In this document: positions 1-64,000 of the stretch, piece by piece
Layout: each line of letters starts with the position of its first letter
Numbering within the stretch: the first letter of the stretch is position 1
The notes under the pieces: generated by a model
Told to the model about the DNA's origin: nothing
The model's database searches: none
The model's input: only the letters and a program-made list of their open reading frames with translations
Assembly: GCA_965112735.1 (NCBI GenBank)
Contig: OZ218955.1
Location: 2,480,001-2,544,000, forward strand
Source of the DNA: Phaeosaccion multiseriatum
Lineage: Eukaryota > Protista > Ochrophyta, other classes
Length of the DNA stretch: 64,000 nucleotides
Direction of reading: 5' to 3'
Translations under genes and position numbers: made by a program

Positions 1-785
1 GGCCAGCAGCGGCAGAATCAGCAAGGGGAGCCGGAGGAGGAGGCGAACTAGCCAGGCTCTCTCAGGCTGGAGGAGCTGTCAGTAAAAGCCATGGCTGGGA
101 TGGCTGCGTGGAGAGGGATACGCGAAGGGTGACGAGGGATCACCCACCATCGCTACCAGGTCCAGCGTTTTGCACGGACGGTGCGAGAGGACCACTGTAT
201 TTGTATGATTGTGATGATTTATGATGCACACAGCAGAGAGGAATGGCCGCTTAGCGGCTTGTTGAGTTAGATGGCGCAGCTGCAGGCCTAGAGGAGCGCT
301 GCAGGCAGAAAGTGTTGTAAGGAGGGGTAGAGGAGTGAAGCACGATGGACAGACGAGCCGCGAAGATGAATACAGGGCATCCCCCTGAGGAGGACAAGCA
401 CACATAAATCAAAAGTGTTATTCTAGTTTTGCGCCTCCCTTCCCTCTTCGCTGCTACCCGGTCGAGTTCACTCTATTCGAGCTCGCTAAGACTCAGACTC
501 TGGCAGATGAGGCACAAAGGAATGGCACGAAAAGGGAGGAGAGTGTGAGTGAGTGAGGGAGTGAGTGAGTGAGGGAGTGAGTGAGAGGGCGAGTGGGCGA
601 GTGGGCGAGTGAATAAGTGAATGAGTGAGTGAGTGGGTAAGTGGGCGAGTGAGTGGCTGGGTGAGTGGGTGGGTGCGTGCGTGCGCGTGTGGGTGAGTGA
701 GTGAAAACGATGTAAAAGTAAAAGTCGCTTTGTGCGCTAGATTTTCCTCGTTCCATAGAGAGAGTATAAGCTCATACGGAAGGCC

Positions 786-3700
786 ATGCGGGCTGGAGTC
801 ACTTCCGTTCTCATCGTCCTCAATGGTGTGCAAAGCGAGGCATGGTGGAGCCTCTGGGGGGACCCTCCCACTCCTTCCCCCGCGCCGGCCTCCTCCGTCG
901 GAGTCGGGATCGGCGGAATTAAGGAGACTACTCCAGACGCCTATTACGACACCTCCTCCGCTCTCCCGAGTGCCAATCTAAGGCTGAAGGTCACCCAACA
1001 AATGGTGCGTAGGGGGATGGGCTTCCCCGTGGCCGAGCAGCGTGGCGTCGCCTCGGAGAGGGCGGGCGCGCGGCGTTGCTTGCTTCCTCTCTTGTCGAGG
1101 CTCCCGATAGGGAGGGCGAGGGAGGCGAACGCGGACATGGCGCGTATAGCTTTGAGCGCAGCACATTCTTTCTGATTCTCTGACGGGATTGTAGTGGGGT
1201 TTGAGCGAAACTGAAGTATTCCTCTCTACGCCTTAGTAGTACATCTTGCTTGTTCCCCCCCTTGCATATCCCTTTTCCTTCCTTGAGAACGAGTATATGC
1301 AGACCGGCAAGAGCAAGTATTTGGAGTTGACAGAGAAGGTAATCGCCACCGACAGCTCCCACAGCAACAGCTGGGACCTTCCCATGGGTAAGCGCTCTCA
1401 TCCTTCTCTAGGAATGCGCCAGGCTTGCTTCCCCCCAATCGCCTGAACTTTGCCACGGCTTGACTTCTTGACTTTACGCCGGCCCCCGCTCCACTACCAG
1501 GCAGTACTCCGTGCTGGAGAGACGCCTTCGACAGCATCGGAGTAGCGTGTGAGGGCATGGCCCACTCCGAGAAGCAGCGCCTCGCGTTGAAGCTCGCAAG
1601 CTGCCATCTCAAGGATGCGGGAAGGGTCGGCTACCCCTGCGCTAACGCCGAGAGCATGGCCCCAAGTCAGTGTATTTCTCAGGTACAGGCAAAGTAGTGA
1701 GCCAGGGTGCGCGGGGGGTTGGGCGAAAGCGCTTGAGGTCCCTGTAAATTAGCGCCGCTCACGCCTTTTGACTGACTCCCCTTCGTGCTCCTTTTGTGCA
1801 GCAGATCCACGAGGACTTGTCCTTCCACGTGTACACGACGTACTTTTTGCATGTCGACAGCATCTGCTTCTATCTGCAGGTCGGTGTCGCTTGCTTGCTT
1901 TGCCTGTTTGTTGACCTTGCTTCGACTCGTGCCGCGCTTCTGATTGCTTCGTTGGCTCGGTGACCCCATCCTGTCACCTCCTCCTCGTCACGAACTCTGC
2001 CTTTGCTGGCAGAGCGAGGCCTGGCAGGGACGCACGGAGCGACTCATCTCGGAGCTGGAGCGCTCTTCTCTCACGGCACACGCCCGGGCAGAGCAGTCAG
2101 TTTCGCTGCAGGAACGAGGTACTCCCCGACTACTCACTGCCTGTGAAGCTTGTGACTGGGTGTGGGGCGGGAGGGTTGAGGCGCTTCTCTATGTATGGCT
2201 GAAAACGCGCGCACGACTCCCTCTGAATAGCTCAGCTGAGCGCGCTTCGGTGTCGTGTGCGTCGCTCTCGACTCTTTACCAAACGCAGCCACGGCTTAGC
2301 TCAACACCCTTCTCTCTCTGCAACATACATGGTGCCCAATGTCTCGTGTATCGGCTCGCTCTTCGTCCTATCTGTGCGCGTCTCGTCTTGCTGTCAGTCC
2401 TGGAGGGTCAGTTCGACGTGGTGGACGCGAGCGCCAAGGTGTCCGCTCAGCTTGACAAGGGCCTTGCTGAGGTGCAGCATCGCCAGGCAGAGGTGGAGTC
2501 TTCTCTGCAGGTAGGTGCTAATAGTGTGACACCAAAGTGCGGGGAGGGGGCCCGTGATGGCACTGATCAGTGTCGCCGCGCCGTGAAGCTCACAGCCAAG
2601 TAAGACGACGCAAGTATCATTCGCTCGCTCTCAAGTCGATTCGCTGGCTCTCGCTCTCTCTCTTTTCCCCCTAGGTGATGGTCGGGTCCATAGCGGAGCA
2701 GCGACAGGAGGTGGGAAGGCTGTATGCCTTGCAGAGGGAGGCCACCGAGCAGGTACATGGCCCTAGCTACTGAGTCGCCCCGATGGGCGATATTCTCCCC
2801 GCTCCTAGCGGTATCCGATGGGCTTGTCCTCCCCGCTCCTTCTTCGTCGCTCTGCTGCGGTCCTGCGGTGCGCTGCTGTGTGCGCACCTCTTACGCCTCA
2901 TCTCGTCACTCCCTCACTCTCTCACACGTCTCGCCCCCTCACTTCATCACCACTCCCCCACCCCTCCACCGGCCCCCTACTGTCCGCAACATCGACCCGA
3001 GCAGGCCTCCGGCCTCGTAGAGAGGCTGGCGACAGCTCAGGAGAAGTGGTCGGAGGCCGCTGCCCAGGGAGACGCGGCAATGTCCGCTCTCAACACTCTG
3101 TACGACGTGCTCACCAACGTGCACGTATGGTGGGGCCGCTTCGAGACGTGCTGGTGGGCTGTGTTCGGCCTCAACGTAATCTTCGTCATAACCAGGTAGG
3201 TGGGCAGGTAGTTAGGTAGGTAAGCGGGTAGTGTGATAAGTGGTCAGGGAGCGGGCTCTAGCAACACCAGTGCATAACACAGGCAGAGCTTGCTACGCAC
3301 CACGGCCGTCGCCACTCTCTCTGATTCTGTCTTGCCTTCGCGCTGCGCGTCTCCCCCACAAGCACGGCCCACAGCAGAAAGTAGCTAGAGCTCAGGCACA
3401 CGCTTCCCTCTCTCTTCTCCACCTCTTTCTCCCTTTGTCTGCCTCAGCGTGCACCCGTTCCGCCTCATCCGTGGGCCGCTGCTGGGAATCTTCGTGGCCG
3501 AGTTGCTCTCCGAGCTCTTCCTCACTGCCAGCGCGACGTACACGGGAATCTTCCTCTCCTCTGTTCAGATGGAACTGCGTGCGTTCACTTTGGCAGTGAG
3601 CCTGCTCACTTTCGTAGGGGGCCTGCTCAAGTGCATCGCGGCACTGCTGCTGCCCAAGCGTAAGAAGCAGAAACGAGACACCAGCGAGGGGAAGGGTCGC

Positions 3701-4318
3701 AACTGGGTTGACACCGAAGCTGAGCCCTACCGACTCGATTCCCGCCCCGGGCACAGACAGCTCCAGCGGGACGCTCACTCGCCACCAGGCCGCAGGTGGG
3801 GGAGGCCATCCGATCGAGAAGAAGAAGCATCTCCTCTCCACATCGAGAGCCACAGCATCAGCCGTGCCAGGAGCCGTGCCAGGAGCCGCAGCAGCTGGAG
3901 CAGGAGCAGGAGCAGGAGCAGGATGAGTGCAAGCGACAGGGGCAGTGAGTACCCACTTGATGCGAGAAGCAGAGTTGTGACTGGCGCGTGGTACGGAAAT
4001 GAGGAAGGACAGCGACAGGGACACTGCCGAGAAAGGACTGCCAGCGAAGAAGAAGAAGAAGAAGAAGAAGAAGAAGAAGAAGAAGAAGAAGAAGAAGAAG
4101 AAGAAGAAGAAGAAGAAGAGCTGCATGAGGGGGAAGAAGAGCAAAGTGCAGGGGAGGCGTTCCTCCATGTGGACAAGAGCACTCCTTACAAAGAGCTGCA
4201 GCGCCTGGCCAAGATCCACCTGCAAGGAGTGTGCCGGGCCAACAAGAGCCGCGCGGAGATTCTGAAAGCTTTGCAGAAGCACTTTGCTTCGGACGCCGAG
4301 CCCGTGCCGCAAGAGTGA
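786..4318 (+). CDS. GEX1: GEX1/KAR5/Brambleberry-family nuclear membrane fusion protein (multi-exon)
   Basis: N-terminal signal peptide (MRAGVTSVLIVLNGVQSEA). Exons at ~1501-1880 encode the Cys-rich domain PCWRDAFDSIGVACEGMAHSEKQRLALKLASCHLKDAGRVGYPC...LSFHVYTTYFLHVDSICFYLQ. This is followed by SEAWQGRTERLI, coiled-coil exons and ~3 hydrophobic TM segments (3140-3650), then RS-rich, poly-E and a SAP-like tail to the stop at 4318. Confidence 0.85.
4047..4120 (+). repeat. (GAA)n trinucleotide tract encoding poly-Glu in the GEX1-like last exon
   Basis: About 24 consecutive GAA units, directly visible. Confidence 0.95.
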
Positions 4319-4498
4319 GCACCTCGCAATCAATACGTAACTAATTGCACCTTTTGTCTTTAAAAAGTGCGTCTGTTCATTGATATTTCCCCATTTCCCC
4401 ACGGAGTAGGCGGAGCCACACCTCCGGCCCTCTCCCCCTCTCCCGCAAGTGCCAAGCAGGACAGGAAACGTGGAGGACAACCACCCTCGCGCTGCCCA

Positions 4499-5125
4499 CT
4501 ACCTCTTCTTTGTGCTCATCCTGTTCTTCTTTCTCCTCTTCCTCCACCGGTGCTTGTTCATCTTTGACTTCCTCTTCTTCACTGTGCTGCTCATCCGCCA
4601 AATCGGCTGCGCAAGCAGGTCCTCCAGGAAGGTGGTCCTCTCCTCTGCTGCTACAAGCTCCCCGCCGCCCCCTCCTATCTCTGTTTGCCAGTCCTTCCTC
4701 AATAGCCATGATCGCTGGTGAAAGGCATCCTCCCTAGCAAACAGTACTTGTGTCGCTCCCATAGAGCCATGGAGCACGACCCGCATCCGCCTCCACAGCA
4801 TTGCGAGAGCAGTATGCCCTTGACGTTCCCCCTCTTCCTCCTCCTCCTCCTGCCCCTGCTCCTCCTCCTGCTCCTGCTGCAGCTGCTGCCATTGGGGAGG
4901 AAACGCCCCTCTGAGCGACAAAAGAGAGCTCCACCCCGCGTCTGCTGTGCCTGCTCCTGCTGCTGCTGCTCCTCCTCCTCCTCCTCCTCCTCCTCCTACT
5001 CCCCAGTCTCCCTCTCCCCCCCCGACGACCTGATCACTTGCGCGAACGCGCTGCAAGCTTCTCTTCGCCATCCGACCCCCATAGCGCGAGTATGGAAGCA
5101 GGAGCTTCCTCCCGGCTGACAGCAT
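4499..5125 (-). CDS. Mitochondrial small ribosomal protein mS38 / AURKAIP1 / COX24-like (DUF1713)
   Basis: Arg-rich mitochondrial-type presequence (MLSAGRKLLLPYSRYGG...) and the C-terminal signature MSSTVKKRKSKMNKHRWRKRRKKNR. Single exon. Confidence 0.85.
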   Translation of the reverse strand: MLSAGRKLLLPYSRYGGRMAKRSLQRVRASDQVVGGGEGDWGVGGGGGGGGGAAAAGAGTADAGWSSLLSLRGAFPPQWQQLQQEQEEEQGQEEEEEEGERQGHTALAMLWRRMRVVLHGSMGATQVLFAREDAFHQRSWLLRKDWQTEIGGGGGELVAAEERTTFLEDLLAQPIWRMSSTVKKRKSKMNKHRWRKRRKKNRMSTKKR

Positions 5126-5266
5126 TGCGCCACCCACCGCCTGGCTGGGTTGTGTAAGGAGAGAGAGATAATCAGAGAGATGTAGAGTGCCATCCAGGTT
5201 TCCGATACGAGACTATCTTACACTTCTTTCCCTCCATTTCGTCCCATTTCTCCATTTCCATTTCCA

Positions 5267-6910
5267 ATGACGACGCTTCGGCAGGGCCTGCTTGCCCTGG
5301 AGGCCAGGACGGAGGAGGATCGGCCGGGAAGAGGCTACGGCATCGTTCCGAGCCGCATGGCCGCGCTCAGCGCAAGCGAGGTGGCCTTTGGGCACGGTCG
5401 CGATGTCTTCTTCGCCAAGGTACCTGCGCCGCAAGGCTGTGGAGTGCCCACCTTGAAGACGCTGACCCCGCCCCCTGTCCTCAACGTTCCCTGCAGTTCA
5501 CTCCCGTGGAGGTGGAGGGCGCAGCTGTCTCGAGCAGCTCCTCTGAGCGGCAGGAAGGCAAGGAGAAAGAGAGCACGCTGATGAATATACGGCCAATGAA
5601 AGTTGATTTTGGTGGTATGCAGCAGTGCGGGAAGGGTGGGGGCAGATGGAGGCATGACGACGAGGTTCAATCGGTTTCGTTCGATGGTTCCAGCCGTATC
5701 CTGTCCAGCATTGACAGCGGGGGCGACGTCTCCTTCCGTCGAGTGGGCGACGATGAGCAAGGGGAGGGCACCAACGCTGCGTGCACTCGAATCAGCCTGA
5801 GGGACGCCCCGGGAGGCCTGGGGCTGATGCGAGCGGGGTGGGCGGGGGTGAAGCTGCAGGAGGGTGGCGCACAGTCCCACGCCCTGTGCGTACACAGCTT
5901 GGGGCAGCAGATGGGGCTGTGTGACTGGACTACGGGGCAGGTATGTGGTGAAGGGGGGGCGGGCCTTAAAGCCCATGTGCATGCTAATTGCGGTGGCAGG
6001 AACGGCCCACACGAGATCTCATCTTGCGTTCGAGACCGCACCCATACCCCCCCCCATCGTCACCCATCATTGTCTTGTCAGTGGGTGCGAGGATGGACCC
6101 TGCTGGCGGGCACCTCCGGGCTGGAGTCCTTGCAAGACAACATCGCTGTGACGGCGGAGCACACGGCTTTCTATGTCCGGGACGTGCGGCAGGGCGAGAA
6201 AGGCGGCATGATTCAGGCCGTCCGCCAACCTTGCTGCGAGAAGCTGTGGGCAGTGAGCAGCAGGCCCGAGCTGCACGGTGAGGACCCCCCCGCTCTGCGT
6301 CTGTGCAAGCTGCTCTTTTCTAACCAAGTTGTGGTGTTTGAACCCTGTTTGGTGGCCAGAGCTTGCTGTGGCGGGCAAGGCGAGGAGCTTGCACGTGTAC
6401 GACAGCCGCAACTGGAGGAGCAAGACGGTGTTCCGCTGCCCCATCAAGCACGACGCTGTGGCTCTGCTGCCGTGCGGGACCAAAGCGGAGCACTGGTACG
6501 TGGCTGGGCTAAACAACGAACTAGTGCTCTGCGACACCGGTAAGAAAAGCAAGCAGCGCCATGAGAGCAAGATGCATAGGAGGGAAGAGGCGCAGCAGCA
6601 ACAGCAGCAGAAACAGCAGCAGCAGACAGCGATAGATGGGAGAGCAGGAGCAGCATCGATGGGGCAGACACACTGCTCCATGCAGGGAAACTTGCGCAAG
6701 AACGGGGGTAACGCCAACGAAGATCCAAAGCTCAGCGCTCTGGACCAGCGCAAGTTCGGCTTCCAGGGGAGGGCTTTTTGGAGCGGTCTGGCCGTGGTGC
6801 AGACGCAAGCAGGCGACGACGTGCTCATCGGACAGTGCGGAGGAGACGGGTCCGGAGGGGGCACTTTCTACCTTGCAGACAAGGCCCAGCACATGGTGGC
6901 GGTGCGGTGA
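5267..6910 (+). CDS. Uncharacterised WD40/beta-propeller-like protein (multi-exon)
   Basis: ATG at 5267 and GT-AG introns join the ORF segments. The segment HDDEVQSVSFDGSSRILSSIDSGGDV and repeated beta-strand segments (FYVRDVR, LHVYDSR) resemble degenerate WD repeats. Confidence 0.5.
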
Positions 6911-7191
6911 AAAGCTCTGATTGTACATACTTTAGTTTAACATTTGGGATTTGGAGCTTTGGACGGCCCTCCACAATACCACGTCCACAGTACATCTGTG
7001 CACGTGAGGGAAAAGGCATCAGCCCAGCGCCGTTACGCATTGAAAGGGTTTGGTCAGAGTGGAGAGATACGCCCCCCACTTCGGTGCACGTACACCCCTT
7101 TCTCTCTCTCAATGGTAGAGTCTCTTCGACAATCCAATCTTGAGAGGTGAGGGTACAGTAAAAAAGAAAAACGGCAAAAGAAAGGAAGAGG

Positions 7192-9495
7192 CTATGGCGA
7201 CGGCCATGGGGAGTGCGCAGAGGATGAGGTTGAGGAGGACATGGCAGGGTGCTGCCCCAGGATGCTGTTGCTGTTGCCAGCGAGCCACGAAGACACTGCA
7301 GTCCCTGCGTTGGCTCTTTCCCCCGAGCTGAAGCTCGCACTAATGGGGCGGAAAGCCGTCGGAGCGGGCGCGGTACTGAGCAGCAGCCGATTGGAGGAAG
7401 AAGAAGAGCCCCCTCCCAAACGCAGCTGGGCGGCAGCTGACTCTGCTGCTGAAGCCGGGATGGGCGCGACTGGGGGGGGGGTGTGGCGGTGGGGGGGGGC
7501 ATGTTGTCCTGAAGGAGCAGCAGGCCTTTGAGACTAATCACGAGGGCGCTGGTGTTGTCCATGGACCCCTTGCGAATGGCGGAGTGCGTAATGGCCTCTG
7601 CACATGATTTGCAGCCCGTTTGATCGCAGCTTTGGGACACCAGAGTGGCAACATCCTGCGCGGTCACAGGCAAGAGAAGAGAAGGGGTGAAGATTAGGTA
7701 CACGAGAAGGGAGGGAGAGCGTGGGTGTGCGGCGGTGCGGGAGTGCCACCGGCGCTCTGACGGGCCAGCGTGGAGCAGCAGCAGTTGGTGATACAGGAGC
7801 AGTGGCAGTACCTGGTTGGAGAGCACGTCCCAGACGCCGTCCGTGGCCAGCACCAGGTAGTCGTCCCCGCTCTCCAGAGTCTTCATGCGCACGTCTGGCA
7901 CTGCGTCGACCACGCCGTTCATGTTGCGGTCACCGAAGGCCCTACTGACGGCGAGGATGCCGTTCACCCGGGGTATGCCGAAGGAGCACGTTACGCGGCC
8001 GCCCAGCGCGTGGATACGCCGCCGCTCCGACGGCTTGTTGGGCTTGTGGTCCTCACTGAGAGGGACTGCGACCCCGTTGCTCACGAGAACAGCCCTGTGG
8101 AACACAGCACAGTCACAAGAGTGGGTTTCAAAGATAGCGGGGTTTGGCAGTGGGAGTGTACCCAAGCTGACATACCTGCTATCACCAACGTTGGCGACGA
8201 ACAGCCTTCTGCCCCTGATGAACGCCGTAATGGCCGTGCTGCCGTCGTTGGCGTTGAACCGCTCCGCCTTTTTGAGGAACTCTGTGTTTGCTCTGGAGAA
8301 GCCGTTGGTCAATGCCTGGGGCAAGTTGCTTCGGAAGGAATCCTCCCGCAGCACGGCAGGCACCAGAATGTGCGTCAGGGCCTTGCTGCAGCGACCCCCC
8401 GCTGCACGAGCGACAACAAGAGGTGGGCAAGCAAAGGTTAGACAGGCACAGGAGAGATAACAATACATCTATTGATTGACCCCACCACGTACCGTGACCA
8501 TCGAACACCCCAAAGAAGTGTGTCGCTGGGCCCTGCCGCGTGTTGCCGTCAGCAGCACCGGCAGCAGTAGCGGCGGCAGCAGCAGCTGCAGTAGCAGCAG
8601 CGGCGGCGGCGGCGGTGGCGCTGGCCCCCTCGGAAGCCCCCTGCACAAAGTCGGAGTCGCTAATTCTCCGCTGACGGCCGTTGCGGGCGCTCAAGCTCTG
8701 CATGTTTGGCGTGACCTTAAACTCGTCCTCCATATACGGTCTCTTGCCGCGGAGAGTGCTCACCCCGAAAGAGATGCCGCACTTGCCCAGAGCCTCTGCC
8801 TCCGGTGACAAGATTGGTTCTTCCGTTCGTGTTTGGCTGCCGCTGCCTCGTCGAATCACGCTCGCCCAGGCAGACGAGCCTTCCTCGCTTCTGCCACTGC
8901 CACCACTGGTACACGGCGGCTTCCCCATACCCGTCCATCCAGAGGGCTCGGTCAAAAAGGCCCTGTCATCTGCTGCTCCGCCTCCTGAGCTCCGAGCCAT
9001 GCTAATGCTAGTAAAGTTGGAAGGGGTGCGAGACGGGCACGTGGCCAAGCTCTCCAGAGAGACCCGACGCTCGTGCTGCTGCGCAGGCTCTTGATGAGAG
9101 AATCGACGTACATGGCCAAGAGCCTTTAGCGGGCTCACAATCGGGCTTATCCGACCATTGCTGCTTTTCATAACTGAAGCAGGCGTCGCCTCCGTTCGAA
9201 GTCGTCCACTGCTATAAAGAGTGAGTGGCACGCGGCCCCCCTGTTCCTGTTCGTGACCGTACCTGGTCATTTCGGTTGCCGTTACGCCGCTGTGGCGTGC
9301 CCTAGCGCTCCTCCCCCGCTGTTGGTGATGCTTGTGCTGCTGTTGAACGTGTTGGTGGGCTTTCCGTCTTCTAAACAAGAGCAAATCCCCGCCGTTTCCG
9401 ACCTCATCGGCTTCCCTGTACTCCTGTTTCCTTTGTGTAAGAGCCGAAGCAGTTCCCCCGTCGAGCCCGCCCCCGTCCCGCGCAGAGCGACGCAT
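7192..9495 (-). CDS. Protein phosphatase 2C (PPM family) with long disordered N-terminus
   Basis: Motifs RGKRPYMEDE, FFGVFDGHG, DGSTAI, VANVGDSRAVL, LSEDHKP, GILAVSRAFGD, LVLATDGVWDV and GSMDNTS, spread across at least 3 introns. The 3' end is uncertain: a homopolymer indel is likely near 7472-7499, and the literal frame stays open to 6825. Confidence 0.93.
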
Positions 9496-9771
9496 ACAGC
9501 CCTCCCCCTAAGGAAGGAGAGTATACCTAAACATCTCCTCCCTCTTCACACGCCCTATTCATTGTATTTCTGGGTTGGATTGGGTTTCAGAAATCTTTCC
9601 GAAGTGCACTTGGGCCCCGTATCACCCAATGAAGGGTACCTACCTACTTCGGATACTACGGATACTCGCTTAGCAAAGGCGTTGTGTGGCTCCACTTGTG
9701 TCACATTAATTAGGAAAGGCCCTTGTAGCGAATTCAAGACGCGCGATACAGCTTCGGCTGCAGGAGAGAGG

Positions 9772-10146
9772 ATGGCAGGTTGGTCAATCTCCCCGCCCTC
9801 ATGTTCTTACTCAACCTTCTTCGTGGAGAAGGATTATCATCTCCGAAAGTTGTGCGAGAGGGGAAGGATTATGATGGGGAGGTTTTCACCTTCCCCTCTA
9901 TACTCTACTCGATATCCACATGAACTTCCCATCCCACCCTCTTCTGTTTCCCTTGGCCCCTCAGGTTCTGTGGGATGGCTGCAGGCCTTCCTCCTGCTCA
10001 GCCTCCTCCTCTTCATATTTCCCGGAGTGGGAGAGTTGGATTCTTTGCTGTTAAGAATTTGCATCGTCATGTTTTGGGGCCTCGTGTTCGCGGCGAAGCG
10101 ATTCAACAGGCCGGAGCTGGAGGAGGGAAAAGGCCACACTGACTGA
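9772..10146 (+). CDS. Small (~62 aa) two-TM membrane protein
   Basis: ATGGCAG|gt...cag|GTTCT with an intron at 9779-9964 gives MAGSVGWLQAFLLLSLLLFIFPGVGELDSLLLRICIVMFWGLVFAAKRF...; it lies divergent from PP2C. Confidence 0.5.
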   Translation: MAGWSISPPSCSYSTFFVEKDYHLRKLCERGRIMMGRFSPSPLYSTRYPHELPIPPSSVSLGPSGSVGWLQAFLLLSLLLFIFPGVGELDSLLLRICIVMFWGLVFAAKRFNRPELEEGKGHTD

Positions 10147-10779
10147 AGCGGAGAGCACGCTATTAGCGGTCACTGTCGTCAGCGCTATCGCTGGCTGACG
10201 TGCTCTCGGCTATTGACGGGTTTTGAACTTGCAAGGAGGTCCACTGTTACAGACGCGCGTGTATTGACCAGGAAGGCAGCTTGGCATCGCCCAGGGGCGT
10301 AGGCTATCTGGTATTTGCTCAGCCGGACTCTCATCGGCCGTTGCCGGCGCCAGCCGCCGGCATAGCAGCTATGGTCAGGCGCCACATTGCGCTATGCTAT
10401 CGAGAGATAGTAGCACAGCTCAGTACGGTCATATTCGTGGCAACCTCCAGCACACAAAGGGCCAAAATTGGCGTCCAGACTTGTATGCTGGAGGTTGATA
10501 CGAATACCTCCGTACTGATCTGTGCTACCTTTTACTGTACAGCTGAAGTAACGACTATAATACAAAGTCCTTGAGGGAAGCCGAGATAGGCAGAGCCCGG
10601 TGGCGCCAGAGCAGCCTGCGTGCGTCTTCCTCGTCTATAGTTACCACCCTCACTTGGGAGGAAGCGTGCGGCTGCGTCCGCCCGGAGGGAAGAGTGCTGT
10701 CCGTCTTGGAAGAAGGGCCAGATAGGGCGGGCGCGGGAGGGGTGACGAATGTCCTGGGAAGGGTGGAAGAGATGGGGGC

Positions 10780-11543
10780 GAGGTCAGTGGGCAGTCGTTT
10801 GATTCGGACTGCCAGCAGCGGGAGGGTGTAGTAGGTAGGAAGGACCGGAGAAAGCCCCCCTTGGCAGAAGGGCCTGTTCTTGTGCCGCTACTGTGCACCA
10901 CTCACTCACCCCTGCGCCCCCTTGCCCCGTAGCTCTCTCTCTTGGACCTTCTTCTTTGTCAAGCGCTTCTTCAGTCTCCGCCGCGACTCCACCATCTGCA
11001 GGACGAGGGTTTGTGTACAGGAATGAAGCTTTACCACATGTTCACGAATGAGGGGTTTTGGACAGATGACTCAGCCTCCAAGAGTCCCTGCTCTTTCCCA
11101 GACCCTAGTCCTTACTTCTAAAGTTGTCACCTACCCTCTCCTCCTTCAATCGCAATTTGTCCTCAGTTCTCTGTGCCGCGTGCGCAGCAGCGTCACCCGC
11201 ATTGCGCAGGGGGTTGTCCTCAGCGTCTTCTACGTCAGCATGTACGCTAAAGCGTGGTGAAGAAAAGGGGGCCGGGAGGGAATCCCACAAGGGGTGCGGA
11301 GGGGGATGTAGGTCGCGAGAGAGGGTCAGCAGCAGCAGCCGCGGCAGCAGCAGGTTCACACGCCCTTGTTTCTCCGCTGCTTGACACTCACATCTTCCGC
11401 GGCTGGCCCAGTTCCACCAACAATGTGCGGCTCCTCTCTTTCACTCCCACCCGGCAGCACGTGTAATTCCGGCCGCTGGCCCTCGTGTCACCGCAGGGGG
11501 CAGCAGGAAGCGGGTGTCTGTGGACATTGGACTCCAGAATCAT
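10780..11543 (-). CDS. Hypothetical small basic/coiled-coil protein (multi-exon, 3' end uncertain)
   Basis: In-frame exons MILESNVHRHP...ELGQPRK | VHADVEDAEDNPLRN...LKEER | MVESRRRLKKRLTKKKVQERE, each with a gtgagt or gtaggt donor. Confidence 0.4.
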
Positions 11544-11729
11544 AACTCAGGTCTGGAGATTAGAATAGGGGGGGGGGAGAAGTGGACGATGTATGGGTGG
11601 GGGAAAAGAAAGTGGAAATGGCCGTTTGGGAAAAGGAAAAAAGGCAAAAACGCAATGTCCTTCACTGACTTATGAGGTTGATATTTTCATATTTCCCGCC
11701 CCTGCACCCTACGTTGTATGGCCGCCGGC

Positions 11730-11795
11730 CGATAGCGGATAGCGGATCGGCTGGCGCCGGCGATAGCGGATAGCGGATAGTGCATCAGGGGTTGA
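11730..11795. repeat. Degenerate copy of the end of the small TIR element at 46743-46853 (GATAGCG repeats plus terminal repeat)
   Basis: 11762-11795 matches the reverse complement of 46743-46776 at 32 of 34 positions. Confidence 0.75.
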
Positions 11796-12196
11796 ATGTC
11801 TATTCGGCAGCCAAATGGCGAGGAATCGGGATTAAGTTCTGCAAATGACTCTGGCGGGGATTCTCGCCGCTTCCTTCGCTGCGGCGGGGTAATCTCCTGG
11901 TCCTCAGGACCACATCGCTCCACAGCGCCCCTTTGCGGGATGCCGGCCGTCTGGAACTAGCTCTCTGCCTCACACGCGGGGGCGGGGCACCCAAGCACCC
12001 CCCACCGGCACACGCCACACGGGACAAGGCAAGGCACCGCCTTCACCGCCTCTGCAGGATCAGAGTGTGTGCAGAGCACCGCTATCGAGGCGGCTCTGCG
12101 CCCCACTGGTGCTGAGCTTTCTGCGGCTGCTGCGGTTCTGCTCTCTTGACTTGAGGCGTCTCCGAGTGAAGCCCTGTGCACTCCTCCCCGGCTACT

Positions 12197-13166
12197 CTAC
12201 TCTGGCGCACCCCGCCCGGCTATGTCCTCATAGGTCAGCTCCATCAGGCCCTCCTCCGTCACCACTCGACACTCCTTTCCATCTGCGCCGCCCCCGCCCG
12301 CCCCGCTGGTCCTGTCCTTCACAATCTTCTCTATATCCCACCCCTCGCTTCCACCCCCCCCCTCATCGAACCAGCCCAGGCGATCGGCCACCAGGTGCAG
12401 GTTGTCGCAGCCCGGACAGCGCACCAGCACCACGCCCTCCTCGTACGACTTCTTGCTGAAGGCCTTTGCCGCACGCGTGTTGCACACCTGCGCCGAGGGG
12501 AGGAGGGGCGGGGCAAGGCGGGAAGGAACGGGGTGGTGGTGGAGTGGGGAGAGGCGGGCGACACGCGTGGGAAGGAAATACGGACACACGCACGATAGAA
12601 GATAAATAACACCGATCGCACATTGTAGGACCACACGCACATGCAAGAGGGAGAGATAGAGCGGCCAAGAGAAGGAAAAGGCAAGAAAGAGAGGCATGGG
12701 GACCGGAGCAGCCGCCACACACCTTGCAGGTGAACACCATGACCATCTTGCCTCCCACAGGGTGCTGCACGCCCGGCACGTCTGCAAAGCCCTGCACCTC
12801 TCCCTCCGTGTCCATGGCGGCGGGGGTGTCTACTAATGCTCCACCTCCTCGGCCCTCCGACTCCCCTTCCGCAGACTTCTCTGTATGCAGCCCTCGCCAG
12901 GAGGTCACTTTACTGCCGCCGCAGCAGCTTCTTGAGGCCGCGAAGTCGGTTCCAACGGGCCGTGGAGCTCCGTATCTACGAGAGAGCAGACTCTGGCTTG
13001 TCCATGTCGAATGCCATCTGGAAGGCGGCGGCGGGACGATAGGGACCGGGGCTGCTGCCCCTGCTGCGGCTGTTACCACTACCCTGCCGCTCTTCAACCT
13101 CCGCCCCGCTGCTACTGTTGCTGCGGCGGAAGATCTCCGGGTGGAGCCGATTGCTCTTGTCCACAT
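12197..13166 (-). CDS. ZIM17: DNL-type zinc finger mitochondrial Hsp70 escort protein (Zim17/Tim15/Hep1)
   Basis: Mitochondrial-type presequence, then MVMVFTCK|VCNTRAAKAFSKKSYEEGVVLVRCPGCDNLHLVADRLGWF (zf-DNL signature). One intron at ~12489-12723. Confidence 0.93.
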
Positions 13167-13398
13167 TGTCCGTATAAGAGTAAGGACCCCCTTGTTGCAC
13201 ATCCACTGCCATCTGCTGCATCTCGACCCCCCAAGAATCCAGCGGGCTGCGTGGAAAATAAAAGCAGTCCCTGCATAAAGAGGACGGGTGCACTGCTTTG
13301 TCCCTGCTGAGTTTGCTCTCTCCTGGACGGAGAGGCGGTGGCCTACGGGAGGAAGGATCAAGGAGAAAGAAAGGGGACATTTTGGATATCTGTACCGG

Positions 13399-13572
13399 AT
13401 GCAGAGCAGAGAGCAGGGGTGAGTACGGCTGGGACATGGGAGAGGGAAGTATTAGCCACTTTTCCAAAATTTCCCCACCCTTCACGTCCTGCCCCTGTCC
13501 CCCAACTGCTTAGGGTGTACGTGGAGGAGGAGATGCTCCCGTTCGTAGTGAGCGCCGAAGGTGGAGAACCTT

Positions 13573-13611
<39 letters not shown>

Positions 13612-15639
13612 GGGGAGGAGTAGGGGCTGGAGATGGAGGGGGGGCGGGCGGGTTTGGGGTCGCCTTCGACGACGAGGGTGAGGGTGGGCTGGACGAGCTG
13701 GACGAGCGGACCTCGGAGGACTTGAAGCGGAAGCGGCGCCTTACCTCACTCAAGAGGAGAGTGCAGTCCTGCCCCGACCTCCAAGACTTGGGCTCGCCCT
13801 CGTACCAGGTGAGGCAGGCAGGAAGGCGGGTGGGGGGGAGGGAGGGAAACGGAGAGGGGAAGCGGAGACTGAGGGACAAAAGCTTCTGCCCCTCCCACCG
13901 TAGATAGGTAGGGCGGGCGTGCCGAGCTCTCTCAGCTGCCATCTGAATGTTGAGTATTGCTGTTCCCTTCCTCGTGCCTCCCCTGCCTTTGCCTTTGCGT
14001 CCATTCCACCCCACTCCATGGTGTAGCGACGCCGTCACGAGCAGCAGCTGGTGATACAACAGCAGCAGCAGCAGCAGTTTCTTCATGAGCCGCAGCTGCT
14101 GACTATGGAGGAGCAGGGATTCGCGACCTCTCAGCCGCTCTCACAGACTGCACCCCTCTCCAGCCACCCCTCCAGCCACTCGTTGCCCGACAGCAGAGGC
14201 ATGGTGAGGGGGAACCACAGCGCGAACGCCTTGCCCTGCCTCCCGCTGGCCGCCCCCCCCTGGGGACTCGCTGGCCAGCAGCAGCAGGGGCAGGGAGAAG
14301 AGCTTATACCGGAGGAGCAGCAATACCGACAAGACCAGCACGACATCTACCTCCAGCAGCAGCAGTTGGTGACACAGCAGCAGCAGCAGCAGCAGCAGTC
14401 CAGCCCCCATTTCAGGATGGGTGCTGCTGGGGGGACGGGCATGGTGAGCTCCACCTCCTTAACATCGCTGACAGGGTCTTCCCCGGGGGGCGAGGGAGGG
14501 GGTGGGAGTCGCCGCCGCAGGCAGCAGAAGGGGACGAAGGGCTCCTCCCGGAGGGCTGTGAAGGGCGGGAGAGGAGGGGGCTCGACCACACCCACGGGCA
14601 CGGGCACCAAGGCGAGCATCAAGAGTGCACTATCCTGCCCCAATATGTCCTCACTGCCCGGCTCCGGCGGCGGCACGCCCGAGGGGGGCAGCGCGGGGGG
14701 GGAGCCGCTTGAGGGAGAGCGGAGAGAGAGGAGGCTGGCCAGGAATCGAGTGTCGGCCCGGCTGAGACGGCAGAGGAAGAAGTGGCTGGTGAGACGGGCA
14801 AGCATTGGGGGGGGGGGGGGGGGTGCACTGCAGGCAGGGGCTGACCTGGGGGGGGGGCACGTGATGTGTTTCCACACAGGCAACCCCCTCCCTCTTTTTC
14901 AATTCTTCGGTTCTTCATTCCTCCGTCTTGTTCCGGCCCCTACCGCTGCTGCCCCTGCCGCTGCTGCTCACCTCTGCCCTTCCACAGGTCGAATCCTGCG
15001 AGGCGGACGTCGCCAAGCTGGAGAAGTCCCTCAGCATTCTCAAGCAGCACCGCTGGGGAGGCGGACAGGAGGCGGCGTCTGCTCTGGGCCAAGCAATGGG
15101 TTAGTAAAGTGCTTGGTGTCAAGGCTTAGCGCGGGGGAGGAGGGGGGAGGAAGAAGAGGTGTCGCGTTAGAAGCTCGTGAGGGACTGACTTGAGCAAGTC
15201 AGTAAGGGTCATGTCAATTGTCGTTTGCGTGCACTTCAAGCCGCTGCTGTCCCGCCCCTGATATGCCGTTCTCCGTCCCTCTTTGCATCCCTTGCTCCCC
15301 TCCCCCCTCCCTCCCCATGCATGTGTGTATATGTGTGTGCGTGTGTGCGTGGCCCGCAGTGGAGCGCTGCTTCAAGAGGCAGGCAGCGCAATGGGGCCCC
15401 TCCCTGGACCGGAGGAGGGACTTGCTCCTGTTGGCCCAGAGAGAGGGCATGGACCACGTGCTGGAGGTGGGTGGGTGTATGCGCCTGTGTGTGTGTGTGT
15501 GTTTGTTTGTTCGCGTGCGTGTGCTGCCCTCCCCCTTGCTCCCACATTTCCCCCACCAAGTCGCAGGAACGCTGCTGCCCTGAGGACTGCGCACGAGTAT
15601 CGTGTACACACACACACACACACATACACACACACACGC

Positions 15640-15689
<50 letters not shown>

Positions 15690-16322
15690 ACTCAACTCTC
15701 CCTTCTCCCCCCGCCCCGCCGCCCCAAGCAGGCGATGGCATGCAGTGCAGCATGGAGCCTCAGCCTCGGACATGTTGAAGTTGAAGGAGAGGACATGGGC
15801 ACCGCCCCGCAGCGGAGAGAGCTTCGTCGGCGGCGAGATGAAGAACTCCGCATGGGAGAGGGGGGGGGGGAGGAGGGGGAGAGGGTAGGGGAGATGGCGG
15901 GCGGCCGCCGCAGCCAGGAGGGGCAGGAGCAGGGAGAGGGGGGAGACGGGCGAGAGGGGCTGCAGGGCTTCGACCTCCTGCAGGCTCAAGTGCTGCGCAA
16001 GGTGGCGCGAGTCCTTCAGCAGCCGAGGTGGTACCAAAGTCCGCGCACGCAGGACTGCGGCAGGAGGATGCAGGACGTGCTTAGCGGGCCGCAGATGACC
16101 AAGTTTCTCGCCTGGGCAGAGGAGAGGAGTCGGAGCGGGGATGGCAAGGCGGAGGCGGAGGCAGAGATGGAGATGGAGCTGTTGGGGGGGGGGCTGTCTA
16201 TGGATATGGATGTGGGTGTGGATGCTGCTACGCTCTCACTGGGACAGGGTGGTCAAGGAGCTGCTGCCACTGCCGCTGCTTCTCCTTCCTCCTTTCTCTC
16301 CCCACGGGGAGGTGCCAGGTGA
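13399..16322 (+). CDS. bZIP transcription factor with Q/G-rich low-complexity regions (multi-exon)
   Basis: The first exon MQSREQG splices in frame to VYVEEE. The basic region ERRERRLARNRVSARLRRQRKKWL continues as VESCEADVAKLEKSLSILK (zipper) after an intron. Confidence 0.8.
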
Positions 16323-16522
16323 TGGGCGGCAGATGTGAAGCTGGTGATTCAAGCCTCACAGAGGGCGAGGGCGAGAAGCGGAGCAGGGCGCCAAAAGGGA
16401 GACAAACACAGCAGTGAGCAGCACAGGGCTCAACTCCCTTCCTCGATGTACAGTTAGTTGCTTTCTATGAATTTGTTAGTAATTTGAGTTTTTTTGCCAG
16501 ACGTATCTGCTCTACGTGTTTG

Positions 16523-19500
16523 TTATATCGTGCTCTCGAACTCGTGCTGAGGCAGTGGCTCCATCCCCTCCTCGTCCTTGCCCTTGTTGCTGCCCTCTGC
16601 TGGGTAGCGCCTCCTCAGCAGCACCAAGATGGCAACGGTCCACGCCACCCCCAATGCCGAGCCTCCGAGGATGCCCACGAAGGTCAGCGAGGACAGGCCC
16701 CACACCCCGCCGCTATCCATCACGCCGTCGCTGTTGCTGTCGCTACTGCTGCTGCTGCTGCCGCCGCCGCCGCCCCCTCCCGAAGCAGAACCCTCCCCAA
16801 AGCCGCGCAGGTCATCGCTGGCCTGCCCCTGCCCCTGCTGCTGCTCCTCCTCCTCCTGCTGCTGCGATGCCTGCTGTCCCTGCCCAGCCGTCCCCTCGGG
16901 CGCGAAGGCCGACACCTCAGGGCGCTCCTCGGCCCTGCACATGACCAAATTGTCCCTCAGCCCCTCCATGATGGCCGTGGCCGCCTCCTCCTCCTCTTCG
17001 GCAGTGGCAGCGGCAGGCAGCGCCAGCAGAGGAGAGTCCGCTCCAGTCAGATACTTCGACAGGTACTCGGTGCCCCCCTCGGTGGTGTAGCAGGCGCGGC
17101 ACTGCGGGTCCCTCCCGAAGGGGTCGCAGTGGGCGTTGTGAGGAAGCACGTCGGTGTTGGAGTCGTCCAACACAAGGATGCCCACACAGGTGGGGTCGCA
17201 CATGAGGCCCCGCGAATCCTCGGCGAGGTAGGCAAGGTCGGTGGGCAGGATGCCGTCGTAGCAGTCGCTGTCCACCGCACACGTAGTCGACTCGGACGCT
17301 GACTCGGTCTCTACCTCTGCCTCGGTCTCTGGCTCCGTCTCGGGGGCGAGGGCGGCGTTGTTGGACCCAGGGGATGTGGCTTGAGCTGCATCATCCTTCG
17401 CGTCCTTGCCATCATCATCCTTCGCTGCTTCTTCCATCGCTTCTTCGACGGGCGGGAGGGTGGGAGGGGGCGTCACCAACGCACTTGGAGCGGAGGTTGG
17501 TGCAGGGGCGGTGGCGAGGAGGGGCTGGGTAGGGGTGGGGGTAGGGGTGGGGGTGGGGGGGGGGGTCGAGGTCGAGGTCGAGGTCGAGGTAGTGGGTGTA
17601 GGGGTGGGGGTTGGGGTGGGTGGCTGGGTGGGGGTCTGTGTAGAGGCGGGAGTGGGCACCACGGTAGAGGCGGAGTCCGAGGAGGCCGGGCAGGGCAGCT
17701 GCGCCACGAGAGAGTCCCCACTGATGCTATACCCGCCGCAGAACCTGGGGGGAGGTGATGGGGGGGTTGAGAAGGAAGATCAGTATTGCACGAGCCCACA
17801 AGAGGGAAAGGACGAGCGCAGCACAAACAGGGCGACAACAACGACGCTGTTGTACATGCCGAACACGCCAGGGGCAAGAGCTCTCTGTCTCTCTGTCTCT
17901 CTCTCCGTCTCTCTGTCTCTCTGTCTCTCTGTCCCTCCACCCGCCCCCTCCCTCCCTTACCTGCACTCCTGGTCGCCGAGGGCCCCGCAGTCGATGCCGC
18001 TGCAGTCTACATCGAGGTAGCAGGGCTTCAGAGGGTCCAGCAAGGAACAGCCTAGGGCACACAGGTCCACTACCGCGCTGCCAGAGGCAGGGGCGACAGC
18101 CGGAGTCGGGGCCGCGGTGGGGGCGGTGGACACGGCTGTCGGAGGGGCAGAGGGTAAAGCCGTCGGGGGAGGCGAGGGCTCAGACGTGGGCGCGGCACTA
18201 GGCACAGCCGTGGGTGGGAGCGTGGGTACAGCTGTCGGGGGGGGCGTAGGCACAGCCGTCGGGGGAGGCGTAGGTATTGGGGTCGGTGGGGCAGTGGGTA
18301 CAGCCGTCGGTGGGGAGGTGGGCTCAGCCGTTGGTGGAGAGGTGGGCTCAGCCGTTGGTGGAGAGGTGGGCTCAGCCGTTGGTGGGGCAGTGGGTACAGC
18401 CGTTGGTGGAGCAGTGGGTACAGCCGTTGGTGGGGCAGTGGGTACAGCCGTCGGTGGAGAGGTGGGTACAGCCGTCGGTGGGGCCGTAGGCAGAGGCGTC
18501 GGGGGAGGCGTGGGGGCTGCCGTTGGGGGGACAGTGGGGGCTGCACAGAGGAGGGCAGAGGCAGGGCAGAGTCGGTAGGACAGCGCGGCGGGGGGCGGGA
18601 GAGGCGGAGGAGGGAGCTTCAGCGAACGAGTCTGCAACTGAGGCAGCAAGTTGTCGTGGGGCCACCTCGCAAGAAAGCGGAGCACGTGGGCGTACAGCCA
18701 CAACAAGACCCGGGGCTGCAGTGAAGAGAAGAGACAGACAGACACTACCCACCTGCAGTTGGAGCGGGCGTGGGGGAAGGGGTGGGTGGGTCATCGAAGG
18801 GACAGTCAGGCTGCGCTATGCTGTACTCGTTGCCGCCGATGGTCACAGTCGTGGTCTTGCTGCAGTATCTGGGAAGGAGGAAGTAGAGGAGGGGAGGGCC
18901 GTCAAAGAGCTGAGCACGCGCCATGATGATCCGATCCGATAATTGGTGTCTGTCACTCACTTGCAGCTCTGATCCTCGATGGTGACGCAGTGCACTCCGG
19001 AGCAGTCCTCCTTGTTGGAGCACGGCCTGTCGGGGTCGAGCGTGGTGCAGTACAGAGAGCAGAGATCGTACATCTCGATGTCGAGGAGGTCGCGTTCTCT
19101 TCTCGGGTGGAGGGAGGGCTTGGGGGGAGGAGGGGCGGCAACTGGTGTTGGGGATGCGGTGGGTTGGGCGGTCGTGTCGGGGCCGGGGCAATCGACTTGG
19201 GCAACGGTCGTGGAGAAGGTGGTTTCTTGGGAGTAGCCACCGCAGTACCTTACGGGGAGGTAAGAGACACAAACGCAAGACGAGAGAGAAGCCAGAGGGC
19301 AAGAGGCGGGAGAAGAGCAGCGGGGGGTTGGCCATAGGGCATACAGTAAGAAAGGCGTGGAGCCCATTACGCGGACGGAAAGAGGCGGATAGGAAGCAAG
19401 GCAAAGGCTGAACAGGGGTTGGTCTCGACTCTCCTCCTACGTACCTGCAGTCCTGCTCTCCCAGAGCGCCACAATCCCCCCCTGTGCAGCCAATGTCTGT

Positions 19501-19662
19501 GAAGCACGGCTCAGTGGGGTCCACCATAGCGCAGGCCTCTGCACAAAGGTCGCTGCCCGCAGAGGTCAAGAGCGAAGAAGGGCGTACAAAAGCCGCCGTA
19601 AAGGCGAGGAATATGAGTAAGGGGAGGCCCCAGCCGCCGCCGCCGCACTCTGGTGCAGGCAT
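16523..19662 (-). CDS. Type I cell-surface protein with Cys-rich modules, Pro/Thr (PTAVPTAP) stalks and a C-terminal TM helix
   Basis: Signal-like N-terminus (WGLPLLIFLAFTAAFV), three C-x-PC-x-D-x-C-x-G-x-C-G-x-CR modules, PT repeats, and TM segment LTFVGILGGSALGVAWTVAILVLL followed by RRR. Confidence 0.75.
18200..18530 (-). repeat. 24-bp tandem coding repeat (PTAVPTAP/PTAEPTSP)
   Basis: About 13 imperfect units of the type gtgggtacagccgttggtggggca. Confidence 0.9.
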
Positions 19663-20271
19663 GATGGAACAGTCTCTTCCCGCCCTCTTCTCCTTCTCTT
19701 TTCTCCCCCTTGCGACTTTCTCCTCCTTCTCGTCCTCTGATGAAGGAGGATTCCATGTTGCCCCAAGCCGTAGACAGTTTCTCTCTCTCGCGGATTAGAT
19801 CCAGTATCATATAAGTCAGCCGGAAGTTATTATAAGCGCCGGAATCGAAGGGGGATATTGAAGGGCAACATCAGCCAGCCATCTGCACGTGTTGGTGCGC
19901 AGTCTTCACAGATGACGGTCGATCTCACCTGGCTCCCCATCACATCACCTTCAAAACAGCCTTTGCTTCGGTGAGTACCCTTCATCTGGCTGATACGCAG
20001 AGTAGAGTGATGGAAAGGGCTCGTAGCGGGCTGTAGATACTAGTGTTTTACCGCGAACTTAAGGGGGGAAGAATGAATGTTCTGCCTTCTTCCACGCGTA
20101 ATCCATCCTCAATACAGATAGAAAGAACACACCGATACACCATAGAGTCCCATCACTCAATCCATACGCTGAACTTTTCCCCTGTCCGATTCCCTCTCCC
20201 GTCTCTCCCCCCCTCTCTCCCCAGCCTTTTATATGCTCGACACGCTTCTCTTTTTCCTCTCCGAACACAGC

Positions 20272-20730
20272 ATGAAGATCTCCGCCCTTTTCGCCTTCCT
20301 TGTGTCCTTCGCGTTCCTCTTTGTGGGGGGCAGCGCCGGCACTAGTCCCGAGGGCCTCAAGTTCTTGGAGCAGAACGCCCAGAAGGAGGGAGTGAAGGTT
20401 ACTGCCAGGTGAGGAAGGGGGCGAGCGGAGCAGTGTGCACGTGTCGCGATGCGAGGGACCGGAATACCCACGGCGACATTGAATGCTGACATCCATCTCT
20501 TCTCTCACGCTCCTCTCCTTGCCGTATGTGCCCTTGCCTCCTCCATGGCCTGACCGCCGCTATGCTTCTTGGTGCTGCCGGCGATCCTCAGCGGCCTGCA
20601 ATACAAGTGAGTGTGCGTGGGCGTGGGCGTGGGCAAGTCGGCACGGTCCCCCGGTAGCGGAATTGGAGGAGACTTACGATCCAGAAAGAACTTTCTATGC
20701 CTCGCGCCTCCTCGAAGTCTTGTGTGTGTG

Positions 20731-20767
<37 letters not shown>

Positions 20768-21906
20768 GTCCGACGGCAGGACACCCTGAGGGGCCTGCTG
20801 AAGGCGCTCCAAAAGAGCACACAAGCACCCACCCTCATTTCGGAGACTTCCAAGTAGTCTTATATCGGCACCGAGAAAGTGTCAGGCACACTCAAGGCCT
20901 CTTGCTCAATCTTTCCAATCCTCCCTCCTTCCCCCTCGTTCTCCCTCTCTCAACTAACTTGTTGCCAGGATTATTGAGTCAGGGCCAGCAGGGGGCAAGT
21001 CTCCGGCCATCAACACGCCGACCGAGTGCCACTACAAGGGAACCACCATCGAGGGCGTCGAGTTCGACTCGAGCTTCAAGAGGGGAAAGCCCACCACTTT
21101 CGCGCCCAACCAGGTAGATACTTTTAGGAGACTCACCCATCAAAGAACACAAGGGCTTCTACCAGGGGATCATTGCGCGCGACACTGACCCGCGCGTATG
21201 TATATGTACGTGTATGTGTATGCTGTCGGGCTGACTCTACCACTACGGGCAAGCAGGTGATCAAGGGCTGGACGGAGGCCATGCAGCTCATGAAGGAGGG
21301 AGACACATGGGAGCTCTACATCCCCAGTGGTGAGTGAGTGAGTGAGTGAGTGAGTGGTGAGTGAGTGGTGAGTGAGTGGTGAGTGAGTGAGTGAGTGTGT
21401 GAGTGTGTGAGTGAGTGAGTGAGTGGTGAGTGTGTGTGTGAAGGAGTGAGTGAGTGGTGAGTGAGTGCTCTCCAGCGCGGCGCTCCCGGCCCGCCTGACT
21501 GATTGCTTTATTTCTAGCTTGCCTTTATGGCCTTGCCTGCTGGCCTTTCCTTGATGGCCTTTCCTTGATGGCCTTGCTTGTCCTACTTGCTTGCTGGTAC
21601 TTGACTCGCTCGGTGCTCTTGTTGCCTCTGTTCTGCCCCTCTTCATTCCGAGGCGATCAAAAGGGCACCCCCCCGGCCCTAGAGACACAAGCACACACCC
21701 CTCTCAAGCCTTCACTTGACTCTTGCCTGACCCCGCAACCCCTCCCCATACGCTCACACTAGCGCTGCCTCGTCACACCCCCCCTTGCCACAGAGCTTGC
21801 CTACGGAGACCGACAGACGGGACAGCACATCACGCCAGGCGCCGTGCTCATCTTCACACTGCAGATGATCAACGTCAAGGGGCCCGGCGCACAGGGCGAG
21901 TTGTAG
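20272..21906 (+). CDS. Secreted/ER FKBP-type peptidyl-prolyl isomerase with FKBP_N (Mip/FkpA-like) segment
   Basis: Signal peptide [23 protein letters not shown], then [16 protein letters not shown]|GLQYK|IIESG...[15 protein letters not shown]...|[24 protein letters not shown]|ELAYG...LIFTLQMI. Ends in QGEL*. Five exons. Confidence 0.95.
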
Positions 21907-22510
21907 AGGGAAGGACAGAAGGGACTGACTGCAGAGGACCGAGAGGTGTGCGGGTGGTGTTCCCTCTTGTTTGGAAGAGCCCTGGGAGGGAGAGGCAGGA
22001 CAAGACGCCGCCCATTGAGAGCGGTGCGAGAGGTGTCCCCTCTGGTTTGGAGCTGCGCGTATTTGGGTGAGACTCTGTTTGTCATTTGTTTTCACTGAAG
22101 CAGCCATATATATCACATAAAAATACAAAGTGAAATAACATCTCAACCCTCCTGGCCAGCAACTCACTCGGCTGGCCTGGGCGCAATATACATCTGCCCC
22201 CCCTGGAAGCTTGCATCCGGCGACTCCCTGTTCTCCGGAGGTCAATACCCCCTCCGCACCCCCCATCAATACTCTGCTGTGGACGCAGGCGACCAACCCA
22301 ACCGTCGACACATAAAGTCGATGACTGCTGTCGCTGCCTCTCACGTCTCTTTGTACACAATACCAGTACCCATATACCCGTGTATCACGCCCCCCTTGGG
22401 CTTCTTCTCCTGGCACCCCTCGCCCCGCTTCAAGCAGTGCCGCCCCCCCCGGGTGTCGCCGCCCGCGAGTGTGTCAATGCCCTGCCGCTGTCATGGTCTC
22501 TCTCTCCCTC

Positions 22511-25451
22511 TTATCCCTCCCCCTGCTCTTCTCTCCTCCTCTCCTTCTTCCTCTTCTTCTCCTTCTTCCTCTCCTTCCTCTGGCCTTGGGCTTGATTGGG
22601 CTTGCCGAAGCACACTTGCCCCTCCACCTCCGCATCCACTTCGGCGGCTTCAGCTGCCGGCGCTGCCTTCTCTCTCTTCTTCTTGCTGCTGCTGCTGCTG
22701 CTGCTGCTGCTGTGCTTCGTGTCCCGCCACCCTTCCTCCTTGTCCTCCTTCTCTTCACCCTCCTTGTTCTCCTTCTCTTCGCCCTCCTTGTCCTCCTTCT
22801 CTTCACCCACCCTTCGCCGAGGCTGAGCTTCAAACGGACCGCTGTGCTCAAAAAATCCCCCCACCCAGGGCTCAGAGGCTGCTGATACCTCTGAAGACAG
22901 TGCTCCTGTAGCTGCCACTACTGCTGCACCACCTCCTCCTCCTCCTCTTCCTCCCCCTCCTCCTCCTGGTGCGCAATACGACTGGAAGAAACTGGTGCTG
23001 CTGTCCATATGACTACTGCTGCTGCCGTAGCGGCTGCTGTTGCTTCTGCTGCTGCCTGCAGTGTTGGGGGGAGCCACCTTCGGGACGCTCGCTGCGCCCT
23101 CAAAGATGCTGCTCCCACCTCCACCCTCCTGCCGCCGCCGCTTCTGCTGCTGCTGCTGCTGCTGCCGCTGCTGCTGCTGCCGCTGCTGCTGTGCCTGGCC
23201 GGGCCTGTCTAACATACGCAACATGTCCTTGACACTACCGCTGACCCGTGCCGTCTCCTCGGGCCGCTCAAAGCGGTGCCTTAGCTGGAACTTCTCGTGG
23301 CAGTGGCAGGTGCAGAGGGAGCTGAGCGGGATGGGGTGGAAAGAGGAGGCGAGGCAAGGCAAGGCAAGGCAAGGGACGGGAGCTTAGCGGCAATGAACGC
23401 TCCGGGAACGGTTCGACTTTTCTATCTTGTTTGTGCGCACGTGTGTGTGTGTGCGTGTATGTGTGCGTGTGTCTGCATGGGTGAACGTGTGTGTACATGT
23501 GTCCCACCCCCCCCCTCCAACGTACCAACGCGAGCACGTGACGCATTCTCCGTAGGGGTTGTCTTCCTTGCACTGCTCACACTCCGTGCCCCCCGCCCCG
23601 CCCCCGCCCTTGGCCTTAGGCAGGCGCGTGAGTCTCGGAGTTACATGCGTCCTGTGTGTCATTGGGCCTGTCCCGAGGGGGAGTGTCTCTTTGCCGCCCC
23701 CCTCCCCGCCGGGAGCCCCCTCAGACGTGTCCGCAGCAGGCGCCAAGTGAGAGGCAAAGCGCCTGCCCAGGGGTAGAGGGTGGGGCGGTGTGGAAGGAGG
23801 GGGAGTGGCGGTGAGAACAAGAGGTAAGAGAAGGAGGAAGGAAGGGGTGATAACAAGAGGTAAGGAGGAAGGAAGGGGTGATAACAAGAGGTAAGAGAAG
23901 GAGGAAGGAAGGGATGAGAGGCGTGGTGGGGTGGGGCGATGGTGGGGCTGTTAGCAGAGGCTTTTTGTGTGCACAGGCAGGCTCAGTCTGAGTGGGTGGT
24001 TATCAGCGGAACGCACACACACACACGCACGCACGCACACACACAAGGCCGACAGAGAGAACACACAGAGAGCATGTGCCGTGCTGTGCTGTATCACCAA
24101 CTGGTGTGCTGCGCTGCACGAGTGTCCACACATACCCGGCGGCGAAGCACTCGAGGCACGTGTTGAAGTCCTCGTCGAGCAAGTCGTCGCAGCCCATGCA
24201 GTGACGGTACGTGTTGTGCAGCTCCGCCCTGGGCAGGCAGGGAGGGAGGGAGGGAGGGAGGGAGAGGGGGGGTAAAGCAACGGTCAGGGGCAAGCCATCC
24301 ATCCTATCGTGCTTTCCCTCCACTCCAGCGTGTTGTCTCCAGGGGGGCACGCACGCACGCACGCACACGGACACACGCTTACACGCTTGTATCTCACCTG
24401 CAGATGCGGCACTTGAATCCGTCGCCGGAGAAGGGGTTGACTCTCCGCAGATGCGGTGCCACGAGAGTGTCCACCACCGCGTTGCCAACTGTGGCGGCCT
24501 TGCCCGTGTGCCTGCCCTTCTTACCCCGCTTCTTAGCCGCCTGCTGCTGCGCCTTCTCCTCTGCTGTGAGCAACTCAGATGGCAGCTCAGATGACAGCAG
24601 AGGCGCTATGGCTCGAAGCATGCGGCCCATCGCCGGCTCCTTCGCTGCTCTAGGGTCTGTCCCTGCTCCTGCCCCTGCCCCTGCCCCTGTCTGAGGCCCT
24701 GACCATGGCACTGACCCTGACCATGGCACTGCCCCTGACCACCGCGCCGTCGAGTGCTGCTCTGTCTGCTTGCCCGGCCTGACACTGGCACTCTCACCGG
24801 CATCAGCAGCAGTTGGTGATACAGCAACAGCAGCAGCGGGGAGGTCTTGCAGCTCGTCCCCTCCCCGTCCCCAGGCTCCGTGGAAGATGACGCCCCTTGC
24901 CGCTTCCTCCTTGTCGTCCTCAAGCGGACAGCGCGTGCCCCGCATGACTGCTGAGAGCGCCACCCGAGCGGCGTTGTGCACCGCAATCTTGGCCGCTCCG
25001 AGAGATTCCGTGGGCACTGCGCTGCCGCTGTTGAGGGCCTGCCGGTCAAGTGAGGTTGACAGTTCCGCCGTGCCGCCTGCGTACAGGAGGGAGGGGAGGG
25101 GAGGTGGGGGAGAGGAGGAGACAGAGAGATTGGGGACAAGATGGGAGGGAATGGAGGAGGAGGGGGGGGGGGGGGTGATGTGCGTGCGTGGATTGCATGG
25201 CAAGACAGTGAGAGGAAAGGAGTGAGAGGAACAAGGGGCGAGCAATCGAGGCGAGCAAGCGAGGAGAGGAGAAGGGCACCTTGCATCCATCTTCGCTTCT
25301 CTTGGCCCGAGCAGCCGGCAGCCCCATGCAACAGAGAAGGGCCAATCTTCTTCTCCCAATACGACCCTCCCTCCTCCCTCTCCTCTCTCACCTTTGTCGC
25401 TGACCCCTTGGAAGATCCAATCCCACGCAACCGACACGCACACACTTGCAC

Positions 25452-25482
<31 letters not shown>

Positions 25483-25653
25483 TTGCTGCTGCTGCTGTTG
25501 CTGCTGCTGCTGTTGCTGCTGCTGCTGCCAGTGTCTGCCAGCGGCCTTGGGGCCGGAGCGGTGGCCTGTGAGACTGTACCGCTCACCCTTGATCACCACG
25601 ACTTGCTCGGCTTCATCGGTCTCGGTGTGGCCGTCATCGTCATCCTCGCTACC

Positions 25654-25691
<38 letters not shown>

Positions 25692-27254
25692 GGCTGCTAG
25701 TACTATTACTACTGCTACTGCTGCTGCTGTTACTACTGCTACTGCCACCGCCGCCGCCACCACCAGGACCCGCACGGCCACCGGCACGGTTGTTCCAGCT
25801 CCTGCTGCTGCTACCGCTGCTGTTGCTGTCACTACGCTCGGTTCTACTCGTGCCAAGGCGGCCACCCATGCCGTTATCACTACCGCCGCTGAACGGGTCA
25901 GTGTCATCGTCGTCACTCCCTCTGTCGCCGCCACTGCCGCTCTCACCGGCGCTGCTCCCTTCCACCAAGATGACCTCTTTGCCAGCCTTCAAGCCCCTCT
26001 CTAAGTCCCCCCCCTCCAAGGATGGCTCCTCCAAGGAGGGCTCCAATGGCTCCAGGGAGGGGGAGCTGGCTGGGGAGGACGACGTCACGCCTTCCTCAGA
26101 CGTGTCCATCATCTCCGTCTCCGTCAAGGCGCCTTGCCCCTCTTGCCTCTGCGCCCCTTGCTCGCCCTCCCCGCCTCCCCCCTCAAGCTTGGAGTCAACC
26201 TCCCTCTCGCTCTTCGAGTCAGTTTCCTCCCTCCTCGCCTGCATCGTCGTCGCCTCTTCGGCCCTCTCCTCTCCTCTGTCTGGCGCCTCTTGCGCCACGT
26301 GCACATGGGACTTCACCGCTGGTCTCTCTGCCCTGTCTGCTCTCTCTGCCGCATGTGCCGGCACGACTGTCCCGTTTGCTGCACACCCCAGGCCTACGTC
26401 TACGCCACTCCCAATCCCCTCATCTTCCTTGGCACGCACATGCGTAGGCAGTGCTACTGCTGTACCACCAACTGTTGGCAGTGCTACTGCTGCTGCTGCT
26501 ACTGCTGGCCGGCCTCTCTCTCGCGCTGCAGCTGCCTGATCGACAGCCCCGCTCCCCCTTCCGGCTCCCTCCCCTCTCGCTCCTCCTCTCACACCCCTCA
26601 TACTTGCTTCTTCCCCAGCAGTACCAGAGCACTCCCCTTCTCCTTCTTGCCGCCCTTCCTTCGACTCCACCGGCTCCTTCGGCTGCGGTACTCGTGCCGC
26701 TTCGATCTGCACCTCCGGTCCCTGCCCCTGCTGCGTTTCCTCCCTCTGCCTGTGCCCCTCCTGTCCCTGCCCCTTCCTCTTGACGCTGTGGGTGCCACCA
26801 GACGAGGCGGAACGCTCCCCTGGGCTGGTCAGCTTGCGAAAAGCGTGCAGGCGGGCTTTGTTGATGTGAACAAAGTCACCAGGCCTTAGCACGAAGTGGG
26901 AGGGGCTGTAGTGCAGACGCCTCAGTTCCTCCAGCTGTGCCTCCTCGGGCCAGGGCGGCTTGGCCGTGTTGGAGTGAGGCAGGTCGTGGTAAGTTGACTC
27001 AGTCTGCTTGTCGGCCCAAGAGTCCTCAGCATGAGCATCAGCAGTCGCGGTGGCAGAGGAGGCATGCCTTGCTCTCTTCTTCCCTTTCCTCCCTCCCTTC
27101 TGGCGCATCTGCTTCCCCCCCCCCTGCCCCTGACCCTCCTGGCCCTCCTCTCTGCTGCCGCTCTTGTCCTTTCTGTGCAGGATTCTCATGGCGTTTGCAG
27201 TGTTGGGACCGTCAAGCCGCCGCAGCATGATCTGGCCAAGGAGAACAGATGAGA

Positions 27255-27291
<37 letters not shown>

Positions 27292-30200
27292 AATAAGGGC
27301 ATGATTTGGCAACGAATGTGCCTGACCGTGTCCTCTGTGTTTGACCACTTCAATGAAAAGCCTGTGAAGCACTTGCCAAGCCCTTGTCAAGCACACGTAC
27401 CACTTCATTGAAGCCTGTCAAGCAGAGGTGGCCGGAGTCTACCGTGCCGTGCCCGTCTTGGTGGAAGGTGGTGAAGGCCCCGGGGGGCGTGATATACACA
27501 TTGGGCCCCATGAAGGGCCGGCCTTCCACCGGCACGTACTGCAGCGCGCAGTTGGAGCCCGCCGGGAGCAGGTCCAGAGCAGCACCACACGAAAAGCCTC
27601 CTCCTCCTCCTGCTCCTCCTCCTCCTCCTGCTCCTCCTTCTCCTCCTCCTCCTGCTCCTCCTCCTGCTCCTCCTCCCCCCCCTCCTCCTCCCCCTCCCCC
27701 CGTCCCCCTGCTGCTGCCCACTTGCCGCGGAGGGCCCCTCAGCCCCCCAGTGCCGAAGTGGCGCATCAAGTCAGCCAAGAGCTCTGGTAGGTGCCTGCTG
27801 ATGTCCAAGTCTGTAAGATACAGCACCTCGTTCAGTACATCGATGCTCCGCTCCTCGCCATCGTTGTCTGTGACTCTGATCACAGGACGAGCGCCCGGCT
27901 CCCAGTGCTGCCACACATATACAGGGTGGATTGATAGGGGGGGGGGGGATGGCGAGAGAGCAGAGAGAGGGAGAGAGGACGGACAGAAGATGAGCAAGAA
28001 GAAGAGAAAGTAGCAGAGCGCCTCCTTAACACCCACGATACCCATCTACCCCACCCATCCACCCACCTTCACCCACCACACAGACACACACACACAAGGG
28101 CACGAACGACGAGTCTCGGCCCCTCCTGCATACGCACACGCGCGCACACAAACACACGCACACACACATACGCAGGGCACGCACACCCACCTGCAAGATT
28201 GCGCCTCCTCTCCCCCTCCCCCTCCGTGTGTGCGCCCTGCCCTTGCCCCTCCTGGCCCTCGCCTCTGCCGCCTCTGCCTCTGCCGCCACTTTGGAGGCGA
28301 CTTGCCGCTCCTTCCCAATCCTGCTGCTGCTCCTCGTCCCCCCCACCCCGACGTCCGCCGTGTCTGGACGAGGGGAGCACCCCCCCCCCCCACCCCCGGC
28401 CGCAGCCCCCCTAACCGTAGCCGCCGCCGCTGCCCCAGCCCCTGCCCTTGCCCCTCCGCTGCTGCTGCTGCCCTCCCCGGCCGCGCCTCTATCCTCAGCA
28501 GCGAGCGGCTCACAGAAGCCATCTGCGAGCCCCTCTGTGCAACCATCTCCACGCGGAAGAAGCGCGTCAGGCGCAGCGGCAGTTGGTGATACAGTAGCAG
28601 CATCAGCAGCAGCCGGCTCTGTCGGTGGAATAGGCCGTGCTGTTGGAGGGGGCATCGGCGTGGACCCCGCTTCTGCTTGTGCTGGCGCCCCCTCTTTTTC
28701 TCCCAAGCAGAGTCTCACCTTCTTCCGCGGTCCTCTTTCTGCCTCATCCTCGCCACTCCTACCATTGTCATCATCAGCAGGAGCATCACCCTCATCGTCA
28801 TCACCATTCTCCTCGCCGTCCTCCATCCGATTGCCGCCGTCCTTGCGATCCTCCCTCTTGCCGGGAGCGGCATCATCATCACTATCATCACCACCACCTC
28901 CATCACCGCGGCTATGGCTCTCCCCAAAAGCATCCCCCCCCTCATCGTCATGCCCCCCCCCCGCCCCCGCGCCGCTGCTATACAGTGCTGCGCCTCCATC
29001 ATCACCACCACCACCACTTGCGGCGCCTCCTCCTCCTCCTCCTCCTCCTCCTCCTCCTCCTCCTCCTCCTCCTCCTCCTCCTCCTCCTCTCTCGCCGGCA
29101 GGTGCGCGCTGAGGGGCCTCGTGCTGCTCCTCGTCATCGTCCCCAGTCATAGCTCTCCACCCGTCGCACACCTTTTGCACCGCCTCTGTGCTCAAGCGTC
29201 CCTCCCTCCACCGCAGGGCGTACTCGCGACACACCAAGTAACGCGTGTAGGCATCGAAGGCCATGCTCGCCCAGCACTCAGAGGGATCCCCGGACACCTC
29301 CTCGTACAAGGGAGCCCCGTCGATGGAGCAGCGAGACGCGGGACAAAAAGGGGCCAACACTGCTGCGGTATCACCAACTGTTGTCTTTGCTTTGGGTGCG
29401 GCCGGCTGCCCCTCTCTCGCTTTCCGCCCTCCCTCGCCCCCTGAGCTCTCAGCATCCGAAGGCCCCACCGATGACGCGGGAGTTGCTGGCGACGACGCGG
29501 CGACACCCTCCTCGGCACCTCCGGCACCCCCCTGGGCAGAGCTTCCCCCACCCCCACCCCCTCCCCCTCCCCCTGGCTCCAGCCCTGCAGCCTCGCCCCC
29601 CCCTCCCGATGCGCATGCACCTGAGCTCCGCTGCAAGGGAACGGACACTCCTGTGCGTGGAGCTGTGGGTGAGGCTGTGGGTGGGGGTGAGGCGGCTGCT
29701 GTTGGTACGGCTGTTGGTGGTACAGGTACCTTGGCGGCCTTGCGCCGATGAAACACTTTAAAGCTGTGCATCATAACATTGGCCATTCTGCGCTCAGGGG
29801 AGGGGTGGATGGCAGACGATGGCAGGCGATGGGACGGGATGGGATGAGATGGCCAGCGAGGGAGGGGGTTGAGGCTCAAATCCTACGCCTACTCCCTTCT
29901 GTCTTCATAACGATAGGGAAAGAAAGAAACGAATGCTCTACCTATCCACCTATCTACTCCATCCACCAGCGGCACAAGCCCTCAGCCAGTCCAGCCACAC
30001 ATGCACGCACGCACGCACACATACACACACATGCAACACTTGACTTACCTATTGTTGACGTACTCCATGTTCCAGAGGCTGGGGTCTAACCCCGCCCCGA
30101 GGCCCCTCATGATGACCGTTACATCTGGACACTCCATGAGGCGAAGTACAAAGTCGATGTCCTGCTGCTTCACCACGCGCTGCCTCACCACTTGCGCCCC

Positions 30201-33200
30201 CCTCCCATCCTCCTCTCTGCCCTTCCCCCCCATGCCACTGGTCTCCGCTGCTGGATGCGCCTGAGCTCGTATGGAAGGGAAAAAGAGGGGGCGCGGGCAG
30301 AGGGAAGAGCAGGGAAGGGAAGAGAGGAGCAGGCTGAGGCCGATGGACCGCTGGACACCCGTACGCACACAAACACACACATATACACAGATACACACAC
30401 CCACACACACCTACACATCGCACACAAACGCATGTATACACAGATACACCCACGGATACCCCCACACATGTCTACACATACACACACATGCATCGCACCT
30501 CCCAAAAGTCCTTTAGCTCCATATTGAAGCTCATCCCTCTGAAGTTGGCAACGACCACCCCCTCCTCCTCATCCACAGAGAAGGTGTCCGGACTGCAGTC
30601 CTCCGGCACCGGCGGAATGGCCGAGCGCTCCTTCGGGAGGAGGTGCAGCGGAAGGGGGAGGTGCATATCAAGAATGTCCGACACAAGCCCTGCGTCAGGG
30701 TGGCGAGGCGCCTTGCTGCAAAGGGCGGGCAGCGCGGGGGGAGAGCCTTTGGGCCGCTTCTGCTCCTTGCTCTTCTTGCGCTGCTGCTCCTGCTGCTTCC
30801 GCCGCTCCTGCTGGATGCGATCGAGCTTGGCCTGCACCTTGATGAGTTTCTGTTGCTGCTCCTGCTGCTGCTTCTGCTGCTGCTTCTGCTGTTGGCGATA
30901 GACCTTGTCATTCTCCTTGACCTCTTCCACCAGGCGCTCACGAGACGCTTGAGCCGCACTAAGCTGGCGCCGAAGCTGCGCCACCATGCTGTCACTACGG
31001 CTCTTACTGCTACCGCTGCTTCTCTTCTTGCTGCCGCTGCTGCTCTTACTGCAGCTGCTCCTGCGCTCGTGATGATTCGAGCCTGGAACATGCCGGCGCT
31101 TGCCGCCACTCGTGTGAGCGCTCGGACTCAAATTGCTGACGTCTCTCTTCCTCTTTACCCCTGCCCCTCGCTCTGCTCCAGCGGGAGGGGCAGCCCCCTT
31201 CCCTTTGGCCTTGACCCTTTCTACCGCCGACCCACTCCATACCGGAGGAGGGGCGAAAGACGTCCCCGGCCGGGCACCCCTCTCTAGGGGGGCCTTGGAC
31301 CCGGCGACTGCGTGGTGGTGCACAAGCCTCGGGTTTCTGTCGTCCTGCTGCGCCTTGCTGACTGTTCTTACCCTCTTGCCCTCCACAATGTTCTTGGTGT
31401 CAAGGTTCCCCTCAATGAGGCTCTGAGGGGGCGGTGACGTCGTGGACACCTTCCAGAAGCGTGGCTCCCCCTTGCTGCGCTCGGACTGAGAGAGGGAACG
31501 CGGCACGGAGGACGAACTGAACGCTCCGGCTGCTGCTGCCGCTGCCGCTGCTGCTGCTGCTGCGACGGCTGCTATTGCTGTTTCCTTTTCCTTTTCCTCA
31601 GCCAGCCCTTCGGCCTTGAGAGTCTTTCTCGGCACCCTCTTGGTGTGGATAAGGTGCGCGACATTGATGTCTGCCGCCACAGGGTCAAGCCGAGTGCCGG
31701 ACTCCCCCCCTGCTGGTGCGTCTGCTCCTCCTCTTCCTGCAGCAGCTGCTGCTGCTGCTGCTCCTCCTCCTGGTTCCCCTGCTCCTCCTCTTGATCCTTC
31801 CTCTCCTCCTGCTCCTCCTCCTCCTCCTCCTCCTCCTCCTCCTCCTCCTCCTCCTCCTCCTCCCCTTCCAGGGCGGGTCACCTTGGCCCCGGCCTTCACC
31901 GCGACAGCTTCTTCTCCTCTCTCTCCTTCCCGTCCACCCTTTGAATGCGAGCGGCTTCTTCCGCCTCCTTTCCGCCCTTTCTCATGCGCACGCCCCCTCT
32001 TGGGCGCCGCAGTAGTGGCCACTGCGCCCAGTGTCCTATCCGCCCCCCCACTCACCCCCCCCGTCCCCAGCACGTCGTCCTCCACAGCCTTGGCCCCGAC
32101 CTTCGCGGGTGTGCGCCCTGTCTTGCGGGAGATGGAGATGGCACCCTCCACTGCACTGACACTCGAACTGTCAATGTCCGGCAAGTTCTCGAGGGTCTTG
32201 GTGGCCGGCCTGCGCTCTCTTTTGGTGGAGAGAACGTTCCTGGCGGTGAGGTCGGCATTCACCGATTGCGGTGCGTCCCGAGGAAGGCTGCTCTGTTTGG
32301 GCTTGCCCTTCTTAGAGGAGTGAGAGCGTGAGGAGGAGCGAGAGGAGGGGTGAGAGCGAGCGCCGTGTCCATGTATACGCTTGGGCTGCGGCGGGACTTG
32401 CTCTTGCTCTTGCCCCTGCTCTCGCTCTTGCCCCTGCTTCTGCTTATGCTCCTGCTCTTGCCCCTGCTTCTGCTTATGCTCCTGCTCTTGCCCCCGCTCT
32501 TGCTCTTGCCTCTCCCCTTGCTTTTGTTCCTGCTCTTGCTTTTGCTCTTTCTCTTGTTCCTGCTCTTGCTTTTGCTCTTTCTCCTGTTCCTGCTCTTGCT
32601 TTTGCTCTTTCTCTTCTTCCTGCTCTTGCTTTTGCTCTTTCTCTTGCTCCTGCTCTTGCCCCTGCTCTTGCCCCTGCTCTTTCTCTTGCCCCTCCTCTCG
32701 CTCGTGCCCCTGGTGCTGCTCTTCCATTTGCTTCTGCTGCTGCTCTTGCTCCTGCTGCTGCTGCTGCTCTTGCTCTCGCCCCTGCTCTTGCTGCTGCTGC
32801 TCTTGCCCCTGCTCTTGCCCCTGCTCTTGCCCCTGCTCTTGCCCGAGCTCATCAAGTGCAGGTCTTACCGAGGCCCCATTTTCGCCGCATTCCTCCCCAG
32901 CAGGCGCCTCACCAGCTCCAGCACTCGCGAGAGCTGTGCTGCAGGCGACACGGCCACCACCAGGACGGCTGCCATCGGCCACGGTAGAGCCGGAGGTGGA
33001 AGCAACAGGGGCCAGCGATTGCGGATCCAAGTCTGTGAGCTCAAAGCCATCCGCTGCAAGAGCGGCGTGGCCAAGGCCAAGAGGGGACGTGTTGCCTGCG
33101 TCCGCTTGAAAGAAACTTTGAAACTCGTTCGAAGGAAGACCTTCGTCACCACCACCCTCCTCAGCAGCAGCAGCAGCAGCTGGCTTCTCAATCCTACAGC

Positions 33201-33510
33201 TTCCGGCCGCGACAGCCGGGAGATGGGCAGGACGCTCGCCCGGGGCTGTACCCTCACCCGGGGCCCCACCTGCACTGCTGTGTTGTGGAAGTGGAGGCGT
33301 CCCTTCCACAGAACGGTGCAGGGCAGTTTCTGTTGCTGATGCTGCTTCTTGTGCGCCGCTCATCGGTGTGGACATGTGGCCATGGCCGGCACCCAAAGGG
33401 GTCGGAGGAGGCCGGGCCCGGTCTGTTCCTGCGAGATTCTCCGCCGCGAAGGAAGACGGGGAAGTACGTGCAGGAGGACGCTTCCTTATCTTCTTCGGCT
33501 CCATGGTCAT
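22511..33510 (-). CDS. Very large JmjC-domain protein (putative histone demethylase) with C-terminal Cys/His zinc-binding region
   Basis: JmjC motifs FMGPNVYITPPGAFTTFHQDGHGTVDSGH (HxD), FVLRPGDFVHINKARLHAF (distal His) and CVSVAWDW. Downstream lie FKCRICR|AELHNTYRHCMGC...CLEC and CEQC...CVTC...CTCHCH. The exons are long and low-complexity (Q/E, G, S), and some boundaries are approximate. Confidence 0.8.
32395..32845 (-). repeat. Q/E-rich coding minisatellite (EQGQEQ/EQKQEQ)
   Basis: Tandem ctgctcttgccc-type units within the first exon of the JmjC gene. Confidence 0.9.
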
Positions 33511-34068
33511 GATGTGAGAGAGCTTGTTGATGTTTATTGCCTCAACTCAAGGCCCATTGTGCCGTGCGCTGCTTCGCCTTTGTAATCGAAGCTCCATCAA
33601 TGGGTGATCCACCTGCCACACATATATGCAAAGCAATGGGAGCACGCGGAACATACATAGCACTCTTAGAAGGCTCTCTTCTATCCAAACCTTGACTCCC
33701 TTTCCAAAGTCAACAATTCGTTGGTCTTTCTTACCTCGCTCCTTGCCGAGGAAGCGACTCCTGCGGAGATCTCCACAAGAAGGAAGAAGCTCCTCTCTCT
33801 ACGTTTCTCTCGTTCTATTTTGTGCCTGTGGCGGCTCCTCTGCCAAGTGGAGAGAGGGAAAAAGAGGGAGGGGAGAGAGGGTCATCCCCGGCCCTACGTA
33901 AGCTTACGTGTAGAATTTTCCGTTGCTCGAGGACCGATCGATGTCTCCATTCCTCACACACCTACACCTACCAGCCATCGGGAGATGCACCACCCATCGA
34001 CCAACCACTCCACGACTCTGATGCCGCGGCGGTAACCTGAAGCGAGAGCTGCTGCAGAAGCAGCAGAG

Positions 34069-35472
34069 ATGATGGCATCACCCCGTTCCATTGTGGCAGC
34101 CGTCGTGTTGGGGCTTCTTGCGCTGCTCAGCAGCGGCGGCAACAGCCGCAGCCCAGGGGGAAGCTGGTGGTGGAGGGTGGGCAGTGCGTTTGGCTCCAGC
34201 GGCGGCATTCTGCAAGGCGTGGACGCCTTCCATAACACCTCCATCTCGTTCAGCCCCAACGAAGTGGGGCAGCACGCCGAAATCGCCCTCCACTTTATTC
34301 CAACCGAGACCATCCAAGCGGGCCGACACATGTATCTCAACCTGTATGGCTTCACCTCGGGCGAGCGGAACGGGACCAGAGGCTTTGCAATCGGAGGACT
34401 CGGGGACCAGAGTCTGCAGCTGTATTCTCCTCAGAACGCGTTCACGGGCTACTACTCCGAGGGCTCTCTCTATGCAGGCTTTGGGGATAGCCGTCTGCAC
34501 ATCTACCCGACCAAGGTAAGTGTGTGTGTGTGTGGTCATTATGTTGGGTCGGATGATCCTCTTTGCCGTCTTGTCCCCTCCTCCTCCTTCTCACCTTGCT
34601 GTCTCTCTCGCGGCTGGGTGCCCCACCCTGCCCTCTCACAGGACCTGCTCACCTCTGTGAACTACACCATCTACATCGACCGCGCCAACCGCCTGCAGAG
34701 CCTCTGCGGCCACAAGGAGGACTTCGGCAACTTCACGTGGACTCTCCCGTTCGACAAGGATCGGGGACCCGCAGTGAACTACTCTATTGAGAGCGTGCAG
34801 CCGGTCACAGGTTGGTGCAGAGCTGCAGAGCTGGTATGGAGCTTGTGGGGCGTCCTCAACCCCTTCCATCTTCTTTTTACTCCCCTCGGGGTTATCTTAT
34901 TTCCTTTCTGCTGGGCATGTGAGAGTTCTGCTCCTGCTCTCCTCATCTCTCCATTCTCTCCCTCTCTCTCTTCTACCCTAGTCTCCTCTGCTCTGCCCGT
35001 CTCTCCTCTCCTATGCTCGGCTCATCTCCTCTGCTCTGCCCTACTCTCCCCATCTCTCTCCTCTCCTATCTCTCTGGCTCTGCTCTGCAGGGGAATGCTT
35101 CTTGTCCGACCCCTGGATGACGTTTGTTCCGCAGCTGCCCAACCGCAAGACGGAGGTGGCGCTCAGCTTCCGCCCGCCGCTGGACCTTGTGGCCGGAGAC
35201 GAGGTGACCTTCGCCATGCCAGGCTTCACCAACGGGGGGGGGGAGGGCGTGAGGGGAGAGGACAAGAGCTATGGCCGCATAGGTGGGTGGGGTGACGGAA
35301 GGGGAAGGAGAGCGACAGAGAGGCACACAGCAGGCATGTGGGCGGGCCATTAAAGGTGTGCGTTACTTTCTCTTGGGGTAGAGGTAGTTGGTTCTCGCCT
35401 CTTTGTCTCTTGTCTGTGGGGCTCCTTGCGATGAAAGAGCTTGGGGGTACTTGTACAAGTAGACCCCGTCTA

Positions 35473-35542
<70 letters not shown>

Positions 35543-36935
35543 ATCTGCCCGTCTGTCCTGACACCAACGGACGTCACCCTTGCCCTGGCCCACCTCTTGC
35601 CATCCTATCCACGCACACACACACACAGAGCTTGACGAGGGCAACAGCACCTTTGAAGCGGCCTGGACGGAGGGCGAGTATGAGCCCGGTGGGAGAGGCT
35701 TCTCCGCCTCTGCGCTCTCTCTCCGAGTGAGGAGCGATGCCGACGCCGTCGATTCAGCAAAGGCCGACAGCCATTTGGAGGTGGTGGTGACAACCGCGAA
35801 CAGCCTCATGACCACGTGTGGCTTCCCGGAGAACTGGACGGAGCTGACCTTCTCCGTCGCGGCCAATAACAGCGATAGGGAGTGGACGGTCACGAGGGCC
35901 ACTCTAAACTACTCCGAGCCGATAGGGGCGGGCTGCAAGGAGCTCAACTATTGCTCGGGACAGGGGGAGTGCGACTACTGCCGACAGAGATGTAACTGTC
36001 TCGACGGCTTCGGATCCAATACAGACGCCGCCTTTCTCGCCGGCGCGCAGGTGGACGGCGGTGGTGGAGGAAGCAGCATCTCGCCCGACTGCTCAGAGCG
36101 AATGTGCCCCATTGGCCGGGTGTGGCAGCCGAGGGTTGGGGGAAGCAACCCTCGAGTGCTGCCCGACGAGTCACGACTGATGGGGGAGTGCAGCAACGTT
36201 GGTACCTGCATACGCAGTCTCGGCTTTTGTCAGTGCCCCGACGGGTACAGTGGGCCTGCTTGCGAGCGGGCGGGTTGTCCGAACGACTGCTCCGGCCACG
36301 GGGCGTGCAAGGACATACGCTTGCTGGCCAGGCTAGACGAGGCGCTGCCATTAAGGAGAGCCAGCAACAGGTGAGTGGGCAGGGTAGGGCAAGAGCAGGG
36401 CTGCGGTGGGCGGTGTTTGTTGCCTCGGGCTGGACCATTCCCGTCGGCGTGTGTATCATGTGATGTGCGTGTGCACGTAGTTCCTTCCCTACCCTCCATT
36501 TCCTCCCTCTCTCCCTAACCTCCGCCCCTCCCCCCCCCTTGTAGCACTGTCTACGCGCTGTCCGACTCTGCAGGAGACGTGTGGGACGGACGCTCCGTGG
36601 GTGCGTGCGTGTGCGACTCCTCCTGGGAAGTGGGGCTGGGCTCCGGCCAAACACAAGAGGCCGAGTACTTTGCACCGGACTGCAGCCTACGGCACTGCCC
36701 CTCTGGAGACGACCCAGACACCACGGACGTGGACGAAACCGACTGTTTCAACGTAACCGCCGCCGGAGCGAGTACGAGTGGCAGCAGCGACCGCAGCGGG
36801 GTGGGAGAGGTGGGGAATCTTTGCCACGTGGAGTGTAGCAATCGCGGGATGTGTGACTCCTCGTCCGGCGAGTGCAGGTGCTTCCCCGGGTACAGCGGGC
36901 AGGCGTGTCAGCTCAGGGACGTGCTCGCCCAATGA
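34069..36935 (+). CDS. Secreted EGF-like (tenascin-type) repeat protein of the stramenopile mastigoneme/Sig1-Ocm family
   Basis: Signal peptide, then ECSNVGTC...CQCPDGYSGPACERAGCPNDCSGHGAC, WDGRSVGACVCD, DCSLRHCPSGDDP and ECSNRGMCDSSSGECRCFPGYSGQAC. This motif order is typical of tubular mastigoneme/Sig proteins. Confidence 0.8.
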
Positions 36936-37618
36936 AAAGGCACAAGAGGCGATGACCGAGACGTCCCATCCACTGCCATCCCATCCCATCCCATCCCATC
37001 ACGCCCCATTTCCCGAGCTATTGAGCGAGAGTGGGGGAGTGAAGGTGGAAGGAAAGATAGAAAGCAAGCTCGGTGGCGGCGGCGCAGTGACGAGAGAGAG
37101 GGAAGCTCACGAATGGGACATTGGCTGGCTGATGGGGCCTTCCTTCCTTTGGGGCTACCCACTTCGACGGTAACCCTTTGAGCCATTGGTGCTTCAGCCC
37201 TGTGAACTTGCCCAACAGGACGCATCACCTACCGCCTGGGGCCAGCAGCGGCCCACTCGAAACTAAGCTTTGCATCGCAGTGGGTGAACCCCAGCTGGCA
37301 GGAGGCAGGAGTGATGAGTGAGCTCGTCCTGCTTGCCTGCCTGCGCGGCCGTGATCGAGAGGAGGATGAACTCACCTAACAGCGTGAGTGGTGCCACTTT
37401 GCTTTACGACCGCATCCCGTGTACAAGAGGAGAGCGAAGGGTTCATTCTTTCACCCCCTGGACTGCACTTGAGCCGTCGATTCCCCCCTCCTTCCCTCCG
37501 CTCTTCGACGAGGCTTAGAGGAGAGTAGAGAAGATCTCGTGACTGAGCGTGGCTAAGGGTTGACGGCACTGGATGCCTGCTCGAGGCTTCTCCCGAGAGA
37601 GAGAGAGAGAGAGAGAGT

Positions 37619-37649
<31 letters not shown>

Positions 37650-38178
37650 AGGTGGAGGTATTGGTCGTCTCGCTCTCGGACGAGAGAGAGAGATGTAGGG
37701 GTTGACGCTGTTGAGGTTACTCGGTCTCCGTCGCTGGATGTAGATGATGCGAAGGAGAGGTAGGCAGGTATAGATTGTGTGTGTATGCGTCAGTCGGCAG
37801 TCGTGTGAGACTAGCAAAGACTGGGGCAATACGATGCGGTAACGGTCAGTTGACAGCGTGCAGCAATGGGGAGTTTGAGGCTCGTAAGACGCCAGTGGAC
37901 GAGGCGAATGACAAACAGAGGGCAAGCAATGGAACCGAAGAGGAGGGGAGGGCGACACTGGATAGTGCAACCTTACCTCGAGTCCATAGTTGATGATTAC
38001 TTGCGGCAGAAAGGGATGTTGAATGTCCTATTTTGGTCTGTTTGTCTGGTTGTGAGCAATAGTTGTGCTCCTAGTCCCCGAGGGGGGAAGATAAGCGTGG
38101 CATGATTGACTGCACGTTGCAGGCCATGTCATCACAGTGTGGTAGCAGAAGGCGCACAGAACATGAGTCTAATGTACG

Positions 38179-38284
38179 ATACTCTTTCAGTCGGAAGCAT
38201 GTAGTTCACAGTTGGCTTGGTACTTCCAACAATACTCTTTCAGTCGGAAGCATGTAGTTCACAGTTGGCTTGGTACTTCCAACA
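38179..38284. repeat. Perfect 53-bp tandem duplication
   Basis: atactctttcagtcggaagcatgtagttcacagttggcttggtacttccaaca occurs twice, at 38179-38231 and 38232-38284. Confidence 0.95.
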
Positions 38285-38435
38285 GACGCTCGTTCAGTGG
38301 AAAGAAGAATAGAAGGAGGGGTATTAAATTAAAGTAACTAAATGTACCTGACCCGCTGTTGCAAACAAGCTGCATGGTTGGTGTAAGGTACGGTCAACAC
38401 AACAAACTGAAGTCTAAACTTAAGGCGTACTCTAG

Positions 38436-40696
38436 TTAAGGGCAGGCGATGCTGGCATACGCTCCGAATCCGCAGAACCTACACGTCTTCTCTCCGTTCA
38501 CGTTGCAGCCAAGCATGCCTGAGCCTGTGCACGACTCATCGGTGAAGCAAGACTCTCCGTAACCGTCACACACGCAAGAGTCCGCGGGAGCGTCGCCGGC
38601 GGAGAAGCAAAGGTCGTAGGTGAGGCCCGAGCACGCGCAGAAGTGGAACTCCGCGGCCGGGGTGTCGGGGAAGGACAAGAGGTACTCTTGGGCGCCCTCA
38701 CAGCTGCAGGTGCGAAGAACAGGGAGAACAGCGGGGAGGAGAGAAAAAGAGACTTGAGGAACCCACACAACCTAAATATCGGAGGGAAAACACAAAGGAA
38801 CCACACCCCGACAGGATACATGAGAAAGAAAATCGTGCAACACCAACCTGAGGAAGCAGCCTTGGCATGCCTGGCCAGCGCCGAACATGTTGCAGTGGGA
38901 GGGCATGATATCGCCGCTGATGCAGTCCACAGACACCTCCACGCACTTGTCGAACATCTTGAGCGACTCCGCGTTGGCGGTGCTCACCTCGCACTCCGAG
39001 GGAATGCTACACTCGCACGTGTCGGGTCCGATCAATGTCGCCATGACGGTAGGCGCAGCGGTGGAGGGCGGTTCCGTGGAAGAAGAGGAGGTGGGCGCAG
39101 AAGTAGGCCCAATGGCGGGTGCAGCGGTGGTCGGGGGCTCTGTGGGAGGGGAGGTAGTGGTGACCACGGGCGCAGCAGTGGGAGCAGGAGTGGTCGCCGG
39201 GACTGGCGCCGTGGTGGAGGGCGCAGTCGGTGGTTCCGTTGGAAGTGATCGCGAAGTAGTGGGTGCAGGGGTGGGTGGTATATCGCAGCCGTCCGGGACG
39301 CCATTGCCATCAATATCGATGGCGTCGTCGAATCCCTCACACGCATCGCAATCGTCAGGGACTCCATCGCCGTCGGCGTCCAGGCGATCGTCGAAGCCTT
39401 GGTAGAGAGATGGAGGGAGGGAAGGCAGAGAGTAAGAAGACGGACGGTGCACATAGCACATAAGCAAGGTTCGGCTCCCCCCCCCTCCCCTCCCCTAGCT
39501 AAGAGCTAAGCTCTCTCCTACCTGGGCAGGCGTCGGCATCGTCGCAGACCTCGTCGCCGTCGGAATCACAGCTTACGATGATTTCCTGCAGCTTGATTGC
39601 GATGAAGGCCTCGGTAAAGGCCACGGCATCCGCCCCTGTCGCGCAGCAAGGGGGGAGAAGGAGGAGAGAGTGAGTTGAATGGCCAGCGAGTGTAGCGGCA
39701 AGAGTTCAATTCCAGCTGAATGCATACTGACCTCCGCCTCTTAGGAGACTTAGGTCCCACACCCCTCCTCCCGTGGCAAAGGCCAGAGGGGCATAGTCTG
39801 TGGCGATGGAGCGTGAAGAAGAGACGGGAGACTCCTCCACGGGTACAGTGCTGAAGCTTCCACTGCCATCCGAAACGTAGCCTGTGTACGTGGCCCCCGT
39901 CTGCGTGACGCCCAAGAGAGAACCACTTAAGGGAGACCGGATGACGCTGTTCATGATCCACCCGTCCGCGGTCAGAAGTGCGATGGTTGAGTCTGTGGTC
40001 GCAAAAGGAGTAGCACGGGAGGAGGTGTCAGAGCAGCGCACACACACGCACACACACACACACACACGCACACACACACGCACCTAGAGTGTCTTCCGTG
40101 CCTTCGTCTCGATCTTCGTCCGTAACCAAGATCCCAACGCGAATGGTGGACGTGCAGCTATAGACGTAGGCAGGAGGCAGGCAGGAGGCAGGCAGGCAAG
40201 GAAGCAGCAAGGGGGGGCAAGGTGGTATGAGCAGTGAGAAGGGAGCAAAGCTCTGTCAGCTCCATTTTTAATTAAAAAAGTAACGCACATGCCCCTCCAG
40301 TACTCACCTCGAGTCCACTGTGAGGGCATCAACCTCGGCGTCGGCAAAGACAATACCGTTATAACCGTCCTCGAAGCCCCCTCGAGAGGTCGTGTAGGGA
40401 TTGGAGTACGCTGCTGCGTCCCACTCTCCACACCCGTAGCTCGCTCCCTCGGTGGTGTAGCCGGTGCTACATAAATAATTTGGACCAAAGTTGGCTGCGT
40501 CGATGTCACTGAAGAGCTTGGGCAGGACGTCGGTGGAGATCCACTCTTGCTCTCCGCTCATGCTTCCGCTCTCATCCATGATGACGCCCACAACCACGCA
40601 GGTACCCGCCGATGCCGAGTGGAGAGTGGCGGCCAGGCCCGTAAGGACGCACAGGAGTCTTGAGGCATTGGGAGTCGTCTTTCGGGGTGGCATCAT
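38436..40696 (-). CDS. Secreted protein with vWA domain, thrombospondin-type-3-like Ca-binding repeats, PT stalk and Cys-rich modules
   Basis: Signal peptide ending HSASA, MIDAS motif VIMDESGSM and IRVGILVTDED, DxDxDG repeats (DSDGDEVCDDADAC, DADGDGVPDDCDAC, DIDGNGVPDGCD), and C-terminus SCFTDESC...GCNVNGEKTCRFCGFGAYASIACP*. Confidence 0.8.
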
Positions 40697-40953
40697 TGCT
40701 GCTTTTTGATTGCAGTTTTTTCGCTTCGGTCAGTCTAGAACCTTTAGAGGCTGCGCAAGATGCAAGCAAACCCGGATGAACGAGCGATTTGTGAGGAGGA
40801 CCCATGACCGCTCTCTCTCACTCTTTGCACGGATGCATATCTTTGCGTGATTTACGTGATTTTGAGTTTTAGTTTGACAGGTTTTGCATCCGATTAAGTC
40901 AAGGATTTTTTTTTTCCCCTCCTCCCCCTTCATTACTTAAAGGAGAACTGAAG

Positions 40954-42791
40954 ATGGCTGGCCCACATGGAGGGCAAATGCTCCTTGCAGCACTCTTGGT
41001 TCTCCTTGTGTTACTTCCCGATGCTGCTTTCGGCTTCGCTCCAGCTTTTGGAGGAGCTCGACGCGTCTCGCCTCGCCTCTCGGCGAGTGTGGACTCAGCA
41101 GGGGGGGGAGAAGGCGCAGACACATCCCCTTCGTCGGGGATCACCCGCCGATCTGTACTAGCGACAGGTGCCATTCTCGTGGCGGCGGCTGCAGGAGGTC
41201 TACCGGCCGCAGAGGCAGCAGGTACGAAGAACCAAAGGAAACCAAAGCAGAGGCGGCACTGCTCTTGCTGCTGTCTGATGGATCCCCACATTTACTGCTG
41301 CTCCCCTCCCCTCCCTCATTGTTGTCACAGGGAAGCCCATCGTGGTGCTCGGGGCCAATGGACAGACGGGTGCGTCGGAAAATGCCTAAGCTCTTTGTCC
41401 AACCATAGGTGTTGAGCTTTGCTCCCTTGCCCCTCCTCTGCCTCAGGCGTGCTATGTGTGCTGGGCTGCTTGGCCCGCGGCAAGGCTGTCCGAGCCGTCA
41501 CGCGCTCTGGAGAGTTCAAGGGGAAGCTGCCGGCAAACACAGACACTTCCCTGCTCCAAGTTGTCCAAGGTGAGACTCTTACTCTGCCCTGCCTCTCTCG
41601 CGCACTCTCTCTCTGTCTCTCTCTCTGCCCTCCTCTCTCCCTGTCTCTCTCTCGCGGACACTCTACGCTACTCTCCCTCTCTCGCGCTCTCCCCCCCCCC
41701 CCTCTCTCTGTGTGTGTGTGTGTGTGCAGATACGTCCCTCCCTCTCCTGTACCTGACGTGAGTACCCCTTTGTGCCGTTCTCTTCGTCTATGCGCACCCG
41801 TTATGTGGCCCTGCCTCAGGCGATGTCAGTAAGCCCGACACTCTCCGTACCTCGCTGGCGGATAGTGAGGGCGTAATCTTCGCGAGTTCGGCCAATTTCA
41901 TTAAGGTCAGCTTGCTCACAGAGCAGAGAGGGAGAGAGAGAGAGACGAGAGAAGAGAGAGAGAGAGACAGAGACGGAGAGAGAGCGAAAGAGGAGGTGTG
42001 GGTAGTAGACGCTCTTCTTGCTCGCGCAGCCGTCCTTCGTTCGGTCAAGTCGGGTGCTGTCCTGTACTTACCACCCCTGAACATGCGAGTGCACATACTG
42101 TCTTGCTCTCTCCCCCCAGGGCACGTCCAAGACACAGGATGTTGACAATCAAGGGGTGATCAACACTGCCGAAGTGTGCATTGGGCTGAACATCCCTCGC
42201 CTCGTGGTCATCTCGGCAGGGACAGTGACCCGGCCAAAGAGCTTCGGATACAAAGGTAGCTGGAGAGTGGGGAGAGAGAGGGAGAGAGAGAGGAGATGCG
42301 AAACACTGATGGTTGTCATGGCGGCCGCCCCGTGCACGAAGCTCATACTCATACTGGCCCTCACGAAGCTCATACTCATACTGCTGCCGGCCCTCCCCCA
42401 TCCCCAGCGACAAACATTATTGGCGACATCATGCATCAGAAGATCCTGGGCGAAGACGCCATGAGAGCACGTAAGAATCAATCTCTCTCTCTCTCTCTCC
42501 GCCTCTTGTCGTATTCGGTTTACTTTGATCTCAGTCTCGCGTCCGTCCGTCTCCCCTCCCTCCCTCCCTCCCTCCCTCCCTCCCCCCCTCCCTCCCTCCA
42601 TCATTATCTTCAGTATACGCTAAAGCCCCCTCCTCCATCGGGTACACTGTGGTGCGCCCCGGTGGGCTGGATGGCAAGGAAGTCAAGGGAGTGGCAGCCC
42701 TTGAGCTCAACCAGGGGGACACAATCGGAGGGATTGTCTCACGCCCAGACCTCGCCGAGGTATGTACACACGCATGCACACACGCACACGC

Positions 42792-42856
<65 letters not shown>

Positions 42857-43655
42857 CACCTGCGAGTGGTGCACCTGGAGACCCGCCCTGCCCCTTGATG
42901 CCCCCGGCGGGAAGCAAAGTGGGCTGCAAGAAGGAGTGGGATGGAGAGCGGGTTGTGCCCAAGTGTCTCGGGCCTTTGCAAGGGTGTGTTGTCGTTGGTG
43001 TTGGTGCCCGTCCTTCTTCTTGGCCTTCCTCCACTTACCCTCCCCCCCCCCTCACCCCGCCCCCCGCATGGCCTTTGCGTGCGCCTTGCCCGTCTCCTCT
43101 CTCTCTCTCTCTCTCTGTCACACACACACTCAGGTGTGTATAGAGTGTTTGAGCCGCCCCTCAGCCAAGGACACGACCTTCGAGCTGTATCAGACCCCCG
43201 GCAAGCCTGTGGAGAAGGTGAGGGCAATGCAGTCAGTCAGGGCCATGCAAGGCCTTTGCTTTATAGGGCCTCTCTTCCGAGTGCGCTCACGTCAAAACCG
43301 TTGGTGTGTCTCTCATCCTTTATCCTCTCTCTCCTCGCCGTCCCTCTTTTCTTTCTTTTCTCTCCCTATCTCTCTTCCTCTCCTCTCTCCTCTCTCCTCT
43401 TATCCCCTTCTCTCCCTCCATTCTTCCTTCTCTCTGTCTCTCTCTCTCTGTCTCTCTCTCTGTCTCTCTCTCTCTCTCTGTCTCTCTCTCTCTGCCGCTG
43501 GAATGTGTTTGAACCACGTGTGTGCGTGCATGTACCTTGCTCTCTGCCCAGCGCTTCCCGGCAGTGAGTGGCAACGAGCGCAAGGGCAAGGATTGGGACG
43601 AACTGTTCAACGGCCTCATCCCCGACTCCAAGCTGGAGAGAGTGGCATAAGGTGA
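40954..43655 (+). CDS. Plastid-targeted atypical SDR / NAD(P)H-binding protein (Tic62/At2g34460-like)
   Basis: Signal peptide plus AFG|FAP plastid motif. Exons encode KPIVVLGANGQTG, AVRAVTRSG, GDVSKPDTL, VDNQGVINTAEVC, RLVVISAGTV, YTVVRPGGL and GIVSRPDLAEVC. Confidence 0.85.
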
Positions 43656-44343
43656 TTCACTGACTTACACGAGGGCCTAACACTAGGTACTTGTGTCTAG
43701 GTTCGAAGGGTAGGAGACGGTAATGGCATAGAATGGCCTACGATCTTGTAGGAACGGAACGGGAGGGGGAGAGAGTGTGAAGAGAGAGGGAGGAGAGAGT
43801 GCGGAGAGTTGTCTTGGGACTGAGTCACGGAAGGCATTGCTCAAGGTCGACACGCAGCAGAGCGCCATCCATCCCGTGCGTGCATTGGGGCGTGGTCTTT
43901 GCAGCAGATCTGCGATGCTCATAATTACTTCGTACTTCGTAGTAGTATATACAAAATTAAAGGGATTGTCATGGATAATTTACAATTTTAAATTATTTTT
44001 TTTAAAAAAAATTAAAGAAAAAGGAACGTAATACTATTGTGTACTTATCGACATGTGTTTGCCTTGCTGCCGATGGCCCTTGCTCGACTCTTGCTTCCCT
44101 TAGGACCAAACACCTCACGTCCCTTCCTTTTTCACACACACACACACACTTACAAACTGAAGTCCTCCGTCTATCTCAGATAAGCTCGAGAAAGCAAATA
44201 CACCCTGGCAGGACAGATAAAGCCTTGTCGCAGTCCAGTAAGAACAGCCGCAGCCCCCCCCCCAAAGAACGAGGGAGGGAGGGAGCGCTCAAGGCTCGAG
44301 CTCGCAGCAGACCGGACCGGACCGGGCCCACTCACCCACTCAC

Positions 44344-46168
44344 TCAAGGGCAAGCGGCGAACTCGCCGAAAGAGCAGAAGCGGCATTCCGCCGTAGTCAC
44401 CTCCTTCTTCACGAGGGCCCCGCAGCCCAGGCCTTCGTCCTCGACTTGTCCGGCGGGTGGCGTCTCCCCCCCGGGGCACGTGGGATCGAAGAAGCAGGGC
44501 TGGTTTGCGTTGATGCGGAGGCAGGCCGTGGCACACACATCTTCAGCATCTTCAACCACAGGGGGGGGAGTGGGAGCGAGAGTCGGGGGAGGAGTGGGAG
44601 CGAGAGTAGGGGGAGCAGTGGGAGCGAGAGTAGGGGGGGGAGTGGGAGCGAGAGTAGGGGGGGGAGTGGGAGCGAGAGTCGGGGGAGGAGTGGGAGCGCG
44701 AGTAGGGGGAGCAGTGGGAGCGAGAGTCGGGGGGGGAGTGGGAGCGAGAGTAGGGGGAGCAGTGGGAGCGCGAGTAGGGGGGGGAGTGGGAGCGAGAGTA
44801 GGGGGAGGAGTGGGAGCGAGAGTAGGGGGGGGAGTGGGAGCGAGAGTAGGGGGGGGAGTGGGAGCGCGAGTCGGGGGAGGAGTGGGAGCGAGAGTAGGGG
44901 GAGCAGTGGGAGCGAGAGTAGGGGGGGGAGTGGGAGCGCGAGTAGGGGGAGGAGTGGGAGCGAGAGTAGGGGGAGGAGTGGGAGCAAGAGTCGGGGGGGG
45001 AGTGGGAGCGAGAGTAGGGGGGGGAGTGGGAGCGAGAGTAGGGGGGGGAGTGGGAGCGAGAGTCGGGGGAGCAGTGGGAGCGAGAGTAGGGGGAGGAGTG
45101 GGAGCGAGAGTAGGGGGGGGAGTGGGAGCGAGAGTCGGGGGGGGAGTGGGAACAGGGGTGGGCGCGAGGGTGAGCTCCTCACAGATTTCCGGGCAGGCGA
45201 GGTCGTAGCCCAGGGCAGTGCCTGCGTCTCCGCAGAGGCGGCAGCCTTGTTCGTTGGGGGTGCCGTAGGCCTGGCATCCCGCAGGATCGTTGGAGCCGGA
45301 GCACGTCTCCATGTCAGTGACGCAGTCGAGAGCTCCTCCACTGCCATCAGCCCGGAAGCACAGCTCCGTGCAGGGGTCCACGACGCAGACGGGGGGGAGA
45401 GTGGGAGCGAGAGTAGGGGGGGGAGTGGGAGCGAGAGTCGGGGGGGGAGTGGGAGCGAGAGTCGGGGGGGGAGTGGGAGCGAGAGTAGGGGGGGGAGTGG
45501 GAGCGAGAGTAGGGGGGGGAGTGGGAGCGAGAGTAGGGGGGGGAGTGGGAGCGAGAGTCGGGGGAGGAGTGGGAGCGCGAGTAGGGGGGGGAGTGGGAGC
45601 GCGAGTAGGGGTGGGAGTCGGGGGCACCGTGGCGTCGGGCTCGGGGGGGCAACTGGCGTCACCAGGCAGTTCGTCGCATCTACGGCATGTGTCAATGCCG
45701 AACATATTGCAACCCTGTTTGATGCCGACGGTCAAAGCGCGAAGACTTCTCGTACGGCGGCTCGAGCAGGCTGGGTCGATGAAGCAAGAGATCTTTTGAA
45801 TCTCGCACTTGTCCAGGCAGTCGTCTGCTTGGTCCGGTACGAAGGGGGAGGGAAGGAGGGAGAAGCAGGCGCGTGAGGAGGTTACAAGAGATCGAACCTA
45901 GACGTGCTACCGACTCATTCTCGGCAGCATGCTACTGGTTAGCCCCTAGTCGGCAGGTAGTAGATGGCAGCAAGTCAGGGGTCGAAAGAGAGAGAGAGAG
46001 AGAGAGATGTGGCGGGCAGGGCGGCTGATGACGAAGGACAATGACGAAGCACCTTACTTTCTTACCGTCAACAGGTGCAGAAGCAGATGCTGAGACGAGC
46101 GCCAAGAGGCCGGTGAGCAGGGCCAGCAGGAACACCTTGGCATTGGGCTTCTTGTTGCGAGGAGCCAT
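44344..46168 (-). CDS. Secreted Pro/Thr-repeat (LAPTPPPT)n protein with three Cys-rich modules
   Basis: Signal peptide [31 protein letters not shown]. Modules [42 protein letters not shown] and [29 protein letters not shown] are separated by repeat stalks. Confidence 0.75.
44561..45620 (-). repeat. 24-bp coding minisatellite, two arrays (~44561-45150 and ~45395-45620)
   Basis: Units of the form ggagtgggagcgagagtagggggg encode LAPTPPPT. Confidence 0.95.
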
Positions 46169-46626
46169 GGCTGCTTGGTCAAGAGAGTCTTGGCACCCTC
46201 AAAGTCTGAGTAATAAGAGCAAAGTTGTTTGTGAGCCGACATGTCTGTGTCACTCGTCCTCCTCAACTTTGCCCCCTTGTTTGGGCGGCGGACTACTCCT
46301 TGACCGTTCTAATAATTCCACCTATTGAACGCTTTGAACTCTCACGCCATGGGAAAGGGAGCTGTGCCAGGAGGCGGGAAGGGGAAAGGTCTACTGGCAA
46401 GCACGTGCTGGCAGGGAAAAAAAAGTAAAAGTGCTCAAAAGTGTGAGAGATGAGTGAGAAGGGGGCCTTTTTTTTTGGCGGGAAAAGCGTAGGGTCAATT
46501 GTGGAGGGTCAATGGAGGGTCCACATGGTCCGCCGTCCACCGAGAGATCGAATACGAGAATACACGTTAGAAAACGGTTGTATCAAAGGGGAGGCAAAGG
46601 AAGGAACATTGCGTTGTTATTATTTA

Positions 46627-46668
<42 letters not shown>

Positions 46669-46742
46669 GGGCCATTCTAAAGGCCCCCCCCCCCCGCCCC
46701 CCCCCCCCCTACGCCCTAAATTATTATTAGCCCGCCTTGTAG

Positions 46743-46853
46743 TCGACCCCTGACGCACTATCCGCTATCCGCTATCGGCTGATACCGCGCCGGGGCCCGA
46801 TAGCGCGCTTTTGCATCGAGAATGTGGGCGATAGCGCGTGCGTCAGGGGTCGA
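46743..46853. mobile_element. Miniature inverted-repeat element (111 bp) with perfect 16-bp TIRs and 6-bp flanking direct repeats
   Basis: Left TIR tcgacccctgacgcac (46743-46758) and right TIR gtgcgtcaggggtcga (46838-46853). TTGTAG flanks both sides (46737-46742, 46854-46859). A related end occurs at 11762-11795. Confidence 0.7.
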
Positions 46854-47383
46854 TTGTAGTAAGTTAGTGACGGGGAAGGAACTGAAGAGGGAAGGAGAAA
46901 GGCAAAGAAACGAGCATGTGTGCAGTCCCTTTCCTCCTTTCCTTCCCCTACCGCTCCATCAATTCCTTCCTCTCTGTCATTATTATTATTATTTGTAATA
47001 TTTCTTTTTCTCCTCAGTGTGAGGTACTGTACACTTCACACTGACCCGGCCCAAAACTGAGAATGTATCGTACAAAGTTTCCCCTCTTTCCCCACTCCCA
47101 TTACCCCCTTTCCTTCCCTTCCATCCATCCATCCATCCATCCATCCATCCATCCATCCATCCATCCATGCCCCCCTCCCCCCGCCCCTTTGCCTGCCGAC
47201 TTTACTACTCCCCCCCCCCCCTGCTGGCTGGGGCCGTATGCGATAGGCAAACAAGTCAACAGTCAACAAGAAGCAGTGCAGACTACTACCTCTTGTGCCC
47301 CTTGAGGCCGCTCCGCCGCTCCACCGCCCCCTCCTTGTCCCGGCTCTTGGCCGTAGAGTAGCAGTCTAGCAGCAGTCGATCGA

Positions 47384-47847
47384 TCATGCCCCAGCGCCAG
47401 CACAGGCCGTGGCAGCAACGGCAGCACCGCCAGTGGAGGGAGCGGACTGGGGACGGCTGGCCTGGAAGGATTCAGAGTCAGCCGCGCCCTTGTGGACTCC
47501 GTAGCCGAGGCGTGCCATGAAGTCCTCGAGAGACGTAAAGCCGAAGTGCTGCGGGGCCCTGTTAGTCAGTCAGTCAGTCATCCAGTCAGTCAGTCAGTCA
47601 GTCAGTCAGTCCTTGAGTTAGGTCGGCCATGAGGAGCGGTCTTGAGGTTCGTTTCACACACACACGCACGCACGCGCACGCGCACGCACGCACACGCACC
47701 TCGTCTCGTGCAGATTGGCGGCCCGTGCGACGCTTCCGTCGGGGGTGAGGTACTGCTTGCCCACTCGCCCTGAGGGGGGGGAGGGAGGGAGGAGAGATAA
47801 GAGAGGGAGAGAGGGAGGGAGACAGATGGACAGAGAGAGAGAGAGAG

Positions 47848-47897
<50 letters not shown>

Positions 47898-50197
47898 AGA
47901 CAGATGGACAGAGAGAGAGAGAGAGAGGGATAGAGAGAGCCACGAGACAAGAGAGACAGACGCGAGCGCGGGGAGAGCTCTCGACTAAGAAGAAAGAAGC
48001 AACTCTTCTCCATCCCGCCCCGCCCCGCCCCGCCCCGCCCCTCCTTACCTTGGCACCAGCGCAGCACCTCATCCATGTGAGGAGTCGGCACGCCGGCAAG
48101 CTCCGCTACGCCTCTCGTCACCAGGAGACCGGCGGGGACATCTTCAGTGAGGTAGCGTGTGAAGAAATTGGGCATGTAGCCCACCTTTTGGCACGTGAGG
48201 AGAGTACAGGCATCATGTGGTCAGACAGAGGGAGACAGAGAGAGACAGAGAGAGAGAGAGAGAGAGGGAGCGGAGCCGAGCGAAAAGAAGTCTAGACAAA
48301 GCAAAATACCACACGCTTCTCTCCCCTCATGCCATGACTGTACCTGTCCGGGGCTGCGGGGCCGCATGGGGTGTCTCAGGCCCTTGTACCCTTTGTTGGT
48401 CTGCAGCATGCGCGCCAATGAGCTCTTGTCCTCAATGTCCGGCCCGTACGACTCCAGCATCCACTCCGTCACATGCTTCACGGCGTCGAGCTTGAGTCCG
48501 GCGTACCTCGCCTAGAAGAGAGTGAGTGAGGCATCACGCCAGCAGCAAGCGGCAAGCAGCCACCAGAGAGAGAGAGAGAGGAGGAAGTGTGTGTGCGTGT
48601 GTGTGCGTGAGAGAGAAGAAAGAAGGAGAGAGAGAGAGGGAGACTTTTTATGCCTTAGCTATGCCCTTACCTCGAGCGCTCTGCACACAGATAGGACCTC
48701 ATCGGAGATGGAGCACAGCTTGGCCCCTGTGAACTCATCCACCCCCTCATAGAACAAAGGCGCTGAGTAAGGGCGTAAGAGGGGGGAGGGAGGAGACAAG
48801 AAAAGGGAAGGGAAGGGAAGGGTCAGTCCGAGCGACTGAAGCTTCACTCAGAGTGAGGGATCCTTTCACACGGCACGCACCCTCCGCGAAGGGCGTCTGG
48901 AGGTCCCAATCTCGGTATTGACCATAGGTGATCGTCGGGTGCCAAATACTGTTGATATTGCTGGAGGGAAAATGTGCGGTATTACGTATGTGCATGTGTG
49001 TGTGTGCGTGTATGTGTGTGTGTGGTGATGGAGGACAGGAGAGGCAAGAAAGGGGAGGAAAGAGCGCTTAGGAATTGACGAGAAAGATGAGGAGAAAGGA
49101 GACAGGAAGAAGGTGCTTCCCGAGAGGACTGAAGACAGAGAGACGAGAGAGGACTGAAGACAGAGAGACGACAGAGTACACACACACATTCACACGGAAA
49201 TGTTACATCATACCTGAGCGTGACGCTAAGGAATGATGACTTTGACGCACGGAGTACGGGCAGAGGCCCAATGATGTCGCTGCGGGGTGAATGGGGGGGG
49301 TGGGGAGTGAGTGTGTGTGCGTGTGACGCCTCACTTGGCCCTATCGTATACAATAACAACACCTACCTCAGGATCGGCACAACCCGATCGCTGCGGGGGC
49401 CGGAGACACACAGGTCGATGCATTCCTTCGTAGAGAGGATCGAGACCCTGCCCAGCGGCGGACGAGCGAAGGCAGCGTACAGCGACAGAAAGCAGTGAGA
49501 CGCCGTTGCTTGTGCGAAGGGCTCTGGCGTGGTGGACTCACAGACTCACCTGCTTCCCAGCTCCTCAATCCTGCAAGCCCACGGGAGGGTCTCTGCAGCG
49601 AAGAGCGTCACCTGTTGAAACATCTTCTCTCCAACGGCGTCCCGAACACACCAATCAAAGCCACCCTGGCCGGGCAAGGCTCCGAGAATGGTTCCCGGCC
49701 GCAGGTCCGGAGCGATGGCCTTCAGGTACAGCAAATGGAGGTTCTGCAAGCGCAGTTGGCAACAAGGGAACCAGTGAGTGGCCCAAACTATCGGGCTGCT
49801 AGCCAGACTGGCGGAAGGGCCGAGAGAAGTTGAAGGGCGCCAGCCACACTCACCGCGGGCACGGCGAAGATGATGACATCAGCCTCGGGAATCACCTCCG
49901 AGGGATCGTTGGAGAACACCTTGGGCGTGCCTTGCTTGCTCGTAATGTCGTGCGTAAGTGAAGTGCTCACTCCCTCCACGGTGATGCTTCCGCTTGTTGC
50001 CACGGCGCTTTCTAATCGCTCCGCTTCCCCTGAATCAAACAATGAAAAGGATTTTAATACCCCCGTGTCACCCACAACAGCCACACATCACACCACACAG
50101 GACTTGTTACCTTCCCAGAGCGAGAGCAGAGACACTCGATACTTGAGGTGCTGACTCCCCGCGAGGCCTGCAAGCACGTGCACGGCGTTACCACCAC

Positions 50198-50235
<38 letters not shown>

Positions 50236-50391
50236 CCAAGTTCAAGAATCGATTCGAAGTGAAAAAGGCGGATCAGTTCTCTCCTCTTCTTCTCCTTTCT
50301 CCCATTCCCTTTGCTTTCACTACCTACCAACGAGTACGACGTTCGTCTTGTCGGACTTCACCCATGAATCCCTGCGCAAAAGTGGCTCCAT
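47384..50391 (-). CDS. Opine (octopine/tauropine-type) dehydrogenase, NAD-dependent (multi-exon)
   Basis: Spliced motifs NVVLVG|GGNAVHVLAG (Rossmann), EADVIIFAVPA, ALPGQGGFDW, AETLPWACRI, NINSIWHPTITYG, PLFYEGVDE and PNFFTRYLTEDVPAGLLVTRGVAELAGVPTP. Stop at 47384-47386. Confidence 0.88.
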
Positions 50392-51052
50392 GCTGTCTTA
50401 CTCCAGCTCTTTTCTCTTTCCGGCCCGATTTCGTATTGAAGTCTCTCTTTCTTTCTTCTTCTCCTTGTTGGTAGCAGATGCTCTTCTTTGACTGGTGGTA
50501 CTCAATGACCTTTTCTCTTGAGTGTTGTATTTTTTCTCTTATGTCTTTTGGTTCTTATGTCTTTGGTGCTGCAAGTTTTTTTGTTGTTGAGACTTTGGTG
50601 GCTTTATTTTTGAGAGCGGGTGCGCTTCGCACGTTGGTGACACGGCCGCGGATCGCCAATTGGGGGTGAGGTTTCTGGGCTGGGGTTGTGGTGTGTCTAG
50701 GTCCGGACGGGGGAGCGGGGGTTGGAGGACGACAAAGCGGCAGGTGGGAGCGGCAAGTACGTGCGACTGCGGCGCATCCGTATGCTTCTCAAACCCTAGT
50801 CACCATCCCCCTCTGATTTCCACTTCATTGCCGTTTAGATCTGGTGACGTGACCGATCCTCGCCGGCCTGGGATCCTGACGAGCTCTGTATCCGCCCAAC
50901 AATCAATCCCTGTGCCTGTGCCGGTAGTCGTGCGGTGCATCGTTCTGGGCTGCTTGGCGCTTCGCAGGGGGCGGAGAGCCACACGCTATCAGAGGTCACC
51001 AGCGCGTGGAAAGGGTGAAAGCGGGCCGTGAGGCTGGCAGGCAGAGTCAGGC

Positions 51053-52729
51053 ATGTCGTCCTCCGCCGTCATCGACCAGGTCAGGTTAAGGGGCTGTCTT
51101 CAGCTCTTCCTCTGTCTGTCGTTCTCTCTTTCTCTCTTTCTCTCTCGTTCTCTTCTCCCTCTCTCCCTCTCTCTCTCACCCCCTTTCCCTTTCTCCGTCT
51201 CCCTCCCCCTCAGAGAAACCAGGAAGCAACGTGCTATTGCGGTAACCTGGAGGAGCGGGTGACCGAGGAGCTGCTGTGGGAGCTCATGCTGCAGGCGGGG
51301 CCAGTGGTGAACGTGCACATGCCCAGAGACAAGGTGACGGGCGGGCACCAGGGCTTTGGCTTTGTTGAGTTCCGGACAGAAGATGATGCAGAGTACGCCA
51401 TCAAATGCATGAACATGGTAAAGATGTTCGGCAAGGCGCTGCGAGTCAACAAGTCCAGTCAGGATAGCCGCTCGCAGGATGTGGGCGCCAACCTGTTCCT
51501 GGGGCAACTGGACCCGGACGTGGACGAGAAGCTGCTGTACGACACATTCTCGGCTTTTGGTTTTGTGGTGCAGCAGCCCAAGGTGATGCGGGATCCGGAC
51601 ACGGGCATCAGCCGGGGCTTTGGCTTTGTATCCTACGACAACTTTGAGGCCTCGGACAGGGCTATTGAGCTGATGCATCAGCAGTTCCTGTGCAACAGGT
51701 GAGAGAGAGAGAGGAGAGGGGAGAGGAGGGGAAGGCTGCCGCTGTTTTGCTGTCCATCTTCTTATGCCCATACCCGTCGCATCCCTCTCTCGAGTCTCAA
51801 CGTACTCACCATGGCTTGGTTTCTTTCTTTTCTCTCCTCTCTCTCTGTGTCCCTTTTTCTCTTCTCTCTCTATCTCTCTCTCTGTGTGCAGGCAAATTGT
51901 TGTTCAGTACGCCTACAAGAAGGACACGCACGGACAGCGCCACGGCTCCCAGGCGGAGCGTCTGCTGGCGGCCAACAACCCCAACAAGTTCAAGCCCAAC
52001 ACCAACTTCGCAAGCGGCCCGGGTCTGCAGGGGCAGCTCTCAGCAGGACAGCAGCAGCAGACTGCGCAGCCGCCGCCGCCGCCGCCGATGGGAATGGGCA
52101 TGGGGATGCAGCAGGGAATGCCCCCGCCCCCACCGCCCCCCCCTGCGGGCTATGGCTCCTACCCACTTCCCTCGCAGCTGGGCATCGGCGGCCAGCAGCA
52201 GCAGCAGCAGCAGCAGTATCAGATGCCCCCTCCCCCCCCGCCTCCCCCTCAGAACGCGTTTGCTCCTACTCTCCCTCCCCCACCTCCTCCTCAGCACGGC
52301 TTTGCTCCTCCTCCTCCCCCCTCTTCGTATGGGGGAGGGCCGCCCATGCCCCCCCCGCCTGGGGGATACGGCAACGGCTTCCACCAGGGGCAGGGGCAAG
52401 GGGGGATGGGCTACGGTATGCCTCCTCCCCCTCCACCGTCTGGAAATTACGGCACACTGAGCATGGGAGGAGGAAGAGGAGGAGGAGGAGGAGGAGGAGG
52501 AGGAGGAGGAGGAGGAGCGAACTATGGAGGCATGGGAAGTCAGCCTCCCCCTCCTCCCAGCATGGGAGGGGCACCCCCCCCCCCCCCTACGGGGATGCCT
52601 CCTCCTCCTCCTCCTGGAGGTCCCCCTACGGGGATGCCTCCTCCTCCTCCTCCTGGAGGTGCGCCCCCTCCTCCCCCACCTCCTTCGAACGACGCCCCGC
52701 CACCGCCCCCACCCCCACCGCAGGAGTAG
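51053..52729 (+). CDS. SF3B4: Splicing factor 3B subunit 4 (SAP49), two RRMs plus Pro-rich tail
   Basis: [53 protein letters not shown]...[27 protein letters not shown]...[12 protein letters not shown]. Two introns. Confidence 0.97.
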
Positions 52730-53133
52730 GAAGGATCGTGAGTAAGGAGGAGAGAAGCACCGGTGGAGCTGCTAACTTTTTCTTCCCCGATGAGGTATCT
52801 CTAATATATTCATATCCATCTATGACAACTTGTCCTGTCTATGTGGGTGTAAAGTTTAAACCTGGGGAATGTCCAACCACGCCCTAAACCTCACCAAACG
52901 TACTGTAACTCACATTCGCGCCTCGTCACCATCGTAAGGAGTAAGAATCGCCTTCGCTACGATACCGTGATGACCATGAAAGGCCATCTGCAACAAGCAA
53001 CGCCACCCGTGCGAGGAAGTAGATCGATCGGTGTAGTTGTTTCGTTCGTCCAGCGAGTTGACGAGAGGATGAATTGTCTATATACATGTATGGCGGCCTT
53101 TCTTCGGCCAGCGAGTTTGAGCAGATGGATGGT

Positions 53134-53282
53134 TTGTCTCTATTGACCTTGTTGGTCCAGGCTCAGGAGGCGATTTGTCTCTATTGACCTTGTTGGTCCT
53201 ATTGACCTTGTTGGTCCAGGATGGTTGTCTCTATTGACCTTGTTGGTTCTATTGACCTTATTGGTCCAGGCTCAGGAGGCGC
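53134..53282. repeat. Local tandem re-duplications of the last codons and 3' flank of the HAD gene
   Basis: About 5 copies of ctattgaccttgttggtc and 2 copies of ttggtccaggctcaggaggcg. Confidence 0.85.
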
Positions 53283-55255
53283 TTGAATGCCTCCCTGTCG
53301 AGCAGCGTCACGTCAGCGCTGCTTCTGGCGTGGTCTCTCTCCGCCTCCGTATTGTATCCCCAGTCCACAAGGTAGAGACGGACTTGCTGCAATACCAGAG
53401 AGAGAGAGAGAAAGAGGAAGGGGAAGGCAGCAGAGGGAATGGAGTGTGAGGGAGGACCGAAACGCACACCAAAATGAAAAGTACATGCCCATATGCTAGA
53501 GCCAGACGTATGTACGTACGTACGTACGCACGTAGGCACGCACACAACATCCGCGCCCAAGAGACCCAAGAGAGGAGTGCAGACTGAAGGGTGCGCCATG
53601 GCGGCGCTTCCATACCTTGAGGTCGGCCCTCTTCGTGAAGGGCTCCAGCGCCACATAGCGGTCCTCCACAAAGTGGAACACGAGCTCCTCCTCCTCCTCC
53701 TTCTCCTCCTGCCCCCCCTCCTTCCCCTCCTGCTGCAGCGTGGCAGGGTACTCTTCGATGAGGCCAGCGATGATGTCGGGCTTGCCGAACTTGCCCAGTC
53801 CAAACACCTGCTCGTCCGCAATGTCGATGCCAAAGTGCCGCATCAGCTTCAGCACGAAGCGCGCCTGCTTGGTGGAGACGATCCAAAGATCCAGCCCCCG
53901 TACGCTTGTGCCTGTTGTTGAGCTTGCTGTGACCCCTCTTAGTCGCTGCTCCATGGCCGCCTTGATCTCATCCCCTACTCCCTCGTAAAAGGTGTTGGCG
54001 TTAAGCCAGCTGTCAATATCGTTCTCCATCCAGGCGTCGCGCGTGCTGCCGTACATGTCGATGAGCTCTTCTTTTGTCACGCCAAGCTTGTCCATGACAA
54101 AGCCCCGGGTGGTGGCGTTCCTGCAGTAGCAACAGCAGCACCAGTTGGAGCAGCAGCAGCAGCAGTAGCAGGAGCAGCGGCACATGGGCAACGGGAGAGT
54201 GAGTTGAAAAGCGCCAAAGCAAAGGGTAGCCGTGACTAAAGTTGGCTTGCTCACCAGTTCTGCAGCACGCTGACCAGCGTGGAGTATCTGTCCAAGTCCC
54301 CCTCAGTCACTGCCTCCGCCTCGCCCCCCCCCATGCCCATGCCGGCCCGGAGCTCCTGTGCCAGTCGCTGGGCGGCCTCCTCTGCGCCGCTCCCCTCTGC
54401 CACGGAGCGCTTCACAGCCTCGAAGATGAGCCTCCCCAGGAGGATGTTCTCGTAGCCTGTGTTGTGTGTGCATGCAGCCGGGCGCGAAGAAGCAAAACAC
54501 GCACAACAAAAAATGAGCCTTCAGACACTTGGTGTTGGTCATCCGCTTAAGCAGATCTCTTCTGCCAGAGTTATCAACTCGTCGTCGCTGTTACTGCCTC
54601 GCTCCATACGTACTGGAGACAGACCAGTAGCGACCTGTTCTAGCCCCCACTCACCCGTCTCCACCACGGGCCGCAGCACCAGCATCACCTCCATGTACCA
54701 CGTTGGCGCCTCCTGCTCCCATCCCGTGCCCTGCAGCACCTCCGGGGATATCTTCTGGATGCACCTGTATCCCGCCAGGCTGGTCTCCTTGACGCTGTTG
54801 CAGATGACGCCTATAGGACGTGCCATATCAGAGACGGAGAAGGAGACACAAGGATTGGCGCAGTGGTGCGGCTGCTTCAAGCACAAAGGTGGATACTATG
54901 CCAGTCTTCTAGCGAACACGACTCTGCAGCTGTAGTACCTACCGTCGAAGTCGAGGCAGTACACGTGCCGCTTCTTTGGCGCAGAGTCGTCCGAGCTACT
55001 GCTGCTGCTCATCTGACTGCTCGTAGAGGCCGCCCCCGAGGCAGCACGATGCATGCTTGACTGCCGTTGCTGCAGATTCAGTCCGTACTGCTGGTTGTGC
55101 CGAGCAACCGCAGAGCTCCTCCTGCACAAGTCGGCCCCAGCTGAGGATCCAGCTGAAGGGACAAAGGCCATCCCTCCACGAGGGCGAGACGAAGACGCCA
55201 GGAAAAAAGTGATTCCTGAGATCGACGACGACAGACTCCGTAACAACCGCACCAT
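53258..55255 (-). CDS. HAD-superfamily hydrolase (cyanobacterial/plant At2g45990-like), organelle-targeted
   Basis: Motif I YCLDFDG|VICNS, LRPVVETG|YENILLGR, WLNANTFYEGV, IVSTKQARFV, FHFVEDRYVAL and LYLVDWGYNT, with an N-terminal presequence. Confidence 0.88.
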
Positions 55256-55589
55256 GCTCTGGTGCTCGGTGCACTGTGGATAATATTCTTTCTTCTTGTC
55301 CTTCTGTGTGAATCCTGTGTGGGCGCGCGCCTAAACGTAAAGTTTCAGTTTCTGCATGTCCGCCGAAACGTTAGGGGCACTCACGATCTCTAATTGGGTG
55401 TATGCGCAAAACCCGGATTTTGGAATTTGGAGCGAGTTTTTCGGGCCAAATCGGGTGATTTCGTGTTGTTTTCGGGGGGCCGGAGCGAGGCACGCAGCAA
55501 GAACAGGGGGGGGGGGAGGGGGGGTTGATAAGTAGGCAGACTGGATGGATGAGGAGGGGGGTGCTGCCTACCTACTTACCGTCTGCGCA

Positions 55590-58500
55590 TTAACCCTGCA
55601 GTGGGTGCTCCCTGGCACGGCGGCCTCCTGGGGATGGTTGTGTGGTCTTAGCACGAGGAGAATCGAAATTCTCCTTGTGCTCGTAAAGTGCGCAAGCCAA
55701 GATGGCTCGCGCTGCGGAGGCGTCGCGGTGCTGGTAGCCATTGCACTCGGTGCAGTGGACGATTTTCACGGGGCCGACGTTGCTCAGGATGGCTGAGCAG
55801 GCGGGGACGCAGCATGATGAGGTGGTGTAGCTCTCGTCCTGCCCCAGAAGTACCATCGGGCGCGTGGTTGCCTGTCCCCAGGCGGAGCGGTTGGTGTTGG
55901 CCTGCGGTGGTGGCGGCGGGCGGTGTTGGGTACAGGAGCGGCCAGGCAAGCAAGGGCAAAAGACAGTTGGTGTGGTTGGTTGCTTGTGGGCTGGAGGAGG
56001 AGCAAGGAGTGAGGCAGGCAGGAGCGAGAAGCAATGGCTGGCTGGCCTGAGCCGAGCTGAGGAGTGGCTGAAGCAAGAGCAAGACAAGGGAGCTAGCAGC
56101 TACTCGCAGCTCACCTGCTTGAGGCTCTGCCGCAGCTCGCCCATGCGCAGCATGCTGCGGTAGGGGTTGGTGTTCTTGCCCCTCTTGATGCGGAGCTCCA
56201 CCTCCCCGAGAATAGCCGTGTCAAAGAGGCAGCGCAAGGCCCTCTTGGCGACGTGATTCGCCCGCTTCGAGTTGTGGCGGATGCAACGCCATCGCTCGCG
56301 AATGGCGCGTCGATAGAGGTTCCGCAACTCCTGGTTCTCTGCGGCTTCACCATCCTTCCCCGGTGGGGCGTTGACGTCCATGCTGGACTGCAATCGACGC
56401 TGCTGGTGCGCCTGGCTCGTGAGGGATCGGGCCGCCCACCCTTGGCCGAGGTACCAGTAGCTTTCCCGAGCAGGGTCACAGGCCACCAGCATGGTGTTGA
56501 ACCCGGGATCGAGGGCCCCGACGTAGGCCTGCGTTTTCTCCTTCGTACCGAACAGCTTCTTCCACTTTTTTGCCGGAACACCCTTGCCAAGAGCGTTGCT
56601 ACGACCACCACCCGGGGTAGTGGGGCCCACCACGCGGATGAAATCGCCCATCCGTGAGAACGTCTTGGCCACACTCTCTGCACCCGCGCGCTCGATGCCC
56701 CCCACCCCCATGGCACCCCTGCTTAGATGCCCCTCCCCGTCCTTTGCCGCCACCTGGGAAAAGCGCACCTCCTGCCCTTTGCGCCACTTTCTCCACTCCC
56801 TCCCTCGCCGCCAAACCAGCGACTCCGTCATTTGCAGGGAGCGGAAAACTCGCTGGTCCACTACCCGCTTCACCTCGTCGCCCCCCCTCCCGCAGAGGAG
56901 AATGCACTGCCCGAAGACGGCCACCACGCCCTCCTGAATTTGGCCTGGCAGATCATCCCGCCACCTCTGTTTCCACCCCGTCTCGTCCCCCTCGCCATCA
57001 TCTTCGAGCAGCTTGTTCAACTTCTTGAACCTCTCGTTGCCCCAAGAACCCCCCTCCCCCAGCCAAGAGGCCATGGTGGTGACGGCCTGCTGCGGCTCCG
57101 GCTGCTGCTCCTCCCCCCCCTTCTTCTCCTCGTAGCCCTCATTCTCCTCCTGCTGTCGCCGCTGCTCCTGCGATTCCCGATTCTCCTCTCCATCATCCTG
57201 CCCGTACACGTGCCTCCTCAGCTTGGTGAGGTGACGACTGACCAGAGCTTCATAGAGCCGCTCCAACTGGACCCGGCGCTCGGGCCCGACGTTCTTTGGA
57301 ATGGAATCGAGGCGCTTCCACAGGTTGTCCGCCAGCATCGCCGCCTGCTTCCTGAGCTTGGCACTCTCTTTGTTGGTCCTCCCTTTCCATCCCTTGTCTC
57401 CGGTCGGCTCCTCTCGTTTCTCCAGTCCCTCTACATAAACCCCCCTCCCCTCTGGACCTTGTACGTTCGAAATCTCGAAGGACAAGGACGCCATGAGGGG
57501 CATTCCTGCTGCTCCTGGCGGGGCAGCAGAATCCTCCCCCCGCCGCTCCTCTCCTTGTACTGCTCCTGGCGGGGCAGCAGAATCCTCCCCCCGCCGCTCC
57601 TCTCCTTGTACTGCTCCTGGCGGGGCAGCAGATTCCTCCCCCCGCCGCTCCTCTCCTTGTACTGCTCCTGGCGGGGCAGCAGAATCCCCCCCCCGCCGCT
57701 CCTCTCGTTCCTTCAGCCTCTCCAAATACTCCAGCACATCCACCTCCCTGGGCGTCTTGAGGGTGAGCGTGGACAAGGACATGAACTCGTCAGCCTCCAC
57801 AAACACCTCCACCGGGGGCGTCAGCGTTAACTTGGTTCTTGTTTCTCTGCCATCTCTCTTTCCTCTCTTCAGCACTCCCACCACCACATCCACCTCATGA
57901 ATACGAAGCAGCAGTCGATCCTGCGTTCGATTCTTCACGAGCCAAGGGTACTTCCCTTCGCCCGATTTGACAGCCTCAAACGACTCCCACGATGCGTCCC
58001 CTCCCCCCCCCCGTGGCACAAGGCGTCGCTGGCCGGCGAAGCCCTTGATCTGCTGCTTGGGCACGGGAAGAGACAACGTCTGGAGACGGAAATTGTTCGC
58101 TCGATCTGTCGCCTCCGCCACGAGTCTGGCCCTGTTGGCCTTGGCCTGCTGCCCGAGCGTCAGGCTCTTGAATGCGGCAGGTATTTTGCTACTCAAATGC
58201 AGTCGTTGCAGGCCAGGAGTGGTGGTAGTTGGTGGGTCGAATCGACCTTTACCAGATGTGCCGACGGTGAAGTAGAGGGGAGCTGCCCACTCGAGGCCGA
58301 GCTCCTTCTTCGACTGGCTCTCGAGACGCACGGCTCCTGTGTTTCAGAGCAAAAGGGGGGGGGGGTTAGTCACGCTCAATGTGAAAGAAAAAAAATAGAT
58401 AAGGAGGGGATGCCATGCTCACTCACCCGATCTCCATTTGGCCGCGGGGCTCCCCTCGCCTTGCGTGTTCGTCGTCTCGTCGTCAGTCTCATCGTCTGAG

Positions 58501-61500
58501 CTCGTCGCCCCCCTGCTCGTGTCATAGTCGTCCTCGTTCATGAACCGAGACGGGGTACGCGCCCTAGAGGATGTGCGGAGTTCGACCGGAGGGTTCGCAC
58601 TAGATAAGCTTGTGCCGGGGGGCGCAGGTGCCTCTCCGCTAGGGGAGCTGCCCCTCTGTTGGTTCGCCATCTCCGACTCCACCGCCATGGCAAGCTGCTG
58701 TGCTACGTCCCGCATTTGCTTCACCTCTGCCGCACCGTCCTTTTTGCGTATAATCATGTCCGGCAGAAGGCGAAACAGTACGTTGGCCAGCCCCTCCTCT
58801 CGCTCGCCGCTGGCGTCCACATCCGTGCCGCCGAAGACATGCGATCGCCCCCGCCACATCCCCTCCCTCTCCAGTTCGGGACTCACAATGTCAGAGGGCC
58901 ATTCGTATTCGAGAAGGTCACGTCGCTCCTCAGCCGCCCCCCAACCTCTGGCCCCTGCTCTCTCCGCGTCGTCTGTCTCCAGCTTCCCCTGCGTTGTATT
59001 GCGCGTCACCAGCACGCAGGCCCTCTGCCCGGGTTTCAAGACGCGGCCCCCCAAGTCGGTGGGCTGGGTTGGAACGAGCTCCCAGTCTACCACGGCGTGA
59101 AGACGATTCGTCTTGCCCTTCTTCTCTTCGCCCTCTCCTTCTTCCTCTGATTGCGGGCCCTCTTTGCTCGCCTTCTTGTCGTCGTTCGGGCCTCCGTGAG
59201 TGCTTTGTTGCAAGGCCACTGCAGCTGCAGCTGCATCGGTCCTCGCCGTCTTCCCGCCGCCCCCGTCGAGGTGGATGGCCAACAAGCGTCTATGGACTTC
59301 CTCCTTCATATACGGCGTCCAAGCCTTGACGCCCTGGAGTTGGCAGAAGGCCCCCCAAGCCTCTTCCAACTCCACCTCCTTCCTGTTTTTCTCTGGCGCA
59401 GCAGGAGCAGGAGCAGCAGTTGGTGCTACGGCAGCAGAGGCCCCCCCCACAGCAGCAGCAGCGGCAGCAGTTGGTGCTCCGGTAACAGAGGCCCCACCAG
59501 GAGGGCTTCCAGCATCTCCAGCAGCAGTTGGTGCTACGGCAGCAGAGGCCTCCTCCACAGCAGCAGGAGCGGTAGCAGTAGCAGTTGGTGCTACGGCAGC
59601 AGAGGCCCCCCCCACAGCAGCAGCAGAGGCCCCACCAGGAGGGCTTACAGCAGCTGGTGCTGCAGTAACAGAGCCCTCCTCCTCCGCAGCTCCAGCAGCG
59701 TTCGTCTCGCCCATGCCCATGATACGCGTGGCATCCCGGAGCAGACGAGCGACATTCACCCTTCCTTGACTCGCGGCCAGCAATAGCGTGGCGGCGTTGC
59801 AAAACTCAAGAAAGAGTGACCGAAAGACCGAGGGCAGCAGGTCTTTCACCGATTGTTCTTCCTCCTCCTCCTCCTCCTCCTCCTTCTCCTCCTTCTCCTC
59901 CTCCTTCTCCTCCTTCCTCTCCTCCTCCTTCTTCTCCTCCTTCTCCTCCTCCTCCTCCTCCTCCTCCTCCTCTCCCACAGAACGACGCTGGTACTGTCGA
60001 AGGATGCCGACTTGCCGTGTCGACAATACAATCTCCCGGGCCCCCCGTTGCTCTTGGAGCTCCTCGTCCGCGTCTGTCTCCATTCCGCCTGACATTGCCT
60101 CCGTGATGTAGGCGAAAGCACGGAGTGAGCCGACGCCCGCGACTTTAGCCGAGTGCTGGCGCCCAAGGGTTCTGGCCACGAAGGGGAAAAGCTCCTTTAC
60201 GATGAACTCCATACCTGCCTCGGCCTCAAAGCGGGCGTCGGCCAGCTTTGAGGAGTAGCGAATGACGGCCTCCTCGGTTCTCTGCTGCGTGTCTGAGCCG
60301 GGATTGGGCTTCAGCCTGACGGCCCTCGAACTGTACGGTTGTCCCGCACGAGACTTCTTGGCGTTCCTTCTGTTCCATGTGGCCGTTGCGGTGCTCTTAG
60401 CACCCATCCTTGAGTCCTCTATCCTCTTTGCCTCCTTGCCCCCTTCCTCCGCCGCTTCCTCCGCCGCTTCCTCTGGCTCTTCCGCTTCCTCCGCCGCTTC
60501 CTCCGCCGCTTCCTCTGCTCCTTCCCGGGATCCATCGCCAAGGGGCTGATAGGGGTTGTCATTTGTGATACCCCTATCTGCAACACCTCTCTGATCAGCT
60601 TCAGCCTTAGCTTCTGACCACAGAGCCGGGAAACTTGGAGTACGAGGAGGCGGCTGCTGCCCTTCGGGCAGCAGCGCGCCCATGCTGCGCCCCTTGGGCT
60701 TGCGCCGTAGCTTGCCGAACGGCACCAGCTCCACTACTGAAGTAGGCTCCAGACGCCTGAGACGCAGACTCCATGGGCGCGACTGCTTGCCTTCCTCCCC
60801 CTTAACCCTACGCTTCAAGTCTGTAAGCAGTTGTCGTCTTGCTGTTTCGTCCAGTCCACTGGCCGTCGCCAAATCTTTGATGACGACACCAGTATCCTCC
60901 TCCCCCCCCTTGACGCGAGGCAACATGATGCTCCAATCCCTCTTGTTCGCCAATCGCCTCTGGTCCCTCGTCCTTCTTCGGGCGGCGTCAAAGCTGGTGG
61001 CAGGTAGGTCAGCCTGTTCACATCGCAACTGAGCGGAAGGCCGCGCCCAAGCTTTTGACCCCGAAAAGTCAACGAATCGGGTGGCCAAGGACGCTAAATG
61101 CTCTCGCCGGACCCACTCCTTGCATTCACCCACGGGGTAGAATTTGGGCTCATCCTTCTCCTGGAGAGACAAGCAAGGGGAGCTGAGTGAGAACATTGAC
61201 ATGGGAGAGCGAGGGTAAAGAACGATCATGTCTGACTCACTGACTCACTGACTATCTCACCTTGATGCTCGTCTTGTCGCCCTCGCCCATCATCGCCACA
61301 TTGAATCTGACGCCCTCCTTCTTGGTGGTCCTCTTGACCAACACCAGGCGGCCAGTCCCCGTGGCCGTGAAATTCCGCTGGTAGTTGTCAGAATTCCCCC
61401 CCTCGTCCCGGCAGGCGCCGACCTTCGCGCCTCGGATGACGGCTTTCCCAAGGCCTCGAATGTGGCCGGCCGCGTCATAGTTATCCATGCCCGTGATCTT

Positions 61501-61583
61501 GGCCGTGGAATGAGGCTTCGACTCCGTTTCCCCTTCCCTCTGGCACCTGATCACCTTGATCACCTCCGACGCCGCCGGGGCAG

Positions 61584-61638
<55 letters not shown>

Positions 61639-63795
61639 CCCCTCAGCAGCATGGTCGGAGAAGAAGAATTTCGTAAGGTGGTGGAAGCGGAGGGCGGGGG
61701 TTTCGCCCTTGTCGAGGAAGAAGCAAACCGCGATTTCCACTCTCTCGTCTCCACCCCACTCCCCTGGGCGGCGGAGGGCTTTGAACTTCTGGAACCTGTC
61801 GAAGCGCGACACCAGCTGAGGCAAAGGGAATCAAGAACAAGCAACAGTGGTTGGGTGAGTGAGTGGTTCAGTCCATCAGGAAGGAAGGCAGGAAGGGAGG
61901 AAGGAGGGAAGGAGGGAGAGGGAGGGAGAGGGATGCAAGGAAGGAAGGAGGGAGGGGAGGAAGGAAGGGAGGAAGGAGGGAAGGAAGGGAGAGGGAGGGG
62001 AGGAAGGAAAGCGGTCCAGCCTGGACTCACCTGGAGGATCCATGGCACGAGAGCACGAGTCCGACTATGCAGGTCGTCTAATTCCGTGGCCACCTTGACG
62101 AACTTGGTACGGTCACACTGATAGCTTGGGCCTCCCTGCGTCCTCCTCTGCTTCCTCCTCTTCGCCTTTTCCCCACCTCTCCTGCTGCGAGCCTTCTTCG
62201 CGTCGTCGGATGTTGCTGTGACGGACGGTAGCATACCCTCAGGAACTTGCCGAAGCGCGTCTTTCACAGTCACTGGGCGCTCAGTATTACTGTGGCGAAC
62301 CACTCCACTCCATGCCGGAGCGGAGAGAAACGAAGGCTTAGGGTCGGCACGGTCGAGGGCTCTGTCCATGTCGTCTTCGAATTTGACTGGATTTCCCAGA
62401 ACTGTGTTCTCGGTGGGGGCGGCAGAAGCGGGCCACCCCGTCTCCTTCCCGTCGCCTGCCGTCGCCGCGTCCAGATCGTTGATAGCTTCGATAAGAAGCT
62501 GCCTGTGGTGTTGCCGCGTTGCCGCGATTTGCAGTGCGCGGTAGCAGACCCCCTCGCAGGGGAGGGACCCTTGGCTTCGCTGTCTTACTTGGTCCGTGTC
62601 GATGGCCTCCTGCCACGCGTAGAAGTACGTAGATGGGTGGTCTACTGGAAGCACAAGGGTCGGTGTGGACCCGTTCTTGCCGAAGAACTCTTCTGGCCAG
62701 CCATGCTGTGTTATCAGCGTGGCCAACAAGTCTCGCTTCTTGGTGGTGTACTTCTCCTTCCAGTCTCCTCCTCGATTAAGACTGGCTGCAGTCGTCCCCG
62801 TCAACATTCTCGAGGCGACCCCGCCCAGTGTCACGACAGCGTTCGGCGCTCTGCCTACCCCCTTCAGCCACACATGGGCCAAGAAGCCCAGAATTCCTGC
62901 CCGAGCTCGGAGCCACTCCGCTGTTCGGCACCGCTCAGCCGTGCCGAGGGAGGCTTGAGCGGCAGCTTGCCTGCAGCGACACAACTTGCCCATCACATGG
63001 GGGTCGGATAAGACAGCTGGGCAGACGGGGATACTGTCCAGATTGACAAAGATGACCTTGCTGTCGTCGTGCCTGCCCTCATTGACCTCAAACTCAACGC
63101 GGTTCGCCTGTTGGCTGTACAGGCAGCATACGTCCCCCGCGCTGCCGATGGAATAGCTGGCTCTCTTCGGCGATTTGGCGGTCCCGCTGTCGTCGGTTTC
63201 AATGCGTAAGGCCGGGCACTGGCCAATTCTCCACACCACCACCCGCTCCTTGTTGCTCCTGGCCAATCGCATCGCTGCCAGGAGCTCCTCCTTCCAGGGG
63301 AAGTCAGTCCCCTTTCCAAGCACCAAGCTCTCAAAAGCCGCCAGCATGTCTTCGGGGGTGTCATCCTCATTCTCGCGAAGAGAGAGTAATGCCGCGTTGA
63401 TGTCCCGGGCACGGTGCTGGCCGTTCGGCACCTTGTTGACGTCCAAGTTGTCCTTGCCCAAAAAAAAGGCTTTGGCCGTCTTGGACTGCTCGACGCCTTT
63501 CTCGCTCAGCTCGAAAGGCGTCGAGCGGGTCTTTTGACCATCTTGACCGGACTGTCGAGGAGCGTTGCAGGGCCCTTCTTCTTTCTCATTCCGACACCAC
63601 GCTTTACACGTGTATGTCTGTTGTCGGGAGGGCAAGAGGGAGGGAGGTCAGAGTCAGTTGCTGGGGGGCGCGTAGCTAGCTCATGGGGGGAGAGGCAACA
63701 TCATACCCCCTCTCGTCTCTTCCCTTACCTTTGGGCCTGCTGCCTTCCTCGCTGGGGCTGCCTTTCTCGATGCTCCACCTCCTCCGCTGCTCTGC
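55590..63795 (-). CDS. Giant multi-exon Fanzor/TnpB-family RuvC nuclease (at least 2,470 aa) with N-terminal UDG-like domain; 5' end probably outside window
   Basis: Exons 63617-62031, 61815-61261, 61160-58427, 58336-56115 and 55901-55590 join through canonical GT-AG introns into 7,410 nt in frame, and a further in-frame exon ends at 63729. C-terminal motifs: RuvC-I VGALDPGFNT, RuvC-II GQDESYTTSS, Zn finger CCVPAC...CTEC and RuvC-III HRDASAARAI. Confidence 0.85.
57510..57706 (-). repeat. 51-bp tandem coding repeat (~4 copies; EERRGEDSAAPPGAVQG) inside the Fanzor-like gene
   Basis: tgctcctggcggggcagcagaatcc... starts at 57510, 57561, 57612 and 57663. Confidence 0.95.
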
Positions 63796-63870
63796 TGTGT
63801 GTGGAACGGCGGGCAAATCGAATGACAAAAGAGTGAGGAGGCGTACCCCACCAAATGCTCTCCCAAACAC

Positions 63871-64000
<130 letters not shown>

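Follow-up and report, generated by a model that had tools for sequence, protein, structure and literature searches.

The window that was analysed, a stretch of 64,000 nucleotides, contains on its minus strand six predicted exons of a gene (63794 to 55590), which are separated by five GT-AG introns and join in phase. The features of the gene model are as follows.

63729..63794, minus strand: short internal exon of 22 codons in phase 0, with donor GTAAGG at 63728
62031..63617, minus strand: exon B, 529 codons of open frame
61261..61815, minus strand: exon C, 185 codons, poly-Ala rich, with GT-AG ends and in-phase joins
58427..61160, minus strand: exon D, 911 codons + 1 nt, including extended low-complexity tracts rich in Glu, Ala and Pro
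56115..58336, minus strand: exon E, 740 codons, the last ~140 forming the RuvC-I half of the nuclease
55590..55901, minus strand: exon F, 103 codons + stop, with the relocated RuvC-II glutamate, the C4 zinc finger and RuvC-III
63618-63728, 61816-62030, 61161-61260, 58337-58426 and 55902-56114, minus strand: introns, with donor GT[A/G]AG and acceptor CAG in all five
55902..56114, minus strand: the last of these, inside the RuvC domain, 213 nt, with donor CAG/GTGAGC

The original prediction had proposed five phase-matched GT-AG introns and a single ORF of at least 2,470 codons; in agreement, the spliced frame runs for 2,491 codons without a stop before ending in a TAA (55592-55590, minus strand), a length that is a lower bound as the 5' part of the gene lies outside the window. 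The proposed sixth exon ending at 63729 is also present, with its start at 63794 rather than at 63795, the acceptor AG occupying 63796-63795 and being preceded by a pyrimidine tract. The intron 5' of this exon contains (CA)n and leads out of the window. Contigs from four public DNA runs of one sample match the stretch without differences, introns included. Codon-position GC (0.64/0.50/0.69) is coding-like over nearly the full length of the frame, with uniform, host-like periodicity, and we estimate that a 740-codon open frame would arise by chance with a probability of ~1e-11 at the local base composition. The frame opens 3-28 codons ahead of the acceptor in four of the five cases (66 codons ahead for exon F) and meets a stop 2-4 codons past the donor at three of the four donors checked; the frame of exon B stays open across its intron.

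To identify the product of the 3' end, a Fanzor profile of 507 positions was built from 29 giant-virus Fanzors. HMMER aligned it to the joined sequence as one colinear domain (HMM positions 313-500, E 2.4e-10):

55695..56537, minus strand: Fanzor-homologous region, residues 2248-2457, the span including the intron

The hhalign comparison of the joined sequence with the same profile returned a probability of 96.8% (E 2.6e-10), and the TnpB/Fanzor relationship that had been put forward was thereby recovered by both methods. The profile score of 32.4 bits compares with at most 4.0 bits in 2,000 shuffles, and the nuclease module was the sole match to the profile among 776 six-frame fragments of the window (exon F, E 5.7e-7). 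Taken separately, the tail of exon E occupies profile columns 314-433 (hhalign P 1.6e-4; 5.5 bits in HMMER, equalled by 5 of 5,000 shuffles) and exon F the adjacent columns 450-507. As the two pieces match adjacent, colinear halves of the profile, the intron divides one RuvC domain, just as had been proposed. Alternative in-frame acceptors for this intron lie at 55983 and 55872, and all three choices retain the RuvC motifs with similar Fanzor-profile scores; read-through is impossible because of an in-frame stop at 56100-56102.

Public libraries are concordant on the zinc-finger/RuvC-III part: exon F matches Pfam PF07282 (E 1.1e-5; 25.9 bits, 0.4 bits short of the gathering cut-off of 26.3), NCBIfam guided_TnpB (E 2.7e-4) together with IS607_TnpB, and PHROG 506 (E 3.6e-5). 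Its best PDB match is ApmFz2 (9b0l), and the top three PDB matches all point to the TnpB superfamily. No relative of exon E was found in 1.84 billion representative proteins; its ESM-Atlas features resemble OrfB_IS605 clusters. Profile comparison shows that a nuclease module of Fanzor type, within the TnpB superfamily, is encoded at the gene's 3' end. Its predicted active-site and zinc-binding features are listed below.

56508..56510, minus strand: RuvC-I aspartate D2257 (ALDPG), placed by the viral Fanzor alignment in its invariant D-P-G columns
56205..56207, minus strand: canonical RuvC-II position, occupied by G2358 (AILGEVEL), opposite the Pro of 'tillPefet' in viral Fanzors
55833..55835, minus strand: relocated RuvC-II glutamate E2411 (QDESYTT), aligned to ApmFz2 Glu467
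55743..55814, minus strand: C4 zinc finger (CCVPAC...CTEC) with C2418/C2419, C2423, C2438 and C2441, a Pfam Cas12f1-like_TNB match
55722..55724, minus strand: RuvC-III aspartate D2448 (HRDASAARAI), aligned to ApmFz2 Asp501 and the invariant R-D columns

The four motifs from which the nuclease was originally recognized (ALDPG, QDESYTTSSC, CCVPAC...CTEC and HRDASAARAI) are all found in the translation at the codons given for them. Fanzors characteristically lack the canonical RuvC-II glutamate and carry an alternative one ~45-50 residues downstream, beside the zinc finger (PMC10530073, PMC11832414), the canonical position being occupied by Pro or Gly (PMC10530073). The same rearrangement is seen here, with G2358 in the conserved-Pro column and E2411, 53 residues further on, in the column of Glu467, so that the suggested relocation of the glutamate holds. 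In ApmFz2, Glu467 and Asp501 are catalytic-triad residues in the structure (PMC11832414), and the former was selected for mutagenesis as E467A (PMC10530073). The Bao-Jurka motif, D-X(125,275)-[TS][TS]-X-X-[C4 zinc finger]-X(5,50)-RD (PMC3627910), is satisfied as a regular expression, with D2257, 156 residues to T2414-T2415, the four Cys, a gap of 5 residues and R2447-D2448. Each of the four invariant Cys columns is filled, the first pair being CX3-4C instead of CX2C. Leaving aside the motif by which the viral sequences were retrieved, the module keeps 12 of the 17 highly conserved columns, among them D-P-G, the four Cys, R-D and A-R-x-I. D2257, E2411 and D2448 each occupy an invariant column of the 29-member viral alignment, and the D-E-D triad that they form is therefore, on alignment, intact and colinear with the Fanzor family.

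These data bear directly on whether the motifs might be a chance resemblance within a GC-rich open frame, a reading to which the individually weak public-library matches (E 1e-5 to 3e-4) and the absence of a database match for exon E alone could be thought to lend some credit. Against it stand the margin over the shuffled sequences, the colinearity of the match over both exons and the agreement of Pfam, NCBIfam and PHROGs, as independent libraries, and of the first three PDB matches on the superfamily. We consider chance resemblance vanishingly improbable, and effectively refuted by the profile scores, the shuffles, the two-exon colinearity and the conserved columns.

A domesticated or decaying relic is a further alternative, in which the motifs would be kept and the nuclease lost, the module serving, for example, only as the tail by which a large host protein binds DNA or RNA. 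Several observations would suit it: the gene has no paralogue within the 64-kb window, its codon usage is host-like, neither TIRs or non-trivial repeats in 48-64 kb of the window nor a TSD were found to mark transposon ends, the WED/REC half is not detected by profile, and several conserved columns are altered (H to N, N to A and G to S, with the conserved Asn of RuvC-III, A-R-N-I, replaced by Ala). However, the three catalytic residues and the four zinc ligands have all been kept in a frame that is intact over 7.5 kb, which would be unexpected without selection on the active site, and we judge a relic distinctly improbable.

The 3' flank, where an RNA partner or an element end might lie, contains one feature of this kind.

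55527..55580, minus strand: perfect 15-bp hairpin with a 24-nt loop, beginning 12 nt past the stop codon

The hairpin has an MFE of -21.3 kcal/mol (z -4.0), a stability that none of 200 shuffles reached, and could be an RNA or an element-end signal. Structure over the entire 3' region (55256-55600) is not unusual (z -1.1), Rfam gave no match and no omegaRNA was found at the locus; the next gene begins just 336 nt downstream.

Of the characterized systems, the closest is ApmFz2, the mimivirus Fanzor2 (protein L79), in which Glu467 and Asp501 correspond to E2411 and D2448. In both proteins the canonical RuvC-II glutamate is lost and a C4 zinc finger separates the relocated Glu from RuvC-III. Their spacings are similar too: from D to E and from E to D, the module measures 154 and 37 residues, against 143 and 34 in ApmFz2. 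Among the viral relatives, those with the highest scores, L055 and L110, match ApmFz2 at ~1e-26 and not SpuFz1, which is also absent from the PDB matches of exon F. The nearest detectable relatives, from the PDB and viral-Fanzor comparisons, thus appear to be ApmFz2-like (Fanzor2-type) giant-virus proteins, consistent with the affinity originally assigned. Identity is nevertheless low (26-32 bits with the family profile). The first Cys pair has the spacing CX3-4C, and the N-terminal half has no detectable similarity. ApmFz2 comprises 520 residues, lacks introns and has an NLS tail of ~50 residues, in contrast to the at least 2,491 codons and at least five introns of the present gene. The Fanzor1 genes of the GC-rich green alga Chlamydomonas reinhardtii (CRe-1/2/3, CrFNuc) also contain introns, with 5-10 exons, and are Helitron2-borne (PMC3627910, PMC10530073). 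They are of type Fanzor1c, ordinary in size and multicopy, and they have defined Helitron ends as well as a 3'-UTR RNA, whereas the gene described here has a Fanzor2-type affinity, a frame several times longer and no element ends that could be found. Prokaryotic TnpB with a rearranged catalytic site (TnpB2/pro-Fanzor) and canonical TnpB/Cas12f share the RuvC-zinc ribbon-RuvC order of the module. When 33 phage-borne canonical TnpBs are used as a profile, only the zinc-finger/RuvC-III stretch of the module aligns (6.7 bits), and TnpBs, at ~400 residues and with neither introns nor a long extension, are unlike the frame at this locus.

Published Fanzors reach only ~800 residues (PMC10711439), and the frame is therefore several times oversized, in line with the three- to fivefold excess originally claimed. 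The same size limit favors the alternative that the product is an ordinary Fanzor of ~510-880 residues, made from an internal promoter and ATG, the long upstream frame belonging to another isoform or a separate upstream product. Candidate starts include M1610 in exon D and M1833, M1926 and M1981 in exon E, which give typical Fanzor lengths, and an E-rich, linker-like tract (2027-2058) precedes the part that greedy hhalign aligns with the viral Fanzor N-terminus. Set against this, the first 184 codons of exon E are open, coding-like and free of ATG, and the distance from the opening of the frame to a consensus acceptor is a mere 3 codons, so that at least some upstream exon must be spliced onto exon E; furthermore, the gaps between exons (90-215 nt) leave no room for a terminator and a promoter. 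Exon C likewise lacks an ATG over codons 1-109, and the in-frame ATG at 61229 falls within the intron upstream of exon D. We consider an ordinary-sized product unlikely, and from the ORF and splice-site logic we infer instead that a protein of at least 2,491 residues ends in the nuclease module.

The ~2,200 residues upstream of the module have no detectable relatives, and their sole signal is a sub-threshold, UDG-like one in exon B. No domain was recognized in exon D, and none was assigned to the N-terminal two thirds of exon E, which include four in-frame 51-nt tandem repeats (57458-57709). With Pfam UDG, exon B scores below threshold, reaching 15.2 bits where the cut-off is 24.3 (E 0.023), and only the C-terminal half is covered. 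Taking G-x-x-P after strand 1 as motif A and H-P-S as motif B of the UDG superfamily, two stretches of exon B are comparable.

63213-63242, minus strand: motif-A-like VVVWRIGQCP
62631-62651, minus strand: motif-B-like LPVDHPS

All 100 ESM-Atlas feature matches of exon B are UDG-like, at 0.84, which we treat as a lead only, and neither a homologue nor a PDB match was found for this exon. Exon B may possibly hold a UDG-superfamily domain. In the TnpB superfamily, the guide RNA and the heteroduplex are gripped by N-terminal WED and REC domains. Here this WED/REC half was not detectable by profile: the HMM gave no match upstream of residue 2248, and the hhalign score of residues 2040-2245 was no better than that of shuffles. 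Language-model features gave weak leads to TnpB N-terminal families (0.84-0.87). Two AlphaFold (AF2) models, the second of exon B, had pLDDT values of 37 and 38, too low for structural reading. The fullest form of the long-protein reading, in which translation of the entire frame yields a single protein exceeding 2,500 residues, with a working Fanzor2-type nuclease naturally fused to other DNA-directed enzymatic domains including a UDG fold, is one we hold as tentative and rather unlikely.

Taken as a whole, the locus is probably best explained by a Fanzor-type module that ends a giant gene and protein and would carry out guide-RNA-dependent DNA cutting. In this long, intron-rich minus-strand gene the tail of exon E encodes RuvC-I (D2257), and exon F, beyond the 213-nt spliceosomal intron, supplies E2411, the C4 zinc finger and RuvC-III (D2448); upstream of the module, the protein would be composed largely of low-complexity sequence that has no counterpart elsewhere, and may include a UDG-fold domain. 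On the model of characterized Fanzors, the module may bind a guide (omega) RNA, produced from the 3' end of the locus or close to it, and the D-E-D site of the module may cut matching DNA; the long N-terminal part could add nuclear import and possibly other DNA-directed activities.

To our knowledge, Fanzors are the only eukaryotic RNA-guided DNA nucleases, and those described are compact, at ~400-800 residues. Here, a Fanzor module with a predicted intact active site, very distant in sequence from anything in public protein collections, forms the terminal exons of a frame several times the usual size. If the long product is real, a much larger protein would have recruited an RNA-guided module for targeting or cleavage, possibly alongside a uracil-DNA-glycosylase-like domain, which would widen the range of OMEGA architectures and point to natural counterparts of engineered nuclease-enzyme fusions; were the fusion reading true, a family of natural RNA-guided multi-enzyme DNA-modifying proteins would exist in a eukaryote. 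If the long product is not real, the gene would still represent a new lineage, Fanzor2-like and very divergent, that has spliceosomal introns, and the locus shows how intron-split RuvC domains evade ORF-based searches.

The gene lies on the minus strand and was modeled as six exons from its splice signals, a short first exon followed by exons B to F.

63729–63794, minus strand: first exon in the window
62031–63617, minus strand: exon B
61261–61815, minus strand: exon C
58427–61160, minus strand: exon D
56115–58336, minus strand: exon E
55590–55901, minus strand: exon F

All five introns begin with GT[A/G]AG and end with CAG, and the joined exons form a single frame of 2,491 open codons (the frame in which residues are numbered here) closed by a TAA at 55592–55590, in agreement with the original prediction of a spliced ORF of at least 2,470 codons. 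The exon boundaries proposed there also stood, except for the 5′ limit at 63795: the acceptor AG occupies 63796–63795, so the first exon begins at 63794. The gene extends 5′ past the window edge, and the sequence from 63861 to that edge (64000), within the expected next upstream intron, is a long (TG)n/(CA)n microsatellite. In four of five cases the frame opens 3 to 28 codons upstream of the acceptor (66 codons for exon F), and a stop follows 2 to 4 codons past three of the four donors checked, the frame of exon B staying open through its intron. GC content by codon position (0.64/0.50/0.69) is coding-like over nearly the full length and similar to that of other genes in the window. The window also contains an ordinary PP2C protein phosphatase gene (6828–8468, minus strand; Pfam E = 2.5e-42), useful as a host codon-usage reference, and three very long minus-strand ORFs at 24394–33510 (1,004, 617 and 1,012 aa; no Pfam match), which may be another giant gene without recognizable domains. 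The predicted exon structure rests on sequence logic, which is considered sound.

Contigs from four public runs (one sample) reproduce 55450–61400 with zero differences. Coverage is even across the introns and no splice joints occur, and the runs are therefore DNA; no RNA run was among those listed. Within them, the word depth of a 334-nt contig (56109–56442) is roughly double that of the adjoining contigs, and additional contigs, 95–99% alike, cover 55450–56840, with a single contig over each of 56843–57041 and 57838–59031. The doubled depth and extra contigs could represent a second haplotype or a 5′-truncated paralogue that shares the nuclease end.

For comparison with known Fanzors, giant-virus loci were taken from IMG/VR by searching for DNA that could encode E-x-Y-T-S-K-T-C-G, a Fanzor motif, with a degenerate pattern. 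The pattern returned 80 loci, 45 with complete Fanzor ORFs of 360–681 aa, and some viral contigs carried multiple copies (four loci on one of 344,691 bp, three on one of 368,683 bp). The three viral Fanzors checked matched ApmFz2, the mimivirus Fanzor2 (E = 1e-26, 1e-26 and 4e-12), and left the Fanzor1 SpuFz1 unmatched. A profile HMM of 29 representatives (381–681 aa) of the complete ORFs aligned positions 313–500 of its 507 with residues 2248–2457 as a single domain (26 bits; E = 2.4e-10, computed for the spliced protein as one pre-specified target). The last 291 residues scored 32.4 bits, against a shuffle maximum of 4.0 (n = 2,000), and when 776 six-frame fragments from the window were searched, exon F was the sole match (E = 5.7e-7). 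The RuvC-I half alone (residues 2236–2388) reached 5.5 bits at the right profile positions, a score equalled by 5 of 5,000 shuffles. In hhalign comparisons, the exon E tail by itself matched columns 314–433 (P = 1.6e-4), exon F by itself columns 450–507 (4.3e-7) and the two joined columns 314–507 (probability 96.8%, E = 2.6e-10). These separate and joined matches show that each of the two exons supplies half of a single RuvC domain, the halves being adjacent and colinear. Two alternative in-frame acceptors exist for the last intron, at 55983 and 55872; their Fanzor-profile scores are equivalent, so a split domain follows whichever of the junctions is used. Both the predicted Fanzor identity and the predicted division of the RuvC domain by an intron are thus supported.

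Alignment with ApmFz2 places E2411 on Glu467 and D2448 on Asp501, which in the ApmFz2 structure form the catalytic triad together with Asp324 (PMC11832414); the mutants D324A and E467A were made to probe that triad (PMC10530073). Fanzors typically have their RuvC-II glutamate relocated, and in ApmFz2 this residue is Glu467 (PMC11832414). The canonical RuvC-II position is G2358, within AILGEVEL and 53 residues N-terminal to E2411, and is Pro in the viral Fanzors. This arrangement fits the published rule that Fanzors have Pro or Gly at the canonical position and the glutamate instead about 45–50 residues downstream (PMC10530073, PMC11832414). The spliced protein keeps 12 of the 17 columns that are at least 85% conserved in viral Fanzors (the motif used to fetch them being excluded): the RuvC-I D-P-G, the lid-region Arg, the RuvC-III R-D and A-R-x-I, and three zinc cysteines, the fourth, inside the fetch motif, being likewise present. 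Its departures are a first cysteine pair of CX3–4C rather than CX2C, Ala for the conserved RuvC-III Asn, and Ser for the Gly after the second Cys. The Bao–Jurka motif, D-X(125,275)-[TS][TS]-X-X-C4-X(5,50)-RD (PMC3627910), is also satisfied. On the kept columns, the RuvC-II rule and this motif, the earlier claim of an intact triad (D2257, E2411 and D2448) is justified at the sequence level, and the module may be an active nuclease.

In public libraries exon F (103 aa) has matches to Pfam Cas12f1-like_TNB (E = 1.1e-5; 25.9 bits, just under the cut-off of 26.3), NCBIfam guided_TnpB (E = 2.7e-4) and IS607_TnpB (E = 5e-3), and PHROG 506 ‘transposase’ (E = 3.6e-5); its top three PDB matches are ApmFz2 (9b0l), LaTranC and a Cas12m. 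The RuvC-I region of exon E, short pieces included, had no match in Pfam, NCBIfam or PHROGs, and phmmer against the PDB returned nothing relevant for it. Exon E gave low-complexity matches only among 1.84 billion representative proteins, and word-indexed protein searches with two of its regions and with exon B gave zero matches. Pieces of exons E and F found no close-relative loci in viral and metagenome contigs, and tblastn found none in plasmids; a phage TnpB profile was too distant to be useful. A language-model feature search with exon E pointed to OrfB_IS605 clusters (0.92–0.94), which we treat as a lead only. AlphaFold2 was run on single sequences because there were no homologues for alignment, and gave unusable models (pLDDT 36.8 for exon E and 38.5 for residues 57–406 of exon B).

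A Fanzor WED/REC half was not detected: the viral Fanzor HMM gave zero matches upstream of residue 2248, residues 2040–2245 scored no better than shuffles in hhalign, and the feature search gave weak leads to TnpB N-terminal families. As the N-terminal halves of Fanzors are highly variable (PMC3627910), this non-detection was not counted as a negative. Two WED/REC candidates picked by eye (FRLQTLSLPVPKQQ, around residue 1730; PEPQQ...W.G...N, around 2061) were dropped for want of statistical support. Protein homology searches detected no relatives for the upstream 2,200 residues (exons B, C and D plus the greater part of exon E), where Ala, Glu and Pro tracts are abundant. Two features stand out in this part.

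57458–57709, in frame in exon E: four tandem 51-nt units (repeat search)
62631–63242, minus strand, exon B: possible UDG-superfamily domain

The units are 97–100% identical except for the first, encode 17-residue repeats RRGE[D/E]SAAPPGAVQGEE, and look like a recent in-frame expansion within coding sequence. For the UDG signal, the sole domain lead in this part, exon B has a sub-threshold Pfam match (E = 0.023), UDG-like proteins as 100 of 100 feature-search neighbors (at 0.84), a motif-A-like VVVWRIGQCP (non-canonical, GQCP) and a motif-B-like LPVDHPS (HPS); the chances of a UDG fold here are about even. A literature search found no published description of natural Fanzor fusions to other enzymes.

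The 3′ flank contains one local structure.

55527–55580, minus strand: hairpin with a perfect 15-bp stem and a 24-nt loop

It begins 12 nt past the stop codon (z = −4.0); its 5′ arm opens with GGTAAGT, resembling a consensus donor, and a C-rich tract comes next (about 55500–55520). No omegaRNA was recognized here; the 3′ region overall is not unusually structured (z = −1.1), and the next same-strand gene starts 336 nt downstream. Rfam gave zero matches over 52–64 kb, a repeat search of 48–64 kb returned low-complexity families only, with no TIRs, and the window contains neither TSDs nor a paralogue of the gene.

Intron-containing, Helitron2-associated Fanzors are already known from green algae (PMC3627910, PMC10530073), and the relocated glutamate is likewise an already known feature of the family. 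Fanzors described so far reach about 800 residues (PMC10711439). Here, exon C has no ATG in its first 109 codons and exon E none in its first 184; as exon E is coding-like through those 184 codons yet cannot initiate translation there, it must be joined to one or more upstream exons. A shorter isoform may be translated from an internal ATG (M1610 or later). Read through as a whole, the frame would specify one giant single protein.

Follow-up and report, generated by a model that had tools for sequence, protein, structure and literature searches.

To our knowledge, Fanzors are the only RNA-guided DNA nucleases known from eukaryotes, and those described so far that we know of are compact proteins devoid of accessory enzymatic domains; those in the surveys of 2023 reportedly measure some 400–1000 amino acids. 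Modules of the uracil-DNA glycosylase (UDG) superfamily are found, in turn, fused to phage DNA polymerases, where they are thought to protect or process the DNA of the element that encodes them. The published Fanzor surveys searched make no mention of a glycosylase or deaminase fusion, and no natural pairing of a glycosylase with an RNA-guided nuclease was found in the literature searched, which yielded engineered cases only; the initial annotation likewise knew of no description of such a fusion. The locus considered here lies within a stretch of 64,000 nucleotides of Phaeosaccion multiseriatum DNA (contig OZ218955.1, positions 2,480,001 to 2,544,000), hereafter the window. The reading that we favor, with a probability of roughly 0.45, is that one exon of a giant gene encodes a highly diverged UDG-superfamily derivative, nearest to family 4 and to its phage-type relatives, and that the mRNA predicted to contain this exon also encodes, at its end, an intact RuvC nuclease of the Fanzor/TnpB type.

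The gene is read from the minus strand and, within the window, begins with a phase-0 mini-exon of 22 codons (63729..63794; CAG acceptor at 63795, AAG/GTAAGG donor at 63729/63728), the frame of which joins that of exon A; it extends upstream beyond the window edge, past an (AC)n run at 63874-64000. Exon A (62031..63617, 529 codons; acceptor CAACAG/ACA at 63618/63617, donor CAG/GTGAGT at 62031/62030; GC3 0.69 vs GC2 0.49) houses the UDG-like stretch and is followed by a CT-rich, phase-0 intron of 215 nt recognized by its splice sites (61816..62030; GTGAGT...CAG), by exon 2 (61261..61815), whose 185 codons include a poly-Ala run and which was delimited by its frame and by a GC3 of 0.74, and by exon B (58427..61160), delimited by its frame, in which ~911 codons rich in poly-Glu, poly-Ala and Ala/Gly repeats end in phase 1. 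Exon C (56115..58336) carries a TnpB-like N-terminal strand motif near 58097-58017, the RuvC-I Asp and a 51-nt repeat present in 3.9 copies at 57509-57706, whereas the RuvC-II Glu, the zinc finger and the RuvC-III Asp are found in exon D (55590..55901), closed by a TAA stop at 55592-55590.

These exons are separated by five canonical GT..AG introns of 90-215 nt, each opened by a GTGAG/GTAAG donor and closed by a pyrimidine tract with a CAG acceptor, in the same style as the intron of a conserved SF3B4-like gene that is a neighbor in the window. The joined frame extends, within the window, over 2491 codons to the one stop at its end, stop codons are encountered directly behind every donor upon read-through, and GC3 remains between 0.69 and 0.74 across all exons. 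Furthermore, no Met occurs within the first ~165 codons of exon C, so that the Fanzor core needs upstream exons. The in-frame splicing of the UDG-like exon toward the RuvC exons, postulated in the initial annotation, is therefore upheld by the canonical junctions and by the 2491-codon frame, and the predicted fusion of the two sets of exons can be regarded as well supported at the sequence level. The term “N-terminal” that had been applied to this fusion is loose: the UDG-like stretch does lie upstream of the Fanzor in the same frame, but it precedes the core by ~1350 residues and the gene runs on further upstream. The RuvC-I Asp is reached only after ~1900 residues and the intervening sequence is largely of low complexity.

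Six public sequencing runs, all derived from one sample, were considered as RNA evidence and rejected. Introns and exons are present alike in these runs, and the four of them that were mapped gave an even depth, no splice joints and contigs of up to 254 kb, so that the reads look like genomic DNA. The depth across the UDG-like domain is that of a single-copy sequence.

As read from the sequence, the 3′ exons encode a TnpB/Fanzor-type RuvC nuclease with its zinc finger. The RuvC-I Asp is embedded in Y-V-G-A-L-D-P-G-F-N (56525-56496, minus strand, as are the following), the RuvC-II Glu in G-Q-D-E-S-Y (55850-55821) and the RuvC-III Asp in H-R-D-A-S-A-A (55730-55698), the last two flanking a C-x-x-C ... 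C-x-x-C zinc finger (55814-55737); the D-E-D triad and the C-terminal zinc finger are thus intact and in the expected order. Exon D matches PF07282 (Cas12f1-like TNB) with an E-value of 2.8e-5, its 24.6 bits being compared with a cut-off of 26.3, and the top PDB match is the TnpB-like mimivirus protein L79 (9b0l_P, E 0.074), in an alignment that takes in the RuvC Glu, the zinc finger and the Asp; LaTranC and Cas12m come next, the E-values of the matches ranging from 0.07 to 1.6. A word-based homologue search with the RuvC-I region of the Fanzor yielded nothing.

The UDG-like stretch (62571..63251, minus strand) consists of 227 amino acids, residues 145-371 of the in-window protein. All five UDG motif strings listed in the initial annotation are present, in the order given there, in the minus-strand frame of the ORF 61560-63635. 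The part that is statistically supported by both Pfam and our own HMM alignments is shorter (62631..62846) and runs from the third strand and its helix (P-x-x-V-V-x-L-G-x-x-A) to the fourth strand and the H-P-S of motif B, whose His is His349 of the in-window protein. Two cysteines 15 residues apart, in C-R-Q ... E-R-C, are encoded at 62925..62990. The codon-position GC bias is kept throughout the stretch (GC3 0.71). C-terminal of the domain, inspection of the translation by eye reveals a Lys/Arg-rich cluster (62142..62198) that resembles a nuclear localization signal.

The only Pfam match of the 227 residues is PF03167 (UDG), with an E-value of 0.021 for the whole domain and of 0.01 for its C-terminal half alone; the match, which scores 15.3-16.4 bits where the gathering score is 24.3, is below threshold and is confined to the C-terminal half (query 133-215, profile positions 83-127 of 141), that is from the third strand to HPS. 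HMMs of family-4 UDGs that we built from phage contigs, and whose significance was assessed against 2000 shuffles, gave 8.6-11.0 bits (P 1e-5 to 6e-5), a score that none of the 2000 shuffles reached (the best attaining 5.1 and 4.6), and ranked the UDG-like ORF first among the 776 open frames of the window (8.6 bits vs 3.8 for the next). On the other hand, a profile of family-1 UDGs (GQDPY/HPSPLS) gave -4.2 bits; this result speaks against a family-1 kinship of the stretch, indicates that the family-4 signal is not an effect of composition and leaves the proposed analogy between GQCP and GQDP unsupported.

The signal is unevenly distributed along the domain. In model-global alignments the score of the C-terminal half was reached by 2 of 3000 shuffles, that of the N-terminal half (profile nodes 40-128) by 486 of 3000, which is not significant, and over the whole family-4 profile the stretch did no better than shuffles. 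Hmmalign placed only a local piece on the profile, and hhalign against our family-4 alignment returned a probability of 25% over 20 columns only. The N-terminal half matched nothing in Pfam or PHROGs, and searches against NCBIfam, PHROGs, PADLOC and, by phmmer, PDB gave no match.

Residue-level comparison with 48 phage UDGs aligned by MAFFT indicates which positions have been kept: G36, A38, G39, C93, C108, P136, G143, H205 and P206, with G143 and H205 invariant and P136, P206 and A146 shared. Motif B (His-Pro-Ser) is preceded, as it should be, by the third-strand signature P-x-x-[IV]-[IV]-x-L-G-x-x-A, and C93 and C108, the two cysteines mentioned above, line up with both C-terminal 4Fe-4S ligands of the family-4 enzymes; in the same alignment the domain offers no counterpart of their N-terminal C-x-x-C pair and hence falls short of the four ligands. 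As for the N-terminal motifs proposed in the initial annotation (GQCP, SIGSAG and VIFVN...CP), the strings exist, but the half in which they lie does not score beyond shuffles, and both MAFFT and Viterbi put motif A elsewhere than at the candidate G-Q-C-P, on residues that are not conserved, and place the strand-2 Asn differently as well; MAFFT finds a Lys at this position, which the annotation had assigned to Asn214.

Language-model comparisons point to the same superfamily. Of the 100 ESM Atlas clusters nearest to the domain 93 carry PF03167 (75 of 100 in a further comparison), and the N-terminal half alone, from which the Pfam-matched part is excluded, retrieves UDG in 84 of 100, plus one DUF1643 cluster. 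The structural predictions are less telling: AlphaFold models the domain with a pLDDT of 36 from the single sequence and of 55 when given a UDG alignment, in which case only three of the four parallel strands of the sheet are formed, this threading-like model being biased by the alignment and hence non-independent. On this alignment-guided model Foldseek found TM scores of ~0.3 to UdgX and 1ui1, and VIA a Z score of 6.1 to 1l9g, not above that of generic alpha/beta folds. The profile and structure searches by which UDG identity was to be checked have thus returned PF03167 below its threshold and a weak resemblance on a poor model. The sub-threshold PF03167 match, the family-4 HMM and the language-model neighbors speak for the assignment, but no curated threshold is reached and the structural models did not confirm it; on balance membership of the stretch in the UDG superfamily is likely, albeit unproven.

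Relatives of the protein were sought and none was found: neither by a word-indexed search with the 227-residue domain at E-values of up to 10, nor by an exhaustive phmmer search with a 478-aa part of the ORF among 1.84 billion representative proteins, which did not return even the protein itself, nor in JGI metagenomes and at IMG/VR loci, nor by tblastn against phages; no paralogue was found within the window. Since no homologue is detectable in 1.84 billion proteins, standard pipelines will miss this gene.

Could the resemblance be fortuitous? Exon A would then be truly coding within a giant Fanzor gene and the stretch would be a region, of alpha/beta type or in part disordered, that is novel or unrelated to UDGs and has acquired P-x-x-V-V-x-L-G-x-x-A and H-P-S by accident. 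Every score, from Pfam to hhalign, is indeed sub-threshold, the signal is confined to ~80 residues, and the E-value of the HMM match, ~0.04 for the window, is well above 1 for the genome, so that across ~1100 windows the match is not significant on the HMM alone; moreover, AlphaFold produced no UDG fold despite having UDG relatives as alignment, and other parts of the same gene, including neighboring exons, yield chance Pfam matches of like E-value (e.g., Ribosomal_60s, 0.023). Nevertheless, accident would have to account for the convergence of HMM and language-model features upon one family among thousands, for the retrieval of UDG clusters by the N-terminal half alone, for cysteines that fall on the Fe-S ligand positions of family 4, and for a negative family-1 control alongside a family-4 score exceeding all shuffles. 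We consider this explanation unlikely, though a serious contender. Decay of a genuine UDG descendant appears very improbable; in this case the domain would have lost its function and would persist only as linker of a giant, lineage-specific protein, or the gene as a whole would be the decaying ORF of an immobilized transposon. The failure of unsupervised alignments to recover motif A, the strand-2 Asn and the N-terminal Cys pair, the large insertions within the stretch and its low-complexity flanks would fit such a relic, but the frame is intact over 2491 codons, as is the RuvC triad, and the UDG stretch has retained its codon-position bias.

A real UDG-like domain might also reside on a transcript of its own, if the upstream gene ended at or after exon A or exon 2, for instance at the TAG of 61254-61252 when the exon-2 donor is read through, and the Fanzor mRNA started within exon B, whose ORF is formally opened by an ATG at 61229. 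The large distance that separates the stretch from the nuclease, made up for the most part of low-complexity sequence, and the far smaller size ascribed to known Fanzors would be explained in this way. However, each of the five junctions is canonical and keeps the frame, with stops right behind every donor, the ATG at 61229 follows the TAG by only ~25 nt, which resemble a pyrimidine tract with a CAG acceptor, and exon C has no early Met. Two separate mRNAs are, in our estimate, distinctly improbable.

If the single diverged fusion protein is accepted, the domain would fold as a UDG-type alpha/beta module capable of binding DNA and perhaps of flipping a base. Its chemistry is uncertain because the canonical motif A and the N-terminal Cys pair cannot be recognized; it could act on a non-standard base or serve merely as a reader of DNA or of lesions. 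Tethered to the nuclease by the long linker, the module may operate at or near guide-defined sites or, alternatively, protect or process the DNA of its own element, as is supposed of the UDG modules of phage polymerases. Guide-directed base excision and a role in defense, both put forward in the initial annotation, are speculation. The broader notion that the genome holds a family of giant Fanzors in which base-modifying or base-excising modules are tethered to an RNA-guided nuclease, constituting a natural guide-directed system to deaminate, excise and cut, for transposon homing, targeted mutagenesis or the silencing of rival elements, strikes us as very improbable; no zinc-deaminase motif was found in the present gene.

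Among the described systems, the nuclease part has its closest counterparts in Fanzor/TnpB proteins such as the mimivirus Fanzor2 L79 (9b0l), with which it shares the RuvC D-E-D triad, the C-terminal zinc-finger (TNB) domain and a gene containing introns; the protein predicted here exceeds those described several-fold in length and is extended far upstream by a region of which the UDG-like stretch is a part. Even on the most conservative view, a Fanzor gene that is intact, split by introns and at least 2491 codons long is of consequence for annotation. As to the UDG-like part, the family-4 enzymes (UDGa of Thermus and Thermotoga, 1ui0/1ui1 and 1l9g; UdgX, 6ail; and phage homologues) have in common with it the strand-3/helix signature, the His-Pro-Ser/Ala of motif B, a C-R-x ... 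C at the spacing of the C-terminal Fe-S ligand pair and, if insertions of ~20-40 residues are allowed for, a similar domain length; its G-x-A-G aligns with their P-F-V-G-x-A-G, the Phe being replaced, and their structures head the weak matches obtained with the alignment-guided model. The stretch differs from them in having neither the G-E-A-P-G motif A nor the N-terminal C-x-x-C, in its ambiguous strand-2 Asn, in scoring below the Pfam threshold and in being placed inside a protein of more than 2491 amino acids.

With regard to architecture, the nearest natural precedent is offered by those family-A DNA polymerases of phages that carry a UDG-like domain at the N-terminus, such as the phiLo polymerase (9qhs, itself among the structural matches of the alignment-guided model), in which a family-4-type module is joined to a larger enzyme that acts on nucleic acids and is encoded by a mobile element. 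Fusions of 400-1264 aa make up 45 of the 120 IMG/VR proteins fetched by a motif-A pattern; 12 were inspected, all with the UDG part at or near the N-terminus. In these fusions the partner is a polymerase, motif A is canonical and the hosts are bacterial, whereas here the partner is an RNA-guided nuclease. The layout, provided that both fusion and activity are real, would be that of the engineered glycosylase base editors in which UNG variants are joined to Cas9/Cas12 nickases, with the differences that the present protein is natural, that its nuclease is predicted to be fully active instead of nickase or dead, that the linker is huge and that the glycosylase chemistry is putative. A natural Fanzor equipped with a glycosylase-type module would mean that evolution has arrived at the layout of a laboratory base editor, and would provide both a direct handle on the role of Fanzors in their hosts and new parts for genome editing.

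The minus-strand open reading frame running from 63635 to 61560 contains a stretch (63251-62571) that is translated into 227 residues, among which all five peptide strings likened by the initial annotation to motifs of uracil-DNA glycosylases (UDGs) are found in the order proposed. The predicted gene harbouring this UDG-like stretch is read from the minus strand and consists, within the window, of a mini-exon (63794-63729; 22 codons), exon A (63617-62031; 529 codons), which holds the stretch, exon 2 (61815-61261; 185 codons), exon B (61160-58427; ~911 codons, ending in phase 1), exon C (58336-56115; ~740 codons) and exon D (55901-55590; 103 codons and the stop), the five intervening introns measuring, in order, 111, 215, 100, 90 and 213 nt. 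These introns begin with GTAAGG, GTGAGT, GTGAGA or GTGAGC and end with a pyrimidine-rich tract followed by CAG; the frame of each exon opens shortly before its acceptor and, in exons 2, B and C, where read-through of the donor was checked, a stop is met 2–4 codons past it. When joined, the exons yield 2491 codons with one stop, the terminal one; upstream, the gene extends beyond the window via an (AC)n run. The intron style and codon bias of the organism were gauged on a conserved SF3B4-like splicing-factor gene of the plus strand (51028-52729), which has two RRM exons, a Pro/Gly-rich tail and a 194-nt intron (GTGAGA...CAG). This intron resembles those of the giant gene in donor/acceptor style and length, and the bias of the reference gene (GC3 0.79 vs GC2 0.34) is of the same kind as that of exons A-D (0.65-0.74 vs 0.47-0.57).

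Exons C and D encode the Fanzor core, a TnpB-type RuvC nuclease module displaying the RuvC-I Asp, the RuvC-II Glu, a C-x-x-C...C-x-x-C zinc finger and the RuvC-III Asp; Pfam detects in it a Cas12f1-like TNB (E 2.8e-5), and among PDB sequences it is closest to the mimivirus TnpB-like L79 (9b0l; E 0.074), followed by LaTranC and a Cas12m. Since no Met occurs within the first ~165 codons of exon C despite a TnpB-like N-terminal motif near codon 80, the Fanzor core needs upstream exons. In the in-window protein the UDG-like stretch occupies residues 145-371, the TnpB-like N-terminal motif residues 1728-1754 and the RuvC-I Asp position 2257, the region between the UDG-like stretch and the Fanzor being rich in poly-Ala/poly-Glu runs and tandem repeats. 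Exon B contains, at 59398-59630 and 59860-59972, a degenerate 57-nt Ala-rich repeat and a 38-copy trinucleotide run (poly-Glu), while in exon C a 51-nt unit repeated 3.9 times with 97% identity (57509-57706) encodes a recurring 17-residue Ala/Pro/Gly/Glu/Arg peptide downstream of the Fanzor N-terminal motif and ahead of RuvC-I. Past the UDG-like domain, a Lys/Arg cluster (62198-62142) resembles a nuclear localisation signal; no deaminase motif was found in the giant Fanzor gene. A HAD-like hydrolase ORF (53496-54254, minus strand) lies immediately downstream of the 3' end, so that just ~330 nt (55256-55589) are left for a guide RNA or element end.

The canonical introns and the 2491-codon joined frame speak for the splicing in frame toward the RuvC exons predicted by the initial annotation, and the UDG-like exon and the Fanzor would belong to a single gene with a probability of about 0.7. 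The predicted fusion draws good support from gene structure, not from RNA: the six public sequencing runs of one sample that cover stretches of the gene contain introns and exons alike (shares 0.92-0.97), and four of them are genomic DNA, as indicated by their even depth, lack of joints and contigs of up to 254 kb. In one of these the depth over the domain (~508) equals that of the flanks (~475), so that the domain is single-copy at ≥95% identity. Over 63100-63870 the contig depth summed in the four DNA runs is 2- to 4-fold that of the single-copy flanks, with contigs breaking near 63279-63289 and a C>A variant at 63291; the data suggest that the 5' part of exon A and the mini-exon have near-identical copies elsewhere in the genome. 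The Ala-rich repeat of exon B is common to many loci, since read depth at 59300-59499 is ~15-40 times the baseline.

As to the origin of the stretch, the UDG superfamily (PF03167) is the single Pfam family that it matches (E 0.021; 15.3 bits, short of the 24.3 gathering score), and this match is limited to query residues 133-215, i.e., profile positions 83-127 of 141. Restricting the query to the C-terminal 132 or 90 residues lowers E to 0.01, and the N-terminal 95-117 residues have no Pfam match. Because other exons of the gene yield chance matches at similar E (e.g., 0.023 on a poly-Ala run), the Pfam E alone is weak evidence. The stretch has no match in NCBIfam, PHROGs, PADLOC or PDB sequences; an exhaustive phmmer search of 1.84 billion representatives returned zero hits, failing to retrieve even the query, and word-indexed, metagenome, viral and phage searches returned none.

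Family-specific profiles were built from 120 IMG/VR loci retrieved with a degenerate nucleotide pattern that encodes motif A of family 4, from which 62 stand-alone proteins (175-280 aa) and 45 fusions (400-1264 aa) were extracted. With the stand-alone profile the stretch reaches 8.6 bits (P 5.6e-5) and with that of 112 domains 11.0 bits (P 1e-5), exceeding all of 2000 composition-preserving shuffles (best 5.1 and 4.6, respectively), and a six-frame comparison of all 776 open frames of ≥50 codons in the window puts its ORF at the top (8.6 vs 3.8 bits for the next), which corresponds to E ~0.04 at window level and would fall short of significance in a whole-genome scan. A family-1 profile of the same build (96 viral proteins) gives -4.2 bits, within shuffle range, which makes the signal specific to family-4-type UDGs and leaves the analogy between GQCP and GQDP unsupported. 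With the family-4 profiles the aligned part is again just the strand-3/helix element. In a profile-global alignment by our own code, the score of the C-terminal half (nodes 115-170) was reached by 2 of 3000 shuffles and that of the N-terminal half (nodes 40-128) by 486. The proposed motif strings do occur, yet just half of the observation has statistical support.

Aligned by MAFFT without supervision to 48 phage UDGs, the stretch retains C93-R94, C108, L114, P136, G143, A146, H205 and P206, as well as G36/A38/G39 opposite the G-x-A-G of P-F-V-G-x-A-G; C93 and C108 fall in the columns where family 4, judging from 1ui0, has its two C-terminal Fe-S ligands. The stretch lacks the G-E-A-P-G of motif A, the Phe and also the N-terminal C-x-x-C, and a Lys stands opposite the strand-2 Asn. 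The alternative initially put forward, which takes G-Q-C-P for motif A and V-I-F-V-N for strand 2, has structural appeal, and a strand falls on V-I-F-V-N in each of the two AlphaFold runs; as MAFFT and Viterbi each position the N-terminal motifs elsewhere, their assignment is ambiguous.

The best argument for UDG descent of the whole stretch, beyond one motif pair, comes from its ESM Atlas neighbours, whose scores (≤0.90, with <170 shared features) are uncalibrated for protein parts, which perhaps are not embedded alone. A 290-aa query that spans the stretch has a top score of 0.90, and 75 of its 100 closest clusters belong to the PF03167 set; with the 217-aa domain, 93 of 100 named clusters carry PF03167 (recognition 2734). 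The N-terminal 130 residues, devoid of the Pfam-matched part, still retrieve 84 PF03167 clusters out of 100 and one of DUF1643, presumably a member of the same clan.

From the single sequence of the domain AlphaFold produced no usable model (pLDDT 36). Since there are no homologues from which to build an alignment, the phage UDG alignment was supplied, making this a threading-like, non-independent test: pLDDT rose to 55.5 (pTM 0.51), with three of four expected strands (66-70, 138-142 and 199-203), helices in the expected order and residues 1-36 disordered. With this model Foldseek retrieves UdgX and the UDGs of Thermus and Thermotoga at just TM ~0.3 (E >0.1). In VIA-align, 1l9g comes out on top (Z 6.1, 110 residues) and UdgX third, with periplasmic-binding and LacI-type folds at 5.5-5.9. 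With hhalign, the probability of a match to the family-4 alignment is 25% across 20 columns. On balance, derivation of the stretch from a UDG is likely, albeit unproven.

Our best guess is that the stretch may be a diverged module that binds DNA or bases and is linked to an RNA-guided nuclease. Two broad Fanzor surveys mention neither glycosylase nor deaminase fusions, and a full-text literature search combining Fanzor or RNA-guided nuclease with glycosylase returned just reviews and engineering papers; the presumption that no natural case had been described held in these sources. Among the 45 IMG/VR fusions the UDG part lies at or near the N-terminus in the 12 inspected, and their size matches that of the UDG-fused family-A polymerase found among the structural matches, the partner domain being putative. 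In the data analysed, the closest natural parallel is offered by such phage polymerase fusions, in which a mobile-element enzyme carries a UDG module.
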